A program made the position numbers and the translations under genes. Under the pieces are notes generated by a model. It did no database searches. It was not told the DNA's origin and worked only from the letters and a program-made list of their open reading frames with translations. A DNA stretch of 64,000 bases from contig CAAHEI010000074.1 of the NCBI GenBank assembly GCA_900772475.1, positions 83,008-147,007 of the forward strand. Direction: 5' to 3'. Source of the stretch: Clostridia bacterium (GTDB taxonomy: Bacteria; Bacillota; Clostridia; TANB77; CAG-465). Positions within the stretch are counted from its first letter, which is position 1; every line of letters starts with the position of its first letter. This document shows positions 1 to 64,000 of the stretch, in pieces.

Positions 1-2
1 TA

Positions 3-167
3 TCAAGTGAATATGTTGCAAAATATGCTGTGGATATGATGTTTAAGAAAAAACTTGTTATTGTACCAGGATTTACAATAAAACTTGCTAGATTTTTTAG
101 TAAATTTACACCAGATAATATTTTAGCTGAAATAACATATTATATCCAAACAAAGAAAGATAAATAG
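3..167 (+). CDS. 3' end of a CDS truncated by the window edge. The C-terminal tail resembles short-chain dehydrogenase/reductase family proteins.
   Basis: The frame is open from the window edge (SSEYVAKYAVDMMFKKKLVIVPGFTIKLARFF...QTKKDK) and ends at TAG 165-167. It is under 60 aa, so absent from the ORF track. The family guess is from memory only. Confidence 0.35.
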   Translation, partial: SSEYVAKYAVDMMFKKKLVIVPGFTIKLARFFSKFTPDNILAEITYYIQTKKDK

Positions 168-187
168 AAGTAATAAAGGAGAGAAAA

Positions 188-973
188 ATGAATTTTTTAA
201 TTATTGGAGATGTCGTGGGAAAAAGTGGAGTGGAAAAATTACAAAAAGAGCTTCCAAATTTAATTAAAAAAAATAACATAGATTTTTGCATTGTAAACGG
301 CGAAAACTCTGCTAATGGAAAAGGACTTAGAAAACAAGAGTATGATAAAATAAAAGCTTGTGGTGCAGATGTTATTACAATGGGAAATCATGTTTATTAT
401 AGAAAAGAGATGGCAAGTGAATATATAAATTTTAAAGACTTATTAATTCCTGCTAATATAACTAATTTAAATGGTAATAATAATGTTGTAAAAGAAAAAA
501 ATGGTAAAAAAATTGGGGTAATTAATTTGATTGGTAAAGCTGAAATGGGTGATATATTAGAAAAAAATACTAGTGATCCTTTTAAATGTATCTTATCTCA
601 AATAGAAGAAGTAAAAAAGGCTGGAGCAGATTATATTTTCATTGATTTTCATGCCGAAGCAACTGCAGAAAAAATAGCTATGGGATATTTCCTTGATGGT
701 AGAGTTACCTGTGTTTTTGGTACACATACACATGTTGCAACATCAGATGAAACAATTTTATCAAATGGCACTGCGTATATAACTGATATTGGTATGACAG
801 GCCCTAAAGATAGTGTTATCGGTCTTAAAAAAGAAGTCGCCTTAAAAAGATTTGTTGAAGGAGCTTATGCAAAATATGAGTGTAGTCAAAATGAAGCATT
901 TTTAAACGGACTTATTGTAAAAACAGATGACTTAACACATATGCCTGTAAGTATAGATAGAATTAATATGTAA
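188..973 (+). CDS. ymdB: YmdB-like metallophosphoesterase (2',3'-cyclic-nucleotide 2'-phosphodiesterase family, TIGR00282)
   Basis: N-terminus MNFLIIGDVVGKSG, GNH and DFHAEATAEK / GTHTHV metallophosphoesterase motifs. SD AAAGGAG lies upstream of the ATG. Confidence 0.85.
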   Translation: MNFLIIGDVVGKSGVEKLQKELPNLIKKNNIDFCIVNGENSANGKGLRKQEYDKIKACGADVITMGNHVYYRKEMASEYINFKDLLIPANITNLNGNNNVVKEKNGKKIGVINLIGKAEMGDILEKNTSDPFKCILSQIEEVKKAGADYIFIDFHAEATAEKIAMGYFLDGRVTCVFGTHTHVATSDETILSNGTAYITDIGMTGPKDSVIGLKKEVALKRFVEGAYAKYECSQNEAFLNGLIVKTDDLTHMPVSIDRINM

Positions 974-1026
974 CTTATATTTAAACATTTCATATAATAA
1001 TATATAGCCAGAAATAGGTGATATAA

Positions 1027-1560
1027 ATGAAATGTTTTTTTCTTTTCCTAAAGAACTTATATTTAGATGCAAAAAATATTAAAGATAAAGATCCAGCTGC
1101 AAGATCATTAATTTCTATTATTTTACTATATCCTGGATTTCGTGCTATAGTTGATCATAGGATAGCACATTTTTTATACCAGCATAAACTTTTTTTCCTT
1201 GCAAGATTTGTTTCTCAAAGATCAAGATTTAAAACTGGTATTGAAATTCATCCGGGAGCTAAAATAGGAAGTAGGTTATTTATGGATCATGGAATGGGAA
1301 TTGTAATAGGTGAGACGACAGTTATAGGGGATAATTGTACAATTTATCATGGAGTAACATTAGGGGGGACGGGAAAGGATAAAGCTAAAAGACATCCAAC
1401 ATTAAAAGATAATGTTATGGTTGGATGTGGAAGCAAAGTACTGGGCAATATAACAATTGGTTACAACGTAAAAATTGGTGCTAATTCAGTTATATTACAT
1501 AATGTCGAAGATAATTGTACAGTTGTTGGAATACCTGCTAAAATAGTAAAAAAGGAGTAG
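1027..1560 (+). CDS. cysE: Serine O-acetyltransferase (hexapeptide-repeat acyltransferase)
   Basis: DPAARS...YPGF.A...HRIAH and [44 protein letters not shown] are typical CysE motifs. Confidence 0.85.
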
Positions 1561-1574
1561 TTACACTCCTTTTT
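1551..1574. terminator. Bidirectional intrinsic terminator between convergent cysE and abrB
   Basis: Hairpin AAAGGAGT-agttac-ACTCCTTT, with an A-run on the left and a T-run on the right. Confidence 0.6.
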
Positions 1575-1587
1575 ATTATTTTTAATA

Positions 1588-1827
1588 TTATTTAGAAACT
1601 TGTCTTAAACAGTTTTTGCAAATATTTTTTCCTTTAAATGTTATAATATCATTGGCTTCACCGCAAAATACACAAGCAGGAAGATATTTTTTTAGTATAA
1701 CAGAATCACCACTTGTATATATTTCAAGTGAATCTTTTACTTCAATTCCAAGACTTTTTCTAAGTTCAGATGGAAGAACTATTCTTCCAAGTTCATCAAC
1801 TTTTCTAACAATTCCTGTGGACTTCAT
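1588..1827 (-). CDS. abrB: AbrB-family transition-state regulator (SpoVT/AbrB swapped-hairpin N-domain) with a CxxC...CxxC C-terminal tail
   Basis: MKSTGIVRKVDELGRIVLPSELRKSLGI is nearly the canonical AbrB N-terminus. SD TAGGAGG is present. Confidence 0.9.
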   Translation of the reverse strand: MKSTGIVRKVDELGRIVLPSELRKSLGIEVKDSLEIYTSGDSVILKKYLPACVFCGEANDIITFKGKNICKNCLRQVSK

Positions 1828-1854
1828 TTTAACCTCCTATTCAATTTATATTTT

Positions 1855-2343
1855 TTAATGATGATAAGTTTCATTATTTGAAATTTTAAATGCCCTAAAA
1901 ATTTGTTCTAGTAAAAATAACCTAATTAATTGATGTGGGAATGTAAGCTTTGAAAAACACACCTTATAATTGGACATTTGTATAAGCTTGCTTGACATTC
2001 CTAAGCTTCCACCAATTAAAAATACTATTGTTGAGTATCCATTTAAAGCTATATTTTGAATTTTATCTGAAAAATCAGGCGATGTTAGTTCATTTCCAGA
2101 TAAATCTAAAGCTATAATGTATGGTTTATTTAATTTCTCTAATTTATTTATTATTTTGTTACTTTCTTTTTCTTTAATATTTTCCATATCCATACTAGAT
2201 AGGAAAGATGGAATTTTTTCATCCTCAACATCAATAATTTCAAGTTTTGCATATTTTGAAATTCTTTTTTGATATTCATTTATAAGACTCAAAAGATTTT
2301 TATCTTTAATTTTACCAACACACATTATTTTAATATTTATCAT
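1855..2343 (-). CDS. rlmH: 23S rRNA (pseudouridine1915-N3)-methyltransferase RlmH (SPOUT family)
   Basis: [15 protein letters not shown] start, 162-aa length, and C-terminal [24 protein letters not shown] motif. Overlaps the upstream gene's stop by 4 nt. Confidence 0.9.
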   Translation of the reverse strand: [162 protein letters not shown]

Positions 2344-3131
2344 ATATTATATACCTCACAAGAAAGAGTTTTCGAAGCAATATTTAAATTAACGTTTGAA
2401 AGAGGAATATCTTTTTTAATAAGCTCATCTTCTAATGTATTAATCAAAATATCTGGATTATTATTATTTTGGCTAAGATGAGCAAATAAAAAGTTATCTT
2501 TACCCATGTTAGCAAGTCTTGCAACTGTCATAGCTGCATCATCGTTAGATAAATGGCCAGTTAAACTTTTTATTCTATGTTTTAGTGGATAAGGATATTT
2601 ACCAAAATCAAGCATGGTTTTATCATAATTTGCTTCAAGTACAATATAATTTGCATTCTTTAAATATTCAAATACTTCATCTGAAACATATCCAAGATCT
2701 GTAGCGTAAGTTAAACTCTCATTGCCAGTTATAATGTTATAGCCACATGGACATACAGCATCGTGTGATGTTTCAAAAGGTGTAATTTCCATATCTTTTA
2801 TTTTAAAAGGTTGTCCGTAATTTACACAATATATATCTGCTGGTATATTTTTATCATTTAGCATGTCTTTTAAATATTGGGCAGTTTTTCCGCAAGCATA
2901 TATAGGAATATTATTTTTCCTACAAAGAAGGGATAAACCTTTAATATGATCAACATGTTCATGAGTTATTAAAACAGCAGATGTATCCATTAAACTTTTA
3001 TCAATTTGTTTTAAGCCCTCGTTAATTGCCTTGTATGAGACACCCACGTCTAATAGTATATTTGTTTTTTCAGTTCCAATATGGAACATATTTCCAGAGC
3101 TAGAACTATAAAGAGGATGAATATTAAGCAT
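2340..3131 (-). CDS. MBL-fold metallo-hydrolase, YycJ/WalJ-like
   Basis: HxHxDH motif (ITHEHVDHIKG) and overall beta-lactamase-fold pattern. The start was moved to ATG 3131 (SD AAGGTGAG), which overlaps the murA stop. Confidence 0.8.
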   Translation of the reverse strand: MLNIHPLYSSSSGNMFHIGTEKTNILLDVGVSYKAINEGLKQIDKSLMDTSAVLITHEHVDHIKGLSLLCRKNNIPIYACGKTAQYLKDMLNDKNIPADIYCVNYGQPFKIKDMEITPFETSHDAVCPCGYNIITGNESLTYATDLGYVSDEVFEYLKNANYIVLEANYDKTMLDFGKYPYPLKHRIKSLTGHLSNDDAAMTVARLANMGKDNFLFAHLSQNNNNPDILINTLEDELIKKDIPLSNVNLNIASKTLSCEVYNI

Positions 3132-4413
3132 TATTCTCACCTTGCATAGAATTATCATCTATAAGTTTAATATCTGCACCAAGATTATTAAATTTCATTG
3201 CAATATTTTCATATCCTCTCAAAATATGTTCAATATTATATACTTCTGTTGTACCTTCTGCAATTAAGCCGGCAATTATCATAGCAGCACCAGCTCTTAA
3301 GTCATGAGCCTGAACAGGTGCACTATATAATTTTTCAACTCCTTTTACAATGGCTGTAGAACCGTGTGCAGAAATATCTGCTCCCATTTTAGCAAGTTCA
3401 TCTGTATATTGGAATCTTGAACTCCAAATACTTTCAACAATAATGCCGGTTCCATCACAAATTGTAAGTAAAATACATATTTGAGGTTGCATATCAGTTG
3501 GAAAACCAGGATAGGGCATTGTTTTTACACTAAATGCTTTTGGAGTTTTATCCATTTTTACTCTTACAGATGTAGAATGTTCTTCAACAGTTGCACCAGC
3601 TTCAATTAATTTTGAAGTAATTGGTTCTAAATGTTTTGGAATACAGTTTTTTATTAAAACATCACCTTTTGTAACTGCAGCAGCGACCATGAATGTACCA
3701 GCTTCAATTTGATCAGGAATAATAGAATAGCTAGATTTTTGTTGTAGACTATCAACTCCTGTAACTTTTATTGTATCAGTTCCTGCACCTTTTATATTTG
3801 CTCCCATAGAATTTAAGAAGTTGGCTAGATCAACAACATGTGGTTCTTTAGCACAATTTTCAATTGTTGTATTTCCTTCTGCAAGTGTTGCCGCAAGTAT
3901 TGCATTCATTGTAGCTCCAACACTTACAACATCTAAAAATATGTTATTTCCTTTAAGTCTTTCTTTTCTATTTGCATAAACATTACCACTTTTTACTTCA
4001 ACAGTTGCACCAAGGCTTTCAAATGCTTTGATATGTTGATCTATAGGTCTTGCTCCTAAATTACATCCACCAGGTAAGCTGATTTGTACATTATCAAATC
4101 TTCCAAGTAATGCACCAAGTAAATAATATGAAGCTCTAAATTTACTTGTAAGTTCATATGAAGCAATGGCAGAATTTACATTTGAATTATCTATTATTAC
4201 TTCATTATCTGAAATATGATCAATATTAGAGCCCAAAGACTCTAATATCTCATAATACGCTCTTATATCACTTATATTCGGAACGTTTTCAAGGTGACAT
4301 TTTCCCTTTACAAGTAAGGTAGCTGGAATAATGGCTACAGCAGCATTTTTTGCACCAGAAATTGTCACTTCGCCTTTTAATTTACAAGGACCTTTTACAA
4401 CAAATTTTCTCAT
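3124..4413 (-). CDS. murA: UDP-N-acetylglucosamine 1-carboxyvinyltransferase
   Basis: Full-length similarity pattern: ISGAKNA, the LPGGC.LGARPID active-site Cys loop, and 429-aa length. Confidence 0.95.
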   Translation of the reverse strand: MRKFVVKGPCKLKGEVTISGAKNAAVAIIPATLLVKGKCHLENVPNISDIRAYYEILESLGSNIDHISDNEVIIDNSNVNSAIASYELTSKFRASYYLLGALLGRFDNVQISLPGGCNLGARPIDQHIKAFESLGATVEVKSGNVYANRKERLKGNNIFLDVVSVGATMNAILAATLAEGNTTIENCAKEPHVVDLANFLNSMGANIKGAGTDTIKVTGVDSLQQKSSYSIIPDQIEAGTFMVAAAVTKGDVLIKNCIPKHLEPITSKLIEAGATVEEHSTSVRVKMDKTPKAFSVKTMPYPGFPTDMQPQICILLTICDGTGIIVESIWSSRFQYTDELAKMGADISAHGSTAIVKGVEKLYSAPVQAHDLRAGAAMIIAGLIAEGTTEVYNIEHILRGYENIAMKFNNLGADIKLIDDNSMQGENNA

Positions 4414-4515
4414 ATATACTCTTCCCCCTGAATAACCTTATAATATAATATCGTTAACTATCAAAAAGTATAACATAGTTTTTGCAAAAAAACAATATTT
4501 CGACAAAAATATCTA

Positions 4516-4734
4516 TCATCTTTTAAAAAGGCTTTTTATATTGCAACATAAATTGTTACAGCAACCAGTAATATTAGTTAATTCATTTTCAACACACATA
4601 AGCTTTGAAAAGAAAATTAAATCTTTTCCCGTTACATAGTGTGAGTTGTTTATATGTAATTTACTAGGATAACAGCATAAAAATTTATTCAGCATTTGTT
4701 TTGGAATATAATTGTTATAATATATATTTTTCAT
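4516..4734 (-). CDS. Small Cys-rich hypothetical protein (72 aa, 7 Cys including three CC doublets)
   Basis: Strong SD AAAGGAGGTGAA lies directly upstream of the ATG. I recognise no family. Confidence 0.5.
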   Translation of the reverse strand: MKNIYYNNYIPKQMLNKFLCCYPSKLHINNSHYVTGKDLIFFSKLMCVENELTNITGCCNNLCCNIKSLFKR

Positions 4735-4948
4735 ATTTCACCTCCTTTATATATTGTATGTTATATATATTGTTTAGTTTATTTGTACTACCATTATGAT
4801 ATAATTTAAATACCTATATATCATGTATATAAATTTGAGTATTGGAATATTTTTTACAAATATTACTCAAAGTCTTGTTTTTTATAAAAATATATGCTAA
4901 AATATATTAGTAAATTTAATTACTTGATATATAGGAAGGTGAATAGAT

Positions 4949-5152
4949 ATGAAAAAAGATATACAACCAAATTATGAAAAAACACAAATTAAATGTGTTT
5001 GTGGTAACGTTATAGAAGTAGGATCTACAAAAAAAGATATGAAAGTAGATACTTGCAGTAAATGTCATCCATTTTTCACTGGTCAAAAGCAAGCTATGTC
5101 TAGTCAAGGAAGAGCTGCTAAATTCATGGAAAAATATGGGAAAAAAGCTTAA
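4949..5152 (+). CDS. rpmE: 50S ribosomal protein L31 (Zn-ribbon type A)
   Basis: MKKDIQPNYE...CVCGN...CSKCHPFFTG is canonical L31. Confidence 0.95.
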   Translation: MKKDIQPNYEKTQIKCVCGNVIEVGSTKKDMKVDTCSKCHPFFTGQKQAMSSQGRAAKFMEKYGKKA

Positions 5153-5166
5153 TTTAAAGATTAGAT

Positions 5167-5196
5167 AGGGTGCTTTTGGGTACCCTTTTATTTTTT
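5167..5196 (+). terminator. Intrinsic terminator after rpmE
   Basis: 7-bp stem AGGGTGC/GGTACCCT (one G-U pair) followed by a T-run. Confidence 0.55.
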
Positions 5197-5207
5197 GGAG
5201 AAATTAT

Positions 5208-6944
5208 ATGAAGAAAAGAAAAGAGAAAGTTGGAGGAATGGCCTTATTTAATGGCTTAATGTTAAGAAATAAAAAAAGAGAAGCTGTAGGTAGAGTAGAT
5301 AATAACAATAACGTTTATGTGGAAATTAATGAACGTCAAAATAACATTGACGAAGATAGATTTACAATATATGATGTACCTATAATACGTGGAATAATAA
5401 GTATGAAAAATATGATTGCATCATCAGTACCGTATGTACTTAAATCTTCTCAGGAAATATTAGAAAAAAATTCAAAGGAAAAAGTTGAAATTGATAAGTT
5501 TGAAGTAGTAAGTGCGTATATAATATCAATTACTCTTATTCTTGTTTTAGTTGCTGCAATACCGAATTTTATATCAAAAATCCTTTCAGTAAATATACGT
5601 AATATATCGCAGGCAATTATGCAAACGTGTGCTTTTGTTATATATCTATTACTACTTGCAAAAATTGACTCTCTAAAAACTTTATTTGAGTATCACGGAG
5701 CTGAGCATAAAGTAGCTAATGCATATGAAAAATTAGAAAAAAAGAATATAACTGTAGAAAATGTAAAAAAATATTCAAGGTTTCATACAAGATGTGGTGG
5801 AAACTTTGTAGTTTATCTATTTATTTTAATAATTGCAATAACTATGATTATTCCATCAAACAATCTAATATTTAAAACTATTATACAAGTAGCTCTATTA
5901 CCGTTTTTGGCAGGCTTTTCTTATGAATTAATAATGTATACAGAATATTTACCAAACTTCTTAAAATTTCTTGCTTATCCTGCAATGTCTATCCAATTCA
6001 TAACTACAAGAGAACCAAGTGATGACAAAATTGAACTTGCAATATATACGTTATTTGGGTGTATTAATGGAAATAAAGAAATAACAATTAATACATTTAT
6101 AAAAAACTATTTATCATATAATAAAAAAACAAAAAAAGTTTTTGAAATTAAAGATGCAATATTAATATTTTCCTCAATAAAAGATATAAATTCTAACGAA
6201 ATATTTACTAATATGGATAGTATAACATTAAATTATAACGAACAAATAAAGGCAAATATAATGTTAAATAAATTGTATAAAGATAATTTACCCATTGCAT
6301 ATGTTATAGGTTATACAAATTTTTATAAAGAAAAATACTTTGTAAATTGTAATGTTTTAATTCCAAGAGTTGATAGTGAAATATTAGTAGAAAAAGCAAT
6401 ATCGTATATAGATAATGAAAATTGTAATACAATGCTTGATGTGTGTACAGGAAGTGGTTGCCTTGGAATATCAATTGCAAAAAATTCTAATATAAAACAC
6501 GTCGATTTGATAGATATTTCTGCAGAAGCCCTTTTAGTTACATCTAAAAATATAAAAGAAAATGGGGTAGAGGATAAGTGCAATATAATAAAATCTGATC
6601 TATTTTCTAAATTAAAGGATTCAAATATAAAATATGATATGATAGTATCGAATCCACCATATATTAATTCTGATGTAGTTTTAACACTTGATGAAAGTGT
6701 AAAAAAGGAACCAGTACTGGCTTTAGATGGTGGAAAAGATGGAATGAATTTTTACAGAAAAATATTAAAAGATGCAAGAGAGTATTTAAACGATAAAGGA
6801 ATAATCATATTTGAAATAGGATACGATCAGCTAAATAAAATACAATTAGAGATAAAAAAATATAAAGAATATAGTATTATTGAGAGTATTAAAGATTATG
6901 GTGGAAATGATAGGGTGGTTATATGTCGTTTTCAGAAGAAATAA
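5208..6944 (+). CDS. prmC: Fusion protein: N-terminal DUF1385 (YqhQ-like membrane domain) plus C-terminal peptide-chain-release-factor glutamine N5-methyltransferase PrmC/HemK
   Basis: The N-half has GGMALFNGLMLRN, YHGAEHKVANAYE, RFHTRCGGNF and TM segments (DUF1385 hallmarks). The C-half has DVCTGSGCLGISIA (SAM motif I) and IVSNPPYI (the NPPY catalytic motif). The 578-codon frame is uninterrupted. Confidence 0.8.
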   Translation: MKKRKEKVGGMALFNGLMLRNKKREAVGRVDNNNNVYVEINERQNNIDEDRFTIYDVPIIRGIISMKNMIASSVPYVLKSSQEILEKNSKEKVEIDKFEVVSAYIISITLILVLVAAIPNFISKILSVNIRNISQAIMQTCAFVIYLLLLAKIDSLKTLFEYHGAEHKVANAYEKLEKKNITVENVKKYSRFHTRCGGNFVVYLFILIIAITMIIPSNNLIFKTIIQVALLPFLAGFSYELIMYTEYLPNFLKFLAYPAMSIQFITTREPSDDKIELAIYTLFGCINGNKEITINTFIKNYLSYNKKTKKVFEIKDAILIFSSIKDINSNEIFTNMDSITLNYNEQIKANIMLNKLYKDNLPIAYVIGYTNFYKEKYFVNCNVLIPRVDSEILVEKAISYIDNENCNTMLDVCTGSGCLGISIAKNSNIKHVDLIDISAEALLVTSKNIKENGVEDKCNIIKSDLFSKLKDSNIKYDMIVSNPPYINSDVVLTLDESVKKEPVLALDGGKDGMNFYRKILKDAREYLNDKGIIIFEIGYDQLNKIQLEIKKYKEYSIIESIKDYGGNDRVVICRFQKK

Positions 6945-7663
6945 AAAATGAAATTTTAAATAGCATAGAAAAAAACACTAAAAAATTGGATAAAATAAAA
7001 TATGAAAGTTTTGGAGAAATGCTTACTCAGACAAATAGAAAAAATGACTTAAAAGATGAGTATAGTCAATTTTTTGATATTTCCAAATTAAACGAAGATG
7101 AAATAAAATATGTACTAAAAGGAGTTTTTTTAAGTTCAGGATGTGTTGTAAATCCCTCTTTAGACTATCATCTTGAAATATCATTTAAAAATAAAGCATG
7201 TACAGAATATATATATGATATATTATCAGTACTTGAATTTACTCCTAAAATATTAAAAAGAAAAAATTCTAATAATTATGTAATTTATATAAAAGAATCA
7301 GATCAGATTGCAACATTTTTAGGACTTCTTGAAGCAAACAACTCAGTTCTAAAATTTGAACAAATACGTGTTGAAAAGCAAGTAAAAAATAATATAAACA
7401 GAACAATAAATTGTGAAACAGCTAACTTATCAAAAACGATTGCAAGCAGTGTAAAACAATTAGAAGCAATCAAGAATTTAAAGAAATGTGGAGAATATGA
7501 TAGACTAGAAGAAAAATTAAAATATGTAGCTCAATTAAGAGAAAAGTATCCAGATAAAAGCTTAGCTTTTATTGCAAGTAAAACAAATGTAGAAAATAAA
7601 CTTACAAAATCTGGATTGAAACATAGATTAGATAAAATCGTTGAAATTGCAAATAACATATAG
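6923..7663 (+). CDS. whiA: WhiA-like DNA-binding protein, short form (246 aa)
   Basis: MSFSEEIKNEIL start, GVFLSSGCVVNPSLDYHLEI, NRTINCETANLSKTI, and a C-terminal HTH (LTKSGLKHRLDKI). Overlaps the prmC end by 22 nt. Confidence 0.7.
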   Translation: MSFSEEIKNEILNSIEKNTKKLDKIKYESFGEMLTQTNRKNDLKDEYSQFFDISKLNEDEIKYVLKGVFLSSGCVVNPSLDYHLEISFKNKACTEYIYDILSVLEFTPKILKRKNSNNYVIYIKESDQIATFLGLLEANNSVLKFEQIRVEKQVKNNINRTINCETANLSKTIASSVKQLEAIKNLKKCGEYDRLEEKLKYVAQLREKYPDKSLAFIASKTNVENKLTKSGLKHRLDKIVEIANNI

Positions 7664-7696
7664 AAATTGCCCTGTATAATAACGGGGCAATTTCTA
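7662..7696. terminator. Bidirectional intrinsic terminator between convergent genes
   Basis: Hairpin GAAATTGCCC-loop-GGGCAATTTC, located between the whiA stop and the stop of 7699..8451. Confidence 0.65.
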
Positions 7697-7698
7697 TA

Positions 7699-8451
7699 TT
7701 ATTTAGAACTTTTTATATTTTTTAATTTTGCATTAAGAATAGATTCTTGTGATTTTAAATCTGTAATCATTGAATTATACTCAAAAACAAGATTAGCATT
7801 TGTAAACATAACATTGTTTCCACTTATTTTCCAGTTTTGCTTGTTTTTATTTAAAAAATCAAAAATATTGTTTATTTTGTCTAACCATTTATCATATTCA
7901 GCTACAACTTCTTTTAAAGTTGTAACATCCTCTTTAACTTTTAAATTATTATTTAATTTTGAAATAAATAGATTAGAATAGTATTCAGATAAATTAAGTT
8001 CATCAGCTTTTGAATTTATATATTCATCTGAAATCAATTCATCATATTTTACAAACATTGAATTTTCAGACTCTTTTATATTTTTAATATTTTCCTTTGA
8101 TTTAATAAATTCAGGACCATCACTTGAAATATTTGAAGCTGTTAGCGAATTTCCAAGTAAATTTTTAGAGTATATTGATAATAAATCACTAGAAGTATTT
8201 ATATATTCTACATAATACTCTTTTAATGCTTTTTCAACTTTAGCAAAATTTCCAGTAGTTTTTATTTCTTTATCAAAGTTTGTTGATGTATGCATTGATG
8301 TTGTAACATCATCTAATATTTTTTCTTGATTTATTTTGTTTTGTTTATCAAAAAAATATACTCCAACAGCTGAGGCAACTAATACAGCCAAAACGCAAAT
8401 AACAATTATTAAAATTAAAATTCCCTTTGAAATTTTCCCATACTTTTTCAT
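7699..8451 (-). CDS. Membrane-anchored hypothetical protein (single N-terminal TM, K/E/N-rich extracytoplasmic part)
   Basis: The start was moved to ATG 8451 with SD AAAGGAGGAAG. TM segment ILILIIVICVLAVLVASAVGVYFF. Confidence 0.6.
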   Translation of the reverse strand: MKKYGKISKGILILIIVICVLAVLVASAVGVYFFDKQNKINQEKILDDVTTSMHTSTNFDKEIKTTGNFAKVEKALKEYYVEYINTSSDLLSIYSKNLLGNSLTASNISSDGPEFIKSKENIKNIKESENSMFVKYDELISDEYINSKADELNLSEYYSNLFISKLNNNLKVKEDVTTLKEVVAEYDKWLDKINNIFDFLNKNKQNWKISGNNVMFTNANLVFEYNSMITDLKSQESILNAKLKNIKSSK

Positions 8452-8503
8452 ATATTTACTTCCTCCTTTGCTAGACAATTATATCATATATATAATTGTT
8501 AGT

Positions 8504-9787
8504 CTAGCAATCACAATTCTTTTTTTGCATTACTTCGCATTTTTTCATTGGATATCTTCCAACGCAAGTATTGTCACATCTTCTATCACGTAATAATCTT
8601 ATTGGATTCTCATCAACCTCAAATCTATAATCACAACCATGTTTTCTAATGTATTCATTAATAACCATGTGACTTGGAACTTGATTTACATTGTTATTTA
8701 CAATATCTTGATACATAAAAAATTCAAAATTATCCGGAATATCTTCAAGTAACAAATAATCTTCCCTAACAGAAGTATAGCTTACAGTTTTTTCAAGTAT
8801 TCTTCTTACATATTCAATGTTAGGCCCAAGTTTTAGAAGTTCAGGGAAAGTACCATCACATATAACTTCTTGCCATTCTTTATTTTCGTATTTTTTTAGC
8901 AGCTCTGCCGATTTATGAAGATGAGCAACTTCAAATTCAAAATAGCACTCCCATAATTTCTTTATACAAGGATCTGTTTCATCCATCATACAAGAATAAT
9001 ATAGATAACATTCAGTATATTCATGCATAAGTAAATTTTCAAGCCATGACATATTAGGATCCATTAAACTTTCGTATTGAGTTACATGTTCTTCTTCAAC
9101 CATACCAATTTCTTGATATAATTTACGTCCAAGGTCAGAAGAATAAAAAGCACCTATATTCATGTAATAATTCATAGTTTGTTGTTCTGCAGCTGTAATT
9201 ATTGCAATGTCAAGTTTTGTAATTAAATCTGCATCCTTGTAATTAGTAGCACATTTTACATTATCAAAAGGATATCTATGATGTGCTATAGTAGGTCTTC
9301 CTGGCATTATTTCTGTATATCTACCAACTAATTTTTCTGGTAGTATTCCATATTCCATTTCAAGTAAGTCAGAATAACGGTATAAATGATCAAAATCTTC
9401 TAAAAGTGCAAAATTAAGAGCATTTACAACATTTTGATCTGGATCACGTTGTGCAAGTCTTGCAGTAAGATCAACAGCTAATTGTTCGTAAGTTATTGTA
9501 TGTTCAAGTAGTGTTTCTTTTTTAGGCTTTAAATTACTTATTTTCTTTTGTTGCTGCTGTTCAATATTTCTTAATAGAGCAAGTTCACGTCTTAAATCAT
9601 TATTATTACAATTTCTTGAAAACTGATGAGAAAATTTTACAGCTTCAAATTCCGTTCCATTCATAAGAACAATTCTAGTTTTTGTGTATGGACTTATTTC
9701 ACATATATTATATGATTTGGGATAAAGTTCACACCAATTTTTAATACTTTTGTTTATATCCATAGGTTTTAATTCAAATGGATTCAT
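8504..9787 (-). CDS. Ferritin-like (di-iron four-helix-bundle type) domain protein with a Cys-rich C-terminal tail
   Basis: E/H-containing helices (LEDFDHLYRY, VEEEHVTQYESL, HEYTECYLYY, EFEVAHLH) and tail RCDNTCVGRYPMKKCEVMQKKNCDC. SD GGAGTG is present. The family call is tentative. Confidence 0.5.
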   Translation of the reverse strand: MNPFELKPMDINKSIKNWCELYPKSYNICEISPYTKTRIVLMNGTEFEAVKFSHQFSRNCNNNDLRRELALLRNIEQQQQKKISNLKPKKETLLEHTITYEQLAVDLTARLAQRDPDQNVVNALNFALLEDFDHLYRYSDLLEMEYGILPEKLVGRYTEIMPGRPTIAHHRYPFDNVKCATNYKDADLITKLDIAIITAAEQQTMNYYMNIGAFYSSDLGRKLYQEIGMVEEEHVTQYESLMDPNMSWLENLLMHEYTECYLYYSCMMDETDPCIKKLWECYFEFEVAHLHKSAELLKKYENKEWQEVICDGTFPELLKLGPNIEYVRRILEKTVSYTSVREDYLLLEDIPDNFEFFMYQDIVNNNVNQVPSHMVINEYIRKHGCDYRFEVDENPIRLLRDRRCDNTCVGRYPMKKCEVMQKKNCDC

Positions 9788-9864
9788 TCATATCACACTC
9801 CTTAAAAAATAATATGATAAAAGATCTATTAATATTCTAAATGATGTATAACTATTAATGTAAA

Positions 9865-11367
9865 TTACAGCTTTAAGTCTTTTTTTGTAAATGTAGACGT
9901 AACAAACAAAAGAAAAATATATATTAAAACATATATTAGTATTCCATATACTAAAGAAATTACTTTTCCATTATATGAAAAAGAAAGATATCTAATTGCG
10001 ATGTTAGATAATAATATACATAAAAGTGGCTTTAAAAGAATAGATACAATATCTAACTTCACATTTGTTGCTTTTATAAGTTGAATAATACTAATAGTTC
10101 CATTTAATATTTCACTTGTAAAAAGAACAATAATATAACCATATACTCCATATATAGGAAGTAAAATATACATAAGTATTATACTAATAAATAGATCTAA
10201 AATGTTACATTTCATAACAGCTACTTGTTTATTTAATCCTTTAAGCATTCCATCAACGACATTATCTATATACATAATTAAAACTAATGGTGCGATAATT
10301 TTGATATATTCTGCGACCTCCATTTTGCTATATATAGCCATACTAAGTTCATCTGCAAAAGTAAAAAATATTCCAAAAATCAAAACTGAAAAAAGCAATG
10401 TAAATTTAAATATTTTAGTCGTTACATTATTTATTCTTTTTTTGCTATTTAAGGCATTAAGCCTTGAATATTCAGGTATTAGTAGTCCTGCAAATACATT
10501 TATAAAAAGACAAGGAAACCATACTAATTGCATAACCATACCGGTAATCATTCCGTATTGTGATAATGCAACTTCACAAGATATACCTGATTTTTCAAGT
10601 CTAATTGGAATTATAATTTGCTTTAAAGTTGAAAGACCTGATCTTATATATGATGTTATAGCAACAGGGCATGATATTTTTATTATTTCTTTGTAGTATG
10701 TTTTGTTTTTATTTCTAACCTCTTTATATCTTTTTTTATCAATTTTATACATAAGCATAAGATATATAAATGAAATAAACTCAGATAAAAGTGAACCTAA
10801 AACAAGAGATAGGCATGCATTTTCAAGTGAGGAAGGAAGTATCATATTAAAAAAGTAGATAGATATTATAATTTTAAAGAATTGTTCTATAAAATTTGCC
10901 GAAGCACTTTTAATTACTCTTGTAACAGCAGAAAAATATCCATTAACGCTTGCAGATACAGCAAGTGGAGGAAGGCTTATTGCAATTAAAATTAATGAAT
11001 TTGGTGATATCTTAGAATGTAAGAATTTAGTTGTTAAAAATTCTGAGCAAAGTATTAAGATAATCATTGCAAAACATCCCATAAAAAAGCTTAAAACTAC
11101 AGACTGTTTTGTTATTTTTTTTACCTCTGAGTATTCTTTTAAAGCAAGCTTTTCAGATACTAAATGAGTTACTGCTATTGATATACCTGATGTTGCAAGT
11201 GTAATTGCAAATGTATATATAGATATTATTAATTGATAAACTCCTAAAGCTTCAGTCCCAATTTTATTAGAAATATATACACTAAATCCCATACCAACCA
11301 TATTCATAATTAAGGAGGCAATAGATAATATTACTGTATTTATTACAAAAGTTTTAAATTTTTTCAT
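9865..11367 (-). CDS. MOP-superfamily polysaccharide/lipid II flippase, SpoVB/MurJ-like
   Basis: 500 aa with about 14 predicted TM segments and an N-terminus typical of SpoVB-type polysaccharide biosynthesis proteins. SD AAAGGTGA is present. Confidence 0.75.
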   Translation of the reverse strand: MKKFKTFVINTVILSIASLIMNMVGMGFSVYISNKIGTEALGVYQLIISIYTFAITLATSGISIAVTHLVSEKLALKEYSEVKKITKQSVVLSFFMGCFAMIILILCSEFLTTKFLHSKISPNSLILIAISLPPLAVSASVNGYFSAVTRVIKSASANFIEQFFKIIISIYFFNMILPSSLENACLSLVLGSLLSEFISFIYLMLMYKIDKKRYKEVRNKNKTYYKEIIKISCPVAITSYIRSGLSTLKQIIIPIRLEKSGISCEVALSQYGMITGMVMQLVWFPCLFINVFAGLLIPEYSRLNALNSKKRINNVTTKIFKFTLLFSVLIFGIFFTFADELSMAIYSKMEVAEYIKIIAPLVLIMYIDNVVDGMLKGLNKQVAVMKCNILDLFISIILMYILLPIYGVYGYIIVLFTSEILNGTISIIQLIKATNVKLDIVSILLKPLLCILLSNIAIRYLSFSYNGKVISLVYGILIYVLIYIFLLFVTSTFTKKDLKL

Positions 11368-11463
11368 TAGATCACCTTTTATATCATCTTTTTATAAACT
11401 ATAACAATATATGTCTTAGCAATAAAAAAAATACAAAATATAAGAGGTACTCAAATTCAAGAA

Positions 11464-11658
11464 ATTGCGATGAATAATGGTCGAGAGAACAACGGCCGTT
11501 AAAGAAAAGAGTGGCCTAGAGATAGGTGAAAACTTAAATACAACATAGAAATTCTCACTTTTAAGTGATGTAAAATAATATTTGTCATCTATCACTCCGT
11601 TATAAATATCGTAATATACAAAGTATTTCTTAAGATTAAGAATTATTCTTAATTTTTT
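11464..11658 (+). promoter_or_regulatory. Candidate structured 5' leader (long imperfect hairpin 11464-11615) followed by an intrinsic terminator (11629-11658), upstream of hemW
   Basis: ATTGCGAT (11464-71) pairs with ATCGTAAT (11608-15). ATAATGG (11474-80) pairs with CCGTTAT (11597-603). GATAGGTGA (11521-29) pairs with TCATCTATC (11585-93). The terminator is TTAAGAATTATTCTTAA plus T6. This is a locally GC-richer island in AT-rich intergenic DNA. Confidence 0.3.
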
Positions 11659-11724
11659 AAAACTTATGTCAAATAGCCATTGAACATATTAAAGTTATAT
11701 GATATATTTACACAGGTGAAAAAA

Positions 11725-12876
11725 ATGAGAGAAAATATAGGGATATATATACATATTCCATTTTGTAAGAAAAAATGTTTTTATTGTGATTTTGTATCTT
11801 ATGAAAATAAAGAAAATTTAATTCAAGAATATATAGATACTGTATGCCTTGAAATATTACAAAATGCAGAAATATTAAGTGAATACAACATATCAACAAT
11901 ATATTTTGGCGGAGGCACACCATCATTAATAAAAGCGGAATATATTGAAAAAATACTTAATACTTTAAAACTATTTGTTACAGATGAAAAAGAAATAAAG
12001 GAGATTACTATTGAGATAAATCCAAATAGTGCCTCTTTAGATAAATTAGAAAAATACTATAATTTAGGAATAAATAGACTAAGCATTGGCTTGCAATCTA
12101 CTCATGACAAAATTCTTAGAAATATAGGGAGACTTCATACCTTTAATGATTTTAAAGAGGTCCTAAAAAATGCAAATGCTGTAGGTTTTAAAAACATATC
12201 TGTAGATTTAATTTATCCTCTTCCTGGATTAAATCTTTCTGGTTTTAAAGAAACATTAAATAGTGTAATAAAATTAAAAGATGAATTTAATATAAAGCAT
12301 ATATCGGTATATAACTTGGAAGTCCATGAAAATACAAGACTTGATTTTTTGCTTAAAGAGGGATTTGTATCACTTTGTAATGAGGATGAAGAATATAAAA
12401 TGCGTGAAGAATTAAACAAAAGATTACAAGATAATGGATTTGTTAAATATGAAATTTCTAATTATGCATATCCAGGATTTGAATCAAAGCATAATCTTTG
12501 TTATTGGAATCAAGAAAAATATATAGGATTTGGAGTTAATGCTTCATCGTTTTTTAATTTAAAAAGATACAGAAATACTTCAAATATAGATAAATATATT
12601 GATGGAATAAAAAATAATAAAAATATAGTTGTTGAAACTGAAGAATTAGACCAACTTTCACTTATGAAAGAGTATATCATTCTAAAATTAAGACTTTCTA
12701 AAGGAGTTGAAATATACGAATTTAAGCAAAAATTTGGTACTGATATATTTGATATATTTAATACTGAGTTTAATTCTTTAAAAAAGGATAATTTAGTTAA
12801 TATAACATCTAAAAATATTTCCCTTACAAATAGAGGAGAAGAAGTTGCAAATATTGTCTGGGAAATGTTTGTGTAA
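11725..12876 (+). CDS. hemW: Radical SAM heme chaperone HemW (oxygen-independent coproporphyrinogen-III oxidase-like)
   Basis: IYIHIPFCKKKCFYCDF CxxxCxxC radical-SAM motif, GGGTPS, and a HemN C-domain. The start was moved from TTG 11680 to ATG 11725 (SD AGGTGA). Confidence 0.85.
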   Translation: MRENIGIYIHIPFCKKKCFYCDFVSYENKENLIQEYIDTVCLEILQNAEILSEYNISTIYFGGGTPSLIKAEYIEKILNTLKLFVTDEKEIKEITIEINPNSASLDKLEKYYNLGINRLSIGLQSTHDKILRNIGRLHTFNDFKEVLKNANAVGFKNISVDLIYPLPGLNLSGFKETLNSVIKLKDEFNIKHISVYNLEVHENTRLDFLLKEGFVSLCNEDEEYKMREELNKRLQDNGFVKYEISNYAYPGFESKHNLCYWNQEKYIGFGVNASSFFNLKRYRNTSNIDKYIDGIKNNKNIVVETEELDQLSLMKEYIILKLRLSKGVEIYEFKQKFGTDIFDIFNTEFNSLKKDNLVNITSKNISLTNRGEEVANIVWEMFV

Positions 12877-12886
12877 TATATTATTT

Positions 12887-12926
12887 AAGAACTACTGTAT
12901 ATATAACAAAACAGTAGTTCTTTTAA
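12887..12926 (+). terminator. Intrinsic terminator after hemW
   Basis: 12-bp stem AAGAACTACTGT/ACAGTAGTTCTT followed by a T-run. Confidence 0.7.
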
Positions 12927-13021
12927 CATATTTTTCACAATATATCGGTTGAAATAAGAATATAAATATGTTAGAATAACTGTTATATATTAAAGGAAAA
13001 ATAGTAATGTGAGGTTAGAAT

Positions 13022-15778
13022 ATGGAAAACAAAAAATTCTTAATAATAGATGGAAATAGTATAATGAATAGAGCATATTATGGACTTATGAATATGCGTA
13101 TGACATCTAGTATACTAAATATACATACTAATGCTTTATATGCATTTTTAAATATTTATTGGATGACATTAGATAGATTTAAACCTGACTATGTTGCTGT
13201 ATCATTTGATTTAAAAGCTCCTACATTTAGACATGAAATGTATAAAGAGTATAAAGGTACAAGACATGCTATGCCAGAGGAATTAAAGGAACAAATGCCA
13301 GTTATAAAGAAAATATTAATGGCAATGAATGTACCAATTATTGAGCTGGAAGGATATGAAGCAGATGATATTTTAGGAACTATTTCAAATACAAATGAAA
13401 AAAATAATGTATATACATATATACTTACTGGAGATAGAGATTCATTTCAATTAATTTCAAGTTTAACAGCTGTTGTAATGCCTTCAAATAGACCAGGTAA
13501 AACAGAATATACTGTTTTTGATCCTCAAAAATTAAAAGAAAAATATGGAATAGAACCTTATCAAGTAATTGAAGTTAAATCACTTATGGGAGATGCCTCA
13601 GATAATATTCCAGGGGTTAAAGGAGTAGGCGAGAAGACAGCGTACAGTTTAATTCAAAATTATGGAAATATAGAGTATATATATAATAATATAGATAATA
13701 TTGAATTAAAGCCTAAAGTAAAAGAAAAATTATTATTAGATAAGGATATGGCAAACCTTAGTCATACATTAGCTACAATTGATATTAATGTACCAATCAA
13801 GGTTGACTATGACAAGGCAAAATTAACAGAGGTAAATAAAGAGGAACTATATAAATTATTTAAAGATTTAGAATTTAATAAATTTTTATCTAAGTATGAT
13901 TTTTCTGGTATTTCGGTAGAAGAGGAGAATAAAACTAGTAATGAACCTAAAATTGATACTAGTATAAAAGATATAATAACTATAGACAATGTAAATTATG
14001 ATAAGTATAAGTTTGCACTAGAACAAATGTTTAATGACGGCAAAATATCATATATTTTTAATATTTCATCTAAGAATTTTACTAGTAGCGTAAATATAAA
14101 CGATAAGGATTTTATTGCAATATATAATTATAAAGATGATACCATCTATGTTATAAATATAGATAGTCTTGGTAATGATTCATTAACATATATCTTAAAA
14201 GCATTTTCAACTTCAAGCTGTAAAAAAATTGGATACAATATAAAACAAGATTTGCTATATTTATTTAGCAATAAAATATTAGATAATATACAAGGATTTG
14301 ATTATGATTTAATGATTGCATATTATTTATTGAATAGTAACAACAGTCATAATTCTATTTCAAATGTTTTAGATGATCTTTTTAATATAACATTAAATTT
14401 AAATTATAAAAAAGAAGCTGTGCAGATTTCTTTTTTTGATAGCATTGATAATTCAAAAAAAGAATTTTTGGATGATAATGAAAAAAACATTATATGTAGT
14501 TACTTAAAAGGAATATATTTATCATATGATGTTATAATAAAGAAATTGGAAGAGGTAAATATGCTATCTTTGTTTAATGATATTGAAATGCCTCTTGCAG
14601 AGACTTTAGCAAGCATGGAAAATGTGGGAATGTATATAGATAAAGAAAAATTAAAAGAATTTGATATAGAAATAACTCAAAAATTAAATGATTTAGAAAA
14701 CACTATCTATACTCTTGCTGGAGAAAATTTTAATATTAATTCTACACAACAACTTGGAAAAGTTTTATTTGAAAAATTGGAGCTTCCTGTAGTAAAAAAG
14801 ACAAAAACTGGATATTCAACAGATAAAGACGTTTTAGAAAAATTAGAAGAATATCATGATATAATTCCAAAGTTACTTGAATACAGACAATTAAATAAAT
14901 TAAAAACTACATATGTTGATTCATTAAAAGAAAAAATAGATAAAGATGGAAGAATACACACTACTTTTATGCAGACAGTTACGACTACTGGAAGACTTAG
15001 TAGTGTAGAACCAAACCTTCAAAATATACCTATAAGATTACAAATTGGTAAAAAGATACGTAGTTTTTTTGTTGGACAAAACAATAATAGTATAATGGAT
15101 GCTGATTATAGCCAAATAGAACTTAGAGTTCTTGCTGACGTTGCAAATGATTCAGTTATGATTAATTCATTTAATGAAGGAATTGATATTCATAAAACAA
15201 CGGCTTCACAAGTTTTTGATGTTCCTTTAAATGAAGTAACTGATGAAATGAGATCACATGCTAAAGCTGTAAATTTTGGTATAGTATATGGTATAAGTGG
15301 ATTTGGACTTGCTAAAAATATAGGAACTTCTAGGAAAAAAGCAACTGAATATATTGAAAAATATTTAAATAAGTATCAAGGTATTCATGAGTTTATGAAT
15401 AATATTGTTAAAGAGGCAACAGAAAACGGGTATGTTTCTACATTATTTAATAGAAGAAGATATATTCCTGAACTTAGGGAAAAAAATAAAAATGTTGTAG
15501 AATTTGGAAAACGAATTGCTATGAATACACCTATTCAAGGAACAGCAGCAGATATAATTAAAATAGCAATGAATAGAATATATAAAGCTCTAAAGGATAA
15601 TAATCTTAAATCAAAATTAATTATGCAAGTTCATGATGAGCTTATAATTGAAGTTATTCCTGATGAAGAAGATAAAGTAAAATCTATTATGAAAAAAGAA
15701 ATGGAAAATGTTGTATCATTAAAGGTTCCTTTAACTATTGATCTTAATTTTGGTAAATCATGGTATGATGCACATTAA
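13022..15778 (+). CDS. polA: DNA polymerase I
   Basis: 5'-nuclease N-domain (LIIDGNS, GDRDSFQL, GVKGVGEKTA). Polymerase motifs A (DYSQIELRVLA), B (RSHAKAVNFGIVYG) and C (QVHDELI). 918 aa. Confidence 0.95.
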   Translation: MENKKFLIIDGNSIMNRAYYGLMNMRMTSSILNIHTNALYAFLNIYWMTLDRFKPDYVAVSFDLKAPTFRHEMYKEYKGTRHAMPEELKEQMPVIKKILMAMNVPIIELEGYEADDILGTISNTNEKNNVYTYILTGDRDSFQLISSLTAVVMPSNRPGKTEYTVFDPQKLKEKYGIEPYQVIEVKSLMGDASDNIPGVKGVGEKTAYSLIQNYGNIEYIYNNIDNIELKPKVKEKLLLDKDMANLSHTLATIDINVPIKVDYDKAKLTEVNKEELYKLFKDLEFNKFLSKYDFSGISVEEENKTSNEPKIDTSIKDIITIDNVNYDKYKFALEQMFNDGKISYIFNISSKNFTSSVNINDKDFIAIYNYKDDTIYVINIDSLGNDSLTYILKAFSTSSCKKIGYNIKQDLLYLFSNKILDNIQGFDYDLMIAYYLLNSNNSHNSISNVLDDLFNITLNLNYKKEAVQISFFDSIDNSKKEFLDDNEKNIICSYLKGIYLSYDVIIKKLEEVNMLSLFNDIEMPLAETLASMENVGMYIDKEKLKEFDIEITQKLNDLENTIYTLAGENFNINSTQQLGKVLFEKLELPVVKKTKTGYSTDKDVLEKLEEYHDIIPKLLEYRQLNKLKTTYVDSLKEKIDKDGRIHTTFMQTVTTTGRLSSVEPNLQNIPIRLQIGKKIRSFFVGQNNNSIMDADYSQIELRVLADVANDSVMINSFNEGIDIHKTTASQVFDVPLNEVTDEMRSHAKAVNFGIVYGISGFGLAKNIGTSRKKATEYIEKYLNKYQGIHEFMNNIVKEATENGYVSTLFNRRRYIPELREKNKNVVEFGKRIAMNTPIQGTAADIIKIAMNRIYKALKDNNLKSKLIMQVHDELIIEVIPDEEDKVKSIMKKEMENVVSLKVPLTIDLNFGKSWYDAH

Positions 15779-15826
15779 AGTATATAAAATTTTATATAAG
15801 TGTAATAAAGAGGTTTTGATATAAAT

Positions 15827-16390
15827 ATGAAGAAAAAAAGAATTATAAAAATTGTATTAATTTGCTTGCTTTCTATTATTTTGGTAATTTTATGTGGATA
15901 TGTAATTTTAAAAAATGTAATTTATCCTCTTAATCATTTTAGTATAGTAAAAGAAGAGGCAAGTAAAAATAATATAGATCCTTATCTTGTAATGGCAATT
16001 ATAAAAACAGAAAGTGGCTTTAAAAAGGATGCTACTTCAAATAAAGATGCAAAGGGATTAATGCAAATTATTGATTCTACTGCAACAGATATAAATAATA
16101 AAACAAACATAGTAGATGAAGTGGGAGAAAATATTTATGACGAAAATGTAAATATATCTCTTGGTTGTAAATATTTTAGTGATCTTATAAAAAGATACAA
16201 TGGTAACTATTATTTAGCAATATGTGCATATAATGCGGGAATGGGAAATGTTGATAAATGGATTGAACAAGGAATTATAGATAAGGATATATCAAGTTAC
16301 AATAACATTTCTTTGCCGTATAAAGAAACTGAAAAATATTTAAAAAAAGTTATGGACTCATATCATATGTATAAGGTTTTATATAAATAA
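15827..16390 (+). CDS. Lytic transglycosylase (SLT domain), membrane-anchored
   Basis: Catalytic motif ESGFKKDATSNKDAKGLMQI and AYNAGMGNV, with an N-terminal TM segment. Confidence 0.8.
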   Translation: MKKKRIIKIVLICLLSIILVILCGYVILKNVIYPLNHFSIVKEEASKNNIDPYLVMAIIKTESGFKKDATSNKDAKGLMQIIDSTATDINNKTNIVDEVGENIYDENVNISLGCKYFSDLIKRYNGNYYLAICAYNAGMGNVDKWIEQGIIDKDISSYNNISLPYKETEKYLKKVMDSYHMYKVLYK

Positions 16391-16403
16391 ATAAGGTGAA
16401 TTT

Positions 16404-17183
16404 ATGAAAAATATAAAAAATAAAAAAAATAAAAAAAATAAAATTTTTATTCTTGTATTACTTACTTTAATAGTTGTAATATCTATATGCCTTTTTGTAT
16501 ATATTACAACTATAATGCACAAGAAAGATGACAACATAGAAGAGGATTTAAATGCTACTAAAGAGGAAAATGAAGTTGTAGAAAATACAGAAAATAATGA
16601 AAATAATAATTTAGAAATAGATTCCAAATATGTGGATGATAATCCCATAGTGGTTGGTTTATATGTTAAAGAGGGAAATTATAAAAAACTTGTAAAAGAC
16701 TATTATTGTGGTTGGGATCCAGAAGAAGTTTTAGGAATATTTTATGCAGTATATACAAATGAGGAACAAATATCGGGCTCTAATTTTAACTTGGTATGGA
16801 AAGATTACTTAAATAAATATTCAGATGTCGATAAATATAGGATTGGATATAACTTAAAATTTACGATGAATGACGGAACTGTTATTGACCAGACTATTTT
16901 AAATCCAGATCATGCATATTTAATGTATCCTGAAATACAATGCTATTTATATGATGATATTAATCTTGTACCTGGAAAAAGATATTACCATATTACAAGT
17001 GAAGAAATGAATGATAATACCATATGTTCATCTATAAAACTGGTTGGAGACAAAAAAACTCCTAACATCTCATCTGAAATAGAGCTTACCGTCTTTACAT
17101 ATAAATCTAATGATGATTTTGATGCTAACGGAAAATATAGGGGAAATAGTAAATATACGGTAACAATATATCGAAAAAAGTAA
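16404..17183 (+). CDS. Membrane-anchored hypothetical protein
   Basis: K/N-rich N-terminus, then a TM segment (IFILVLLTLIVVISICLFVYI). SD AAGGTGA is present. I recognise no family. Confidence 0.6.
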   Translation: MKNIKNKKNKKNKIFILVLLTLIVVISICLFVYITTIMHKKDDNIEEDLNATKEENEVVENTENNENNNLEIDSKYVDDNPIVVGLYVKEGNYKKLVKDYYCGWDPEEVLGIFYAVYTNEEQISGSNFNLVWKDYLNKYSDVDKYRIGYNLKFTMNDGTVIDQTILNPDHAYLMYPEIQCYLYDDINLVPGKRYYHITSEEMNDNTICSSIKLVGDKKTPNISSEIELTVFTYKSNDDFDANGKYRGNSKYTVTIYRKK

Positions 17184-17315
17184 AAAAATATCGAAAAATT
17201 ACATAATGCTTTTAAAATATTGCTTTAAATACTACACAAAAAGGAAAAAATATGTTAAAATATATTAAGTGATTAAACAATTTTTGTTGTTTTATATTAA
17301 AGGGAGGAAATTAAT

Positions 17316-18041
17316 ATGTCAGGACATAGCAAATGGAATAATATTAAAAGAAAAAAAGAAGCAAGTGATGCTAAGAAAGCAAATATCTTTTCAAAGCTTG
17401 GAAAAGAAATCACTATTGCAGTTAAAACAGGTAATAGCGGTGATATAAACGTAAATAGAAAGTTAAAAGACGTAGTTGCAAAGGCTAAAGCTCAAAATAT
17501 GCCAAATGATAATATAAATAGATGTATTCAAAAAGCAATTGGTGATACAAGTGCTGCAAATTATGAAGAAATAACATATGAAGGTTTTGGACCATGCGGT
17601 GTTTCTGTTATTGTTGAAGCTTTAACAGATAATAAAAATAGAGCTGCTGCTGATATTCGTCATATATTTAGTAAATCAGGTGGAAGTCTTGGTCAAACAG
17701 GATCAGTTGGTTATATGTTTGACAAAAAAGGTTACTTTTTAATTGAAAAAAATGACTCAATTGACGAAGATGAATTAATGTTAGAAGTTTTAGACAATGG
17801 AGCAGATGATTTCATATCTGATGAAGAATACATAGAAGTCCTATGTGATCCTAAAGTTTTTTCTGATTTACTTGAAGCACTTCAAGAAAAAGGAATTAAA
17901 CTTGAAGAAGCTCAAATAAAACAAATTCCTAATATAAAAAAGGAATTATCTGAAGAAGAGGAAGAAAAGCTTAATAATTTCTTGGACAAATTAGAAGAAA
18001 ATGATGATGTGCAAAATGTGTGGCATAACGCAGATATTTAA
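17316..18041 (+). CDS. yebC: YebC/PmpR-family DNA-binding regulator
   Basis: MSGHSKWNNIKRKK start and typical length and pattern. SD AAAGGGAGGAA is present. Confidence 0.9.
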   Translation: MSGHSKWNNIKRKKEASDAKKANIFSKLGKEITIAVKTGNSGDINVNRKLKDVVAKAKAQNMPNDNINRCIQKAIGDTSAANYEEITYEGFGPCGVSVIVEALTDNKNRAAADIRHIFSKSGGSLGQTGSVGYMFDKKGYFLIEKNDSIDEDELMLEVLDNGADDFISDEEYIEVLCDPKVFSDLLEALQEKGIKLEEAQIKQIPNIKKELSEEEEEKLNNFLDKLEENDDVQNVWHNADI

Positions 18042-18077
18042 TATACATAATTTTGAAATATTTTTTTAACAAAACTA

Positions 18078-18106
18078 TTGACTTTACATAAATAACGTGC
18101 TATAAT
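18078..18106 (+). promoter_or_regulatory. Sigma-A-type promoter candidate
   Basis: TTGACT, 17-nt spacer, TATAAT, about 45 nt upstream of ATG 18152. Confidence 0.5.
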
Positions 18107-18151
18107 AATAAATGTAAGGTGTTGTTATTGAAATTAAGGAGGTGTTTTGTT

Positions 18152-18904
18152 ATGTACTATGATAATAAATCTACATTTTATATCAAACAATATGGGCCTG
18201 CAGCATTTACTATCGCTTTATCTTTAGTGTTAGTTGTCGGTGGATTGTACATTTATTTATCAAGTAACAAAAACAATAACCCCCAAGATACTTTAGTAGC
18301 AAAAAATGACACTCAAAGCGAGCAACAAGTTGAGCAATCAAACAGTTTACAAGATGTGAAAGAAGATAACGTATCTAATTCTACATCAAACGTAATTGAA
18401 GAAAAGAAAGATGTAAATATAAATCAAAATATTAGTAATACAACAAATGCTTCAGAAGTTAAATCTTCAGTAAACATAAATGATGTTAAAATAACAAATG
18501 TTTTATCTGCTGAACTTAGAGCTTTAAATAAACTTGAAAAATCAAAAGAGCTTACTGTAGTTGGAGTAGATGATAATAAGAATATTATTATTAATGCCAA
18601 TGATAAAAACTATAAAGCATCTTTAATTGGTATTGATTATAAAAAATCAGGCTTAGATATTAAAGATAAACTTAATTCAGATTTAGCAAATAAAAAAGTA
18701 ACAATCGCTTTTGATAATGTAAAAATTCAAGACAATACTTTATGTGTATACTTATATGTAGATGGAAATCTATATAATCAAAAACTTTTAAAAGATGGTC
18801 TTGCAATATTAAATGTTGAAAAAGCAAATACAAGTCTTTTAAATGAACTAGTAAATGCACAAAAACAAGCCAAAACAAATAATATAGGAATTTGGCAAAA
18901 ATAA
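18152..18904 (+). CDS. Membrane-anchored protein with a C-terminal staphylococcal-nuclease (SNase/thermonuclease)-like domain; catalytic residues appear substituted
   Basis: ASLIGIDYKKS (compare RLIGIDAPE), VYLYVDGNLYNQKLLKDGLA, and the C-terminal AQKQAKTNNIGIWQK pattern. The start was moved to ATG 18152 (SD TAAGGAGGTG). Confidence 0.55.
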   Translation: MYYDNKSTFYIKQYGPAAFTIALSLVLVVGGLYIYLSSNKNNNPQDTLVAKNDTQSEQQVEQSNSLQDVKEDNVSNSTSNVIEEKKDVNINQNISNTTNASEVKSSVNINDVKITNVLSAELRALNKLEKSKELTVVGVDDNKNIIINANDKNYKASLIGIDYKKSGLDIKDKLNSDLANKKVTIAFDNVKIQDNTLCVYLYVDGNLYNQKLLKDGLAILNVEKANTSLLNELVNAQKQAKTNNIGIWQK

Positions 18905-18960
18905 AAAGCATGCCGAACTAGGGAAAAACCTTAGTTTTCATATATCAACCTCTTATGATC

Positions 18961-18995
18961 GCCTCTATAGCAATGTAGGGGCATCTATTTTTTTA
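18961..18995 (+). terminator. Intrinsic terminator
   Basis: Stem GCCTCTA/TAGGGGC (one G-U pair) followed by a T-run. Confidence 0.55.
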
Positions 18996-19107
18996 TTCTA
19001 GAGTACTTTTTATAATTAAATTTTATTTATCCCAACTTTTATATTGTAATTCAATATTTTTTATAGTAAAATATTTATATATTGATATAGAAATGAGATG
19101 ATTTTAA

Positions 19108-19407
19108 ATGATAAAGTTAAAAATAATTAACATTGATGGATATATATATAATTTAAAAGATACCAAGAAAAATAATTATACTTTAAATTTAGAATTTTTT
19201 GATATAGATAAAAAGCTCCAAATTGGGGATTACATATATATGTCTGCAGAATTGTTAAATCCAAGATATGAGGGCTTTAGCACAAATTATGTATTTGGAA
19301 CTTTAGAAGATACGTATGGAAAAAAGGATATAGATTTAACAGATATTGATATTATAAAAGTTGTAATAAACAATTTGGAAATATATCTAAAAAGGTTATA
19401 TGGATAG
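19108..19407 (+). CDS. Hypothetical protein (99 aa)
   Basis: ORF with compositionally normal sequence, positioned directly upstream of the next gene. Weak SD; no family recognised. Confidence 0.45.
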   Translation: MIKLKIINIDGYIYNLKDTKKNNYTLNLEFFDIDKKLQIGDYIYMSAELLNPRYEGFSTNYVFGTLEDTYGKKDIDLTDIDIIKVVINNLEIYLKRLYG

Positions 19408-19419
19408 GGGTAAAATGAA

Positions 19420-21088
19420 ATGTCTAATTCAAAAGAACTAAATAGAATAAAAAAATTATATGGTGAAAAATTTATGCATTTTTGCAGAAGTCTTTTTCCA
19501 ACATTACTAGAACAAGAAGGATTATTAACCGAGATTTTAAAATCTTCATTTGCTACAAATAGTAGAACGTTATATGATGATATAGTTAATAATTATTTAG
19601 AAGAAGAATTTAAAAATTATATATATAGTAAAATTAATGTAGAGAAAGAAAAGCCAGAAATAATTGGAGAAAAAACGCCATATCAACTTTTAGATGAGAA
19701 TGGATATAATTTGTATGAATGTAATTCAGAAGAGGAAATTCAAAGTTTTAAAAAGTATTATAAACCAGGCGAAGAACTATGTACTTTTCGTGGTAATAGA
19801 TTAAATAGATGTGTTGTATTCTTTGCTGTGAAAAAAGATGTAGAAGAAATAAAAAGAGAAGATTTCAACAATCCTAAAAGAGAAGATGAATACGGAACAT
19901 CTGTTATGTCAATACAATTTACTAAATCTCAAAATAGTACAGTATCTATAAAAAATAGATATAATCATACAGTAAATAATCCAGATGCAACATATGGAAA
20001 CGACTTAGATGAAATAGCACCAGGACTTACGCAGAGTTTTGAAAAATTGTTATCAGAAAGAGGATTAACATTAAATAGTTCCAACATTGAAGCATTTTAT
20101 ATTCCTGGCTATGTTGTTGCAGATGATGGAAAATACTATAAATACAATATGGAAATTAATGGTAATTACTATTGTCCGGGTAACGTAATTATAGATCATG
20201 GCAATGTAATTAAATTAGAACCAGAAAAACAAGAATTAATTGATTATTTTATTTTAGATAAAGAAAATAAAACGTTAAGTTTATATGATATATCTTTAGG
20301 AAGGGATAGTTTTATAGATGGTTTTAAAAACATAGATTCAATAGAAATGGCAAATAACAATAATAGTGAACAAAAAACAAAGACAATTACAATTAAAGAA
20401 AAAAGCTCTGATAAACCAATAACTATAGAAATAAACAAAGAAAGTAATAGTATAATAGGTTACACAAATGAAAATTTAACTAATTTAGGGCATAATTTTC
20501 TTGGATATAATGAACAATTAAGTGAATTTAATGTGCCTAATGTAACAAGTGTCGAATAATAAAGATCTAAAAAAATTTGAAGCATCTAATGTAAAAATAA
20601 TTAAAGATTGTTTCCTTCTTAGTAATAATAAATTAAGTAAATTTGAAGTACCTAATGTAACATGTATTGGTAATAGAGTTTTGGCGAATAATAAAGAGCT
20701 AAAAAAATTTGAGGCACCTAATTTAACGGAAATTGGAGATAATTTTCTTAGAATGAATACCAAATTAAGTGAATTTAATGTGCCTAATGTAACAAGTATT
20801 GGAGCGTTTTGTTTGGCGAATAATAAAGAGCTAAAAAAATTTGAAGCACCTAATGCAGAAAAGATTGGATATTATTTTCTTAGAAAGAATACCCAATTAA
20901 GTGAATTTTATGTACCAAATTTATCAAAAGAAAGTAAAGAAAACTTAGAATATGTTTTTTCAGTTGTTAAAGAAAATTCAAAAGAAGGTAAAACTCAAAA
21001 TATAGATTCAACAGATATTGCAAATTTAGATAAAAATTACAAAATTACAACCTCTGAAATAAAGCGGAGTAGAAAAGACGTTATCTAA
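19420..21088 (+). pseudogene. Leucine-rich-repeat (22-aa LRR) protein gene with an unknown N-terminal domain, split into two ORFs (19420..20559 and 20549..21088) by a 17-nt deletion in the repeat array
   Basis: LRR units L(S/K)(E/K)F(N/E)(V/A)PN(V/L)T.IG..(F/C)L..N.. run continuously across the stop at 20557-59. The 33-mer at 20518-20550 is identical to 20765-20797. After it, copy 2 has a 20-nt stretch (ATTGGAGCGTTTTGTTTGGC) where copy 1 has only GTC. The second ORF starts at GTG with no SD. Confidence 0.6.
20470..20915 (+). repeat. Tandem coding repeats (66-bp LRR units in alternating pairs, 132-bp super-period)
   Basis: AATAATAAAGAGCTAAAAAAATTTGAAGCACCTAAT and TTAAGTGAATTTAATGTGCCTAATGTAACA recur. 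The boundaries are approximate. Confidence 0.7.
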
Positions 21089-21124
21089 TGAAAAAAATAA
21101 GAAAGAGCAAGGTGTGAAATATTA

Positions 21125-21559
21125 GTGGAATATGAGAAATGTTTAGTAGAAGTAGATGAGGTGCTTAATCATCTATCTAAAGAAGAATTAAATAAAATAC
21201 CAGAGGATGTACTAAAAGGTATAAAAAAACATAAAGATAAAGAATATATGTGGAAATATGATGAAAGCAAACGATTAGAAGAGCAAACGTTTGATAGGAA
21301 TACAATAGTTATATTATCGTATATAAATATGGAATATTTACTAAGTAAAGAACAAAAAGATTTAATGGAAAAACTTCATGAATTAAACGAGCAAAATTTT
21401 ACAAACCAAATTCAAGAAAAATATGATTCAAAAGACATATTTAAAAATAAAACTAAAACTAACATTAATGTAGAAAATGAAAATGCAATTGCAAAGTTAG
21501 AAAATAATAAATGGTATAATAAGATGTTTTCATTTATAAAGAGAATATTTAAATTATGA
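21125..21559 (+). CDS. Hypothetical protein (144 aa, K/E-rich)
   Basis: GTG start with AAGGTG upstream, followed by the terminator at 21578. No family recognised. Confidence 0.45.
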   Translation: MEYEKCLVEVDEVLNHLSKEELNKIPEDVLKGIKKHKDKEYMWKYDESKRLEEQTFDRNTIVILSYINMEYLLSKEQKDLMEKLHELNEQNFTNQIQEKYDSKDIFKNKTKTNINVENENAIAKLENNKWYNKMFSFIKRIFKL

Positions 21560-21577
21560 AAAGAAGAGATGTATGTA

Positions 21578-21605
21578 AGAGGTGTATAAAAAACACCTTT
21601 TTAAT
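21578..21605 (+). terminator. Intrinsic terminator
   Basis: Stem AGGTGT/ACACCT with an A-rich loop, followed by a T-run. Confidence 0.6.
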
Positions 21606-21889
21606 TTTTCTTATAATTTCGCAAAATAATAATTTTGTGAAAACAAGGTAAGAAGTTATTGACTAAAATCTCAATATATGGTATTATTTAGGTATATTAT
21701 ACTATTTATATTAATTTACTATTAATAAATTAATTACAGAATTATAAATTTTTAATATAAATAGTGATATTTAGCTTTTTTCATTTTAAGGCATTTATAA
21801 CATTTATGCTGACATGTAACTATATACCCTTGATAATAAAAATGTCTTAAAATCGATTTTAGAGCTTCATTTTTTGAGGTGATATATAA

Positions 21890-22840
21890 ATGTATGATGA
21901 TGTACCAGAATATATAAAAAATTTCTTAATGTATATGAAAAACATACAAAACAGATCTAAAAATACCGTTAAAGAATATTATTACGATTTAAGAAATGCA
22001 TTTAGATTTTTTAAAGCAGATTTATACAATTTAGATAAATCAGATTTAAATAAAATAGATATTAAAGATATTGATATAAATTTCATAAAAAAAATTAAAT
22101 TAAATGATATGTATAATTATTTAGATTATTTATCAAATAATTCAGATAAAGCTACAACTAGATCTAGAAAAGTTTCTTCACTAAAATCTTTTTTTAATTA
22201 TTTGTGTTTTAAAGAAAAAGCTTTAGAAATAAATCCAACTGTTGAACTTGAAATGCCAAGATTAGAAAAAAGAAATCCAAAATATTTAACTTTAGATGAG
22301 AGCCTCTCTCTCCTCCACTCCATTGATGGAAAATTTGAAAAAAGAGACTATGCTATTATAACACTTTTCTTAAACTGTGGGCTTCGTTTATCTGAGCTTG
22401 TAAATATAAATATAAAGGACATAAAAGGAACTTCATTAAGTGTAATTGGTAAAGGTAATAAAGAGCGTAGTTTATACTTAAATGAAGCCTGTAAATCTGC
22501 CATTGATGATTACATTAAAGTTAGGCCTAAGGATAATCTAAAAGATCGTGATGCTCTATTTATAAGTAGTTTTGGTAAAAGAATTAGTAATAGAATGGTT
22601 GAGATGATTGTAAAAAAATATGTAATGCAAGCGGGTCTTGATCCAAAAAAATATTCTCCGCATAAATTAAGGCATACCGCAGCTACTCTTATGTTGAAGT
22701 ATGGAAAAGTTGATATAAGATCATTACAACAGGTTTTGGGACATGAAAGTATTTCAACTACTGAAATATATACCCATGTTGATAATGAACAAGTAAAAGA
22801 TGCCCTTTCAAAAAATCCTTTAAATAGAAAAAATATATAA
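21890..22840 (+). CDS. Tyrosine site-specific recombinase, XerC/XerD family
   Basis: N-terminal SAM-like core-binding domain. The catalytic region has GLRLSEL, HKLRHTAATLML and LGHESISTTEIYTHV (R-H-R-Y signature). SD GAGGTGA is present. Confidence 0.85.
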   Translation: MYDDVPEYIKNFLMYMKNIQNRSKNTVKEYYYDLRNAFRFFKADLYNLDKSDLNKIDIKDIDINFIKKIKLNDMYNYLDYLSNNSDKATTRSRKVSSLKSFFNYLCFKEKALEINPTVELEMPRLEKRNPKYLTLDESLSLLHSIDGKFEKRDYAIITLFLNCGLRLSELVNINIKDIKGTSLSVIGKGNKERSLYLNEACKSAIDDYIKVRPKDNLKDRDALFISSFGKRISNRMVEMIVKKYVMQAGLDPKKYSPHKLRHTAATLMLKYGKVDIRSLQQVLGHESISTTEIYTHVDNEQVKDALSKNPLNRKNI

Positions 22841-22842
22841 AG

Positions 22843-22873
22843 TAAAGCTAGGATAAAATTAATCCTAGCTTTA
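22843..22873. terminator. Bidirectional intrinsic terminator between convergent genes
   Basis: Hairpin AAAGCTAGGA-loop-TCCTAGCTTT. Confidence 0.65.
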
Positions 22874-22876
22874 CTT

Positions 22877-24202
22877 TTACTCTAAATATGGAATTACTGT
22901 ATCTACAATTGTATCAACTGCTGATTTTGAAATAATACCAGCTCTATATATACTTGGTGTACATGGTTTCTCAATTATTGCATTGAAAAGCTTTTTTGTA
23001 TCATTTTCTACATTCGTTGCAATTCCCAAATCACTATAATATTTAGCATTATCTGTTTCCTGTCCTTTAATTGACGCATAAAATATCTTGCATCCAGATT
23101 TGGAAACAAATTCAGATGACATATTTCCTCCAGCTTTGCCGATTACAACTTCACAAGATGATATCAGATTTTTCAAGTCGCTTGACGCAACATACTTAAA
23201 AAGTGACATTGTAGACTTGTAATTTTCGTGAATTTTTTTTGCAAAATTATATGGCTTTCCCTGACCAGAAATACATATAAGCTTCTTATTATTTTCTTTG
23301 CAGAACCTTACAAGTTTTGGAAGAATCTTTATACCCATACCAAGACCTTCTGCACTTCCTGGAACGAAAAGAACAGTATCTGGTACAATATTTGATGAAT
23401 CAGCTTCTCTATCGAAGAAACATGGATTTGTTCCTATATATATAGGTCCTTTTGAATCCTTCAAATATGGATAAATTTTAATACCATTCTCCCAAGAAGT
23501 TTTTGAAGCGACAAAATAGTGCAAATTACTTACATCGCCATAGGAAGACATAGCAAAGCCTAACATTTCAATGTCTGTAACAACAACTCCTGCAAACTTA
23601 ATACAAGGATTGTCTTCTACAATTTTTGAAAGAATTGCATTGGAATATGGATAGGTTGAAAGAACAACTTTTGGAGCAATTTTATTAATCAGCTTTTTAA
23701 GCTTTTTTGAATAAAGAATTTTAAATATAGGAGCTATATCAAATCCCGTTTTTTCTGGATCGATTTCACCTCTTACAACTTTATTCCAAATATTTTGTCC
23801 AAGTTTACTTCTTGATAATGTAACCCATGCTTTATCATTAAGTTTAGCTACTGTTGAAGAAAACAAAGATAAAGTATCTACGATAATGACATTTTTTTCT
23901 GTTTTTTCAGTAAGTTTTTTTGCAATTGCCCTTGTTGGTGCTCTATGTCCATTGCCTGCATGGCCTGTAAAAAGAATACAATCAACAGATACGTTATAAA
24001 GTTTCATAAACTTTAATAATCCTAAAATTGATTCATATGAAGTATATATACTATTATTATATACTTCATCAAAATCAAGATTTATGTTTGCTGTTAATTC
24101 TTTTTCATATAACTGCCGTTTTAAAATTGATTCAATTTGCATAACATTTTCTATATCCATATGCGTAAACTTGTTCGTAATATCAGCTCTAATCCAAGCC
24201 AT
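22877..24202 (-). CDS. Glycosyltransferase, MGDG-synthase/UgtP-like (GT28-type) with an N-terminal extension
   Basis: FTGHAGNGHRAPTRAIAKKL resembles the GNGH motif of diacylglycerol glycosyltransferases, and the C-terminal half is Rossmann-like. SD AAGGAGG is present. Confidence 0.6.
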   Translation of the reverse strand: MAWIRADITNKFTHMDIENVMQIESILKRQLYEKELTANINLDFDEVYNNSIYTSYESILGLLKFMKLYNVSVDCILFTGHAGNGHRAPTRAIAKKLTEKTEKNVIIVDTLSLFSSTVAKLNDKAWVTLSRSKLGQNIWNKVVRGEIDPEKTGFDIAPIFKILYSKKLKKLINKIAPKVVLSTYPYSNAILSKIVEDNPCIKFAGVVVTDIEMLGFAMSSYGDVSNLHYFVASKTSWENGIKIYPYLKDSKGPIYIGTNPCFFDREADSSNIVPDTVLFVPGSAEGLGMGIKILPKLVRFCKENNKKLICISGQGKPYNFAKKIHENYKSTMSLFKYVASSDLKNLISSCEVVIGKAGGNMSSEFVSKSGCKIFYASIKGQETDNAKYYSDLGIATNVENDTKKLFNAIIEKPCTPSIYRAGIISKSAVDTIVDTVIPYLE

Positions 24203-24306
24203 ATTATAACCTCCTTAATTAATTATTAAAAATTTATACATATAACTAAGTATAATTATACCACTTAGTTGAACACTTGTCAAATAAGTACTACCTTATA
24301 ATTAAA

Positions 24307-24615
24307 CTAATATATAGGCACTGTTAAAACTTGTCCTACATAAATTGAACTATCTACTAAATTATTTCTACTTTTTATATCTCTTACAACATCTTGAATT
24401 GATATGGTACTATCATCACTATTTTTACATACAGTTTTTGATATGTTCCAAAGAGTATCTGTATTAGTTACAATATATTCATATGTGCATATTTCTCTTT
24501 TACAAAAACTTTTACTGGTAAAAAAACTTATACATATTCCTAATATTAAAATAAAAAAAATGTTTATTATAAATCTCTTTTTTGATATTATTTTTATTCT
24601 ACTTTTTCTTTTCAT
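24307..24615 (-). CDS. Small membrane-anchored LysM-domain protein
   Basis: C-terminal LysM (YIVTNTDTLWNISK...YVGQVLTVPIY). The start was moved to ATG 24615 (SD GAGGTGG), followed by a TM segment. Confidence 0.75.
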   Translation of the reverse strand: MKRKSRIKIISKKRFIINIFFILILGICISFFTSKSFCKREICTYEYIVTNTDTLWNISKTVCKNSDDSTISIQDVVRDIKSRNNLVDSSIYVGQVLTVPIY

Positions 24616-24715
24616 ATATAACCACCTCGTGAACTTTTGTTCTTTACAAGGTATATTATATAATATAAACAAATGTTTGTCAACTCTTTTTTGTATAAAA
24701 AAGAATATTTGTTCT

Positions 24716-25336
24716 TTAAAATATAATTTCATTTATTTTCTTCATTATTTGTTCTTTATTTGTTCTCTCAATTTTTATTAATATATCTATTTTTTCATTA
24801 AACTTTACGCTGTCAATAATAATAAGTCTTTTAGCTATATATTCGCTCATTTTATTTTTAAAATTCTCATATTTGCAATATTCAATAATATATTCTTCTA
24901 TATCGTAATTAAAAAGTTCATATCTTTCACATTTTAGAAGTGCACCTCTAAAAGAATTCAAATATGCTCTTGAAAGAGGACCTGCCCCAAGTAAAATTCC
25001 CCCAAAATACCTTACTATCACAACACAAATATTTGTTATTCTTTCTTTTGATATAAGTTCATAAATAGCTTTTGTACCTGTACCTTGTGGCTCTCCATCA
25101 TCTGAAAAATTTATTACTGGAGTATTGGTAATTTTGTCTAAATATGAATAGATATATACAATATGCCTTGCATCTTTGTTTTCCGATTTTATTCTTTCTA
25201 AATAGTCTTCTGACTCATTCTTACAAGAAATATTAAATATATACGCAATAAATTTAGATTTTTTTTCTACCAGTATGTTTGATGCTACGTAATCACATTG
25301 ATTTTTTTTTATATCTGATTTAAGGCTAAAATACAT
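24716..25336 (-). CDS. yigZ: YigZ/IMPACT-family protein (UPF0029)
   Basis: KKSKFIAYIF, ARHIVYIYSY, DDGEPQGTGTKAI and VVIVRYFGGILLGAGPLSRAY motifs. The start was moved to ATG 25336 (SD AGGTGA). Confidence 0.8.
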   Translation of the reverse strand: MYFSLKSDIKKNQCDYVASNILVEKKSKFIAYIFNISCKNESEDYLERIKSENKDARHIVYIYSYLDKITNTPVINFSDDGEPQGTGTKAIYELISKERITNICVVIVRYFGGILLGAGPLSRAYLNSFRGALLKCERYELFNYDIEEYIIEYCKYENFKNKMSEYIAKRLIIIDSVKFNEKIDILIKIERTNKEQIMKKINEIIF

Positions 25337-25392
25337 TAAAATAATCACCTGAATTATTATATCATATTTTATATATATGTACAACAATATAG

Positions 25393-25422
25393 TTGACATA
25401 TTATGTAAATACGTGGTATAAT
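25393..25422 (+). promoter_or_regulatory. Sigma-A-type promoter candidate for 25473..26612
   Basis: TTGACA, 18-nt spacer, TATAAT, about 50 nt upstream of the ATG. Confidence 0.5.
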
Positions 25423-25472
25423 TATGTAAATTGTTATACACTTTTGTTGTATTATATAAAAGGAGTGAAATA

Positions 25473-26612
25473 ATGAAAAAATCAGTAGTCTATGCTGTTG
25501 ATGCATTAGAACCAAATAATGTAGCATTAATCGCAAAAGATATTAATGATGAGTCAATTGAAAAAATTATAATTCCTACATTTTTACTTAAAGAAATAAA
25601 GCGGAATTTTAGCTTTAATCAATTGTATGCAATTATAAAACTGTTGTCTACATCAGCCAAAATTGAATATATTGATTTCCCAACTATTTATTCAGTAGAT
25701 GACAGCCATAAAGCAGGTGCTTGCTACAGAAATTTTGTATTATGCCTTGTAAGTAATCGAAAAAAATACAAAAACTTGTTTGTAAAAACAGATAATTATG
25801 ATTTAACGCTGGAATGTATTAAGAGAAATTTTCGCATTTTTATTAGAGAGGAGTATAGTAGTAAATTACTTAATTATTGTGATGAACTTAAAGATAATAT
25901 TGTGGTTCCTAAAACCAAAAGTCTTGTTATAGACACATCGTATTTTGTATATATGTTTAAAGAAAAAATTGGTTTAAACATGTTATTCGACCCAAATATA
26001 AAGAAAATATTTTTATCAGTCAATCTGGAAGAATTGATTAAAATACAAAGTATGGATGTATTTTATTTATTGGTCTTTTTACTAAACAATAGAAAGAAAT
26101 ATAACATAAAATACGTCGTTGAAAACAAGGCATATGACAAAAGCAGCTGCAGTTATATACATGATCTTTTAATAATTACCTCTGCTCTTGAAAATATTAA
26201 TAAAGAAGATTTAACTATTTGTTCTGCAGATCTCGAATTTATTATTCAATGTCTTGCTCTTGGAATAAATACAATTCAGGCTGTCATACAGCACCAAAAT
26301 AATAATTCCAATGAGTGTGAAAAAATTATTGGATTGGATGAAAATTCCAATAATTCGAATTACACTAAATCTTTTCCTATTAAAATGAAAGCTAATACGG
26401 CATATCTTTCAACAAGATATATTTTAGTAGTATATGAAGATATTGCAAGTAAAATGTACGCTAAATCTTTTAAATTTAACAATAAAAGTTTTTTTAAGGC
26501 TACCGTTGGAAAATATGTTAAAATCTATAATCAGCAATTTCTTTATAAAATTATTGAAATAAACATAAATACCAATACGGCTAAACTTGAGAGAACAACT
26601 TTAAAGGCATAG
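25473..26612 (+). CDS. Hypothetical protein, possibly two tandem PIN-like domains plus a C-terminal beta-rich domain
   Basis: SD AAAGGAGTGA precedes ATG 25473. Two segments show a D...E...(T/S)xD pattern: AVDAL / LLKEIK / KTDNYD, and VIDTSYF / NLEELIK / CSADLEF. The domain call is tentative. Confidence 0.45.
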   Translation: MKKSVVYAVDALEPNNVALIAKDINDESIEKIIIPTFLLKEIKRNFSFNQLYAIIKLLSTSAKIEYIDFPTIYSVDDSHKAGACYRNFVLCLVSNRKKYKNLFVKTDNYDLTLECIKRNFRIFIREEYSSKLLNYCDELKDNIVVPKTKSLVIDTSYFVYMFKEKIGLNMLFDPNIKKIFLSVNLEELIKIQSMDVFYLLVFLLNNRKKYNIKYVVENKAYDKSSCSYIHDLLIITSALENINKEDLTICSADLEFIIQCLALGINTIQAVIQHQNNNSNECEKIIGLDENSNNSNYTKSFPIKMKANTAYLSTRYILVVYEDIASKMYAKSFKFNNKSFFKATVGKYVKIYNQQFLYKIIEININTNTAKLERTTLKA

Positions 26613-26617
26613 AATTT

Positions 26618-26654
26618 TAAAATCACACTATCTTAATAATAGTGTGATTTTTAT
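26618..26654. terminator. Bidirectional intrinsic terminator between convergent genes
   Basis: Hairpin AATCACACT-loop-AGTGTGATT, flanked by A and T runs. Confidence 0.7.
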
Positions 26655-26664
26655 ATATTTATAA

Positions 26665-27936
26665 TTATTTCTTGTATTCATATATTGGTTTTCCTTTACC
26701 ATCTATAACATCTTTAGTTATTGTACATTTTACAATATTTTTATCAGATGGTACTTCATACATTGCCTCCATCATTGAGTTTTCCATTATAGCTCTAAGT
26801 CCCCTGGCTCCTGTTTTTCTCTCTGAAGCAAGTTCAACAACTCTTTCTAAGGCACCTTTATGAATATCTAATTTAACATTGTCCATTTTAAATAATTTTT
26901 TATATTGTTTAACAATAGCATTTTTAGGTTTCGTAAGAATATCTATTAATGCGTTCTTATCAAGGTTATTTAAACTTGTAATAATTGGTAAACGTCCAAC
27001 AAGTTCAGGTATTAATCCAAATTTAATTATATCTTGAGGCTGAACTTCTGAGAAAACTTTACCAACGTCTACATTTTCTTTTTCCTCAACTTTTGCTCCA
27101 AATCCCATTGATTTAGTATTAGTTCTTGCTTCTATTATCTTCTCTAAACCATCAAAAGCCCCACCGCAAATAAATAAAATATTCTTTGTATCAATTTTTA
27201 TAAATTCTTGTTGTGGATGTTTTCTTCCACCTTGTGGCGGAACATTAGCAACTGTTCCCTCTATTATTTTAAGAAGAGCTTGTTGTACTCCCTCGCCACT
27301 TACATCACGTGTAATTGAAGGATTTTCAGATTTTCTAGTAATCTTGTCCAATTCGTCAATATATATAATTCCTTTTTCAGCTTTTTGAATATCAAAATCT
27401 GCTGCCTGAATAAGTCTTAATAATATATTTTCGACGTCTTCTCCAACATATCCAGCTTCGGTTAATGTTGTTGCATCTGCTATTGCAAAAGGTACATGTA
27501 AAATTTTTGCTAATGTCTGAGCAAGTAATGTTTTTCCACAACCTGTAGGTCCAAGTAATAATATATTACTCTTTTGTATTTCAACATCATCTAATTTATC
27601 TTGATTTCTAATTCTTTTGTAATGATTGTATACAGAAACAGCCAAAACTCTTTTTGCAACATCTTGACCAATTACATATTCATCCAAAACTTTTTTTATT
27701 TCCTCTGGTGAAGGTAAATCTTTTCCCTCCACAAGTTCTTTATTTTTAGATGACACATCATCGCCTGTTAAAGGAACTTCTTGATTATGCATAATTTTAT
27801 GACACATCTCTACGCAATCATCACAAATATAGATAGACTCAGGGCCTTCTATCATTTTATTTACTTCTTCCCTAAGTCTACCACAAAAAGAACAAAAAAT
27901 CATATCATCATATGAAGATTTTCCTTTTTTTCCCAT
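26665..27936 (-). CDS. clpX: ATP-dependent Clp protease ATP-binding subunit ClpX
   Basis: Zn-finger CSFCGR...CDDC, Walker [17 protein letters not shown], and the GYVG pore loop. Confidence 0.97.
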
Positions 27937-27939
27937 ATA

Positions 27940-28560
27940 TTACTTCTCCTTAACTATATCGTTTATATTAGTCATTATTTCATCAATAAGTCCGTATTTT
28001 TTTGCCTCTTCAGCAGTCATATAATTATCTCTTTCAGTGTCTTTTTCAATAACATCCAATGGTTGACCTGTTCTTTCACTTAAAATTTTATTTAGTTTTT
28101 CTCTCGTTTTAACCATATGATCTGCATGTATTTTTATCTCAGTTGTTTGACCTGAAAGACCACCACCTGCAATTAAAGGTTGATGAATTAGTACTTCAGA
28201 ATTAGGTAATGCATACCTTTTTCCCTTTTTACCTGCAGCAAGTAATACAGAACCCATGCTTGCTGCAAGACCAACACAAATTGTACAAACATCAGATTTA
28301 ATGTATTGCATAGTATCATATATAGCCATTCCATCAGTTATACTTCCACCAGGACTATTAATATATAGATAAATATCTTTACCAGGATCCTCTGCATCTA
28401 AGAATAATAATTGAGCAATTACAACAGACGCAGACGCACTATCAACCTGTTCAGATAAAAATATTATTCTTTCTTTTAAAAGTCTAGAGAAAATATCATA
28501 AGATCTTTCCCCTTTACTTGTTTGTTCAATAACATAAGGTACTAAACTATTTTTTTCCAT
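27940..28560 (-). CDS. clpP: ATP-dependent Clp protease proteolytic subunit ClpP
   Basis: [29 protein letters not shown] plus the catalytic-site context GLAASMG and IHQP. Confidence 0.97.
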
Positions 28561-28578
28561 TTATATAACCTCCTACTA

Positions 28579-29865
28579 TTATTTTTCAATTGCAGAGTCT
28601 ACAATTATTTTCATAAGTTTATCTTGTTTTATTTTTTCTTCCATATAATGTCTTACATTCTCATTTTTATTTAAATCGTCATTTGTATTTTCAGATCCGT
28701 ATTGTTTTTTTAATTCATCTATTTTTTCATCTATTTCTTTTGCTTCAACTTTAATATCCTCAAGCTTTTCAATAGCATCTAGTGCAAGTTTTAATTTAAC
28801 ATTTTTTTCTGCTTCAGGTCTTAAATTTTTCTTAAATTCTTCTTCAGTTGTATTCATATACATACAATAAGTTTTAAGATCTAATCCTTGATATGCTAAA
28901 TTAGAAGCAAATTGATTTGACATACTTTCAACTTCGTCATCAATCATAGATTCAGGAATTACAACTTCTGTATTTTCAACTAATTTATCGATTACAGAAA
29001 TTTCCTTTTGATTTTTAGCACTCTCTTCTTTTTGTTTTTTTACTTTCTTTTCAACATCTTTTCTATAATCTGCTAAAGTTTCAAATTCAGAAACATCTTT
29101 TGCAAACTCATCATCAAGTTCAGGTAAAATTTTAGATTTTATACTTATTAGTTTTACTTTAAACATAGCTGGTTTACCTGCTAGATTTTCAGCATGGTAT
29201 TCTTTAGGGAATGTTACATTTATTTCTCTTTCTTCTCCTATTTTCATACCAATTAATTGATCTTCAAATCCAGGTATAAATTGTCCACTACCAATTGTAA
29301 GTTCAAAATTTTCAGCTTTACCGCCTTCAAAAGCTACACCATCAACAAACCCTTCAAAATCTATTGTAGAAATATCATCTTTTTGCAGATCTCTGTCATC
29401 TACAGATACAACTCTTGCATTTTTTTGTCTATCAGATTCAATTGCAGCATCTACTTCTTTTTTTGATACTTTAGAATCAATTTTTTTAACTTCTAAACCT
29501 TTATATTTTTTTACAGTAGCTTCAGGTTTTACAAATAAAGTAACTGTATATATTAAATCCTTACCTTTACCAATTTGCTTTACATCAAGCTCAGGTTTAG
29601 ATACTACTTCTAATTTATTATCTTCTACAGCCTTTCTATATTCATCATCTACATTGTCTTCAATAACAGTTTCATATAAAACACCTTCACCGTATACTTT
29701 TTCTACTACATTTCTTGGAACTTTTCCATTTCTAAATCCAGGAACTTTAAAGTATTTTGAATTCTTATGAAAAGCTTTATCCAATTCTTTTTCGAAAGTT
29801 TCTTTATCCATTGTAAATTCTAATACTACTTTTGAATTTTCTTGTTTATCAATTTTTACATTCAT
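28579..29865 (-). CDS. tig: Trigger factor
   Basis: GFRNGKVPRNVVEK ribosome-binding motif, a central FKBP domain and an acidic C-terminus. The start was moved to ATG 29865 because the SD GGAGG overlaps the upstream ATG. Confidence 0.95.
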   Translation of the reverse strand: MNVKIDKQENSKVVLEFTMDKETFEKELDKAFHKNSKYFKVPGFRNGKVPRNVVEKVYGEGVLYETVIEDNVDDEYRKAVEDNKLEVVSKPELDVKQIGKGKDLIYTVTLFVKPEATVKKYKGLEVKKIDSKVSKKEVDAAIESDRQKNARVVSVDDRDLQKDDISTIDFEGFVDGVAFEGGKAENFELTIGSGQFIPGFEDQLIGMKIGEEREINVTFPKEYHAENLAGKPAMFKVKLISIKSKILPELDDEFAKDVSEFETLADYRKDVEKKVKKQKEESAKNQKEISVIDKLVENTEVVIPESMIDDEVESMSNQFASNLAYQGLDLKTYCMYMNTTEEEFKKNLRPEAEKNVKLKLALDAIEKLEDIKVEAKEIDEKIDELKKQYGSENTNDDLNKNENVRHYMEEKIKQDKLMKIIVDSAIEK

Positions 29866-30215
29866 TTTTAAATCCTCCATTCAAGTAACTTTCATATATT
29901 ACTATTAAACTAACTATTATATTATATCATATTTTTGTAATTTTTCAACCAAATGTTGGAAGAAAAATTTTAAAGTTTTAAAACCTTAAAAAACGTTGAA
30001 AAAAATTTTGCTATTTAAATTAATCGAAAATAAAAATTTTAAATTTATTATGTATATTATGTTGTCAATAAATATTAATTATGCAATTTTTAATTAATTA
30101 TAAACTGAACATTAACATGGATGTATGCTATAATGTTTTACTTGACATAATTTTTTTGCTCTTGTAAAATAATATACCATGAAAAATATTCATGGTATAT
30201 TATTTAAATTACCTT

Positions 30216-30767
30216 TTACATTGACAAAAAATAATCAATTTCATATTTTATTTTTTTTCCAACACCCTTTAACTTTATTATTTCTTTATACTTTTCTCTC
30301 ATCTGATCAACTGTACAAATACCATAGTTATATAATAACTTTATGGTTCTGGTATCAGATAATCCCTCATCTTTGATATCGCCATTTAAAAATTTTATGT
30401 TAAGTTCATGCATAGCATTTTCAAATTTATTCATATCGTAGTCGGTTATTTTATATACATATTGCAAATAATTTTTGGTATACTTTTTTACTTCAAATAT
30501 ACCGCCTATATCCTCTAACATATATGAAATTTTAGAAGAAAACTTTTGGCAAAAAACTTTTTGACAAACTATAAACCCCATACTATTTAATTGTCTTGCA
30601 ATTTCTTCACTTTTTTTAGGACCAATTCCCTTAATTTGACAAAAAGTTGCATTTTCATAACTTGAAATAAGTTCTGATATAGTATGAATTCCTGCTTTGT
30701 TTAATTTTTTTACTTGATATTCAGTGATATCTAGTAAAGAAATTGGGCTTGCACCTGATAATCTCAT
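30216..30767 (-). CDS. Hypothetical DNA-binding protein with two RNA-polymerase-alpha-CTD-like helix-hairpin-helix modules
   Basis: The N-terminal LDITEYQVKKLNKAGIHTISELI...IKGIGPKKSEEIARQL and the C-terminal LSDTRTIKLLYNYGICTVDQM...LKGVGKKIKYEI both resemble the alpha-CTD pattern. SD AAAGGAG is present. The terminator hairpin is at 30174-30199. Confidence 0.5.
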   Translation of the reverse strand: MRLSGASPISLLDITEYQVKKLNKAGIHTISELISSYENATFCQIKGIGPKKSEEIARQLNSMGFIVCQKVFCQKFSSKISYMLEDIGGIFEVKKYTKNYLQYVYKITDYDMNKFENAMHELNIKFLNGDIKDEGLSDTRTIKLLYNYGICTVDQMREKYKEIIKLKGVGKKIKYEIDYFLSM

Positions 30768-30952
30768 AAAAATATTCTCCTTTATATAATAATAGTATAA
30801 GAATTTTTGCTTAGATTAATTATATCTATGCGTAAATATTCTGTACTTGTATTATACACTTATTTTTTAAAAAGTCAAGTCTTATGTTGACTCTATATGG
30901 AAAATATGATAGAATAATAAAAAACTTTTAAACCAAAAATAATTTAAAGGAG

Positions 30953-31531
30953 ATGTCTTTTTTGAAAAATAAAGAAAATATTTCAGAAGAAAATATAATT
31001 AAAATTTTTGAACGGTTAGAAAAAAAAGAAAAATTAACCAAAATGATGCATAAAATTGTAAAAGTTTTATTTTTTGCTATAATTTTTACAGCTATATCAT
31101 TGTTTATACTGCTGATTTTCGAAATGATGTATGCACCATCAAAAAGTGATATAGCAGTAAATAACTTTAACGCAAAGGATCTATCCATTGATTTAGAAAC
31201 AAAATGTGATGTAAATGATTTGACTATAAATTGTGAACTTATAGAAAAAAGTAAGGATAACATTGTTACATCTAAAAAATTAATTGCCTTACAGGTAGGC
31301 ACAATAAAGAAAACAGAAAAGCCATTAAAAGTATTTCTTGAAAAATCAAAATTAGATATTAAAAATAAAAATATACTTGCATTAAAATATAAAAGCTTTT
31401 CTTGTTCCCCAAAGTTTCAAACTGTTATATGCTTTTTGATTATTATGTTCTTTTTGTCATTAATTTTATTTTTTGTTATAAAATTATATTTTCCAGGATA
31501 TGACAAAAAAATTTTTTACTATCAAGACTAG
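30953..31531 (+). CDS. Hypothetical membrane protein (two TM segments)
   Basis: SD AAAGGAG abuts ATG 30953, so the alternative TTG at 30962 has better spacing. No family recognised. Confidence 0.45.
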   Translation: MSFLKNKENISEENIIKIFERLEKKEKLTKMMHKIVKVLFFAIIFTAISLFILLIFEMMYAPSKSDIAVNNFNAKDLSIDLETKCDVNDLTINCELIEKSKDNIVTSKKLIALQVGTIKKTEKPLKVFLEKSKLDIKNKNILALKYKSFSCSPKFQTVICFLIIMFFLSLILFFVIKLYFPGYDKKIFYYQD

Positions 31532-31651
31532 TTGAAATTTAAAAAATTGAATAATTGTATAGAAAGATTATTAATGCAATTATTACTAATAAAGATTAAT
31601 TTTGTACTTTTGATTAATTATAGTCTAAATAGTAACAAAAAATTAAAGAAA

Positions 31652-31695
31652 AATAATAGTCAAGTTCAAATCTGAACTTGACTATTATTTTTTAT
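31652..31695. terminator. Strong bidirectional intrinsic terminator downstream of the glucan-synthase operon and of 30953..31531
   Basis: 17-bp stem AATAATAGTCAAGTTCA / TGAACTTGACTATTATT, followed by T6 and preceded by an A-run. Confidence 0.75.
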
Positions 31696-31855
31696 ATTAT
31701 GAAGAGCATCGCTTTTTTCAAAAGTGTATATTATAAAAAATTACATAAAAATTATTAAAAGTGTACTAAATCATTATATTTCTTAATTAAATTGCAAAGG
31801 ATTGCATTACCTAAGTTTATAATTTTTTTTGCTTGTGCTTTTTTAACTATCTTAA

Positions 31856-33907
31856 TTATTTTAAATAATCTTCAATTATTTTATACATCCATGCAGAGGA
31901 ACCTGTATACCAAGTCCATCCACCTCTCCCAGGATGTTCAGGATTAGAATATATATCTGCTGCTACTACATATGGCTCAACCATATATTTATCTACTTTT
32001 TCTTTGGTATCACTATGGTAAATAGGATTTAAAAATTTTAATATTTCAATTCCCTTTTCCTTATTTTTTAATTCAAAATATGCTTTTGAAAACCAAGTTG
32101 CGCCATGAGTATATTGTCCTCCATTTTCTCTTGTCCCTGGAACATATGCCTTTATATATCCAGGATTATTTTTAGGTTTATCAAACGGTGGATATAGTAG
32201 TCTTACTACCATATTTTCCTTATCAACAAGATAATTATATGCACATTCCATACATGTTAAAAGTTCATTTTTTACATCTTTATCATTTATCATCGAAATA
32301 ACAGCCCAAGACTGAGATATAATATCAACTTTACACTCTTTATTTGAGTACGCACCAAGCACTTCACCATTTTCAAAAAATGCTCTTACAAAATGATCGC
32401 TATCCCAACAATTTTCAATAATGCTATGCTTTAATAAATGTCTTTCTCTTTTACATGTTTCAACCATTTCATTATCTTTCATATATTTTGCTATGCTAGA
32501 AAATCTATCTAAAACATTCATCATAAAAAATGTAAGCCATACTGATTGACCACGTATATTGCTAAAGCCATCATTCCAATCACCATCTCCAATATCAAGT
32601 AACCCATTTGAAGGATTCTTTCTTGATAAGCCATATGTAATTGTCTTTTTTGCATGATTATAAACACTATCTTCTACATTAATATTGTGATAAACATCAT
32701 AAAGTTCTCTTCTATTTCCCATTAGTTTATCTTCTAAATATTTCGTTTTCTCTTCTAATACAGAGTAATCTTTAGTTTTAGATATATATTCACTTAAAAC
32801 ATAAGGAAGCCATAAATAATCATCACTAAAATATGTCCTAATTCCTGCAGAGTTGTGTTCATGCCACCAATGCAAAACATCACCTTTTTCAAACTGTTTA
32901 CTTGAATTTAAAATTATTTGATTTCTTGTAATCTCAGGCGAAGACGAAATCAAGGCTAAGGTATCCTGAAGTTGATCTCTAAATCCAATAGCTCCTCCTG
33001 ATTGATAAAAACCACTTCTAGCATAAAGTCTACATACTATAGTTTGATATAAAAGCCAACCATTTGCCATTATATCAATATATTCATCACCAGTGTTAAA
33101 TTTTGTGTTTGGTACAACAAGTTTCTTCCAGTATTTTTTAGTTTCATTATATTCTTTTACAACGTTTTTATTTGATGAATATTTATTTTTCATGCTTTTT
33201 ATATACTCTTTAGTTTTTGTTTTATTTGCACCTAAAATTATCGAAAATTCTTCTTTTGAATTTGGAGCTATTACTATATTTAAACTTAAGTTATAGCTTT
33301 TTGTATCAAATTCATACGTTGTGTTATCACTATCTTTTACAACAAATTCAAATGCTTCGCACTCAGAAAAATCAATACTATAAGGATTTTTTAAAATCAT
33401 TGTATTATCTTCCTCTTTACACAATATATACCCAGCATTTGTTTCCTGAGATACTCCAAGAGTCGGTTCTAATTTATATTCAATTTTTACATTTTTCTCT
33501 TCTCCATAATTATTTTCAAGTGTAATATATTGAATTTTTATATTATCTTCTTTAGGAATAAATATATCCATAGTTTTTCTTATATACTCTTCTTCCTCAA
33601 GAACTCTTGTATATCCAAATCCATAAACTAAATTATAGTTTTTTTCAAATATTCCCTTAAAAGATTCACCAGGCTTAAATTCAATCCAATCATTGCACCA
33701 ATCAGTAAGCTTATATTCCCTACTATTAATATAATAGGTATACACGGTACCATAACTTGAAATTATAGTACCGAAATTTTTATTAGCCATTACATTACAC
33801 CATGGAAGAGGAGTATTAGTATTTAAAATATGATACTCATCTTCATTTTTAGAAAAACCTCCATATGAATTAAACGCAATGTAATCTGAAGTATTACCTA
33901 TTTTCAT
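31856..33907 (-). CDS. GH94 glycoside phosphorylase module (cellobiose-phosphorylase-like), corresponding to the C-terminal domain of cyclic beta-1,2-glucan synthases
   Basis: N-domain PLPWCNVMAN. Catalytic-domain motifs FRDQLQD, RTYFSDDYLWLPYV, IGDGDWNDGF, GGQYTHGATW and GGWTWYTGSSAW. The start is ambiguous (ATG 33934, 33919 or 33907). 33907 lies 4 nt after the upstream stop, with GGGAGG 12 nt upstream. Confidence 0.85.
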   Translation of the reverse strand: MKIGNTSDYIAFNSYGGFSKNEDEYHILNTNTPLPWCNVMANKNFGTIISSYGTVYTYYINSREYKLTDWCNDWIEFKPGESFKGIFEKNYNLVYGFGYTRVLEEEEYIRKTMDIFIPKEDNIKIQYITLENNYGEEKNVKIEYKLEPTLGVSQETNAGYILCKEEDNTMILKNPYSIDFSECEAFEFVVKDSDNTTYEFDTKSYNLSLNIVIAPNSKEEFSIILGANKTKTKEYIKSMKNKYSSNKNVVKEYNETKKYWKKLVVPNTKFNTGDEYIDIMANGWLLYQTIVCRLYARSGFYQSGGAIGFRDQLQDTLALISSSPEITRNQIILNSSKQFEKGDVLHWWHEHNSAGIRTYFSDDYLWLPYVLSEYISKTKDYSVLEEKTKYLEDKLMGNRRELYDVYHNINVEDSVYNHAKKTITYGLSRKNPSNGLLDIGDGDWNDGFSNIRGQSVWLTFFMMNVLDRFSSIAKYMKDNEMVETCKRERHLLKHSIIENCWDSDHFVRAFFENGEVLGAYSNKECKVDIISQSWAVISMINDKDVKNELLTCMECAYNYLVDKENMVVRLLYPPFDKPKNNPGYIKAYVPGTRENGGQYTHGATWFSKAYFELKNKEKGIEILKFLNPIYHSDTKEKVDKYMVEPYVVAADIYSNPEHPGRGGWTWYTGSSAWMYKIIEDYLK

Positions 33908-33911
33908 TTTA

Positions 33912-36900
33912 TTATACATCCTCCCTATGATCATATGTTAATTCTTTGTTTACTAACTCATCTGCTGTATCATTTTCTTCACTAACTGTTAAAAGTTCTC
34001 TAACATCCTTAATATATCTCTTTGCAAGAAAAGATAATAGATCAATTTCATTTTTATTTAAGACATTTATATTAAGTAAATATATATTTCCTTTTGTAAT
34101 ATCTGAAAATATAGCTCTATCTAATCTAGTTCTTAAATATGTATAAATAGGTCCATTTTGTTTTTGTGCCTCATCAATTAAAATTACAATATCTAAATCA
34201 ATTTTTCTACTTTTAACATAGTCCATAAAGCTTATTACTTCATTAATTATTCCAGCATTTTCAATTTTATCAACATATACAAGTATAATTGGTAAATCAC
34301 CAGAAATTGAGTACTTCCATAATATAGACTGATTTAGTGACTCATTCCAAAATTTGTTATTATTTAAATTTGTTTTTCTAAATAATACGTCTTTTAATAT
34401 ATTGTTATATACTTGAGCTTTACCATTTTCAAGTTTTAAGTATCTTGCCTGAATGCTGTTTAGCTCACTTGCAAGTTTGAAATGTTCATCTATTGTAACT
34501 TCATCTAAATTAACAACGGTATTTGAAATCTTATATTTACTATCTGCAACACCTAAAATGTAATAAAATTCTTGTCTTTCATGTGGATCTAGTATAATTG
34601 TTGCTCTATATGATAGTATTGGCCATAAAGGATATTTAACAACATTTTGGTTATATGCCTCATCAGGATTTTTTATAATCTTTTGCTTTTCAGTTTCTAC
34701 CTCTTTATCCAGATCTATACCGATAAGTTTAGTATATACAAATAAATCAGTATCTTCTTCATTTTTCTTTCTTTTACTTGCAACAAGTATATCTAAATCA
34801 TCGTCATAATATGTTTCAATTTGTAGATTACTAAATGAAGGATGAACAACATTTGTCATATAATCTGTCATAGCAGGTTCCATATACGTATTAATTAATA
34901 TTTCACGTCTTAAACTAGTATTGTTATATATACTTACTTTTTTTATTTCCACGTTATATTCAGGTGAAATAAAAGTAGTAGTTGTTGTTTCTAAATTTCC
35001 ATCTTCAATATATGTTTCAACCCTATTAAGTGAAGAAGTCCAAACGCACTTAGTTGAATTTTTATTATTAGTACTCAATATATTTCCATCTGTTGCACTA
35101 AATCTATTTCCAGACACTTTATCAGTAAGATAAACAAAATTTCCTGTACTCTCTATATCAGTATATCTTTGTTTATTTACTATTTTATCTTTATATTTTA
35201 TAAAACTAGAACCAGTATTTGTAATTAGTGAAGACATATTTGAACCGCGTAAAAAAGCAATATCTAGGTTTTGTTTAAAATCAGGATTCTCGTCTACATA
35301 TACTCTTTCTGCGTAGTCACATGTAACATGAGTTGTATATTTATTAAGATTTTTTTGCTTAAATTTATTGCTATTATCACTTAGTTTTTTCTTTATTTTA
35401 GCCTTCATTCTCTCACGTTCTTTAAGTAATATCTCACACGCTCTAATATTAGGATTTCTATGGAATCTTCTTTGTATAATACCGCTGTTTATATAATTAT
35501 TAATAGCTGTTAAAATCATACCTTGGTGATGTGCCATATATGTTTTGGCAATCTTACTAGTAGAATTTTCATCTAAATGTTCTTTAGTATAATCAATAGA
35601 TTCATAAAATCCAAAAGCAGAATACATGCCTAATTTTTTTAACTTCTTAATATTTTTATATACTTTCTGCGGTGAATATTCAAGCATTAATATAGATGCA
35701 TATGGAGCAACGACAAGATAATTATTAAGTCCTCTTTTTAGTCCAAGCCATGGAATACCAAATTCTTTATATTGATAATTTAACATATCGTCTTTAACAG
35801 CATAAGCTGACTCTGATATACCAAACGGAACGTTATTTTCCTTAGCATATTTTATTTGACTATACATTGTAAAAAATAATGATTGATCAATTAACGTATG
35901 TTCATATGACTTATCAAATAAATATGGCATAAAATATTCGAATGCTGTGCCACTCCACGAAATAAGACCTTTATATCCATCAACTTTTACCAAATTTCTA
36001 GAAAGTGCAAACCAATGTTTAGATGTTACTTGCCTTGAAGCTATTGCAATAAGACTTGTAGTCCTACTTTCAGACATAAGCATATCATAGTAACTATCTA
36101 CGAGTTTACCGTTTTCTTGAGCATATCCAATTGAAAATAAATTTCTAGAAGTATCATATAGCACTGTAAAATCTGTTTCATCAATTATTTTTTGTACAAT
36201 TTCAATTATCTGATTAATTAAATGTTCGTTTTCTACTTCAATCTCTTTTTCAAATTTATTATGACCTAATAATTCGATTAAAAATTGTTTTGTTACATAT
36301 AAGCTTGCTACAAAATTTCCACTATCTACTGTAGATATAAATCTTGGTCTTAAAGGCTCTAGTGTTTTTATGTTGTACCAGTTATATAAATGTCCATTCC
36401 ATTTTTCAAGTTTTAAAATTGTATTAAATACTTTTTGAAGTCTATCTATACATTCATTTGCATCTATAAATTTTAAATCATATGCATCTATTATAGAAAG
36501 TAAAGCAAATCCAATATTTGTTGATGAGGTTCTATTTACAATTTTATATCTTCTATCTTCCTGGTAATTATCTGTTGGTAAATAGTTATTTACATCACTC
36601 ATCATACTATCAAAAAATCCCCATGTTCTTCTTGCTATTTCTATAACATCATCATTTCCTTTTTGATCTAATTTTTTTCTTCTACCGAACAAATGGTCTT
36701 TACCAAGTAAATACGCAAATATTGGAGCAATTATCATTGAAATTCCAATAAGTATTTTAAAATCAAAATATAAATCAAGACCTATACTTGATGGTAAAAA
36801 AGGTATAAAAGCTACAAAAGCACCAACTATAACATTAGGTAACATATTAAAATAATAGTATTTTAATGTGTTTTTAGATGTTTTATCTAACATTTCACCT

Positions 36901-39515
36901 GTAGTCCACTGTAGTAAATTTTTATGTGATATTAACATTCTATATATTGATTTTATAAAAGCATTTAAACATATATATGATTTATATGGAATCGTAACAA
37001 AGTTAAAACACATTGTTAAAAAAACAGCATCAATTCCATGAATAATTGGTATATATTGTACCTCTTTAGAATGTCTAATTTTTCCAAATAAAAGTATATC
37101 AAATATTGAAATAACATTTCCAAAATTAATTGCAACAAAAACTAAAAGGCAAGTTGCAGCAAATACTTTTGTAGAAACAAAGCAAGAAAGTATTATTGCA
37201 ATAAGAGCTACAACATCTAAAAGTGGTCTCCTTAAATTATCAAATATTTTCCATTTAGATAGTAAATTAAGTTTTGACTTAGGACTAATTAACCACTTTA
37301 TAATTTGCATATCTCCTCTATACCATCTATGTGATCTTTTCATATATGCAATATAATTTTTAGGAAAGCCATCTTGAACTTCTATGTCAGAAGCAAGTCC
37401 AGCTCTTAAGATTGAACCTTCCAATAGATCATGTGAAAGCACCAAATTTTCTGGTATTTCATTTGCAACTAATTTGTCAAATAATTCTATATTATATATT
37501 CCCTTACCACAAAATATTGCTTCTCCAAAAACATCTTGATAAACATCAGATACTGCAGTTGTATATATATCTAGGCCTCCAAACCCACCAAATATTTTTG
37601 AAAATATTGATTTGTTAGCATCGACAATATCAAGTCCAACTGAAGGTTGAATTAAGCCATATCCCTTTTTTACAATTTTACCATTCTTAGAAAGTATTGG
37701 TTTATTTAATGGATGAGCAACTATTGATACAAGATCCTTTGCTGTATTAAGAGATAAATTAGTATCTTCATCAATTGTAATTACGTATTTTGCATTTACA
37801 ATATCGTTGTATGTAACATAAAATCTTTTATCTACTTCTTCATCTGTGTATTTTCCTAGTACTAATTTATTAAATTCAAGTAACGCTCCTCTTTTTCTCT
37901 CCCATCCCATATAGCAGTTTTCACCTTTTGAGAACACACGTTTTCTATATACAAAATTAAATAATATATGAGATGATTTGTATTTAGCATTAAGCTTATC
38001 TAATTCTTGCTTGGCATAATCAAGTATTTTTTTATCCATATCTATAACTTCTTTATTACTTGATACGCAATCACCTATTAGCATATAGTACATATTATCA
38101 CTACGATTTGCAAGATATGTAACTTCCATTTTCTTTATCATTTGATCTAGTTTTTCTATAGAAGAAATAATTGTTGGCATGACAACATATGTCACGTTAT
38201 TTTCATCAACTGTTTTTGCAAAATCAAATCTAGGTAATATCTCTGGTCGTAAAGCTTTTCTAAAGAAGTAATTAACCAATTTTTGTGCACATTCAAAAGA
38301 CAATATAAACGTTATAACAAAAGCAACTATTATTGCACAAACTGATTTAAAATGGAATAAATTATATCCAATAAGTATAGTAAATTCTACCGTTAGTAAT
38401 AATATAATAAGAAGATACCATACAGTCTTTGTTGGTTCAATAAATTTATTATATATAACTTCTCCAATATATGATTTCTTTAACTCTTTTTTTAATAAAT
38501 ATCTATACTCTCCAATTAAGAAAAATCCTACGTGTTTTTTATATTTTTTAGAACACTCGACAGCTTTTTTAGCTACATATACTTCTGACAAGTTATATTT
38601 TTTCGCTAATTTTATAATATATTCTCTATATCTAGATTTTGTCTTATAATCACATTTTTTAAATTCGTTTGTATAATCAAGTCTTAAAGCTTCATCTATT
38701 TTACTTACTTTTTCAAATATTTCTCTAAAATTAATTCCTTGTATTTGTTTATATGCAAGAATTGCCCTACCAATATAGTCAGTGGTCTTAGCAATTTCCA
38801 TATGTTCTTTTATAATGGCTTCTTCAACAGTAAATCCAATTTTTTCTGCCTCATCTTTTAATCTATCAAAATATTTTTCACCTTTTGCGCCAAGCTCTTT
38901 TAATCTATATGACATATATTCTATAAAAGCTGTATTTGCAGTTTTTATATGATTTTCATTTATAATATAATCTTTTAAATAAAATTTCTTTCTTAAATTT
39001 AAAAATATCTCTTTACTATACTTAGAATCAGAATTTTCATTTATGATGATTTCTTCGACTTCAATTTTCTTAGCTTGAGAATTCGTAATATTTATACATA
39101 TTCTTGCAATAAATTTTAAAAGTGCAATTTTTAACATTAGAATAAAAAGATTAAGTTCTTCAGAAGTAAGATAAGATAATTTTTGATGTTCTTTTAAACA
39201 ATTCAAAATTAAATTCTGATCAATGTATCCAGTATTCTGTTCAACAAGTTCGTAAGCAAGATAAAAAATAGAAATATATTTATCCCCATCATGTGTTATA
39301 ATAGCAGGAAGCTTTTTAGACTTTAAAGATCTTCTTAATTCTTTTATTTCTTCATACTGTTCTTCTATAATATACATATTGTCAAGTATCCACTGTCCAG
39401 CAGAATGAATAGGTATTTTTAGTTCATAACTACTTTCAAGTAACTTATGTGTTTTACATATAATATTATAATTTTGCTCTGCATTTTTAAATATTGAATT
39501 TAGCGTGTGTTTCAT
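33912..39515 (-). CDS. cgs: Cyclic beta-1,2-glucan synthase-like protein: N-terminal cytoplasmic region, TM segments, GT84-type processive glycosyltransferase, (alpha/alpha)6 glucoamylase-like (cyclization-type) domain and a first GH94 N-terminal-like domain
   Basis: AGQWILDNMYIIEEQ (Cgs N-terminal signature), IDEDTNL (DxD), SHDLLEGSILRAG and RSHRWYRGDMQ (QxxRW-type). Then TSSTNIGFALLSIIDAYDL, VDSGNFVASLY, WSGTAFEYFMPYLF, ISESAY, GLKRG and YMAHHQGMIL. The start was moved to ATG 39515 (SD AGAGGGG, 9-nt spacing). Confidence 0.85.
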   Translation of the reverse strand: MKHTLNSIFKNAEQNYNIICKTHKLLESSYELKIPIHSAGQWILDNMYIIEEQYEEIKELRRSLKSKKLPAIITHDGDKYISIFYLAYELVEQNTGYIDQNLILNCLKEHQKLSYLTSEELNLFILMLKIALLKFIARICINITNSQAKKIEVEEIIINENSDSKYSKEIFLNLRKKFYLKDYIINENHIKTANTAFIEYMSYRLKELGAKGEKYFDRLKDEAEKIGFTVEEAIIKEHMEIAKTTDYIGRAILAYKQIQGINFREIFEKVSKIDEALRLDYTNEFKKCDYKTKSRYREYIIKLAKKYNLSEVYVAKKAVECSKKYKKHVGFFLIGEYRYLLKKELKKSYIGEVIYNKFIEPTKTVWYLLIILLLTVEFTILIGYNLFHFKSVCAIIVAFVITFILSFECAQKLVNYFFRKALRPEILPRFDFAKTVDENNVTYVVMPTIISSIEKLDQMIKKMEVTYLANRSDNMYYMLIGDCVSSNKEVIDMDKKILDYAKQELDKLNAKYKSSHILFNFVYRKRVFSKGENCYMGWERKRGALLEFNKLVLGKYTDEEVDKRFYVTYNDIVNAKYVITIDEDTNLSLNTAKDLVSIVAHPLNKPILSKNGKIVKKGYGLIQPSVGLDIVDANKSIFSKIFGGFGGLDIYTTAVSDVYQDVFGEAIFCGKGIYNIELFDKLVANEIPENLVLSHDLLEGSILRAGLASDIEVQDGFPKNYIAYMKRSHRWYRGDMQIIKWLISPKSKLNLLSKWKIFDNLRRPLLDVVALIAIILSCFVSTKVFAATCLLVFVAINFGNVISIFDILLFGKIRHSKEVQYIPIIHGIDAVFLTMCFNFVTIPYKSYICLNAFIKSIYRMLISHKNLLQWTTGEMLDKTSKNTLKYYYFNMLPNVIVGAFVAFIPFLPSSIGLDLYFDFKILIGISMIIAPIFAYLLGKDHLFGRRKKLDQKGNDDVIEIARRTWGFFDSMMSDVNNYLPTDNYQEDRRYKIVNRTSSTNIGFALLSIIDAYDLKFIDANECIDRLQKVFNTILKLEKWNGHLYNWYNIKTLEPLRPRFISTVDSGNFVASLYVTKQFLIELLGHNKFEKEIEVENEHLINQIIEIVQKIIDETDFTVLYDTSRNLFSIGYAQENGKLVDSYYDMLMSESRTTSLIAIASRQVTSKHWFALSRNLVKVDGYKGLISWSGTAFEYFMPYLFDKSYEHTLIDQSLFFTMYSQIKYAKENNVPFGISESAYAVKDDMLNYQYKEFGIPWLGLKRGLNNYLVVAPYASILMLEYSPQKVYKNIKKLKKLGMYSAFGFYESIDYTKEHLDENSTSKIAKTYMAHHQGMILTAINNYINSGIIQRRFHRNPNIRACEILLKERERMKAKIKKKLSDNSNKFKQKNLNKYTTHVTCDYAERVYVDENPDFKQNLDIAFLRGSNMSSLITNTGSSFIKYKDKIVNKQRYTDIESTGNFVYLTDKVSGNRFSATDGNILSTNNKNSTKCVWTSSLNRVETYIEDGNLETTTTTFISPEYNVEIKKVSIYNNTSLRREILINTYMEPAMTDYMTNVVHPSFSNLQIETYYDDDLDILVASKRKKNEEDTDLFVYTKLIGIDLDKEVETEKQKIIKNPDEAYNQNVVKYPLWPILSYRATIILDPHERQEFYYILGVADSKYKISNTVVNLDEVTIDEHFKLASELNSIQARYLKLENGKAQVYNNILKDVLFRKTNLNNNKFWNESLNQSILWKYSISGDLPIILVYVDKIENAGIINEVISFMDYVKSRKIDLDIVILIDEAQKQNGPIYTYLRTRLDRAIFSDITKGNIYLLNINVLNKNEIDLLSFLAKRYIKDVRELLTVSEENDTADELVNKELTYDHREDV

Positions 39516-39556
39516 TAGATTCAACCCCTCTTTAACGTATATTTATTTACATCATA

Positions 39557-39585
39557 ATTATATATTATATCAAAACTTTTTACAA
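39557..39585 (-). promoter_or_regulatory. Candidate promoter of the glucan-synthase operon
   Basis: Minus strand reads TTGTAA, 17-nt spacer, TATAAT, about 40 nt upstream of ATG 39515. AT-rich context makes chance matches likely. Confidence 0.35.
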
Positions 39586-40044
39586 GATTTTAGGATAATT
39601 TATTATATTAAATTTAATCAGTATTTATTATTTGTAATATGGTTCATAATATTCAAGCTAATATAATATTGTAAAAAACAAAAACACATGTATGATATTA
39701 ATTATATTTGAATGACGCAAAATATTTGTTCTCTATATACTTTTTAATTAATATAAATAAATACATAAATATTATGCATTTTAGAATATACATTTCATTT
39801 TTTTACAAATAAGTTATTCTTTATTTTTTTATTCCAATATAACATAGTATTTAATTTCTAGTGAAAAATTTAATTGGTTTGATGTATAATTATTTATAAT
39901 CTAATTAATTTTATTCATAATTGGCAAAGATTTTTCATTCAAGATAATTATATCATACGTTTGTTCTGCATAAAATATTTATTGCATATTTTTATATACT
40001 TTTCATCGCATTTTTCTACAAAGAAAGAGATAATTCCCATAATA

Positions 40045-40078
40045 CAAAAAATGAGTGAAAATTTTTCACTCATTTTTA
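40045..40078 (-). terminator. Intrinsic terminator ending the mini-ORF transcript (palindromic, potentially bidirectional)
   Basis: Hairpin ATGAGTGA-aaattttt-TCACTCAT, flanked by A6 (T6 on the minus strand) and T4. Confidence 0.7.
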
Positions 40079-40113
40079 TATAGAACTTTAAAAAGTAACA
40101 TCAAATCTAAGTC

Positions 40114-40149
40114 CTAAGTAAAACCAGAATAATAAATCATAGGTTTCAT
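40114..40149 (-). CDS. Candidate mini-ORF B, copy 2: MKPMIYYSGFT (11 aa)
   Basis: SD AAGGAG lies 9 nt upstream of the ATG; TAG stop. The peptide is identical to copy 1. Confidence 0.3.
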   Translation of the reverse strand: MKPMIYYSGFT

Positions 40150-40183
40150 TTGTTTTTTCTCCTTAAAAAGCACCGAACAAAAT

Positions 40184-40216
40184 TTAAACTATAATGTTGG
40201 ATATGAATACAATCAT
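40184..40216 (-). CDS. Candidate mini-ORF A, copy 2: MIVFISNIIV (10 aa)
   Basis: SD AAGGAGGG lies about 10 nt upstream of the ATG; TAA stop. Confidence 0.3.
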   Translation of the reverse strand: MIVFISNIIV

Positions 40217-40287
40217 ATATTAAAACCCTCCTTAAAAGCCTGCACAAAATTTAATTAGAACTAAAATTTTAATTTCATATTCTAGTG

Positions 40288-40323
40288 CTAAGTAAAACCA
40301 GAATAATAAATCATAGGTTTCAT
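40288..40323 (-). CDS. Candidate mini-ORF B, copy 1: MKPMIYYSGFT (11 aa)
   Basis: SD AAGGAG lies 6-7 nt upstream of the ATG; TAG stop. Confidence 0.3.
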   Translation of the reverse strand: MKPMIYYSGFT

Positions 40324-40354
40324 TTTTTTCTCCTTAAAAAGCACCGAACAAAAT

Positions 40355-40387
40355 TTAATCTATAATGTTGGATATGAATACAATCAT
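40355..40387 (-). CDS. Candidate mini-ORF A, copy 1: MIVFISNIID (10 aa)
   Basis: SD AAAGGAGTG lies about 10 nt upstream of the ATG; TAA stop. This is the first cistron after the consensus promoter. Confidence 0.3.
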   Translation of the reverse strand: MIVFISNIID

Positions 40388-40421
40388 ATATTAAAACACT
40401 CCTTTTAAATAAAGTTAATTA

Positions 40422-40443
40422 AATATTTCAAATTTGAAATATT
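40422..40443. promoter_or_regulatory. Perfect 22-bp palindrome (candidate operator) in the 5' leader of the mini-ORF transcript
   Basis: AATATTTCAAATTTGAAATATT lies about 20-40 nt downstream of the predicted transcription start. It is adjacent to the 5' stem-loop TTGTAAG-ttttg-CTTACAA (40445-40463). Confidence 0.35.
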
Positions 40444-40467
40444 ATTGTAAGTTTTGCTTACAACTAT

Positions 40468-40496
40468 ATTATAGCATATTTTTAATATTATGTCAA
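40468..40496 (-). promoter_or_regulatory. Consensus sigma-A promoter driving the mini-ORF array
   Basis: Minus strand reads TTGACA, TAATATTAAAAATATGC (17 nt), TATAAT. Both hexamers match the consensus perfectly. Confidence 0.6.
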
Positions 40497-40684
40497 CGCT
40501 TTTTCGCTTTTTTTATTTTTTAAAATAATTTTATAATATTAACTTTAATCAATATTTAATATTTGTAATATATTTGACATATATGCAATTTAAAATATCT
40601 ATATAGAAAATAGAGATTAAACTAAGTTAATCTCTACTATTTTAAATATCCTTTATGCTTTTGTTTACCTTTCTATTTGATTGG

Positions 40685-40846
40685 CTACATACCTCTTTCT
40701 TTTTTGTTCTGTTCAATTTTAGGTTCAATTGATTTGTTTAATTCATTAATATATTCTCTTGGAACAACATATGCAATCCTACCTTCATGTTTTACACTAC
40801 TTGCCGATTTTGCCAATAGTTGAACTCTTTTTAATAATTTAGACAA
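40685..40846 (-). CDS. Small hypothetical protein (53 aa, MSKLLKRVQLLAKSASSVKHEGRIAYVVPREYINELNKSIEPKIEQNKKERGM)
   Basis: Not in the ORF track because it is under 60 aa. TTG start with SD AAGGAGG 8 nt upstream. Candidate promoter TTGCAC-17-TAAAAT lies upstream, and the terminator hairpin TAGAGATTAA/TTAATCTCTA at 40611-40636 lies downstream. Confidence 0.45.
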   Translation of the reverse strand: MSKLLKRVQLLAKSASSVKHEGRIAYVVPREYINELNKSIEPKIEQNKKERGM

Positions 40847-40995
40847 CGTTTTTTCCTCCTTAAATAGTTATTTTATATTTATTTTTATAGGATTTTATGC
40901 TTTATTTGATTACCATTTTAACATATTATTATTAAATGTGCAACTATATTTTATGTTAAAATAGCGGCTAATTTCTAACCGCTATCTTTAATTTA

Positions 40996-42810
40996 TTATT
41001 TACTATTTTTAGCTCTTATTCTCATAGTAGGATCTAGTATTTTCTTTCTTAAACGAATATTTTCTGGTGTTACCTCAACTAATTCATCATCAGATATAAA
41101 CTCAATTGATTGCTCAAGTGACATTGTAACTGGTGGTACAAGTTTTAATGCATCATCACTTCCTGAAGCACGTGTATTTGTTAAATGTTTTTCTTTACAT
41201 ACATTAACTGTTAAATCATCACTTCTAGAATTTTCACCAACTATCATACCTTGATATACTTCTGTACCAGGTCCAATGAAAAGAGTTGATCTTTCTTGTG
41301 CTTGGAAAAGTCCATATCCAGTTGCTTTACCAGCTTCAAAAGCAATAACAGCTCCTCTTTGTCTTGTTTCAATTTCACCTTTATCTGGTTCATATCCAGC
41401 AAATATATGATTTATCATACCGTTACCTTTTGTATCAGTCATAAACTCATTTCTAAATCCTATAAGTCCACGAGCAGGTACTTTAAATTCAAGTCTTGTA
41501 TATCCTGCATTAGATGTAGATGGAGTCATATTTGTCATTTCACCTTTTCTGTATCCCATTTTTTGCATTACAGTACCAACAAATTCCTCTGGAACATCAA
41601 TAGTTGCCATTTCCATTGGTTCACATTTTACGCCATCAATAACTTTATATATAACTTTTGGACGAGATACAAGAAGTTCATAACCTTCTCTTCTCATATT
41701 TTCTATTAAAATAGATAAATGAAGTTCTCCTCTACCTGATACATTAAAGCTATCTGATGTTTCTGTTTCTTCAACTTTTAAAGAAACGTTTGTTTCTAAT
41801 TCTTTAAATAATCTATCTCTTAAATGTCTAGAAGTAATAAACTTACCTTCTTTTCCAGCTAAAGGTCCATTATTTACACTAAATGTCATAGAAACAGTAG
41901 GTTCATCAATATCTACAAATGGAACAGCTACAGGATTTTCAGGATCAGCTATTGTCTCACCTATATTAATTCCTATAACACCATTTACAGCAACTATATC
42001 TCCGCAATGTGCAACTTCAGTTTCTACTCTCTTAAGTCCAGAATATGTATACAATTTACCAATTCTTAACTTTTGAATTGTTCCATCTTTTTTACATATT
42101 GCAACTTCTTGTCCATTTTTTATGCAACCTTTTGTTATTCTACCAATACCAACTCTTCCTGTATATTCATCAGAGTCAATATTTGCAACTAATAATTGTA
42201 AAGGTTCACTGTCTTCACCAGCAGGTTCTGGAATAGTATTTACAATTGTTTCGAATAAAGGTTTCATATTATCGCTTTTATCATTTAAGTCAGTCATTGC
42301 ATATCCATTTTTTGCAGATGCATATACAACTTTGAAATCAAGTTGTTCATCTGATGCATTAAGATCCATGAAAAGTTCTAAAACTTCATCTACAACTTCT
42401 GTTGGTCTTGCTCCTGGTCTATCTACTTTATTTACAACAACAATTGGTACAAGATTAAGTGCTAAAGCTTTACTTAAAACAAATCTTGTTTGTGGCATTG
42501 GACCATCAAAAGCATCAACTACTAGTATAACACCATCAACCATTTTAAGTACACGTTCAACTTCTCCACCAAAATCAGCATGTCCTGGAGTATCAACAAT
42601 ATTTATTTTTATATCATTATACTTTACAGCTGTATTTTTTGATAGAATTGTTATTCCTCTTTCTTTTTCTATATCATTTGAGTCCATAACTCTTTCTGCT
42701 ACTTGTTCATTTTCTCTAAAAGTACCACTTTGTTTTAAAAGAGCATCAACAAGTGTAGTTTTACCATGATCAACATGGGCAACAATTGCAACATTTCTCA
42801 AGTTCTTCAT
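40996..42810 (-). CDS. typA: Translational GTPase TypA/BipA
   Basis: NVAIVAHVDHGKTTLVD, DTPGHADFGGEVER and NKVD GTPase motifs, with BipA-type C-terminal domains. The start was moved to ATG 42810. Terminator hairpin at 40961-40985. Confidence 0.95.
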   Translation of the reverse strand: MKNLRNVAIVAHVDHGKTTLVDALLKQSGTFRENEQVAERVMDSNDIEKERGITILSKNTAVKYNDIKINIVDTPGHADFGGEVERVLKMVDGVILVVDAFDGPMPQTRFVLSKALALNLVPIVVVNKVDRPGARPTEVVDEVLELFMDLNASDEQLDFKVVYASAKNGYAMTDLNDKSDNMKPLFETIVNTIPEPAGEDSEPLQLLVANIDSDEYTGRVGIGRITKGCIKNGQEVAICKKDGTIQKLRIGKLYTYSGLKRVETEVAHCGDIVAVNGVIGINIGETIADPENPVAVPFVDIDEPTVSMTFSVNNGPLAGKEGKFITSRHLRDRLFKELETNVSLKVEETETSDSFNVSGRGELHLSILIENMRREGYELLVSRPKVIYKVIDGVKCEPMEMATIDVPEEFVGTVMQKMGYRKGEMTNMTPSTSNAGYTRLEFKVPARGLIGFRNEFMTDTKGNGMINHIFAGYEPDKGEIETRQRGAVIAFEAGKATGYGLFQAQERSTLFIGPGTEVYQGMIVGENSRSDDLTVNVCKEKHLTNTRASGSDDALKLVPPVTMSLEQSIEFISDDELVEVTPENIRLRKKILDPTMRIRAKNSK

Positions 42811-42976
42811 ATTTCTTCTTCCCTTCCATTTATATATATATAACATCTATACAAAATATAACGTTATCCCAAAAAATATAACCTAAAAATTAGGTTATAC
42901 ATATATCTTAAATATTTTACATCAAATAAAAAATTTTGTCAATATTTTTAGAAGAAATTATGTAAATAATCTTTCT

Positions 42977-43576
42977 CTATTTATTTGGATTTAAATCATA
43001 AATTGTATCAAGTAAATTTTGTGATTTAGTTTTTACATATTCCTTATCTTTTATTCTTGACTTGTCTATTGTTATAGCATCACCAAAAGTAACTGTCATT
43101 TTAGAAAACTTCTTAGGATTTTTAGTCACATACACAGGTATTATTGGTACTCCTGCTTCTGCTGCTATAAATACAGGACCTGCTTTAGCTGTTCCTCTTG
43201 GCTCATCTACATTCATTCTTTCTCCTTCAATATATATTAATAATTTTCTTTTATCAACTTTTCTAAACAGTTTAATTGCATGTAAAAGGCTTTTTGCATC
43301 ATGACTTCCTCTACGAATTGGAAAAACATCAAAATATCTAAAAAGTGCTCCTAAAACTTTATTTTCAAAAAGTTCTGCCTTGGCCATAATACACAAATCA
43401 TTCGTTTTAGCATATATAAAACATGGATCAAATTTATCGGAATGGTTTGGGCATATAAGGCATTTATCATATTTTTTTAATTCTTCTAGATTATAATATT
43501 TTACTCTATATAGGAAATGTGTAAATACTAAATTTACAAAAGATCTCACTATTCTTTTTATAACTTTTTTTATCAT
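42977..43576 (-). CDS. plsC: 1-acyl-sn-glycerol-3-phosphate acyltransferase (LPLAT family)
   Basis: HxxxxD motif (PNHSDKFD), FPIRRG and YIEGER blocks. Confidence 0.8.
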   Translation of the reverse strand: MIKKVIKRIVRSFVNLVFTHFLYRVKYYNLEELKKYDKCLICPNHSDKFDPCFIYAKTNDLCIMAKAELFENKVLGALFRYFDVFPIRRGSHDAKSLLHAIKLFRKVDKRKLLIYIEGERMNVDEPRGTAKAGPVFIAAEAGVPIIPVYVTKNPKKFSKMTVTFGDAITIDKSRIKDKEYVKTKSQNLLDTIYDLNPNK

Positions 43577-43578
43577 AA

Positions 43579-44268
43579 TTATATTAAGCCTATCCTTTCT
43601 CTTAGAATATCAAGTATTGAATTTGTAGTTTCTTCAACTGTACAATTAGATGTGTCAATTAATATAGAGCCTTTGGCCTTTTTTAAAGGAGAATCTGTTC
43701 TTGTGCTATCTTGTGTGTCTCTTTTTATTAAATCATTTTTTACATTTTCAAGTTTTACACTACTATCTTTTTTCTTTAAATCGTTATATCTTCTTGATGA
43801 GCGTATATCTATATTTGATGTAAAAAATAACTTAATATCTGCATTTGGAAATATAACAGTTGCTGCATCTCTTCCTTCAATTACAACACTTTGAGTTCCT
43901 GCAAGTGCTCTTTGCTTTTGTACAAGATGTTCTCTTACTTTACTATTTTTTGATACATTAGAAGCTGCCATTGAAACTTCTTCTGTACGTATTTTATCTG
44001 TTACATTTTCTCCATTTAAATATACTTCATTTTCTCCATTACTATTTATTTTTAAATCTACATTTATTTTTTCTAAGTTATTTTCAATGTTTTTATCATT
44101 AATTTCTATTTTATTATTTAAAAAATATAGTCCTGTTGCTCTATACATTGCCCCTGTATCAATATATATAATTCCTAGTTTCTTACTTAAAGCTTTTGAT
44201 ACTGTTGTTTTGCCAACTCCAGAGCCACCATCTATTGCTATTATGCATTTTTTTGCAAGTTTACACAT
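43579..44268 (-). CDS. cmk: Cytidylate kinase
   Basis: IAIDGGSGVGKTTVSKALSKKLGIIYIDTGAMYRA. The start was moved to ATG 44268 (SD AAAGGTGG). Confidence 0.9.
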   Translation of the reverse strand: MCKLAKKCIIAIDGGSGVGKTTVSKALSKKLGIIYIDTGAMYRATGLYFLNNKIEINDKNIENNLEKINVDLKINSNGENEVYLNGENVTDKIRTEEVSMAASNVSKNSKVREHLVQKQRALAGTQSVVIEGRDAATVIFPNADIKLFFTSNIDIRSSRRYNDLKKKDSSVKLENVKNDLIKRDTQDSTRTDSPLKKAKGSILIDTSNCTVEETTNSILDILRERIGLI

Positions 44269-44427
44269 TAAAAACCAACCACCTTTATATTTAACAACTA
44301 AATTCGACATATTTTGTATACATAAAATCAAATAAATTGCCTTAATCCTCTTTATTTTTTAACAAAAGTATGATATCATATATATGTAATTTTGTAAAGT
44401 ACAAAATATAGAAAAAAGGTGATTTAA

Positions 44428-44955
44428 TTGTCAAACAAATTAGAATTATTTGATAACAAAATTGTAATTTTATACATACTTGATAACTCTAGTATGCCAC
44501 TTACAACAGATCAAATTGCTAAATTTTGTGAAGAATTTGAAGATATAACGTATTTTGATATTTGTATCTATCTTGAGGATCTTAAATCAAATGGATATAT
44601 AAAAGAAATACATGAAGAAAATAATGTGTTATACTCTCCTACTAAAGAGGGAGTTATTACACTAAGAGAACTTCTTGAATTAATACCTGGAGTTAACTTA
44701 TATAACTTAAAAAAAATGGTAAACAAAAATATGGTAGAAGTTAAAACAGAATATGCAATTGATACCAATATTATCCCTATTAAAGATGGTGAGTTTAAAG
44801 TATCTTGTTATATTAGGGATGGAAATGATGAACTTATAAACATAACAATGTATGCTGGTGATAAAGAGCAAGCTAAAAACATCTCTAAAAATTGGGCAAA
44901 CAATTCTGAAAAAATATACACTACATTACTTGAGATGATGACTAAAGAGGAATAA
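44428..44955 (+). CDS. DUF4364-family protein (putative winged-helix regulator common in Clostridia)
   Basis: TTG start with SD AAAAGGTGA. N-terminus LFDNKIVILYILDNSSMPLTTDQIAKF is typical of the family. Terminator at 44986-45012. Confidence 0.65.
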   Translation: MSNKLELFDNKIVILYILDNSSMPLTTDQIAKFCEEFEDITYFDICIYLEDLKSNGYIKEIHEENNVLYSPTKEGVITLRELLELIPGVNLYNLKKMVNKNMVEVKTEYAIDTNIIPIKDGEFKVSCYIRDGNDELINITMYAGDKEQAKNISKNWANNSEKIYTTLLEMMTKEE

Positions 44956-45109
44956 ATTAAAATTATTTAAATATATATTTAGATAAAAAGTGCCAATTTT
45001 GGTACTTTTTTCTTGTTATTGTAAAAAATAAATTAGCTAAAGTCTAAAAAACTTGAAATTATGCTACATATGTAATATAATTAGATAGAAATGGTTAGGA
45101 GTGAACTAT

Positions 45110-46402
45110 ATGATAGATATAAAATTTTTAAGAGAAAATCCAGATATTGTAAAAGAAAATATAAAAAAGAAATTTCAAGATAAAAAACTACCTCTAGTTG
45201 ATGAAGTTATTTCTTTAGATAAAGAACATAGAGAAATAATGAAAAAAGGTGATGAACTTAGAAATAAAAGAAAAATATTAAGTGCCAAAATTGGTAGTCT
45301 AATGAAATCAGGAAATAAAGATGAAGCTATGAAAATAAAAGAAGAAGTATCTTCTGTAAATATTGAGCTTGAAAATAATGAAAAATTAGATAAAGATATG
45401 CAAAATAAAATTAAAGAAATTATGTATAAAATTCCAAATATTATGCATGAGTCTGTACCTATAGGTGAAGATGATTCTAAAAATGTTGAAGTAAAAAGAT
45501 ATGGTGAGCCTGTGGTACCAGATTATGAAATTCCTTATCATGCTGAAATTATGGAAGCTTTGGATGGTCTTGATCTTGACTCAGCAAGAAGAGTTGCTGG
45601 AAATGGTTTTTATTACTTAATGGGTGATATAGCAAGACTACATTCTGCTGTTTTATCTTATGCTAGAGATTTCATGATTGATAAAGGATTTACTTATTGT
45701 ATTCCTCCATACATGATACGTAGTGATGTTGTAGACGGTGTTATGAGTTTTGAAGAAATGGATGCAATGATGTATAAAATTGAGGGTGAGGATTTGTATT
45801 TAATTGGTACAAGTGAGCACTCTATGATTGGTAAATTTAAAGGACAAACTCTAAAAAAGGAAAACCTTCCATACACTATGACATCATATTCCCCATGTTT
45901 TAGAAAAGAGAAAGGTGCACATGGTATTGAAGAACGTGGTGTATACAGAATTCATCAATTTGAAAAGCAAGAAATGATTGTTGTATGTGAACCTGAAGAT
46001 AGTTACAAATGGTATGACAAAATGTGGTCATATACTGTTGAATTATTTAGAAGTATGGATATTCCTGTTCGTACACTTGAATGTTGCAGTGGTGACTTAG
46101 CAGACCTTAAAGCAAAAAGTGTTGATGTTGAGGCATGGAGCCCAAGACAAAAGAAATATTTTGAAGTAGGTAGTTGTTCAAATCTTACAGATGCTCAAAG
46201 TAGACGTCTTGGTATTAGAATAAAAGGTGAAGAGAAAAACTACTATGCACATACACTTAATAATACTGTTGTTGCCCCACCTCGTATGTTAATTGCTTTA
46301 GTTGAAAATAACTATAATGAAGATGGTTCTGTTACAATTCCTGAAGTTTTAAGAAAGTATATGGGTGGTAAAGAAAAAATTGAAATAAAGAGGAAAAAAT
46401 AA
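45110..46402 (+). CDS. serS: Seryl-tRNA synthetase
   Basis: MIDIKFLRENP start, coiled-coil arm, and class II motifs (FRKEKGAHG, YRIHQFEKQE, GSCSN). The start was moved to ATG 45110 (SD GGAG). Confidence 0.95.
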   Translation: MIDIKFLRENPDIVKENIKKKFQDKKLPLVDEVISLDKEHREIMKKGDELRNKRKILSAKIGSLMKSGNKDEAMKIKEEVSSVNIELENNEKLDKDMQNKIKEIMYKIPNIMHESVPIGEDDSKNVEVKRYGEPVVPDYEIPYHAEIMEALDGLDLDSARRVAGNGFYYLMGDIARLHSAVLSYARDFMIDKGFTYCIPPYMIRSDVVDGVMSFEEMDAMMYKIEGEDLYLIGTSEHSMIGKFKGQTLKKENLPYTMTSYSPCFRKEKGAHGIEERGVYRIHQFEKQEMIVVCEPEDSYKWYDKMWSYTVELFRSMDIPVRTLECCSGDLADLKAKSVDVEAWSPRQKKYFEVGSCSNLTDAQSRRLGIRIKGEEKNYYAHTLNNTVVAPPRMLIALVENNYNEDGSVTIPEVLRKYMGGKEKIEIKRKK

Positions 46403-46977
46403 TGTTAAAAAATATGAAATTTAAAACATCTGCTTTTAATATAGCACAACTTTTAGAAACAGAAAAAAAACAAATTGTTCTTGTTGGCAAATCAAACGTT
46501 GGCAAATCATCATTTATAAATAGTTTAGCAAATCAAAAACATTTAGCAAAGGTTGGAAATACTCCTGGAAAAACAAAATCTATTAATTATTATGATGTAA
46601 ATAATGAATTTTATATAGTAGATTTACCTGGATATGGATATTCAAACATGACTAAGGTAGAAAAGTTAAATACATCAAAATTAATTAACCACTATATTGA
46701 AAAAAATGAAAATATTTCACACATACTATTTCTTGTAGACATTCGCCATAAACCTACTGAAAATGATAGAATAATGTATGATTGGTTAACAAGCAAGAAT
46801 ATCCCCTTTACTATAATTGCTACAAAAGCAGATAAAATTGGTACAACAAAACAAAAAGAAAATATGCAAGTTATAACTAAAGTATTATTTGCTAAAGAAA
46901 ATATTATTCCTTTTTCAAGTTCAAATAAACTAAACCTAGATATTATTGAAAATATAATACTAGAAAACATACATTAG
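46402..46977 (+). CDS. engB: Ribosome-biogenesis GTPase YihA/YsxC (EngB)
   Basis: GKSNVGKSSFINSL (G1), DLPGYGY (G3) and TKADK (G4). The start codon overlaps the serS stop. Confidence 0.9.
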   Translation: MLKNMKFKTSAFNIAQLLETEKKQIVLVGKSNVGKSSFINSLANQKHLAKVGNTPGKTKSINYYDVNNEFYIVDLPGYGYSNMTKVEKLNTSKLINHYIEKNENISHILFLVDIRHKPTENDRIMYDWLTSKNIPFTIIATKADKIGTTKQKENMQVITKVLFAKENIIPFSSSNKLNLDIIENIILENIH

Positions 46978-47004
46978 TTCCGGATTAATTTCCGGAACTT
47001 TTTC
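46977..47004 (+). terminator. Intrinsic terminator after engB
   Basis: Stem GTTCCGGA/TCCGGAAC followed by T5. Confidence 0.75.
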
Positions 47005-47031
47005 TATCCCTTTTTTTATGTAATTTCAGCC

Positions 47032-47060
47032 TTTACTTTTCTGCATATTTATGTTATAAT
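47032..47060 (+). promoter_or_regulatory. Promoter candidate for 47115..48092 (a duplicated copy lies at 48367-48395)
   Basis: TTTACT, 17-nt spacer, TATAAT. The identical arrangement is conserved in the duplicated intergenic copy. Confidence 0.45.
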
Positions 47061-47114
47061 TTTCTTGCATAAGAAATCCAAATAAAACAAATTAAATTTA
47101 AGGAGTTGTTTTTC

Positions 47115-48092
47115 ATGAAAGTAGAAAAAATTTTAGATGGATTTGTTGAATATTCAGATTTTCTCGATAATGTCTTAATTGGTAAAACTAAAGATGGATA
47201 TTTAACTTTTATACAAAAAGACGATTACACAATAATAAACAAAGAAATATTAGATAAAAAAATAGTTAAAATTAGAAGTTTAACGGACTCAGATTTTGTG
47301 GAATGTAAAGATGTTAATGGATACCTTATATTGGTGAATAAAACATCAAATTTTATAATATCTGATAGACATTTAATTGATTTAAAAATTGTTAATATCT
47401 CTTCACAACTAGGGAAACATTTCATGACTGCCAAAAGTGAAAATGGTAATATTTACTTAATAGATTCACATTATGGACGAATTTTCGATATGCTACCTAT
47501 TGCTAAAAGTATTAAGGATGCTTCAATTAACAAATATGTAGCTGAAGACCCAGACTACATTATATTGGAAACAAAAGAATCAATAAAATTATTAATAAAA
47601 TTTGAATTTATTGAGTGTTTTGATTATAAAAAAATAGTAAGCAATGTAATTTTAGATGATCGTTTTAAAAAAATTAATAGGGGCTACTATATTTATACAA
47701 ATGATGAAACTGAATTAAAAACATTAGTAGACGAAACTAAAAATTACAGATCTGTAAATGAATGGCACAATGATTGGATTTATTTTGAAAATGACTATGT
47801 TTTTATTATCAAAGATAAAATTTCTTCATCTGAATACAAATATAAATTATTCAATATTGAATCATGTACTCAGTTTGACATGGATTTTTATTCAATTATT
47901 TATCCAATTTCACCAAAATTATTACTCATAGGTAATGATATAAACAAATTAAACCTTTTTGAAATTGTAAATAATGAAAAGATAGAACATGTCTTTGATA
48001 AAAATACCTACTTAAATAAACAGGACATTTATTTCAATAAAGATGGAAAAATTTTTGTAAATGCAAATAATTCCATGTATAGACTTTCTTAA
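47115..48092 (+). CDS. Hypothetical protein, paralog A (325 aa) of 48449..49201
   Basis: SD AAGGAG is present. The C-terminal region is alignable to paralog B (YSIIYPISPKLLLIGNDINKLNLFEIVNNEKIEHVFD versus YSIIDPIVQTPFILVGNNENELRLYRIKGDKEIEAIFD). Terminator at 48097-48121. Confidence 0.6.
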   Translation: MKVEKILDGFVEYSDFLDNVLIGKTKDGYLTFIQKDDYTIINKEILDKKIVKIRSLTDSDFVECKDVNGYLILVNKTSNFIISDRHLIDLKIVNISSQLGKHFMTAKSENGNIYLIDSHYGRIFDMLPIAKSIKDASINKYVAEDPDYIILETKESIKLLIKFEFIECFDYKKIVSNVILDDRFKKINRGYYIYTNDETELKTLVDETKNYRSVNEWHNDWIYFENDYVFIIKDKISSSEYKYKLFNIESCTQFDMDFYSIIYPISPKLLLIGNDINKLNLFEIVNNEKIEHVFDKNTYLNKQDIYFNKDGKIFVNANNSMYRLS

Positions 48093-48172
48093 TTAATAGG
48101 TGGACAAATTTTGTCCACCTATCTTCTATTTTATATCCTTATTTAATATATAATGAAGAAAGAATAATTTTA

Positions 48173-48309
48173 AATATGAAATTTAAAACGTCTGTTTTCA
48201 AAACAACAATTGCTACAAAAGCAGATAAAATTGGTACAACAAAACAACAAGTTCAAATAACCTAAACCTAGATATTATTGAAAATGTAATACTTGAAAAC
48301 ATACATTAG
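48173..48309 (+). pseudogene. engB: Relic of a duplicated engB copy (three collapsed fragments of engB)
   Basis: AATATGAAATTTAAAAC matches engB codons 4 onward (46412...). ATTGCTACAAAAGCAGATAAAATTGGTACAACAAAACAA matches 46815 onward. The last roughly 60 nt, including the TAG, match 46918-46977. Large internal deletions are present. Confidence 0.8.
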
Positions 48310-48448
48310 TTCCGGATTAATTTCTGAAACTTTTTCTATCCCATCTTCATTTATGTAATTTCAACCTTTACTTTTCTGCATATTTATGTTATAATTTTCT
48401 TGCATAAGAAATCCAAACAAAACAAATTAAATTTAAGGAGTTGTTAAC
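48310..48448 (+). repeat. Duplicate of the engB-downstream intergenic region 46978-47114 (decayed terminator, promoter, SD)
   Basis: Near-identical by eye, apart from a mutated terminator stem (TCCGGAAC to TCTGAAAC) and a few substitutions. Confidence 0.85.
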
Positions 48449-49201
48449 ATGAAAGCTCAAAAATTTTCAGAAGAAATTGTAAGAGTATTACATTTACCTG
48501 AATCTGACCAACTATTAGGAATGAACCGTAATGGTTTAGTAACCCTCTTAAACATAGAGGATGGTAGTATTCTCTACCCACATTTATTTGGAAATATATT
48601 CAGAGAATTTAATAACCATTTTTTCTATTTTGAAAATAAATATGGTCTTCCTTTTCTTGTTGAAGCATCAACTGGCAAAATAGTTACATTAGATAACTTT
48701 TCAGATCTTGTTGAAGAAAACTGTGATCTTAATATTGAAGAAAAAGCAGAAATTAGAAACTTTTACAGAAAGCACTGGGATTCACTTAATAATGAGTATT
48801 ATATATATGATGCTAACTATATTTCTCTTTCTAAGTCTCTTGTAAAAAAAGATACTTTGGAACCTAAACTTAAAGAATTTTCTAATATAAAATACGATTT
48901 TTCTGATAATAAGGATATTGCCATAATAGTATACAATGACACTCAAAAACTATATAATATTAATTCGAATTGTTTTTTTGAAATAGCTGAATATTCTATC
49001 ATTGACCCTATTGTACAAACTCCATTTATTTTAGTTGGAAACAATGAAAATGAATTGAGGTTATATCGCATTAAAGGCGATAAAGAAATTGAAGCTATTT
49101 TTGATGATGCAAATTTATATGTAAGTAAAAAAGACATCATTAAATTAAAAAACGGTAGACTTTTAATCAATGTAAAAAAGGAGGAAGTGTACATAGTATG
49201 A
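48449..49201 (+). CDS. Hypothetical protein, paralog B (250 aa) of 47115..48092
   Basis: Same duplicated upstream region and SD. Alignable to the C-terminal part of paralog A. Terminator at 49204-49243. Confidence 0.6.
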   Translation: MKAQKFSEEIVRVLHLPESDQLLGMNRNGLVTLLNIEDGSILYPHLFGNIFREFNNHFFYFENKYGLPFLVEASTGKIVTLDNFSDLVEENCDLNIEEKAEIRNFYRKHWDSLNNEYYIYDANYISLSKSLVKKDTLEPKLKEFSNIKYDFSDNKDIAIIVYNDTQKLYNINSNCFFEIAEYSIIDPIVQTPFILVGNNENELRLYRIKGDKEIEAIFDDANLYVSKKDIIKLKNGRLLINVKKEEVYIV

Positions 49202-49328
49202 TAATAATGGCTGAACAAAATTTGTTCAGCCATTATTATTTTGTTACTTTTGCTCAATATGATATATTAGCAGAATAATTTTACCTTAATTTAATATAAT
49301 TAAATATATAAAAAAAGGTGGTAATTAT

Positions 49329-50207
49329 ATGTTATTTGAAGGTTCAGGTGTAGCTCTAGTTACACCATTTAATGAAGATTTAAGTATTAATTATGATAAA
49401 CTTAAAGAGTTAATACATTTTCATTTAGAAAATAATACTGATGCAATTATATTATGTGGAACAACAGGTGAGTCAGCTACTCTATCTATTGATGAGTTTA
49501 AAGAAATTGTAAGTTTTACTGTAAAAGAAGTAAATAAAAAAATTCCTGTTATTGTAGGGAGTGGTTCAAATAATACTAGTGTTGCTGTAAAGAAGTCCGT
49601 AATTGCCCAGGAACTTGGTGCTGATGGCCTTCTAGTTGTGACTCCATATTATAACAAATGCACAGATGATGGTCTGTATTTACATTATAAAGAGATAAAT
49701 GACAATGTAAATATTCCTATAATTCTATACAACGTACCATCTCGTACATGCGTTAATATAAATATGGATGTTCTAATTAAATTATCAAAACTGAAAAATA
49801 TTTGTGCACTAAAAGAGGCATGTCCTGATTTATCAAGAGTATCTAAAGAATTATTACAACTTCCTAATGATTTTTACATATATTCTGGAAACGATGATTT
49901 GACTTTACCAATTATAAGTCTTGGAGGAAAGGGTGTTATTTCTGTAATTGCCAATATATATCCTAATAAAATGCATAACTTATGTAAATTTTGTTTTAAT
50001 AATAATTTTAAAGAAGCAAGAAAAATTCATTTTAATAATTTAAATCTCATGAATTTATTATTTTGTGAGGTAAATCCCGTTCCGATTAAAAGTGCTATGA
50101 ACATTATGGGATATAATGTTGGAAAGTGTAGACTTCCTCTTGGAGATATAAATGTAGATAATTATAGAAAATTAAATAAAATATTAAAAAAAGATCCGAA
50201 AAAATAA
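49329..50207 (+). CDS. dapA: 4-hydroxy-tetrahydrodipicolinate synthase
   Basis: GSGVALVTPF, GTTGES, YNVPSRT and the active-site Lys context (ALKEA). A terminator overlaps the stop (50195-50224). Confidence 0.93.
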   Translation: MLFEGSGVALVTPFNEDLSINYDKLKELIHFHLENNTDAIILCGTTGESATLSIDEFKEIVSFTVKEVNKKIPVIVGSGSNNTSVAVKKSVIAQELGADGLLVVTPYYNKCTDDGLYLHYKEINDNVNIPIILYNVPSRTCVNINMDVLIKLSKLKNICALKEACPDLSRVSKELLQLPNDFYIYSGNDDLTLPIISLGGKGVISVIANIYPNKMHNLCKFCFNNNFKEARKIHFNNLNLMNLLFCEVNPVPIKSAMNIMGYNVGKCRLPLGDINVDNYRKLNKILKKDPKK

Positions 50208-50228
50208 TTTTTCGGAGTTTTTTTGTTG

Positions 50229-50609
50229 TTATAATACATTTCCAATTTTTACTTGCTGTTTTTTTACAATATAATTTAAAATTCTGTCTAGTTCATTTGC
50301 ATTAACTATAACCTCTTCCTTATCTTCTTCATCAATATATGATTTTATTTGAGTTATATGTTCCTCAACCTTATCTACCTCACTACTATCTACAAACATA
50401 TGCCAAACTGTTTTAACACTATTCCATGTCTTTTCAACATTTTCTATTCCCTCTTTAGCCATGTCGAAATTTTCATTTATAGCAGAATTTTTTACATATT
50501 CTATATCAGATAATGTATATCTAGCTGTTTTTTCTAAATAACATATTTGCCACATTCCAGTTAAAAGAAGTAAAATTACACATACAATTAAAATTATCCA
50601 TTGTTTCAT
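50229..50609 (-). CDS. DUF4363-family protein
   Basis: N-terminal TM and size fit the family, and it is paired with the upstream DUF421 gene by a 4-nt overlap, as is common in Firmicutes. Confidence 0.65.
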   Translation of the reverse strand: MKQWIILIVCVILLLLTGMWQICYLEKTARYTLSDIEYVKNSAINENFDMAKEGIENVEKTWNSVKTVWHMFVDSSEVDKVEEHITQIKSYIDEEDKEEVIVNANELDRILNYIVKKQQVKIGNVL

Positions 50610-51250
50610 TTTTTCTTCACCTCATTTTTTAGCTGATATATAAAATTAGAATCTTCATCCATTGTAGCTACAAGTACATCCTCAATTTTAATTTTATTTT
50701 TCTTTAATAGTTTATCAACATCTTTTTCTTGCATTTTAAGCATTTCTAAATTTTCCTTAGCATAATTTCCATCTTCTATAACATTTAAAGGAATTGCATT
50801 AAACTCATCAGAATTTTTAATAACACTCAAATTACCATTGTTTTCAATCATAGCAAATTTAACATCTTGTATTTTAAATACATCGTGTTCTCTTAATTGT
50901 GACATCAAATCTTCAATAGTATATTTATTCTTATTCAAATTTTCTTCAATTATTTTTCCATCTCTAATAATTGGAACAATTTTTCCACATACAAAATCCT
51001 CTACTTTATTACTTGAATGAGCAAGAAGAGTAAAAATTAAATACGCAATAAGTAATGTTATAATAGGTACAATACCATCAAAAATGGAAACACCACGTGA
51101 AGACATTGGAGATGAGGCAAGATCTGATATTAGAATTATGATTGCAAGTTCAAAAGGTTGAACCTTAGATAACTCTTTTTTCCCCATAAGTCTAATTACT
51201 ATAAATACTACAGCATACAAAATTAAAGCCCTTAAAAATACAATTAACAT
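50606..51250 (-). CDS. DUF421 (YetF-like) membrane protein
   Basis: IRLMGKKELSKVQPFELAIIILISDLAS is the hallmark N-terminal region of the family. Confidence 0.75.
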   Translation of the reverse strand: MLIVFLRALILYAVVFIVIRLMGKKELSKVQPFELAIIILISDLASSPMSSRGVSIFDGIVPIITLLIAYLIFTLLAHSSNKVEDFVCGKIVPIIRDGKIIEENLNKNKYTIEDLMSQLREHDVFKIQDVKFAMIENNGNLSVIKNSDEFNAIPLNVIEDGNYAKENLEMLKMQEKDVDKLLKKNKIKIEDVLVATMDEDSNFIYQLKNEVKKK

Positions 51251-51329
51251 TTAAATCACCTAAAATTATTTTTTGCATAAAAGATATTTTTATACAAATA
51301 ATATTAATGTAATTTTGGGAGGTAAATAA

Positions 51330-51698
51330 ATGGAAGAAATACAAAATTATAAAAATAACTTTAATACGTTTAGGATGTCTCAAATGTTAATTAGGTTCTT
51401 AACATCAATATCTATATTTGCTGTTACTGTATTTTTTACTCCAAATTTTAATCTTTCTTCTTTTCCAATACTAATAATTAGTGGGATTGCAATAATAATT
51501 CTGGATTATTTAATGTCAATTATAACAGGAATACATGACGTTCCACTAGGACGTGGATTAGTAGGTTTTACAACAGCTGCTATTATAATATACATAACAC
51601 AATTTGTAGTTGATGGATATTATATTTCAATTACTAGTAGCCTGATTGCCGCTGCTATATATGGAGTAATTGATAGTATGCTTATAAATAGAAAATAA
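51330..51698 (+). CDS. Small multi-TM membrane protein (DUF2512/YndM-like or DUF360-like)
   Basis: SD GGGAGG is present, with 3-4 hydrophobic segments. The family assignment is uncertain. Confidence 0.5.
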   Translation: MEEIQNYKNNFNTFRMSQMLIRFLTSISIFAVTVFFTPNFNLSSFPILIISGIAIIILDYLMSIITGIHDVPLGRGLVGFTTAAIIIYITQFVVDGYYISITSSLIAAAIYGVIDSMLINRK

Positions 51699-51732
51699 CT
51701 GCCACAATATATTTGTAGCAGTTTTTATATAT

Positions 51733-54060
51733 TTAAATTATTACATGTCTATTTCTATATAAAGTATTTTCTCTAGACTTTGATTTTGATATAAGTTTCA
51801 TTATACAATCTAAGTTGTTACATACTATGTTATACCTTAAATTATGGCTATCCACAAGATAATATTTTTTCTTAAGGCATGGCATTGAACATTTATTATC
51901 CTGCTTTCTTTCTTCTATAAAAGCTCCTAATATACAATATCTTGATGTCATAAGCGTTTTATAATCACTAACAATTTCTATAGGTGCATATTTATCTAAA
52001 TTTTCTATGTATTCATCTTTTAGTTCTACTGATGGAGTTATTATATCAAAACCACATTCAATATAAAATATTGCACTATACCTATTAAATACATTAAGAG
52101 AATAATCAGCAATTAATTTTATATCATACTTTTCTTTTAATTTTAAAGCTAAGTCTATGTAGCCAACATTTCCTATAACAAGTCCATTTATATATTGAAC
52201 TTCATTTTTTAATTTACTAAATATATATTTGTCCGTATTATTTCCACCTATATTTGGAAGTACAAGATATATTTTTGAATTTTTATAAAACGAAGAAATA
52301 ATGCTTTCCTTATATTTTATAAAATCACTTATTTCTATATATACAGTATTTAATTTTTTTCCATATTTTTCAAAGTATAATTTAAAATAATCTATTTTTT
52401 TATCAAAATTATATATGTGTAAAATTTGTAAATTTTCATTATTTTGTTGTTCTCTATTATCTAATATTTTAGCATCATATTTAGAAATAATTTCATTTAA
52501 TAATTTCATATTTTTATCTACATTAATATCTTGTACAAATAATTCAGATATTCTTTGTACAAACGTTCTTCTTAATTCATTTAATATAGATATTGGCACA
52601 AAAATATCTTCATCCATTTCTATATCTAAGATATTAAATGCAAATGGTGTATCTTGAGTTTTATTGAAAGCCTCGATTATTTTTTCTTTGGTAGTTGGCT
52701 TTGATTTTGCTATATCAGGCATATAATCCAAACTTACAAAAATGTTTTTCATAAGATTTAAGGTCCTAACAGATAACTTATTTCCTTTTTTTATATCAAT
52801 GGATATATCAATATTCCTTTTTCTTATGCTTTTAGTATAATATTCCTTTAAATTTTTATTCATACCATAATCTGACGTTTTAAATACCTTATCCCCTATT
52901 TTTACCTTCTTTTTTACATCTCCAAGCCATACATAATTTCCTTTTTTTATGGTTTCATTTACTATATTTTTTCTTTCATCTTTAATACATGTTATAACAT
53001 TTGAAAAAATTACGTCGTTTTCATCTAAAATTTCTATTCCATCATGTAAGGATATATCTTCTTCTAATTTTATTTTTACAAATTCTTTTTTTTGTAAAAT
53101 AATCTTACCAAGGTAAATTCCCGTATTTTTTGGAATATTTTCAGTTATACTATTTTTATAACAAACTCCACCTAAATATCCATCTGATATTCCATCTCTA
53201 TTAAAAATTTGCATAAGATTTTTCTTATCGATTTGACTTACTGTAATCTCATTATTTTTATTTATTATGTCATTTAAATATTTTCTATAAATTTTAGTAA
53301 CCCCAGCAACGTATTCAGGTGTTTTATTCCTTCCCTCTAGTTTTAATGAATGAATTCCTATATTATATAGCCTTTGTATATATGAAAGTCCGAAAATATC
53401 TTTTTTACTAAGTATATATTTATTTGAAACCAATTCTTTATTTTGATTATATAACGAATATTTCATTCTACATGGTTGAGCACAATTTCCTCTATTTGCA
53501 CTTCTATTTCCTATATAACTGCTAAGCAAACATTGACCTGAATAGCAAACACATAATGCACCATGTACAAACACTTCTATTTCTAACGATGTATTTTTGC
53601 ATATATATTCTATTTCCGATAAAGTAAGTTCACGAGCAAGAACAACCCTTTTAAATCCTATTTTTTCTAAGAATTTTACTTGCTCTAAATTATATATACT
53701 CATTTGTGTACTTGCATGAAGTGCAAGTTTTGGAAGTAATTCATGTATCAACTTTGCAAGACCAATATCTTGTAAAATTACAGCATCTAGCCCTGCGGAG
53801 TAAAGCTTTATTAATAGTTCTAATGCATCTTTTATTTCTTCATCATAAACCAAAGTATTTAAAGTTAAATATACTTTTACACCTATCATATGTGCATATT
53901 TTATACTTTCTATATACTCATCTACATTAAAATTTTTAGCCATAGTCCTTGCATTAAATCTATCAAGCCCCATATATATGGCATCTGCTCCTGCATTAAT
54001 AGCTGACATAAAACTATCTTTATTTCCTGCTGGAGACAGTAATTCAATATTATTTTTCAT
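51733..54060 (-). CDS. U32-family peptidase-like protein, long form (RlhA/TrhP-type RNA-hydroxylation family; DUF3656-type C-terminal extension)
   Basis: ELLSPAGN...AGADAIY N-terminus, and the Cys-rich motif HGALCVCYSGQCLLSSYIGNRSANRGNCAQPCR typical of U32. Confidence 0.85.
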   Translation of the reverse strand: MKNNIELLSPAGNKDSFMSAINAGADAIYMGLDRFNARTMAKNFNVDEYIESIKYAHMIGVKVYLTLNTLVYDEEIKDALELLIKLYSAGLDAVILQDIGLAKLIHELLPKLALHASTQMSIYNLEQVKFLEKIGFKRVVLARELTLSEIEYICKNTSLEIEVFVHGALCVCYSGQCLLSSYIGNRSANRGNCAQPCRMKYSLYNQNKELVSNKYILSKKDIFGLSYIQRLYNIGIHSLKLEGRNKTPEYVAGVTKIYRKYLNDIINKNNEITVSQIDKKNLMQIFNRDGISDGYLGGVCYKNSITENIPKNTGIYLGKIILQKKEFVKIKLEEDISLHDGIEILDENDVIFSNVITCIKDERKNIVNETIKKGNYVWLGDVKKKVKIGDKVFKTSDYGMNKNLKEYYTKSIRKRNIDISIDIKKGNKLSVRTLNLMKNIFVSLDYMPDIAKSKPTTKEKIIEAFNKTQDTPFAFNILDIEMDEDIFVPISILNELRRTFVQRISELFVQDINVDKNMKLLNEIISKYDAKILDNREQQNNENLQILHIYNFDKKIDYFKLYFEKYGKKLNTVYIEISDFIKYKESIISSFYKNSKIYLVLPNIGGNNTDKYIFSKLKNEVQYINGLVIGNVGYIDLALKLKEKYDIKLIADYSLNVFNRYSAIFYIECGFDIITPSVELKDEYIENLDKYAPIEIVSDYKTLMTSRYCILGAFIEERKQDNKCSMPCLKKKYYLVDSHNLRYNIVCNNLDCIMKLISKSKSRENTLYRNRHVII

Positions 54061-54078
54061 TAGAATTCACTCATTTCA

Positions 54079-54807
54079 TTATTTTATATTTTTTTGCCTT
54101 ACAACTTCATATATTGTAATAGCTGCAGAAACTGAAGCATTAAGCGAATTTATTTTTCCTGTCATAGGAATTTTCATAAGTGCATCGCAATTTTCTTTTA
54201 CAAGACGAGAAATTCCACTTCCCTCATTTCCAACTACAATACCAATGGCTCCTTCTAGTTTAGTATTGTATACTTCGCTCTCTCCATTCATGTCAAGTCC
54301 ATATATCCATAATCCGTTTTTCTTTAATTCTTTTATGCTTTCAGTTATATTTGTAACACGAGCAACTTTTACATATGAACACGCACCAGCCGCTACTTTT
54401 TCTACAGTATCTGTTATCTGACAAGCATTTCTTTTTTGAATTATAATTCCATGTACTCCCATACATTCACAACTACGTATTATAGCCCCTAAATTATGTG
54501 GATCCTCAATTTTATCAAGTATAATAATGAATGGTGATTCATTTTTACTTTTAGCATACTCTATAATTTCACTAACTTCAGAATATTTAAATTCTGTTAT
54601 GCTCGCAATAATTCCTTGAGAATTTTTCCCATCAATCATTTTATCTAATTTTTGTTTGTCAGTATTTACAACTATAATTTTTCTTTTCAATGCCTCTTTT
54701 ATAATTTGGTCAATATCTTTATTTGAAGTTTGTGCATATATTTTATTTATCGTAGTACCTGAATTTATTGCTTCAAGCACTGGATTTTTTCCATATACAA
54801 GTCCCAT
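54079..54807 (-). CDS. rlmB: 23S rRNA (guanosine-2'-O)-methyltransferase RlmB / TrmH-family SPOUT methyltransferase
   Basis: YGKNPVLEAI N-domain, LDKIEDPHNLGAIIRS, VVGNEGSGIS and IPMTGKINSLNASVSAAI motifs. Confidence 0.85.
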   Translation of the reverse strand: MGLVYGKNPVLEAINSGTTINKIYAQTSNKDIDQIIKEALKRKIIVVNTDKQKLDKMIDGKNSQGIIASITEFKYSEVSEIIEYAKSKNESPFIIILDKIEDPHNLGAIIRSCECMGVHGIIIQKRNACQITDTVEKVAAGACSYVKVARVTNITESIKELKKNGLWIYGLDMNGESEVYNTKLEGAIGIVVGNEGSGISRLVKENCDALMKIPMTGKINSLNASVSAAITIYEVVRQKNIK

Positions 54808-55082
54808 TTTTTTTATTCTCCTTAAAAACTATTTACATTTCATTAAAACTATGATATAATTAAATTTCTAATTTTTGTTAGTTTACGTAATAATTTATGT
54901 GATTTTTATGCAATATTGTTCTAAATATTGTGTATTATTAATATATTTAAATAAAATTTTATATAAAGGATGTGCTAATGTGAATTCTAAAAAGACTGAA
55001 GTTGAACTATGCTTTGTAGCTTTCGTGGCAAAAAGTATAAAAAATCTATTCATAAGGATTTTTAAAAACTAGTTCTAAATTG

Positions 55083-55111
55083 GTAGCTAGCTCTATGCTA
55101 GCTACTTTTTT
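55083..55111 (+). terminator. Intrinsic terminator (T-run on the plus strand) abutting the lepA stop
   Basis: 9-bp GC-containing stem GTAGCTAGC-tctat-GCTAGCTAC followed by T6. Confidence 0.6.
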
Positions 55112-55122
55112 ATTTGGCATTT

Positions 55123-56931
55123 TTATTCATCATCTAATTTTAACACTTTTATAAAGGCATCCTGTGGAAGTTCTACACTTCCAATTCTCCTCATCTTTTT
55201 CTTTCCTTCTTTTTGCTTTTCAAGAAGTTTTTTCTTTCTTGAAATATCTCCACCATAGCACTTAGCAAGTACATCTTTTCTTAATGCTTTTACAGTTTCA
55301 CGTGCTACAACTTTTCCGCCTATTGCCGCTTGAATTGGCACTTCAAAAAGTTGTCTTGGTATTATTTCCTTTAGTTTTTCTGCCATCTTTCTTCCTCTAG
55401 TTTCTGCTTTTTCACGGTTTACTATAAATGATAGGGCATCTACTGGCTCATTATTAAGTAAAATATCTAGCTTAACTAAATTTGCCTTTTCATATTTTTC
55501 TATTTCATAATCAAATGAAGCATAGCCTCTAGTTCTTGATTTTAAGCTATTAAAAAAATCATATATTATTTCATTTAAAGGTAAATAATATTCTAAACAT
55601 ACTCTCGTTGAATCCAAATATTTCATATTTAGGAATGTACCTCTTCTTTCTTCACAAAGTTGCATAATATTACCAACATATTCTTTTGGAGATATAATCT
55701 CAGTTTTAGCAATTGGCTCCTCTATATATGAAATTTCATTTTGTTTTGGCATTTCAGATGGATTATATAATTCAATTATCTCCCCATTTGATTTATAAAT
55801 TTTATATATAACAGACGGTGCCGTAGTAATTAAATTTAAATCATATTCTCTTTCAAGTCTTTCTTGAATAATTTCCATGTGTAGAAGTCCTAAAAAACCA
55901 CATCTAAATCCATGGCCAAGAGCTGATGAAGTCTCAAGTTTAAAATCTAATGCTGCATCATTCAATTTTAATTTTTCTAGTGCTTCTTTTAATTCCTCAT
56001 AATCTGTACCTTCTGCTGGAAAAATACCTGCGTATACCATTGATTTTGCTTTTTTATATCCTTGCAATGCTTCAGTAGCCGGATCTAATTTAAGAGTTAA
56101 TGTATCACCTACCCTAATATCTGAAACTTGTTTAATACTTGCTGCAATATATCCAACCTCACCTGCATATAGTTTATTAGCCTCAACATATCCTCCGGGT
56201 TTCATATATCCTATTTCTGTTATTTCGTATTCTTTTTTATTTGACATTGTATATACAACGTCACCCTTTTTTAATGTTCCATCTATTATACGTATAAAAG
56301 CAACCGCACCTTTATAATTATCATAAACTGAATCAAAAATTAATGCTTTTAAAGGCTTTTCATTATTGCCAATTGGTGCCGGAATATTTCTTACAATATC
56401 TTCTAACACCTCTTCTACATTAAGTCCAGTTTTTGCAGATATACAAGGTGCATGCATAGCTTCAATTCCAATTACATCCTCAATCTCCTTTTTTACTTCA
56501 TCAGGTCTAGCACTTGGAAGATCAATTTTATTTATTACTGGTAAAATTTCCAAATTATTTTCAAGTGCAAGATACACATTCGCTAATGTCTGAGCCTCTA
56601 CTCCTTGAGCAGCGTCAACGACTAGTATAGCTCCTTCACATGCTGCAAGTGCACGCGAAACCTCATAATTAAAGTCAACATGACCAGGAGTATCTATTAA
56701 ATTTAAAATATATTCTTTCCCATCACGTGCTTTATACTTCATTCTTACTGCTTGTGATTTTATTGTAATTCCTCTTTCTCTTTCTATTTCCATGTTATCA
56801 AGTAATTGTTCTTGCATATGCCTTTCATCAATACTCCCTGTAATTTGAAGTAATCTATCTGCAAGTGTTGATTTTCCGTGATCTATATGTGCAATTATAC
56901 TAAAGTTTCTTATATTTTCTTTATTAATCAT
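55123..56931 (-). CDS. lepA: Elongation factor 4 (LepA)
   Basis: [34 protein letters not shown], and the LepA-specific C-terminal domain. Confidence 0.97.
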
Positions 56932-57193
56932 ATTTATCCTTTCTAAATTAACAATATAATTATATCAGTTTTTTTTTGTACAATCAAGCAAATAGCAAAA
57001 AGTCGTATGCATAATTTTACAAATTTATACATGTTACTTTTTTAATTATTCAAATTCACTACACAAATTATATTTCTTCTATTTCGTGCTTTTTGAAAAT
57101 ACACTACCATTTTTATATTATATTTTATCAATATATTCCTGTACTTTTTTTTGTGTGTATGATATAATTTTGCATATTTGGAGGAAAATATAT

Positions 57194-57649
57194 ATGTTAA
57201 ATATTGGAGATAATGTAAAAATTTTAAATACTAGCCTAGAAGGAGTTATAACCAAAATAACTATTAAAAATAGTACAAAAATATATAATATACAAATAAA
57301 TCAAAAAAACGTGATATTAGGTTCAGAACATATTGAGAAAATTAAAGAAAAAAATTGCAAAAATATTTCTACCTTACCTAAGTATTCATTTGAATATAAT
57401 AATAAATTTATACCTGAAATAACAATAAGACATCAAACTCTTGATATTGCTATGTATAATGTTGAAAAATTTATAGAAAATGCAATTTTTGAGGGAGTTA
57501 AAGATGTTAAAATTATACATGGAAGAAACGGTGGTATACTTAGAAGAGCTGTTCATACATATTTAAAACAAAATAAAAATGTTGAAAATTTTAGGCTTGG
57601 CAATTATTATGAAGGAAGTTATGGAGTTACCATTATAAAACTAAAATAA
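57194..57649 (+). CDS. Smr-domain protein (stand-alone KOW-like + Smr module, like the MutS2 C-terminus)
   Basis: IGDNVKILNTSLEGVITKI, then RHQTLDIAMYNVEKFIENA...VKIIHGRNGGILRRAVHTYL (Smr). The start was moved to ATG 57194 (SD GGAGGAAAA). Confidence 0.8.
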   Translation: MLNIGDNVKILNTSLEGVITKITIKNSTKIYNIQINQKNVILGSEHIEKIKEKNCKNISTLPKYSFEYNNKFIPEITIRHQTLDIAMYNVEKFIENAIFEGVKDVKIIHGRNGGILRRAVHTYLKQNKNVENFRLGNYYEGSYGVTIIKLK

Positions 57650-57897
57650 AAGATAATTAAATTTTACTATTTAGAATAGCTAAAAATTAAAAATTTAAAT
57701 AATTATAGGAAAAGATTGATATAATTATTTAATTTTTCTAGTCTGAATAGTAACTAATAAATTTAAAAAATTAGATTAAGGCATTGATTTATTTAATAAG
57801 ATATGATATACTTTTAACCTATTTAATATATTGTAAAGCTTATTTAATGTATAGGTTTTAATATTCCAATTATTAATATACTTAAGGAGGATTTTTT

Positions 57898-58260
57898 ATG
57901 ACAAAGTTGGAACTAGAAAGACTACTGGAAACATTTTCAATTAAGGGTGGAATAAAAGTCAGAAAAAAAACTGAAAGTAATTCCCCTTTCCTTCCTATTC
58001 AACTAAAGATTCAAAATATTTCTGAATATGAAGGATGTTATAACACTAACAACGAAATAATGGCTGTAATATTAAATGGAAAGCTTTATGTTCTTCCAAA
58101 AGGGATAATAAAAGAATATCTTTTACTGACATCAGGTCTTAAATATAAGTCTTTTGTTGTACCGCTTAGCGAATGTATATATGAATTCGAAAAGGAAATA
58201 GACCATGAAAGATGGCAACATCTTATGTGTATAAAAGAAAACATCATGGCTAGTTGGTAA
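57898..58260 (+). CDS. Hypothetical protein (120 aa)
   Basis: Strong SD TAAGGAGGA is present, and a terminator hairpin at 58270-58300 follows. No family recognised. Confidence 0.55.
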   Translation: MTKLELERLLETFSIKGGIKVRKKTESNSPFLPIQLKIQNISEYEGCYNTNNEIMAVILNGKLYVLPKGIIKEYLLLTSGLKYKSFVVPLSECIYEFEKEIDHERWQHLMCIKENIMASW

Positions 58261-58315
58261 AAAGAAAAATAGGCACTATAAAATTATAGTGTCTATTTTT
58301 TGTAATTTATAAATT

Positions 58316-58579
58316 TTAAATATAGCATCTATTTAAATATTCTTCTAAAGCCTTTGCAAGTTGATCAGGACAAGATGTACCTTTCATTCCACATTCAATG
58401 CCCCTTAGTTTTTCTATAACATCATCAACTTTCATACCTTTAACTAAGTTACATATTCCTTTTGTATTTCCTGCACATCCACCTATTATTTTAACCCAGT
58501 TAATTACTTTTGTTTCATCATTTATGCTTATAATATATTTAGAAGAACACACTCCTTCTGGTTTATAACTAAATTCCAT
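58316..58579 (-). CDS. TSCPD-domain protein (TIGR03905 family)
   Basis: GGCAGNTKGICNLVKGM...CGMKGTSCPDQLAKAL is the characteristic motif. Confidence 0.75.
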   Translation of the reverse strand: MEFSYKPEGVCSSKYIISINDETKVINWVKIIGGCAGNTKGICNLVKGMKVDDVIEKLRGIECGMKGTSCPDQLAKALEEYLNRCYI

Positions 58580-58592
58580 TAAAAATCACCTA

Positions 58593-59537
58593 CTATGCTT
58601 TATTATTACAACCAAGTACATCAACAATTTTGTGAGAAACCATCTCTTCAACAGCTTTTCTTGCTGCACCAAGATATGTTCTTGGATCAAACACTTCTGG
58701 TGTTTCTACAAAACATTTTCTAATATTTGCAGTCATTGCAAGTCTTATATCACTGTCAATATTAATCTTACATACTGCCATACTTGCTGCTTTTCTTAAC
58801 ATTTCTTCAGGTACCCCTTTAGCTCCTGGAATATTACCACCATACTCATTACACATTTTTACAAACTCTTGTGGTACTGATGATGCTCCATGTAAAACAA
58901 TAGGAAATCCTGGAAGTCTTTTTGATACTTCTTCTAAGATATCATATCTAAGCCTTGGTTCTCCCTTAAATTTGTATGCACCATGGCTTGTTCCAATAGC
59001 AATTGCAAGGGAATCACAGCCTGTTCTTTTTACAAACTCCTCTGCTTCATCAGGATTTGTGTACATTGCATCATCTTCTTTTACATTTACATCATCTTCA
59101 ATTCCAGCAAGTTTACCAATTTCAGCTTCAACCACAACTCCTCTTGGATGAGCGTATTCAACTACTTTTTTTGTAAGTGCTACGTTTGTTTCAAAATCAT
59201 ATTTAGAACCATCAATCATAACTGATGTAAAGCCACTATCAATACAATCCTTACAAGTTTCAAAATCAGGTCCATGATCCAAATGTAGTACAACTGGAAT
59301 ATCAATTCCGCTTTTTTTATTACATTCAATTGCAGATTCTACTAATTTTTTTAGATAAACAGGATTAGCATATTTTCTTGCTCCAGCTGATACTTGCAAA
59401 ATAACTGGTGCATTATTTTTTGTTGCTGCCTCCATTATTCCTTGTACTATTTCCATATTATTTACATTAAAAGCTCCTATTGCATATCCTCCATTGTATG
59501 CCTTTTCAAACATTTCCTTTGTTGTTACAAGTCCCAT
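58593..59537 (-). CDS. fba: Class II fructose-1,6-bisphosphate aldolase
   Basis: GYAIGAFNVNNME, LHLDHG, EAEIG, IAIGTSHGAYKF and LHGASSVP motifs. The start was moved to ATG 59537 (SD AAAGGGG). Confidence 0.93.
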   Translation of the reverse strand: MGLVTTKEMFEKAYNGGYAIGAFNVNNMEIVQGIMEAATKNNAPVILQVSAGARKYANPVYLKKLVESAIECNKKSGIDIPVVLHLDHGPDFETCKDCIDSGFTSVMIDGSKYDFETNVALTKKVVEYAHPRGVVVEAEIGKLAGIEDDVNVKEDDAMYTNPDEAEEFVKRTGCDSLAIAIGTSHGAYKFKGEPRLRYDILEEVSKRLPGFPIVLHGASSVPQEFVKMCNEYGGNIPGAKGVPEEMLRKAASMAVCKINIDSDIRLAMTANIRKCFVETPEVFDPRTYLGAARKAVEEMVSHKIVDVLGCNNKA

Positions 59538-59681
59538 ATTTATTACCCCTTTCAAAAAATACTATATATAACTTAAAAACATGTTCTATTGCCATGGTCT
59601 TTTATTTCCACCTAGCGTGTGTGCTGCTTAGGTTCTGCTTGACTAACCTCTTCTTTATTTGGTTTATACATTTCTGGATTT

Positions 59682-61103
59682 TTAACTCCGTATTTTTTCA
59701 TAACAATAACGTAATCTAGCATCAAGTACATCGAAACCAGTTACCTCATTATTTACATTACTCTCATCAATACCAAGACTTTTCTTCATTTCATTATCTT
59801 TTTCATCATTTGTACGATATTCCCTTTTTCCATCTTCATTTAAGTCATTAATTGAGTTTTCTAAAATTTCTTTAGAGCCACAGATAGATTCTATTGTCTC
59901 TATCACTTGTTCTGCCTCTTTATACTCTCCTCTACTTTTGTATTCCAAATATGCTTCTTTTAGCCTTTCAATTTCATAAGAGTCTACTTCTAAAGAATTA
60001 CTTGTTTCAGTTTTTATTCTATCGTTGTTTTCTTCTTCTTTTTGTTCATTTTCTTTACTAGTCCTTGCAATAGATGTATCAGTTGTTTCCTTATTTCCAC
60101 CAAGTTTCTTACGTTCGAGTTCTTCTTGTCTATCATCCCTATTTATATTTTCAATTAAAACATCTGGGCTAGATTTCATACTGGCTAGCTCTTTATCCTT
60201 TTCATATAATTCATTTTGAAGCTTTTGAAATGCTTCTTTATCAAAAGTCGCTGGATTAAGGGCCATACGAGCCATTTCTTCTTCTTTTTTTTCTTTTTCA
60301 TCATAAAGTAATACAATTCTAGCTATATCTTCTTCTCTTTCTTTCTCCTTAGCTTCTTCCTCTTTATTATGTTCATCTTTAATATCTTTTTGTTTAGCTG
60401 CAATTCTTTCATCATTTTCTATAGCTTTATGGCTAGGTAAAATAGAAGAATATTGCTTTCCTAATTTTTGAAGATAAACCTCATACATTCTATTTTCTGC
60501 TGCAAGTCTATCCTCCAAAGCAAAATCCCCATCTCTTCTTCTTACAATATCTGAATGCTTCATAATTTCTTTTCTGTTTTTTTCATATTTTTCTAAAGTA
60601 GCTTTATATATTGCTTTTATTGTTGCAGCTTTAACTATACTTTTAACATCTTTACTTGTAATATCTTTTTCTTCTTCAGTCATTTCTGCTAGTTCTTGCA
60701 TAATTCCTTCTTTATCAATTTTATCTGAAGACATTCTGCTTTTATCTATTTGTTCATTAACTGATTTTTCTAAATCTTCTTTTACAATGTCTTTACCCTC
60801 ATCTTTTTGTTTATCATCATTTCTATCATGGTCTTTATCTTTATCTTTTTGCTTATCACCATTTCTATCATCATTTAATAACGATTCAAATGATAACGAT
60901 TTAAAGGAAGATTCAGATAAATTTTGAAGAGTTGTCTTTTGAAAATCTATATTATTTGTCCTGTTATAATAATCAAGTATATCTTTCATATTTAAATACT
61001 GATTATCAATTTTAGCATCTCCAGTTTCCACCATATATGTCTTTTTTATTATTTTATTTAGATTATTTATTATTTCATTTTTCTCATTATTACTAAATTT
61101 CAT
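59682..61103 (-). CDS. Highly charged (K/E/D-rich) hypothetical protein, likely coiled-coil or disordered
   Basis: 473-aa ORF with SD TAGGAG. It has internal DKQKD/KDKD low-complexity runs and no TM segment. No family recognised. Confidence 0.55.
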   Translation of the reverse strand: MKFSNNEKNEIINNLNKIIKKTYMVETGDAKIDNQYLNMKDILDYYNRTNNIDFQKTTLQNLSESSFKSLSFESLLNDDRNGDKQKDKDKDHDRNDDKQKDEGKDIVKEDLEKSVNEQIDKSRMSSDKIDKEGIMQELAEMTEEEKDITSKDVKSIVKAATIKAIYKATLEKYEKNRKEIMKHSDIVRRRDGDFALEDRLAAENRMYEVYLQKLGKQYSSILPSHKAIENDERIAAKQKDIKDEHNKEEEAKEKEREEDIARIVLLYDEKEKKEEEMARMALNPATFDKEAFQKLQNELYEKDKELASMKSSPDVLIENINRDDRQEELERKKLGGNKETTDTSIARTSKENEQKEEENNDRIKTETSNSLEVDSYEIERLKEAYLEYKSRGEYKEAEQVIETIESICGSKEILENSINDLNEDGKREYRTNDEKDNEMKKSLGIDESNVNNEVTGFDVLDARLRYCYEKIRS

Positions 61104-61159
61104 TACATCAACTCCTATGTATATATTACTACATCAACAAACTAATTTCAATACATTTT

Positions 61160-61927
61160 TTAAAATTCAATATCTAGTTCTACAGGACAATGATCACTTC
61201 CAAAAATTTCACTATGAATTTTTGCATCTTTTATTTTATTTTTTATATCTTCTGATGTAATAAAATAATCAATTCTCCAACCAATATTTTTTTCTCTTGC
61301 ATTTCTCATATATGACCACCAAGAATACGCATCCGTTTTATCTGGATAGACATATCTAAAACTATCAACAAATCCTGAAGATAATAATTCTGTCATTTTT
61401 CCTCTTTCTTCATTAGTAAATCCTGCATTTCCAACATTAGATTTTGCATTTTTTATATCAATTTCATTATGTGCAACATTTAAGTCACCACATAAAATTA
61501 CTGGTTTTGTTTTATTTAAATTTAATAGATAATCTCTAAAATCATCTTCCCATTTCATTCTATACTCAAGCCTTGATAAATCTCTTTTTACATTTGGAGT
61601 ATAACAATCTACAAAGAAAAAATTATCATATTCTAACGTAATAACCCTTCCCTCATTATCATGTTCCTCTATTTCAATTCCATACGTCACATTTAAAGGT
61701 TTTTCTTTTGAAAATACCGCTGTTCCAGAATACCCTTTTTTTATGGCACTATTAAAAAATATGTTATATCCTTCAAAAATGCTTTTGGTGATTAAATCAA
61801 GTTGTTCTTCCTGCATTTTAGTTTCTTGAATACAAAAAATATCAGCGTCACATTCTTTAAAAAAATCAGCAAAACCTTTTGTAACGCAAGCTCTTAATCC
61901 ATTTACATTCCACGAAATAAATTTCAT
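61160..61927 (-). CDS. xth: Exodeoxyribonuclease III
   Basis: MKFISWNVNGLRA, CIQETK, GDLNVAH and GSDHCPV motifs. Confidence 0.93.
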   Translation of the reverse strand: MKFISWNVNGLRACVTKGFADFFKECDADIFCIQETKMQEEQLDLITKSIFEGYNIFFNSAIKKGYSGTAVFSKEKPLNVTYGIEIEEHDNEGRVITLEYDNFFFVDCYTPNVKRDLSRLEYRMKWEDDFRDYLLNLNKTKPVILCGDLNVAHNEIDIKNAKSNVGNAGFTNEERGKMTELLSSGFVDSFRYVYPDKTDAYSWWSYMRNAREKNIGWRIDYFITSEDIKNKIKDAKIHSEIFGSDHCPVELDIEF

Positions 61928-61944
61928 AAATCCTCCCTATTACC

Positions 61945-62568
61945 TTACACAAACTTTTTGCAAAAACTTGGTCTATGTATTGGTGTAAGTCCATATTTTT
62001 TTATAGCTTCAATATGAGCCTTAGTTCCATACCCTTTATGTTTTGCAAATCCATATTCTGGATATTTTTTATCATATTCTATAAGTAATCTATCCCTTGT
62101 AACTTTGGCAATAATTGACGCTGCCGCAATGGATTCAGATTTAGAATCTCCTTTTACTACAGTTTCAAGTGGAATATCTGTGTCTATTTTTTGATTACCA
62201 TCAACAAGCACATATTCTGGATTTACTTTTAAATTAGAAATAGCCTGTAGCATTGCCTTTTTAGTTGCATTAAGTATGTTTACTTCTTCTATGATATCTA
62301 CATCAGATACGCCCACACCAACTGAGACTGCATTTTGCATAATATCATCGTATAATTTTTCACGCCTTTTTTCTGTTAATTTTTTTGAATCATTTACACC
62401 TTCAATATGTGCATCTTTTGGAAGAATTACAGCTGCTGCAACCACAGGGCCACACAACGGTCCTCTTCCTGCTTCATCAACACCACATACAAGTTCATAT
62501 CCTTTTTTATTTAATTCATGTTCAATTTTAAGCATATTATCAAGTCTTGTTATTTCTTTTTCATTCAT
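61945..62568 (-). CDS. rnhB: Ribonuclease HII
   Basis: GVDEAGRGPLCGPVVAAAV, DSKKLT, and the ASIIAKVTRD motif. Confidence 0.93.
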   Translation of the reverse strand: MNEKEITRLDNMLKIEHELNKKGYELVCGVDEAGRGPLCGPVVAAAVILPKDAHIEGVNDSKKLTEKRREKLYDDIMQNAVSVGVGVSDVDIIEEVNILNATKKAMLQAISNLKVNPEYVLVDGNQKIDTDIPLETVVKGDSKSESIAAASIIAKVTRDRLLIEYDKKYPEYGFAKHKGYGTKAHIEAIKKYGLTPIHRPSFCKKFV

Positions 62569-62581
62569 ATCTTTTACCTCT

Positions 62582-63436
62582 TTATATATCCAAACATTCT
62601 TTATACACTACATCTTTATTTACACCTTTTAGTTTTGCAACTTTTTTTATAGCATCTTTTTTAGTATCACCATTTTTCATATACTCTTTTACTAGTTCTA
62701 ATGAGTTTATTTGTTCTATTTCTTTATTTTTTTCTTCATTTATTTTATCCTCACTTGCTCCTGAAATCACTAAAACTATTTCACCTTTTATCCCATTTTC
62801 TTCAATATTTATAATTGCATCTTTAAAATTAGTATATCTATATTCTTCATGTATCTTTGTAAGTTCTCTTGCAATACATATATCTCTATTTCCAAAATAT
62901 TCATACATATCTTTAAGAGTTGAAAGTATCTTATGTGGTGCTTCATAAAAAATCATTGTCCTTGTCTCATTTACAAGAGATTTTAATCTTTCTTTTCTTT
63001 GCTTTTTATTTACAGACAAAAAACCCTCAAAAGTAAATCTGGTTGAATCAAGTCCAGATTTAACAATTGCAGTTATAAGAGCTGTAACACCTGGGACTAC
63101 TTCAATATCATAATTATTTTTTACTAAATATTTAACTAAATTTTGACCAGGGTCGGATATTATCGGCATCCCAGCATCTGATACTAACGCAAGATTTTTT
63201 CCAGAATTTAAAATTTCAACAATTTTTTCTATCTTATCATCTTCATTATGTCTATGATAACTTATCATATGTTTTGAAATTTCAAAATGATTTAAAAGTT
63301 TTAAAGTTTGTCTTGTATCTTCTGCAAGAATAACATCAACTTTTTTTAAAATTTCTACTGCTCTTATTGTTATATCATCTAAATTTCCTATAGGTGTTCC
63401 TACTATATATAATTTTCCATTACATTTTACTTGCAT
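62582..63436 (-). CDS. rsmI: 16S rRNA (cytidine1402-2'-O)-methyltransferase RsmI
   Basis: KLYIVGTPIGNLDDITIRA, AEDTR, SDAGMPIISDPG and FYEAPHK motifs. The start was chosen at ATG 63436; an alternative ATG is at 63451. Confidence 0.88.
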   Translation of the reverse strand: MQVKCNGKLYIVGTPIGNLDDITIRAVEILKKVDVILAEDTRQTLKLLNHFEISKHMISYHRHNEDDKIEKIVEILNSGKNLALVSDAGMPIISDPGQNLVKYLVKNNYDIEVVPGVTALITAIVKSGLDSTRFTFEGFLSVNKKQRKERLKSLVNETRTMIFYEAPHKILSTLKDMYEYFGNRDICIARELTKIHEEYRYTNFKDAIINIEENGIKGEIVLVISGASEDKINEEKNKEIEQINSLELVKEYMKNGDTKKDAIKKVAKLKGVNKDVVYKECLDI

Positions 63437-63555
63437 ACTTAATCCCTTCATTTTCTTTTGTATTATATAACATTTATATATTTTTTTCAATAGAAATATA
63501 TCCTTTTATTAATAGAAAAAGCAGGGTAAATTAACACCCTACTAATACAAATTAT

Positions 63556-63825
63556 TTAAACACTTACACCCATTTTTATAAGGAGTCTTGAAACTTCAAT
63601 ATACCCATTATATATGGTATATCTTAAGACTTCATCATTGCATATTGATAATTCATATTTCTTGTCAATACAATCTTGTAAAGAAACTGGATCATTAATT
63701 ACACATGCACATACGACGTCTACCTCTTTAGGATCATATTTCTTCTTAATTTCATTAAGATTTGATGTAGTTAGTCTACCACTGTTATAACACTTAACAA
63801 GCTCATTAAAAAGACTATTTTTCAA
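63556..63825 (-). CDS. Small hypothetical protein with one ankyrin-repeat-like segment
   Basis: TTG start 8 nt after SD GGAGG. The C-terminal DEVLRYTIYNGYIEVSRLLIKMG resembles an ankyrin repeat. Tentative. Confidence 0.4.
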   Translation of the reverse strand: MKNSLFNELVKCYNSGRLTTSNLNEIKKKYDPKEVDVVCACVINDPVSLQDCIDKKYELSICNDEVLRYTIYNGYIEVSRLLIKMGVSV

Positions 63826-63927
63826 AATAATTACCTCCAAATTTAAATTTAGCAAATATATATTAATATATATAATAAAAATTTTTTTCATATTTTATCA
63901 CGGTTCACTAAAAAATACAAGTTTTTT

Positions 63928-64000
63928 CTATAATTTATAATATATTTTTAAAAATTCTTCGGTATAACACATATTCTCATCGTATTCTACTAAAGGCTCA
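63928..64000 (-). CDS. 3' end of a CDS truncated by the window edge (unknown product)
   Basis: The open frame enters from the right edge (EPLVEYDENMCYTEEFLKIYYKL) and ends at TAG (63928-63930 on the plus strand). Confidence 0.3.
   Translation of the reverse strand, partial: EPLVEYDENMCYTEEFLKIYYKL

What the first reader, a model, noticed from the sequence alone, without database searches (positions are those of the whole stretch)
31856..39515. Cyclic beta-1,2-glucan synthase (Cgs/NdvB/ChvB-type) machinery in a low-GC Firmicute, split into two translationally coupled genes
Together the 1867-aa and 683-aa products reproduce the whole domain order of proteobacterial Cgs, which I recall as a single polypeptide of about 2800-2900 aa.
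- A conserved N-terminal region (WILDNMYIIEEQ).
- TM segments.
- A GT84-type glycosyltransferase (IDEDT, SHDLLEG, RWYRGDMQ).
- A glucoamylase-like (alpha/alpha)6 domain, the region assigned to cyclization in Cgs (TSSTNIGFALLS, VDSGNF, FEYFMPYLF, ISESAY, GLKRG, HHQGM).
- Two GH94 N-domain-like modules and a GH94 phosphorylase catalytic domain (FSDDYLWLPYV, GDGDWNDGF, GGQYTHG).

The break falls exactly between the two GH94 N-domain-like modules. It has the look of a real gene boundary: the stop TAA is at 33912-14, GGGAGG lies inside the upstream 3' end, and in-frame ATGs sit at 33934, 33919 and 33907. That favours an intact two-subunit enzyme over a fresh frameshift.

No ChvA/NdvA-type ABC exporter is present in this window. 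Cyclic glucans are mostly studied as periplasmic osmoprotectants or host-interaction factors of Gram-negatives, so the role in a Gram-positive-type cell is unclear.
Basis: partly seen in the sequence, partly recalled or inferred. Interest (0 to 1): 0.7.

Follow-up and report, generated by a model that had tools for sequence, protein, structure and literature searches.

The report
A group of uncultured, very AT-rich gut Clostridia encodes the giant enzyme that makes ring-shaped beta-1,2-glucans as two adjacent genes instead of one; the split is old and conserved, so it is a real natural variant of a known enzyme and not a sequencing error.

Summary
On the minus strand, 33912-39515 encodes 1867 aa and 31856-33907 encodes 683 aa. 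[quoted passage not shown] Matches to Agrobacterium Cgs (8RF0) have E=4e-230 and 1.6e-126.

Every catalytic residue I could map is present and invariant in 41-42 related species. These cover the GT84 D/DxD/D/RW motifs, the primer Tyr, the GH189 Glu/Glu/His-His set and the GH94 Asp.

The split is not a frameshift. All 42 species-level genomes of this clade (56-99% aa identity) carry the same gene pair. This includes Clostridium sp. CAG:465, which is 99% identical to the window. The stop-to-start distance ranges from -38 to +35 nt, the frame relation varies, and a Shine-Dalgarno plus ATG precedes most downstream genes.

The break lies in the linker between the Rossmann-fold-like subdomain and GP2. 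The small protein therefore starts at the natural N-terminus of a canonical GH94 phosphorylase. GP1, which in the fused enzyme helps form the phosphorylase pocket, stays on the large subunit. I infer an obligate heteromer.

Cgs homologues in Firmicutes are already known (Thermoanaerobacter italicus). The new element is the conserved two-subunit architecture. Product, complex formation and export are untested. Moderate interest.

The parts
39557..39585 (-). Promoter-like site (TTGTAA-17-TATAAT) about 40 nt upstream of the large gene
   Evidence: Consensus scan only. The region is so AT-rich that such matches are no more frequent than in shuffled sequence, so this is weak evidence.
33912..39515 (-). 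Large subunit gene (1867 aa plus stop TAA at 33912-33914): NTD, TM1-2, GT84, TM3-6, cyclization domain (GH189), GP1 and RFL
   Evidence: Residues 9-1073 align to Agrobacterium Cgs 59-1113, and residues 1110-1783 to 1261-1937 (8RF0 numbering), E=4e-230.
38436..39515 (-). N-terminal scaffold domain (about residues 1-360, includes WILDNMYIIEEQ)
   Evidence: Aligned to the Agrobacterium Cgs NTD. Mean identity within the clade is 65%. Boundaries are approximate.
37236..38270 (-). GT84 glycosyltransferase domain (about residues 416-760). It contains D482, D582/D584 (IDEDT), primer Tyr651, D696 (SHDLLEG) and R730-W731/R733 (HRWYRGD)
   Evidence: Residue-by-residue alignment to 8RF0 D527, D624/D626, Y694, D739 and R773/W774/R776 (roles from PMC10901819). 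All are invariant in 41 species.
36702..38435 (-). Span containing the predicted membrane anchor. The two hydrophobic blocks are residues 365-410 (2 helices, about 38286-38423) and 768-937 (about 4-5 helices, about 36705-37214); the GT84 domain lies between them
   Evidence: Kyte-Doolittle scan. The layout matches the 6-helix TM domain described for Agrobacterium Cgs. The helix count is not exact.
35364..36701 (-). Cyclization (CY, GH189) domain, about residues 939-1384. It contains D1064, E1149 (acid/base), E1193, E1235 (nucleophile, GISES) and H1329/H1330
   Evidence: Match to 8WY1 at E=1e-128. Positions map to TiCGS E1356, E1400, E1442 and H1536/H1537, and to Agrobacterium D1104 and E1300 (roles from PMC10834661). 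All are invariant in 41 species.
34440..35363 (-). GP1: first GH94-type beta-supersandwich module (about residues 1385-1692), equivalent to Ndom1 of LpSOGP
   Evidence: Pfam PF06165 covers residues 1421-1655 at 2.3e-28. The domain map comes from PMC10901819. Clade identity is about 59%.
33915..34439 (-). Rossmann-fold-like (RFL) subdomain (about residues 1693-1835) plus a poorly conserved acidic C-terminal tail (1836-1867)
   Evidence: Residues 1726-1783 align to Agrobacterium 1880-1937, inside RFL 1847-2012. Clade identity is 63% for RFL and 24% for the tail.
33905..33925 (-). Gene junction: SD GGGAGG 33925-33920, stop TAA 33914-33912, 4-nt spacer, start ATG 33907-33905
   Evidence: Read directly from the sequence. 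The same junction occurs in L003 and L004, and equivalent SD plus ATG junctions occur in most of 40 species.
31856..33907 (-). Small subunit gene (683 aa plus stop). GP2 (about residues 1-250, second beta-supersandwich) and GP3 (about 251-683, GH94 (alpha/alpha)6 catalytic domain) with D311 (FRDQL) and catalytic acid D446 (GDWND)
   Evidence: Residues 214-677 align to 8RF0 2300-2760. D311 matches D2393 and D446 matches D2528, and both are invariant in 42 species. Residue 14 aligns to residues 2-3 of cellobiose and chitobiose phosphorylases.
31649..31692 (.). Bidirectional terminator-like hairpin (20-bp stem) 164 nt downstream of the small gene

Best explanation

Large subunit (membrane-anchored):
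- It carries the N-terminal scaffold, the GT84 polymerase, the GH189 cyclization domain, and the GP1 and RFL modules.
- By analogy with Agrobacterium Cgs, GT84 primes a beta-1,2-glucan on its own Tyr651 and extends it from UDP-glucose.
- The cyclization domain then releases the chain as a ring by transglycosylation. Glu1235 acts as nucleophile and Glu1149 as acid/base.

Small subunit (soluble):
- It is a complete canonical GH94 unit: a beta-sandwich domain, a linker and the catalytic barrel with Asp446.
- In fused Cgs and in the monomeric phosphorylase LpSOGP, the phosphorylase pocket lies between the extra N-terminal sandwich (GP1/Ndom1) and the catalytic barrel.
- Here the pocket must therefore assemble in trans, between GP1 on the large subunit and GP3 on the small one.
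- The docked small subunit would trim the growing chain by phosphorolysis to control ring size. It would also complete the glucan-binding platform that the Agrobacterium work found essential.

The close spacing of the genes, with an SD inside or just after the upstream gene, would keep the two subunits in balance.

Shown here: homology, collinearity, residue conservation, and conservation of the split and of both reading frames in 42 species.
Inferred: physical association, the in-trans pocket, the product, and stoichiometric coupling.
For: 1. Collinearity with nothing missing.
- Large residues 36-1862 align to residues 32-1791 of the fused 2558-aa P0127. Small residues 12-677 align to 1810-2475 of the same protein.
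- Against Agrobacterium Cgs the break falls between RFL (which ends at 2012) and residue 2041.

2. All mapped catalytic and priming residues are present. They are invariant in 41-42 species.

3. The split is ancient and maintained.
- 42 of 42 species-representative genomes at 56-99% identity have a pair of about 1855-1900 aa and about 680-700 aa.
- Junction gaps range from -38 to +35 nt and occur in all three frame relations.
- Most have GGAGG/GAGG 5-10 nt before the downstream ATG.

4. Gene order typA - cgs large - cgs small - tig - clpP - clpX is kept in a relative whose small subunit is 64% identical.

5. Both subunits diverge in step: 51-99% for the large one and 56-99% for the small one.
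- GP1 and RFL on the large subunit stay conserved at 59-63%.
- Only the 32-residue tail at the break is free to vary, at 24%.

6. Published structure and function work.
- Cgs GP1-3 correspond to the LpSOGP subdomains. Truncating the C-terminal half (Cgs1-1846) abolishes function, while the catalytic Asp mutant D2528A has little effect (PMC10901819).

7. The small protein is far closer to the C-terminal part of Cgs (E=1.6e-126) than to any free-standing phosphorylase (about 1e-40).
Against: - There is no experimental or structural evidence here that the two proteins bind each other.
- The small protein has the architecture of dimeric GH94 phosphorylases. In principle it could form its pocket by homodimerising.
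- In this window the SD-to-ATG spacing is 12 nt, which is long. Several relatives have 17-35-nt spacers, so strict translational coupling is not universal.
- No ChvA/NdvA-type exporter lies in the window or in the conserved neighbourhood. The fate of the product in a presumably single-membrane cell is unexplained.
- The organism is uncultured, and no cyclic glucan has been reported from it.
Confidence: 0.75

Rival explanations
1. The break is a recent frameshift, a pseudogene or an assembly error in a gene that is normally continuous.
For: The two ORFs are in different frames and only 4 nt apart. This is what a 1-2-nt indel would produce.
Against: - An independent assembly of the same species (L003) and an 84%-identical species (L004) have the identical junction.
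- All 42 related species are split, with different gaps and frame relations, each with its own start codon and most with their own SD.
- No continuous ORF exists in any relative closer than about 40% identity.
- Both ORFs remain intact with invariant active sites.
- The one apparent truncation, in L004, is a run of N.
Confidence: 0.01
2. The two proteins work separately. The large one is a self-sufficient synthase-cyclase. The small one is a free, homodimeric GH94 phosphorylase that recycles beta-1,2-gluco-oligosaccharides to glucose-1-phosphate.
For: - The small protein begins at the natural N-terminus of canonical GH94 enzymes, which form their pockets by homodimerising (PMC5309861).
- A related stand-alone 769-aa protein (P0122) sits with no large-subunit gene beside it in L085.
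- The phosphorylase activity of Agrobacterium Cgs is dispensable for function.
Against: - The pair is adjacent and tightly spaced in all 42 species.
- GP1 and RFL have no obvious role without GP2-GP3, yet they are retained and conserved on the large subunit.
- In Agrobacterium, removing the region equivalent to RFL plus the small subunit (construct Cgs1-1846) abolishes function.
- The small protein's nearest relatives are all C-terminal parts of Cgs.
Confidence: 0.12
3. Programmed ribosomal frameshifting or stop-codon read-through joins the two ORFs into one Cgs-length polypeptide.
For: In some relatives the ORFs are in the same frame, separated by one stop and a spacer without further stops (for example L027 and L030).
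Against: - Frame relations differ among species (0, +1 and +2). Gaps range from -38 to +35 nt, and no shared slippery sequence is visible.
- Most junctions instead carry an SD and an ATG at the position of the conserved Met1.
Confidence: 0.02
4. The machinery is intact but makes something other than the classical DP 17-25 cyclic beta-1,2-glucan. It might make linear or differently sized beta-1,2-glucans, because separating the length-control module changes processing.
For: - No exporter or succinyl/phosphoglycerol-modifying genes lie nearby.
- The subunit ratio could vary where spacers are long.
- The TM1-2 region is poorly conserved, at 28%.
Against: The cyclization-domain nucleophile, acid/base and supporting His-His are invariant. 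This domain is 69% conserved, and the isolated T. italicus domain, its closest solved relative, cyclises linear glucans on its own (PMC10834661).
Confidence: 0.1

Closest known systems
Agrobacterium tumefaciens Cgs/ChvB (PDB 8RF0, 8RF9; also Brucella Cgs and rhizobial NdvB)
   Same: - The domain order is the same: NTD, 2 TM, GT84, 4 TM, CY, GP1, RFL, GP2, GP3.
- All mapped catalytic residues and the primer tyrosine are conserved.
- E-values are 4e-230 and 1.6e-126.
   Different: - This enzyme is two polypeptides (1867 + 683 aa) instead of one of about 2800 aa, broken in the RFL-GP2 linker.
- It is about 250-300 aa shorter overall. In particular, the roughly 120-residue helical insert of the Agrobacterium CY domain is largely absent: the alignment gap spans Agrobacterium 1113-1261 against window 1073-1110.
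- Identity is about 30-40%.
- The host is a 26%-GC gut Clostridia lineage, and no ChvA-type exporter is nearby.
Thermoanaerobacter italicus CGS (Thit_1831; cyclization domain structure 8WY1, founding member of GH189)
   Same: - It is the closest solved relative of the cyclization domain, at E=1e-128.
- The catalytic Glu1356, Glu1442, Glu1400 and His1536/1537 equivalents are all present.
- It is also from a Firmicute.
   Different: The published residue numbering (PMC10834661) implies that TiCGS is a single long polypeptide. Only its cyclization domain has been studied. No split form is mentioned in that paper or in the 2025 review PMC11842490.
GH94 phosphorylases: monomeric LpSOGP (1,2-beta-oligoglucan phosphorylase) and dimeric cellobiose/chitobiose phosphorylases
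   Same: - The small subunit has the canonical GH94 layout starting at the same N-terminus.
- It carries the catalytic Asp in the DWND context.
- Matches to cellobiose phosphorylases are around E=1e-40.
   Different: - It ends at about position 732-745 of cellobiose phosphorylases that are about 820 aa long, so it lacks their C-terminal domain.
- It is far closer to Cgs GP2-GP3 than to these enzymes.
- Its likely pocket partner, the Ndom1/GP1 equivalent, sits on a different polypeptide that is itself a synthase.
Other naturally split Cgs genes found here in metagenomes (L083, L084, L086)
   Same: They break at the same RFL|GP2 boundary. The downstream gene starts at the equivalent of '..F.N.YGGF'.
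   Different: They are single contigs at 41-43% identity, from organisms with 27-51% GC. In a rough NJ tree, most are scattered among fused forms. This suggests independent fissions, but none is confirmed across many genomes as the window's clade is.

Membership tests
[quoted passage not shown] | GT84 glycosyltransferase with UDP-coordinating Asp, DxD, catalytic-base Asp and RW motif | tested here: met
   D482, D582/D584, D696 and R730-W731 align to Agrobacterium D527, D624/D626, D739 and R773-W774 (roles). All are invariant in 41 species.
[quoted passage not shown] | Self-priming tyrosine in the IF1-homology loop (Agrobacterium Y694) | tested here: met
   Y651 in GGLDIYTTAVSDVYQD aligns to Y694 in GIDPYVFTVSDVYQD. 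It is invariant in 41 species. Glycosylation itself was not tested.
[quoted passage not shown] | Compact membrane anchor with 2 helices before and 4 after the GT domain | tested here: inconclusive
   The hydropathy scan finds 2 segments at 365-410 and about 4-5 segments at 768-937. This fits the expected layout, but no dedicated topology predictor was run.
[quoted passage not shown] | GH189 cyclization domain with Glu nucleophile, Glu acid/base, supporting Glu and His-His | tested here: met
   E1235, E1149, E1193 and H1329/H1330 align to TiCGS E1442, E1356, E1400 and H1536/H1537 (roles). All are invariant.
[quoted passage not shown] | C-terminal GH94 phosphorylase region (GP1, RFL, GP2, GP3) with catalytic Asp | tested here: met
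   All four modules are present. Small-subunit D446 and D311 align to Agrobacterium D2528 and D2393 and are invariant in 42 species. The region is divided between two polypeptides.
[quoted passage not shown] | All domains on one polypeptide of about 2500-2900 aa | tested here: not met
   There are two ORFs of 1867 and 683 aa, and the same is true in 42 of 42 related species. This is the feature that makes it a variant.
[quoted passage not shown] | Product is cyclic beta-1,2-glucan made from UDP-glucose | not testable with these tools
   This needs expression and product analysis.
Cgs system of Proteobacteria | Dedicated ABC exporter (ChvA/NdvA/Cgt) for transfer to the periplasm | tested here: not met
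   Pfam scans of 20 ORFs in the window, including all the large ones, found no ABC transporter. None is present in the conserved neighbourhood of L001 either. The rest of the genome could not be searched.
CAZy GH94 (small subunit on its own) | GH94 catalytic (alpha/alpha)6 domain preceded by a beta-supersandwich domain, with the catalytic Asp | tested here: met
   PF17167 at 5.9e-95 over 259-681 and PF06165 at 1.3e-24. Cellobiose phosphorylase hits are around 1e-40. D446 is conserved.

The most novel reading that the evidence does not exclude
A whole clade of abundant, uncultured, genome-reduced gut Clostridia keeps a two-subunit Cgs as a core gene pair beside typA, tig and clpPX. The clade includes CAG:465 and relatives from humans, rabbits, ruminants and poultry.

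The GH94 pocket of this enzyme is rebuilt in trans between a synthase subunit and a detachable phosphorylase subunit. If so, these single-membrane commensals make cyclic beta-1,2-glucans, molecules so far studied as periplasmic host-interaction factors of Proteobacteria.

The glucans would either stay in the cytoplasm or leave through an unknown route. Either way they could be an unrecognised microbiome-derived glycan seen by the host.
Probability: 0.45. Interest if true: 0.6.

Novelty: new variant of a known kind. Interest (0 to 1): 0.42.

Why it matters
- **A more tractable enzyme.** Cgs is a 2800-residue, three-enzyme machine that is hard to express and dissect. A natural version with the length-control phosphorylase on a separate polypeptide marks a genuine module boundary. 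It also offers a simpler system for asking two questions: what the C-terminal half contributes as a scaffold versus as a catalyst, and whether the GH94 pocket can form between two chains.
- **A possible new source of cyclic glucans.** Cyclic beta-1,2-glucan synthesis appears to be a conserved trait of a widespread gut Clostridia lineage. The small-subunit cluster alone has 603 member sequences. This raises testable questions about the role and export of these glucans in cells without a periplasm.
- **Annotation.** The two halves are currently labelled 'hypothetical protein' or 'cellobiose phosphorylase'. This hides the pathway.

Tried and rejected
- **Frameshift or assembly artefact:** rejected after surveying junctions in 42 species genomes. 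The apparent truncation of the small gene in L004 is a masked run of N.
- **Programmed recoding:** rejected because frame relations and gaps vary, and because most junctions carry an SD plus ATG.
- **Pfam and NCBIfam for GT84:** no dedicated model hit. There were only weak MdoH (GT2) matches at E=1e-4. GT84 membership therefore rests on the alignment to the solved Agrobacterium structure.
- **Rfam on the whole window:** no family reached its gathering score, so no known riboswitch or leader lies upstream of the operon.
- **Literature on split or Gram-positive Cgs:** nothing on a two-gene form in the T. italicus paper, the 2025 review or the GT84 + Firmicutes hits. This does not prove that none exists.
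- **GTDB placement of CAG:465:** a text search for 'CAG-465' with 'TANB77' found nothing. My recollection that it belongs to order TANB77 is unverified.
- **Structure prediction of the complex:** not attempted. The tool folds single chains of at most 1200 aa and accepts only window or database sequences. A concatenated GP1-RFL + small construct with a paired alignment could not be submitted.
- **Whole-genome search for a ChvA-like exporter:** not possible, since only loci around the match are held.
- **NJ tree:** it has no support values, so 'recurrent fission' is a suggestion only.
Full report
**What is in the sequence**

On the minus strand there are two consecutive long ORFs.
- The upstream ORF runs from a TTG at 39524. 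ATG 39515 lies 9 nt after a GAGGGG and is the likely start, giving 1867 aa. The ORF ends with TAA at 33914-33912.
- The downstream ORF has in-frame ATGs at 33934, 33919 and 33907 and ends at 31856.
- The junction reads ...AGGGAGGATGTA-TAA-TAAA-ATG.... GGGAGG sits at 33925-33920, the stop and ATG 33907 are 4 nt apart, and the two ORFs are in different frames.
- ATG 33907 (683 aa) is the start supported by orthologues. Met1 is invariant in a nine-sequence alignment, and the database cluster containing this protein is 683 aa.

**Homology**

- Pfam finds Glycoamylase PF10091 (residues 1142-1355) and a GH94 beta-supersandwich (1421-1655) in the large protein. It finds a second supersandwich plus the GH94 catalytic domain (259-681, E=5.9e-95) in the small one.
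- Against solved structures, the large protein matches Agrobacterium tumefaciens Cgs at E=4e-230. Residues 9-1073 align to 59-1113, and 1110-1783 to 1261-1937.
- It also matches the Thermoanaerobacter italicus cyclization domain (8WY1) at E=2e-126.
- The small protein matches the C-terminal part of Agrobacterium Cgs at E=1.6e-126. It matches cellobiose, lactose and chitobiose phosphorylases only at about 1e-40.
- No Pfam or NCBIfam model covers GT84. Only weak MdoH hits appear. GT84 membership therefore rests on the structure-sequence alignment.

**Catalytic residues**

I used the 8RF0 chain, which carries native numbering, and 8WY1 (chain position + 1003 = TiCGS numbering). I verified the 8WY1 offset because the expected Glu and His residues fall at the expected positions. 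The residue roles come from PMC10901819 and PMC10834661. The mapping is:

| Domain | Reference residue | Residue here |
|---|---|---|
| GT84 | Agrobacterium D527 | D482 |
| GT84 | D624/D626 | D582/D584 |
| GT84 | Primer Y694 | Y651 |
| GT84 | D739 | D696 |
| GT84 | R773-W774/R776 | R730-W731/R733 |
| Cyclization | Agrobacterium D1104 | D1064 |
| Cyclization | TiCGS E1356 (Agrobacterium E1300) | E1149 |
| Cyclization | TiCGS E1400 | E1193 |
| Cyclization | TiCGS E1442 (nucleophile) | E1235 |
| Cyclization | TiCGS H1536/H1537 | H1329/H1330 |
| GH94 | Agrobacterium D2393 | small D311 |
| GH94 | D2528 (catalytic acid) | small D446 |

In alignments of the orthologues from 41 (large) and 42 (small) species, every one of these positions is invariant. 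A hydropathy scan gives two hydrophobic segments before the GT domain and four to five after it. This fits the 2+4 helix anchor of Agrobacterium Cgs.

**Is the split real?**

A search of 5.8 billion proteins with the small protein returned 120 top clusters. Nearly all are 679-697 aa (five shorter ones, 514-645 aa, cover only part of the query), at 63-99% identity, and they are mostly unnamed Clostridia MAG proteins. None is fused to an upstream region.

A scan of one genome per GTDB species found 42 loci at 56-99% identity.
- The best is Clostridium sp. CAG:465, at 99%.
- The others are MAGs from human, rabbit, ruminant, chicken and other samples.
- Below that, identity drops to 40% or less, and the checked genes are single ORFs of 2800-3000 aa in Bacteroidota, Pantoea, Planctomycetota and Melainabacteria.

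In every one of the 42 loci the small ORF is separate from an upstream ORF of about 1824-1904 aa. L011 lacks upstream sequence. L016's large ORF runs to the contig edge. L004's apparent truncation is a run of N.

The junctions differ widely among the 40 species where I could examine them.
- The stop-to-start distance ranges from -38 to +35 nt.
- All three frame relations occur, including same-frame pairs separated by a stop.
- One subclade has a 17-35-nt spacer reading aGGAGGtatatgaaaacATG.
- Most have a GGAGG/GAGG 5-10 nt before the downstream ATG.

This pattern is what a long-standing gene boundary looks like. It is incompatible with a recent indel, an assembly error or a conserved recoding signal.

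Synteny also holds. A relative whose small subunit is 64% identical has typA - (ybaK-like) - large - small - (96 aa) - tig - clpP - clpX. The window has typA 40996-42846, tig 28579-29880, clpP and clpX in the same order.

**Where the break falls**

- At 50% clustering the whole split clade collapses to one representative. The next hits are mostly fused proteins of 2500-2900 aa at about 40% identity.
- Against fused P0127 (2558 aa), large residues 36-1862 cover 32-1791 and small residues 12-677 cover 1810-2475. Nothing is lost or duplicated.
- Against Agrobacterium Cgs, large residues 1726-1783 align to 1880-1937, inside the Rossmann-fold-like subdomain (RFL, 1847-2012). Small residue 6 aligns to 2041.
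- The break is therefore in the RFL-GP2 linker.
- Small residue 14 aligns to residues 2-3 of cellobiose and chitobiose phosphorylases. The small subunit is thus a complete canonical GH94 unit starting at its natural N-terminus.

**Mechanistic inference**

- In dimeric GH94 enzymes the pocket forms between the N-terminal domain of one subunit and the catalytic domain of the other.
- In monomeric LpSOGP, an extra duplicated N-terminal domain (Ndom1) takes that place (PMC5309861).
- Cgs GP1-GP3 correspond to the three LpSOGP subdomains. Truncating the Agrobacterium enzyme at 1846 or 1540 abolishes function, while the catalytic mutant D2528A has only a minor effect. A glucan-binding surface runs from RFL across GP2 to GP3 (PMC10901819).
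- In the split enzyme, GP1 and RFL are on the large subunit and GP2-GP3 on the small one. The pocket and the glucan platform should therefore be rebuilt between two chains.

Conservation fits this picture. GP1 (59%) and RFL (63%) remain as conserved across the clade as the NTD (65%) and GP2 (53%). GT84 (74%), CY (69%) and GP3 (72%) are the most conserved. Only the last 32 residues of the large protein are free to vary, at 24%. The two subunits also diverge in parallel.

I conclude that this is most likely an obligate two-subunit Cgs (confidence about 0.75). The main rival is an independently acting, homodimeric small phosphorylase (about 0.12).

**The same fission elsewhere**

Metagenomic contigs outside the clade also show stand-alone small genes directly after a large gene.
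- L083: GC 51%, 1768 + 679 aa, with GGGAGG 7 nt before the ATG.
- L084: GC 27%, sister to the clade in the tree.
- L086: GC 36%, 2015 + 817 aa.

In a rough NJ tree these are mostly scattered among fused forms. This suggests the RFL|GP2 linker is a recurrent fission point. The tree has no support values, and these are single contigs.

One 769-aa homologue (L085) has no large gene next to it.

**Comparison with what is known**

- Cgs is well characterised in Agrobacterium, Brucella and rhizobia.
- The cyclization domain of a Firmicute homologue, T. italicus, has been solved and defines GH189.
- 'Cgs in a low-GC Firmicute' is therefore not new in kind.
- I found no mention of a two-gene form in the papers read or in text searches.

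The finding is best classed as a new variant of a known kind.

**Open points**

- Whether the two proteins associate.
- What the product is.
- How, or whether, the product leaves a cell that presumably lacks a periplasm. No ABC exporter is present in the window or in the conserved neighbourhood.

**Scores**

Interest is moderate (0.42). A specialist would find the conserved fission and its position neat and useful, but not very surprising. The wider implication is that a widespread gut Clostridia lineage makes cyclic beta-1,2-glucans. That would be more interesting, but it is untested.

Noticed in passing
window 40047-40496 (minus strand), within the 1.47-kb typA-cgs intergenic region 39525-40995: A perfect TTGACA-17(TG)-TATAAT promoter lies at 40496-40468. 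It is followed by a tandem duplication of about 171-174 nt (40096-40233 and 40270-40404, 85-98% identical). Each copy carries two SD-preceded tiny ORFs: MIVFISNIID/V (10 aa) and MKPMIYYSGFT (11 aa). A terminator-like hairpin follows at 40077-40047. There is no Rfam hit, and the peptides are absent from all 87 related loci, including the same-species scaffold L003.
   Followed up: partly
window 39669-40958 and 29952-31859, compared with L003 487-2239 and 10049-10245: The cgs pair is 98.2% identical in nucleotides to Clostridium sp. CAG:465 scaffold FR891293.1, but both flanks differ. The window's upstream intergenic segment has no counterpart in L003, which instead carries two small membrane-protein-like ORFs. 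A 1.9-kb segment downstream of cgs corresponds to only about 200 nt in L003. That segment encodes a 183-aa helix-hairpin-helix protein at 30216-30767 and a 192-aa ORF at 30953-31531. The flanks of the operon are thus strain-variable.
   Followed up: partly
L078:5450-5560 (uncultured Eubacteriales MAG, GC 32%): In this fused-type cgs gene the ORF is broken into 1332 + 1656 aa at a different place. A GC-rich insert of about 110 nt with internal palindromes (ggggtgtggggcatagccccac...ccaccgccaccgaaggtggcggtg) sits there inside otherwise AT-rich coding sequence. It looks like a small inserted repeat element or an assembly chimera.
   Followed up: no
L085:764-3073 (metagenome contig, GC 32%): P0122 is a 769-aa stand-alone homologue of the small subunit and the best hit outside the clade at 44% identity. 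It has a good SD but no Cgs large-subunit gene beside it. It is preceded by a DUF3006 gene and followed by a UvrD/PcrA helicase gene. It may be an orphan or trans-encoded GP2-GP3 protein.
   Followed up: no
window 5208-6944 (+): A 578-aa ORF fuses a DUF1385 domain to a small methyltransferase domain of the PrmC/MTS type. It is followed directly by a whiA homologue (6923-7663).
   Followed up: no
window 8504-9787, 22877-24202, 25431-26612, 59682-61103: Four ORFs of 393-473 aa have no Pfam match at E<=1e-5, in an otherwise housekeeping region that includes polA, lepA, typA, clpPX, tig and serS.
   Followed up: no

Follow-up and report, generated by a model that had tools for sequence, protein, structure and literature searches.

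A strain-variable cassette of tandem Shine-Dalgarno-led mini-ORFs in a gut Clostridia species, located between bipA and a cgs-like gene and possibly encoding very short peptides

Gene callers do not see frames of 10-11 codons, and the few proven cases of such genes (SIP and LCPs, microcin C precursors) were found via their partner genes. The staphylococcal psm-alpha operon and aureocin A70, which encode amphipathic helices of 20-31 aa and have a dedicated exporter, were likewise missed by annotation. In the Drosophila tarsal-less/polished-rice gene, a seemingly non-coding RNA, tandem 11-codon ORFs are the functional product. Most similar to the locus described here are the LCPs: hydrophobic peptides of 8-10 aa, encoded by ORFs with a Shine-Dalgarno (SD) sequence, which undergo no processing and differ in sequence by strain or species (PMC10518010). 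Their genes, unlike the unit considered below, are present in single copy beside an RRNPP receptor gene, usually divergently oriented. The unit has SD-led ORFs of about the LCP length (A, 10 aa; B, 11 aa); its neighbors are not a RopB/Rgg receptor gene but bipA, an orphan gene of 53 aa, and a cgs-like gene, and a Pfam scan of 27 ORFs in the window found no HTH/TPR-type regulator.

The window, a 64,000-nt stretch of DNA to which all coordinates refer, comes from a human-gut species (Clostridium sp. CAG:465-like) in which only some strains have the unit. Its site is an island of roughly 1.3 kb (39645-40957), with the bipA terminator on one side and the cgs promoter region on the other; in the window it contains an AT-rich spacer as well as the mini-ORF unit and the 53-aa orphan gene. 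These features, and those located below, are on the minus strand unless described as convergent. An earlier note on this DNA had described a promoter, a 5′ hairpin, a palindrome, four mini-ORFs, and a terminator here, and all of these are present, within 1-2 nt of where it placed them. The sigma-A promoter (40468-40496) agrees with the consensus at 12 of 12 positions (TTGACA-17-TATAAT) and has a TG extended -10; the window has four perfect consensus promoters, against 0.22 expected. Among strains it is polymorphic (TATAAT, TATAGT, or TAAAAT), and a2 strains lack the TG. A 5′-terminal hairpin, TTGTAAGCAAAACTTACAA (40445-40463; 7-bp stem, 5-nt loop), is located at approximately the predicted transcription start; in one strain group a G-to-A change breaks one pair. 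Next to it is a perfect palindrome, AATATTTCAAATTTGAAATATT (40422-40443; 22 bp, 100%), the same in all strains, which could act as a DNA operator or fold as an RNA hairpin. CodY and cre operators were considered for the two leader palindromes and rejected on spacing. At the far end is an intrinsic terminator (40047-40077; 14-bp stem and T-run) whose symmetry makes it formally bidirectional, and which is faced by a weak convergent promoter (TTGGCA-16-GATAAT, 39921-39948).

Four SD-led mini-ORFs are packed into 275 nt of this intergenic DNA: A1 (SD 40404-40399, ORF 40387-40355), encoding MIVFISNIID and forming a hypervariable cassette; B1 (SD 40335-40330, ORF 40323-40288; 40288-40356 with its pre-SD motif, AAATTTTGTTCGGTGCTTTTT), encoding MKPMIYYSGFT; A2 (SD 40233-40228, ORF 40216-40184), encoding MIVFISNIIV; and B2 (SD 40164-40159, ORF 40149-40114; 40114-40185 with the pre-SD motif), encoding MKPMIYYSGFT with TAG as its codon-12 stop. 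All four have AAGGAG 6-11 nt 5′ of the ATG, with an A/T-rich spacer, and the second codon of B is AAA. The two halves are joined by a linker, CACTAGAATATGAAATTAAAATTTTAGTTCTAAT (40254-40287), common to all multi-copy arrays (the window, L022-L024, L027, L081, L082, and L084). The modular arrangement previously proposed, with a recurring pre-SD motif and SD-led mini-cistrons, holds on re-examination, as does the tandem duplication; the proposed unit size of about 130 nt does not, since the period is 171-174 nt, of which about 120-138 nt match at 96-98%. No further copy of the unit was found elsewhere in the window. Mini-ORFs were called as genes in none of the fetched contigs.

As a measure of background, the sequence upstream of cgs in sister species, about 200 kb in all, has only eight SD-led ORFs of 3-17 codons, and the two strands of the window (128 kb) contain about seven other SD-led short ORFs, several of them inside long ORFs. 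The mini-ORF clustering exceeds chance, with the ORFs counting as only two independent ones (A and B). By our own estimate, a 10-codon open frame would occur by chance at this composition with a probability of roughly 0.4. Both peptides are rich in I, V, F, Y, and M, which a genome of 26.4% GC yields by default. As far as the sequence goes, the unit may encode very short peptides.

Both the position of the unit and the end of B bear on one possibility, regulation in cis. The earlier note had listed regulatory leader peptides among its options, with an implied link to the glucan-synthase (cgs-like) operon. As a leader-peptide attenuator, translation of or stalling on A and B would govern terminator read-through into that operon, or into B itself, in the erm/cat manner. 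Short SD-led ORFs do precede an intrinsic terminator upstream of cgs on the same strand. Codon 12 of B is TAG, TTG, or TGG depending on the strain; with TTG or TGG, B has 27 aa rather than 11, and this, the commonest allele, ends (TGA) within the 5′ arm of the terminator, where a terminating ribosome would overlap it. In the window allele, however, B stops 45 nt before the terminator. The I/V/F-rich A peptide is also loosely like ErmCL; the resemblance to Erm leaders had been remarked on previously, but is weak evidence, 26% GC alone being enough to give peptides rich in I, F, N, K, and Y. Against an attenuator, the terminator is about 530 nt from the cgs start codon (39515), and the cgs promoter (39585-39557, 3′ of the downstream direct repeat described below) is within that stretch. 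The many strains that have cgs without the cassette keep this promoter intact and an identical cgs 5′ region; sister species have no equivalent leader; some strains have an unrelated gene inserted within the array; and inspection of the sequence and folds turned up no alternative anti-terminator pairing. The link to cgs is therefore not borne out, and we regard an attenuator as very unlikely.

The mini-ORF locus is an accessory, strain-variable cassette. In L004, L006, and L007 the site is empty, with window position 40958 joined to 39644 and ~32 nt between them, while L001-L003 and L005 have different genes there; insertions gathered at the site among strains include a zinc-ribbon gene, a MITE-like element, and alternative islands. 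The AT-rich spacer (39645-40044) always travels with the unit, although ~196 nt of it are missing in L014 and L017. The 53-aa orphan gene (40685-40846; AAGGAGG SD, TTG start, own terminator at ~40636-40607) adjoins the unit in most unit-bearing strains. The exact protein was found in 342 collection blocks but forms only four clusters at ≥86% identity; it has no match in Pfam, NCBIfam, or PADLOC, and its structure is modeled as helix-turn-helix-like, with low pTM and no PDB match. Wherever a contig with this gene extends far enough the unit is there, with promoter, SDs, and ATGs intact.

The cassette (931 nt) is bracketed by direct repeats: on the left an upstream copy of cgs-upstream sequence (40507-40571), and on the right the native cgs upstream region (39576-39640). 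The two are 77% identical over 65 nt (90% over 42 nt in a second comparison), and their alignment runs on through both promoters, with a score of 74 against 36 ± 4.6 for shuffles. A decayed copy of the unit promoter is found inside the AT-rich spacer (40014-39979; a 72% repeat).

Within the species, six architectures occur: A-B; A-B-A-B; A-B-B-B3; A-B-B3; A-B with the 27-aa B; and an array split by an inserted gene. Modules are thus gained or lost by whole cistrons (compare A-B, A-B-A-B, A-B-B-B3, and A-B-B3), and the number of SD-led frames per unit ranges from two to four. Among about 20 cistron copies compared, there are no lost start codons and no frameshifts. B3 is a variant in which about 22 of the 35 nt of B are replaced at identical length, still leaving a 10-codon ORF, but with the SD lost (AAGGAG to AAGTAG). 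ORF A is the most variable part. Between the window strain and L013-L021, which diverge by about 1% everywhere, the non-coding spacer included, 7 of its 27 nt differ where about 0.3 would be expected; all seven changes alter an amino acid, there are no indels, and both ATG and TAA are retained. The alleles encode MIIGIFRITD, MIVGIFRITD, and MIVFISNIID/V. These population data speak for the sequence of ORF A being important. All of the unit sequences come from a single species, at about 99% identity, so that conservation of the unit reflects recent ancestry rather than purifying selection and the retention of frames carries little statistical weight. A donor for the a1, a2, or B3 cassettes was sought, and no other copy was found in 682 kb of fetched sequence. 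DGR-type diversification of the variable cassettes has no support: the substitutions are not adenine-specific, and the scanned ORFs include no reverse transcriptase.

A second possibility is a young cassette without function, arising from local duplication of the cgs promoter region and recombination between short repeats, and since then gained, lost, and rearranged near-neutrally. It would be transcribed from an inherited promoter, and the mini-ORFs would be by-products, at most "proto-genes." The paralogy between the unit promoter region and the cgs upstream region fits this, as does the decayed promoter copy; the bracketing repeats could loop the cassette out; and the distribution is very narrow, with presence and absence within one species at a site that collects insertions. 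Common alleles, moreover, would lower expression or truncate products (TATAGT, TAAAAT, TAG, SD loss). What neutral decay leaves unexplained is a length-preserving 27-nt patch diverged by 26% in a 1% background, or a replacement of equal length in B3. Amplification of whole cistrons points instead to selection on dosage, and the unit remains intact beside the 53-aa gene on all contigs that reach it. We consider a functionless cassette unlikely on balance.

As a third possibility, the product might be the RNA itself: a non-coding or dual-function sRNA, stable and 250-420 nt long, whose AAGGAG motifs and short ORFs would recruit ribosomes or 30S subunits and so stabilize it, or act as decoys for a CsrA-like protein or for C/U-rich sRNAs. 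The variable patches would then be specificity or seed regions, or loops free of constraint. In favor of this, the unit is laid out like a typical sRNA (orphan promoter, 5′ hairpin, and strong terminator, between convergent or unrelated genes), its modules have multiplied in tandem like those of multi-motif sponge RNAs, and the stop codon of B is not conserved. The folding results are mixed. Taken whole, the unit has a modest folding advantage over shuffles (z -2.25), and the hairpin of the B3 cassette is much more stable (-20.6 kcal/mol, z -3.3), but the A and B modules show no advantage over shuffles (z-scores -0.9 to +1.1). A helix predicted between SD-A and the pre-B CUUUUU stays paired despite three one-sided changes (U-A/U-G, G-C/G-U, U-G/C-G), which is equally compatible with an RNA-level role. 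Across six haplotypes, RNAalifold and pair counting turned up no compensatory changes, nor are variable columns any scarcer in the predicted helices.

No Rfam family matches at gathering score over the 64 kb, and the best hit of a permissive search, "freshwater-2" (19.7 bits against a gathering score of 49.9, E 2.8), is noise. With no Pfam, NCBIfam, or PADLOC match either, the earlier impression that no known family has this architecture stands. Potential targets of the unit in the window are limited to chance 11-12-mers, and complementarity to nearby genes is not above chance. One argument against a decoy is that it needs neither an ideally spaced ATG nor an AAA second codon, yet every copy keeps these. 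Both alternatives raised previously, peptides with a function of their own and a structured sRNA, are possible; we rate an RNA product as a serious but rather improbable one.

A fourth possibility, with which the convergent promoter and the symmetrical terminator that it faces would agree, is a toxic-peptide locus of the type I toxin-antitoxin kind. The toxin would be the 27-aa B, and alleles with nonsense, SD, or promoter-down changes would be inactivated copies. The island is indeed strain-variable, tandemly duplicated, and intergenic, and its polymorphisms concentrate at three places, namely the SD, codon 12, and the -10 box. B-27 (MKPMIYYSGFTLDLDLMLLFKVLYKNE), however, has no continuous hydrophobic span, and neither it nor A reaches transmembrane length, A being too short to cross a membrane. 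The candidate convergent RNA pairs with the unit at -24.7 kcal/mol, against a shuffle mean of -28.2, i.e., no better than chance, and PADLOC and Pfam gave no toxin or antitoxin match. Of the explanations considered, this seems to us the most far-fetched.

The unit is not a conserved family, as judged from sequence comparisons. The fetched cgs loci of the CAG:465 representative and of 50 sister species lack its DNA, and these 51 loci show neither nucleotide similarity to it nor mini-ORF arrays. A degenerate pattern for the B peptide had no matches in 185,579 GTDB species representatives or in IMG/VR, where the A pattern had five chance matches, inside long ORFs. Searches through the neighbors reached only four near-identical clusters (with the 53-aa protein) or the window's own lineage (with the exact PlsC and DUF4364 proteins). 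All matches of the unit in the collections map to one site, between bipA and cgs in the one species. A dispersed repeat or mobile element is not borne out by the window or the collections: the window has a single locus, the collection matches are to the same site, and phage, plasmid, and viral collections gave none. A phage or plasmid origin was rejected as well, blastn with the unit and tblastn with B-27 giving nothing in phage and plasmid collections.

The explanation to which we lean, tentatively, is a stable small polycistronic mRNA yielding unprocessed ultra-short peptides; it is quite possible, if short of probable. Transcription from the consensus sigma-A promoter would yield an RNA that measures about 420 nt in the window but about 250 nt in most strains; the 5′-end hairpin and strong 3′ terminator would shield it, giving an abundant and stable mRNA. 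Ribosomes would start independently at every AAGGAG-ATG site and release unprocessed products, A of 10 residues and B of 11 (27 in the commonest allele), these peptides rather than the RNA being the product. A might serve as a strain-specific "code" element on which diversifying or balancing selection acts, and B as its constant partner, with dosage shifted by tandem amplification. The working principle would be that of the leaderless ultra-short hydrophobic Firmicutes peptides (SIP/LCP, 8-10 aa) or of multi-cistronic small-peptide operons, with a receptor or target not linked to the locus.

Several observations argue for the peptide reading: four canonical initiation regions cluster in 275 nt, against a background of about 8 such ORFs per 200 kb; the 12/12 promoter, the hairpin at the start, and the 14-bp terminator signal an abundant, stable RNA; ORF A is hypervariable yet length-preserving, and the B3 swap is equal in length; cistrons are gained and lost whole, with no lost start and no frameshift; no conserved RNA fold is evident; and the LCPs provide a precedent (PMC10518010). 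Counting against it are the unconserved end of B, the lost SD of B3, the I/F-rich composition that is the default at 26% GC, and the lack of a partner gene: neither the adjacent genes nor the scanned window ORFs include an RRNPP/Rgg-type receptor, an exporter, or a modification gene. The DNA itself shows the anatomy of the unit, its variability among strains, the hypervariable patch, and the changes in copy number; that the unit is transcribed and translated, and that its peptides might act in signaling or antagonism, is what we infer. The further proposal, that the cassette is a new kind of peptide locus, is doubtful, though conceivable: tandemly amplifiable, independently translated, unprocessed peptides of 10-11 residues, one of them strain-diversified, would serve as strain-specific signals or as antagonistic or host-directed formyl peptides, via an unlinked receptor.

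A receptor-unlinked, copy-number-variable, hypervariable array in a common gut commensal would be a concrete candidate for communication or antagonism by peptides at the strain level in the microbiome. If the proposed new kind of peptide locus is real, the leaderless-peptide idea would extend past receptor-adjacent single genes, and a class of ultra-short bacterial genes would escape receptor-anchored searches. Should the RNA be the product, the unit would be a candidate multi-SD sponge or stabilizer RNA in Clostridia, where we know of none. If it is functionless, it would be a clean case of promoter duplication and repeat recombination making and reshaping a transcription unit within a species.

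Compared with known systems, the unit does not qualify as an attenuator, a type I toxin-antitoxin system, a Csr/Rsm-family RNA, or a psm-alpha-type operon. Erm and Cat leaders are like it in being SD-led, I/F/V-rich ORFs of 6-19 codons upstream of a hairpin, but are coupled to the downstream resistance gene by alternative pairings, whereas the gene downstream of the unit is independent. The sponge sRNAs CsrB, RsmY, and RsmZ are likewise orphans with tandem GGA/SD-like modules that vary in copy number; the unit differs in having no Rfam match, full SDs with ATGs at initiation spacing, and GGAs that are not in stable stem-loops, and no CsrB-class sponge is, to our knowledge, known in Firmicutes. 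With tarsal-less the likeness is one of analogy only, that gene being eukaryotic, without SDs, unrelated in sequence, and conserved in its motif across insects. The psm-alpha operon and aureocin A70 resemble the unit in having one short transcript with tandem SD-led small cistrons and, if the analogy holds, unprocessed formylated peptides; at 10-11 aa, however, the putative peptides of the unit are too short for an amphipathic-helix fold, and no transporter was found adjacent. From the LCPs the unit differs in having no nearby receptor, two-type tandem arrays, a constitutive-looking promoter, and a distribution restricted to part of one species. It nevertheless has most in common with SIP and the LCPs of RopB-clan receptors (PMC10518010, PMC6565748): in both cases the ORFs are ultra-short, SD-led, and intergenic in Firmicutes, and in both the encoded sequence varies among close strains or species. 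The peptides of the unit would likewise be made without a leader or processing, and as predicted they are hydrophobic too, a trait that the low GC content gives by default.

A complete predicted transcription unit lies on the minus strand at 40496-40045, downstream of bipA/typA; the promoter, 5′ stem-loop, 22-bp palindrome and terminator described for it in the earlier note are all present. The promoter (TTGACA-17-TATAAT with a TG extended -10, 40496-40468) matches the consensus at 12 of 12 positions, the only such match within the 2.5 kb scanned. The window contains four perfect consensus promoters where chance would give 0.22, which indicates that they are real signals in this genome. Transcription is predicted to start near the beginning of a hairpin (TTGTAAGCAAAACTTACAA, 40463-40445), directly followed by the perfect palindrome (40443-40422), and the unit ends in a terminator with a 14-bp stem (40077-40047). 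The other three perfect promoters (TTGACA-N16-18-TATAAT; 24255-24283 and 24655-24683, minus strand; 25393-25422, plus strand) cluster around ORFs at 22877-24202 and 25431-26612, whose Pfam matches are weak or absent.

Between leader and terminator are the four Shine-Dalgarno (SD)-led mini-ORFs of the same description, each with AAGGAG 6-11 nt 5′ of its ATG: A1 (MIVFISNIID, 40387-40355), B1 (MKPMIYYSGFT, 40323-40288), A2 (MIVFISNIIV, 40216-40184), and B2 (MKPMIYYSGFT, 40149-40114). They form two tandem copies, as claimed, but with a period of 171-174 nt instead of the ~130 nt proposed; the copies are 96-98% identical over 120-138 nt. Few SD-led ORFs of 3-17 codons occur otherwise (eight in ~200 kb of sister-species sequence upstream of the cyclic-glucan-synthase-like gene, cgs, and about seven elsewhere in the window, several inside long ORFs), so that the cluster is not a chance pattern, although of its four ORFs only A and B are mutually independent. 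On the opposite strand, a weak promoter (TTGGCA-16-GATAAT, 39921-39948) faces the symmetrical terminator (40047-40077). A convergent RNA of ~120 nt could run from one to the other; apart from the terminator, which both would share, it would not be complementary to the unit.

The unit is a real feature that has neither annotation nor homologues. It has no Rfam family, no match in phage and plasmid collections, and no second copy in the window; a degenerate pattern for peptide B, M-K-P-M-I-Y-Y-x-G-F, has no match among 185,579 species-representative genomes or in IMG/VR. The same pattern was found in just three contigs of the metagenome collection, all at the bipA-cgs locus, a distribution contrary to that of the dispersed repeat the earlier note had considered. 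The comparison with related Clostridia which it proposed yielded neither nucleotide similarity nor mini-ORF arrays at 51 related cgs loci. The unit is confined to part of one species.

The wider surroundings (window GC 26.4%) are housekeeping genes, including tig, clpP, clpX, serS, and cmk. bipA/typA is on the same strand as the unit, and the cgs-like gene follows it (31856-39515, minus strand), split into two ORFs with a 23-nt overlap: one of 1867 aa with Glycoamylase and GH94 supersandwich domains, then one of 692 aa with the GH94 catalytic domain. The split looks native, since gene calls in every related contig give the same product of 1867 aa. The gene also occurs in ~50 related uncultured gut Clostridia species; the nearest species representative, Clostridium sp. 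CAG:465, is 98% identical across the cgs N-terminus. A tyrosine recombinase gene (phage-integrase family, XerC/D-like; 21890-22840, plus strand) lies ~17 kb from the unit, with no evident link to it.

The bipA-cgs intergenic site is a recombination-prone hot spot. Among contigs encoding an identical BipA protein, it has at least three states within one species, plus hybrids of them. In the empty state (contigs L004, L006, and L007) the cgs upstream region begins within ~32 nt after the bipA terminator; in the second (L001-L003, L005, and L029, the CAG:465 representative) two unrelated small genes encode membrane proteins of 121 and 149 aa; and in the third, that of the window (40957-39645, minus strand), a 53-aa orphan gene, the mini-ORF unit and a 400-nt AT-rich spacer follow in that order. 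The orphan gene (40685-40846, minus strand) starts at TTG behind a strong SD and ends in a terminator of its own; its product is very common in gut assemblies (342 blocks) but restricted to this species, with only four clusters at ≥86% identity, and neither a family nor a fold match was found. Direct repeats (40571-40507 and 39640-39576) bracket unit and spacer (931 nt), the unit promoter region aligns with that of cgs (score 74; shuffles 36 ± 4.6), and the spacer contains a decayed promoter copy; from these we infer a local duplication as the origin of the cassette, and recombination as a means of looping it out. A role as cgs leader was rejected, the cassette being strain-variable and the cgs promoter retained in every state of the site, and a cgs attenuator is improbable. 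L027 has a MITE-like insertion of ~190 bp (1081-1270) inside the cgs upstream repeat; its terminal inverted repeats are perfect over 13 bp (GTTACTATTCAGA), and 8 bp of target are duplicated (AATTTAAT). In L023 (8520-8700) bipA-internal sequence begins immediately after the unit's terminator, so that the contig is either rearranged or chimerically assembled.

Six array architectures occur within the species: A(MIIGIFRITD)-B(27 aa), the commonest (L013-L021, L079); A(MIVFISNIID)-B(11 aa) (L083); A-B-linker-A-B (window, L022, L084); A(MIVGIFRITD)-B-B-B3 (L023); A-B-B3 (L081, L082); and A-B, a ~0.9-kb insertion, then linker-B(27 aa) (L025+L024, L026+L027). Gain and loss are in units of whole cistrons, with junctions apparently at common AAGGAG, TAAATTTTGT and linker motifs. 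The insertion of the sixth carries an 85-aa zinc-ribbon gene (weak Pfam matches only) with its own promoter and terminator, plus a second promoter and leader, the latter with two palindromes. It lies exactly after the TAG of B with GCAC at both junctions (L025 2093-2302, continuing in L027 1-470; identical layout across L026 + L027, contig UMBS01057270.1).

The window strain and L013-L021 are ~1% divergent in bipA and cgs, and likewise in the 53-aa gene and the non-coding spacer, so the unit is conserved overall through recent ancestry and not through constraint. That it is a young cassette without function is unlikely, if only a little less probable than an RNA role. Against the ~1% background 7 of 27 nt differ in ORF A, all seven amino-acid-changing, with length, ATG and TAA retained. 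In the promoter and transcribed unit outside A there are ~9 differences in ~250 nt (our own tally), including the -10 box (TATAAT, TATAGT or TAAAAT) and loss of the TG. Neutral divergence on the strain time-scale cannot account for the A patch; either diversifying or balancing selection must act on its sequence, or the sequence must have been imported. Codons 1-11 of B are identical in all copies except B3, which has precisely the same length but other bases at ~22 of 35 nt (product MKPIIFRLCR). At codon 12 the terminal B copy reads TAG, TTG, or TGG, hence a B of 27 aa in most strains, whose TGA stop lies within the terminator's 5′ arm.

Several observations favour translation of the peptides. 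The SD-ATG spacing is ideal in every copy, AAA is the second codon of B, amplification and deletion are by whole cistrons, and the A patch exceeds neutral divergence. The frame-breaking indels raised earlier as a counter-sign are absent: ~20 cistron copies, all from one species, have no lost starts or frameshifts, a count with little power at 99% identity. However, the stop of B varies, the SD is lost in B3 (AAGTAG), and with so low a GC content peptides are hydrophobic by default. A non-coding or dual-function sRNA is doubtful. In favour of it, the unit is laid out like an sRNA, its full length has a slight folding advantage over shuffles (z -2.25), and a predicted helix between SD-A and CUUUUU just before SD-B still pairs through three one-sided changes; but compensatory double changes are absent, predicted helices contain variable columns as often as the rest, and shuffles fold as well as the A and B modules. 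Searches found neither an antisense partner nor target complementarity above chance; a type I toxin is the least probable reading of all.

If the peptides are translated, the unit would be a small polycistronic mRNA, highly expressed and stabilised, constitutive or repressor-controlled, giving unprocessed peptides of 10-11 residues; A would be a strain-specific code element and B its constant partner, with dosage tuned by tandem amplification. This scheme is the leading reading, although we put it at somewhat below even. To our knowledge, and in the literature searched, an array of variable copy number with two 10-11-codon cistron types and hypervariable cassettes is undescribed in bacteria; no described class of small peptides or sRNAs agrees with the unit in all its defining features. 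Leaderless communication peptides (LCPs) are hydrophobic, 8-10 aa, SD-led, and strain- or species-specific (PMC10518010), and the peptides proposed here might act by analogy with them. The LCP family is, however, defined by an adjacent RopB/RRNPP receptor, absent beside the unit, which is therefore not a member. Among known kinds, we would place it closest to the leaderless genes for ultra-short peptides, or to small RNAs of dual function.
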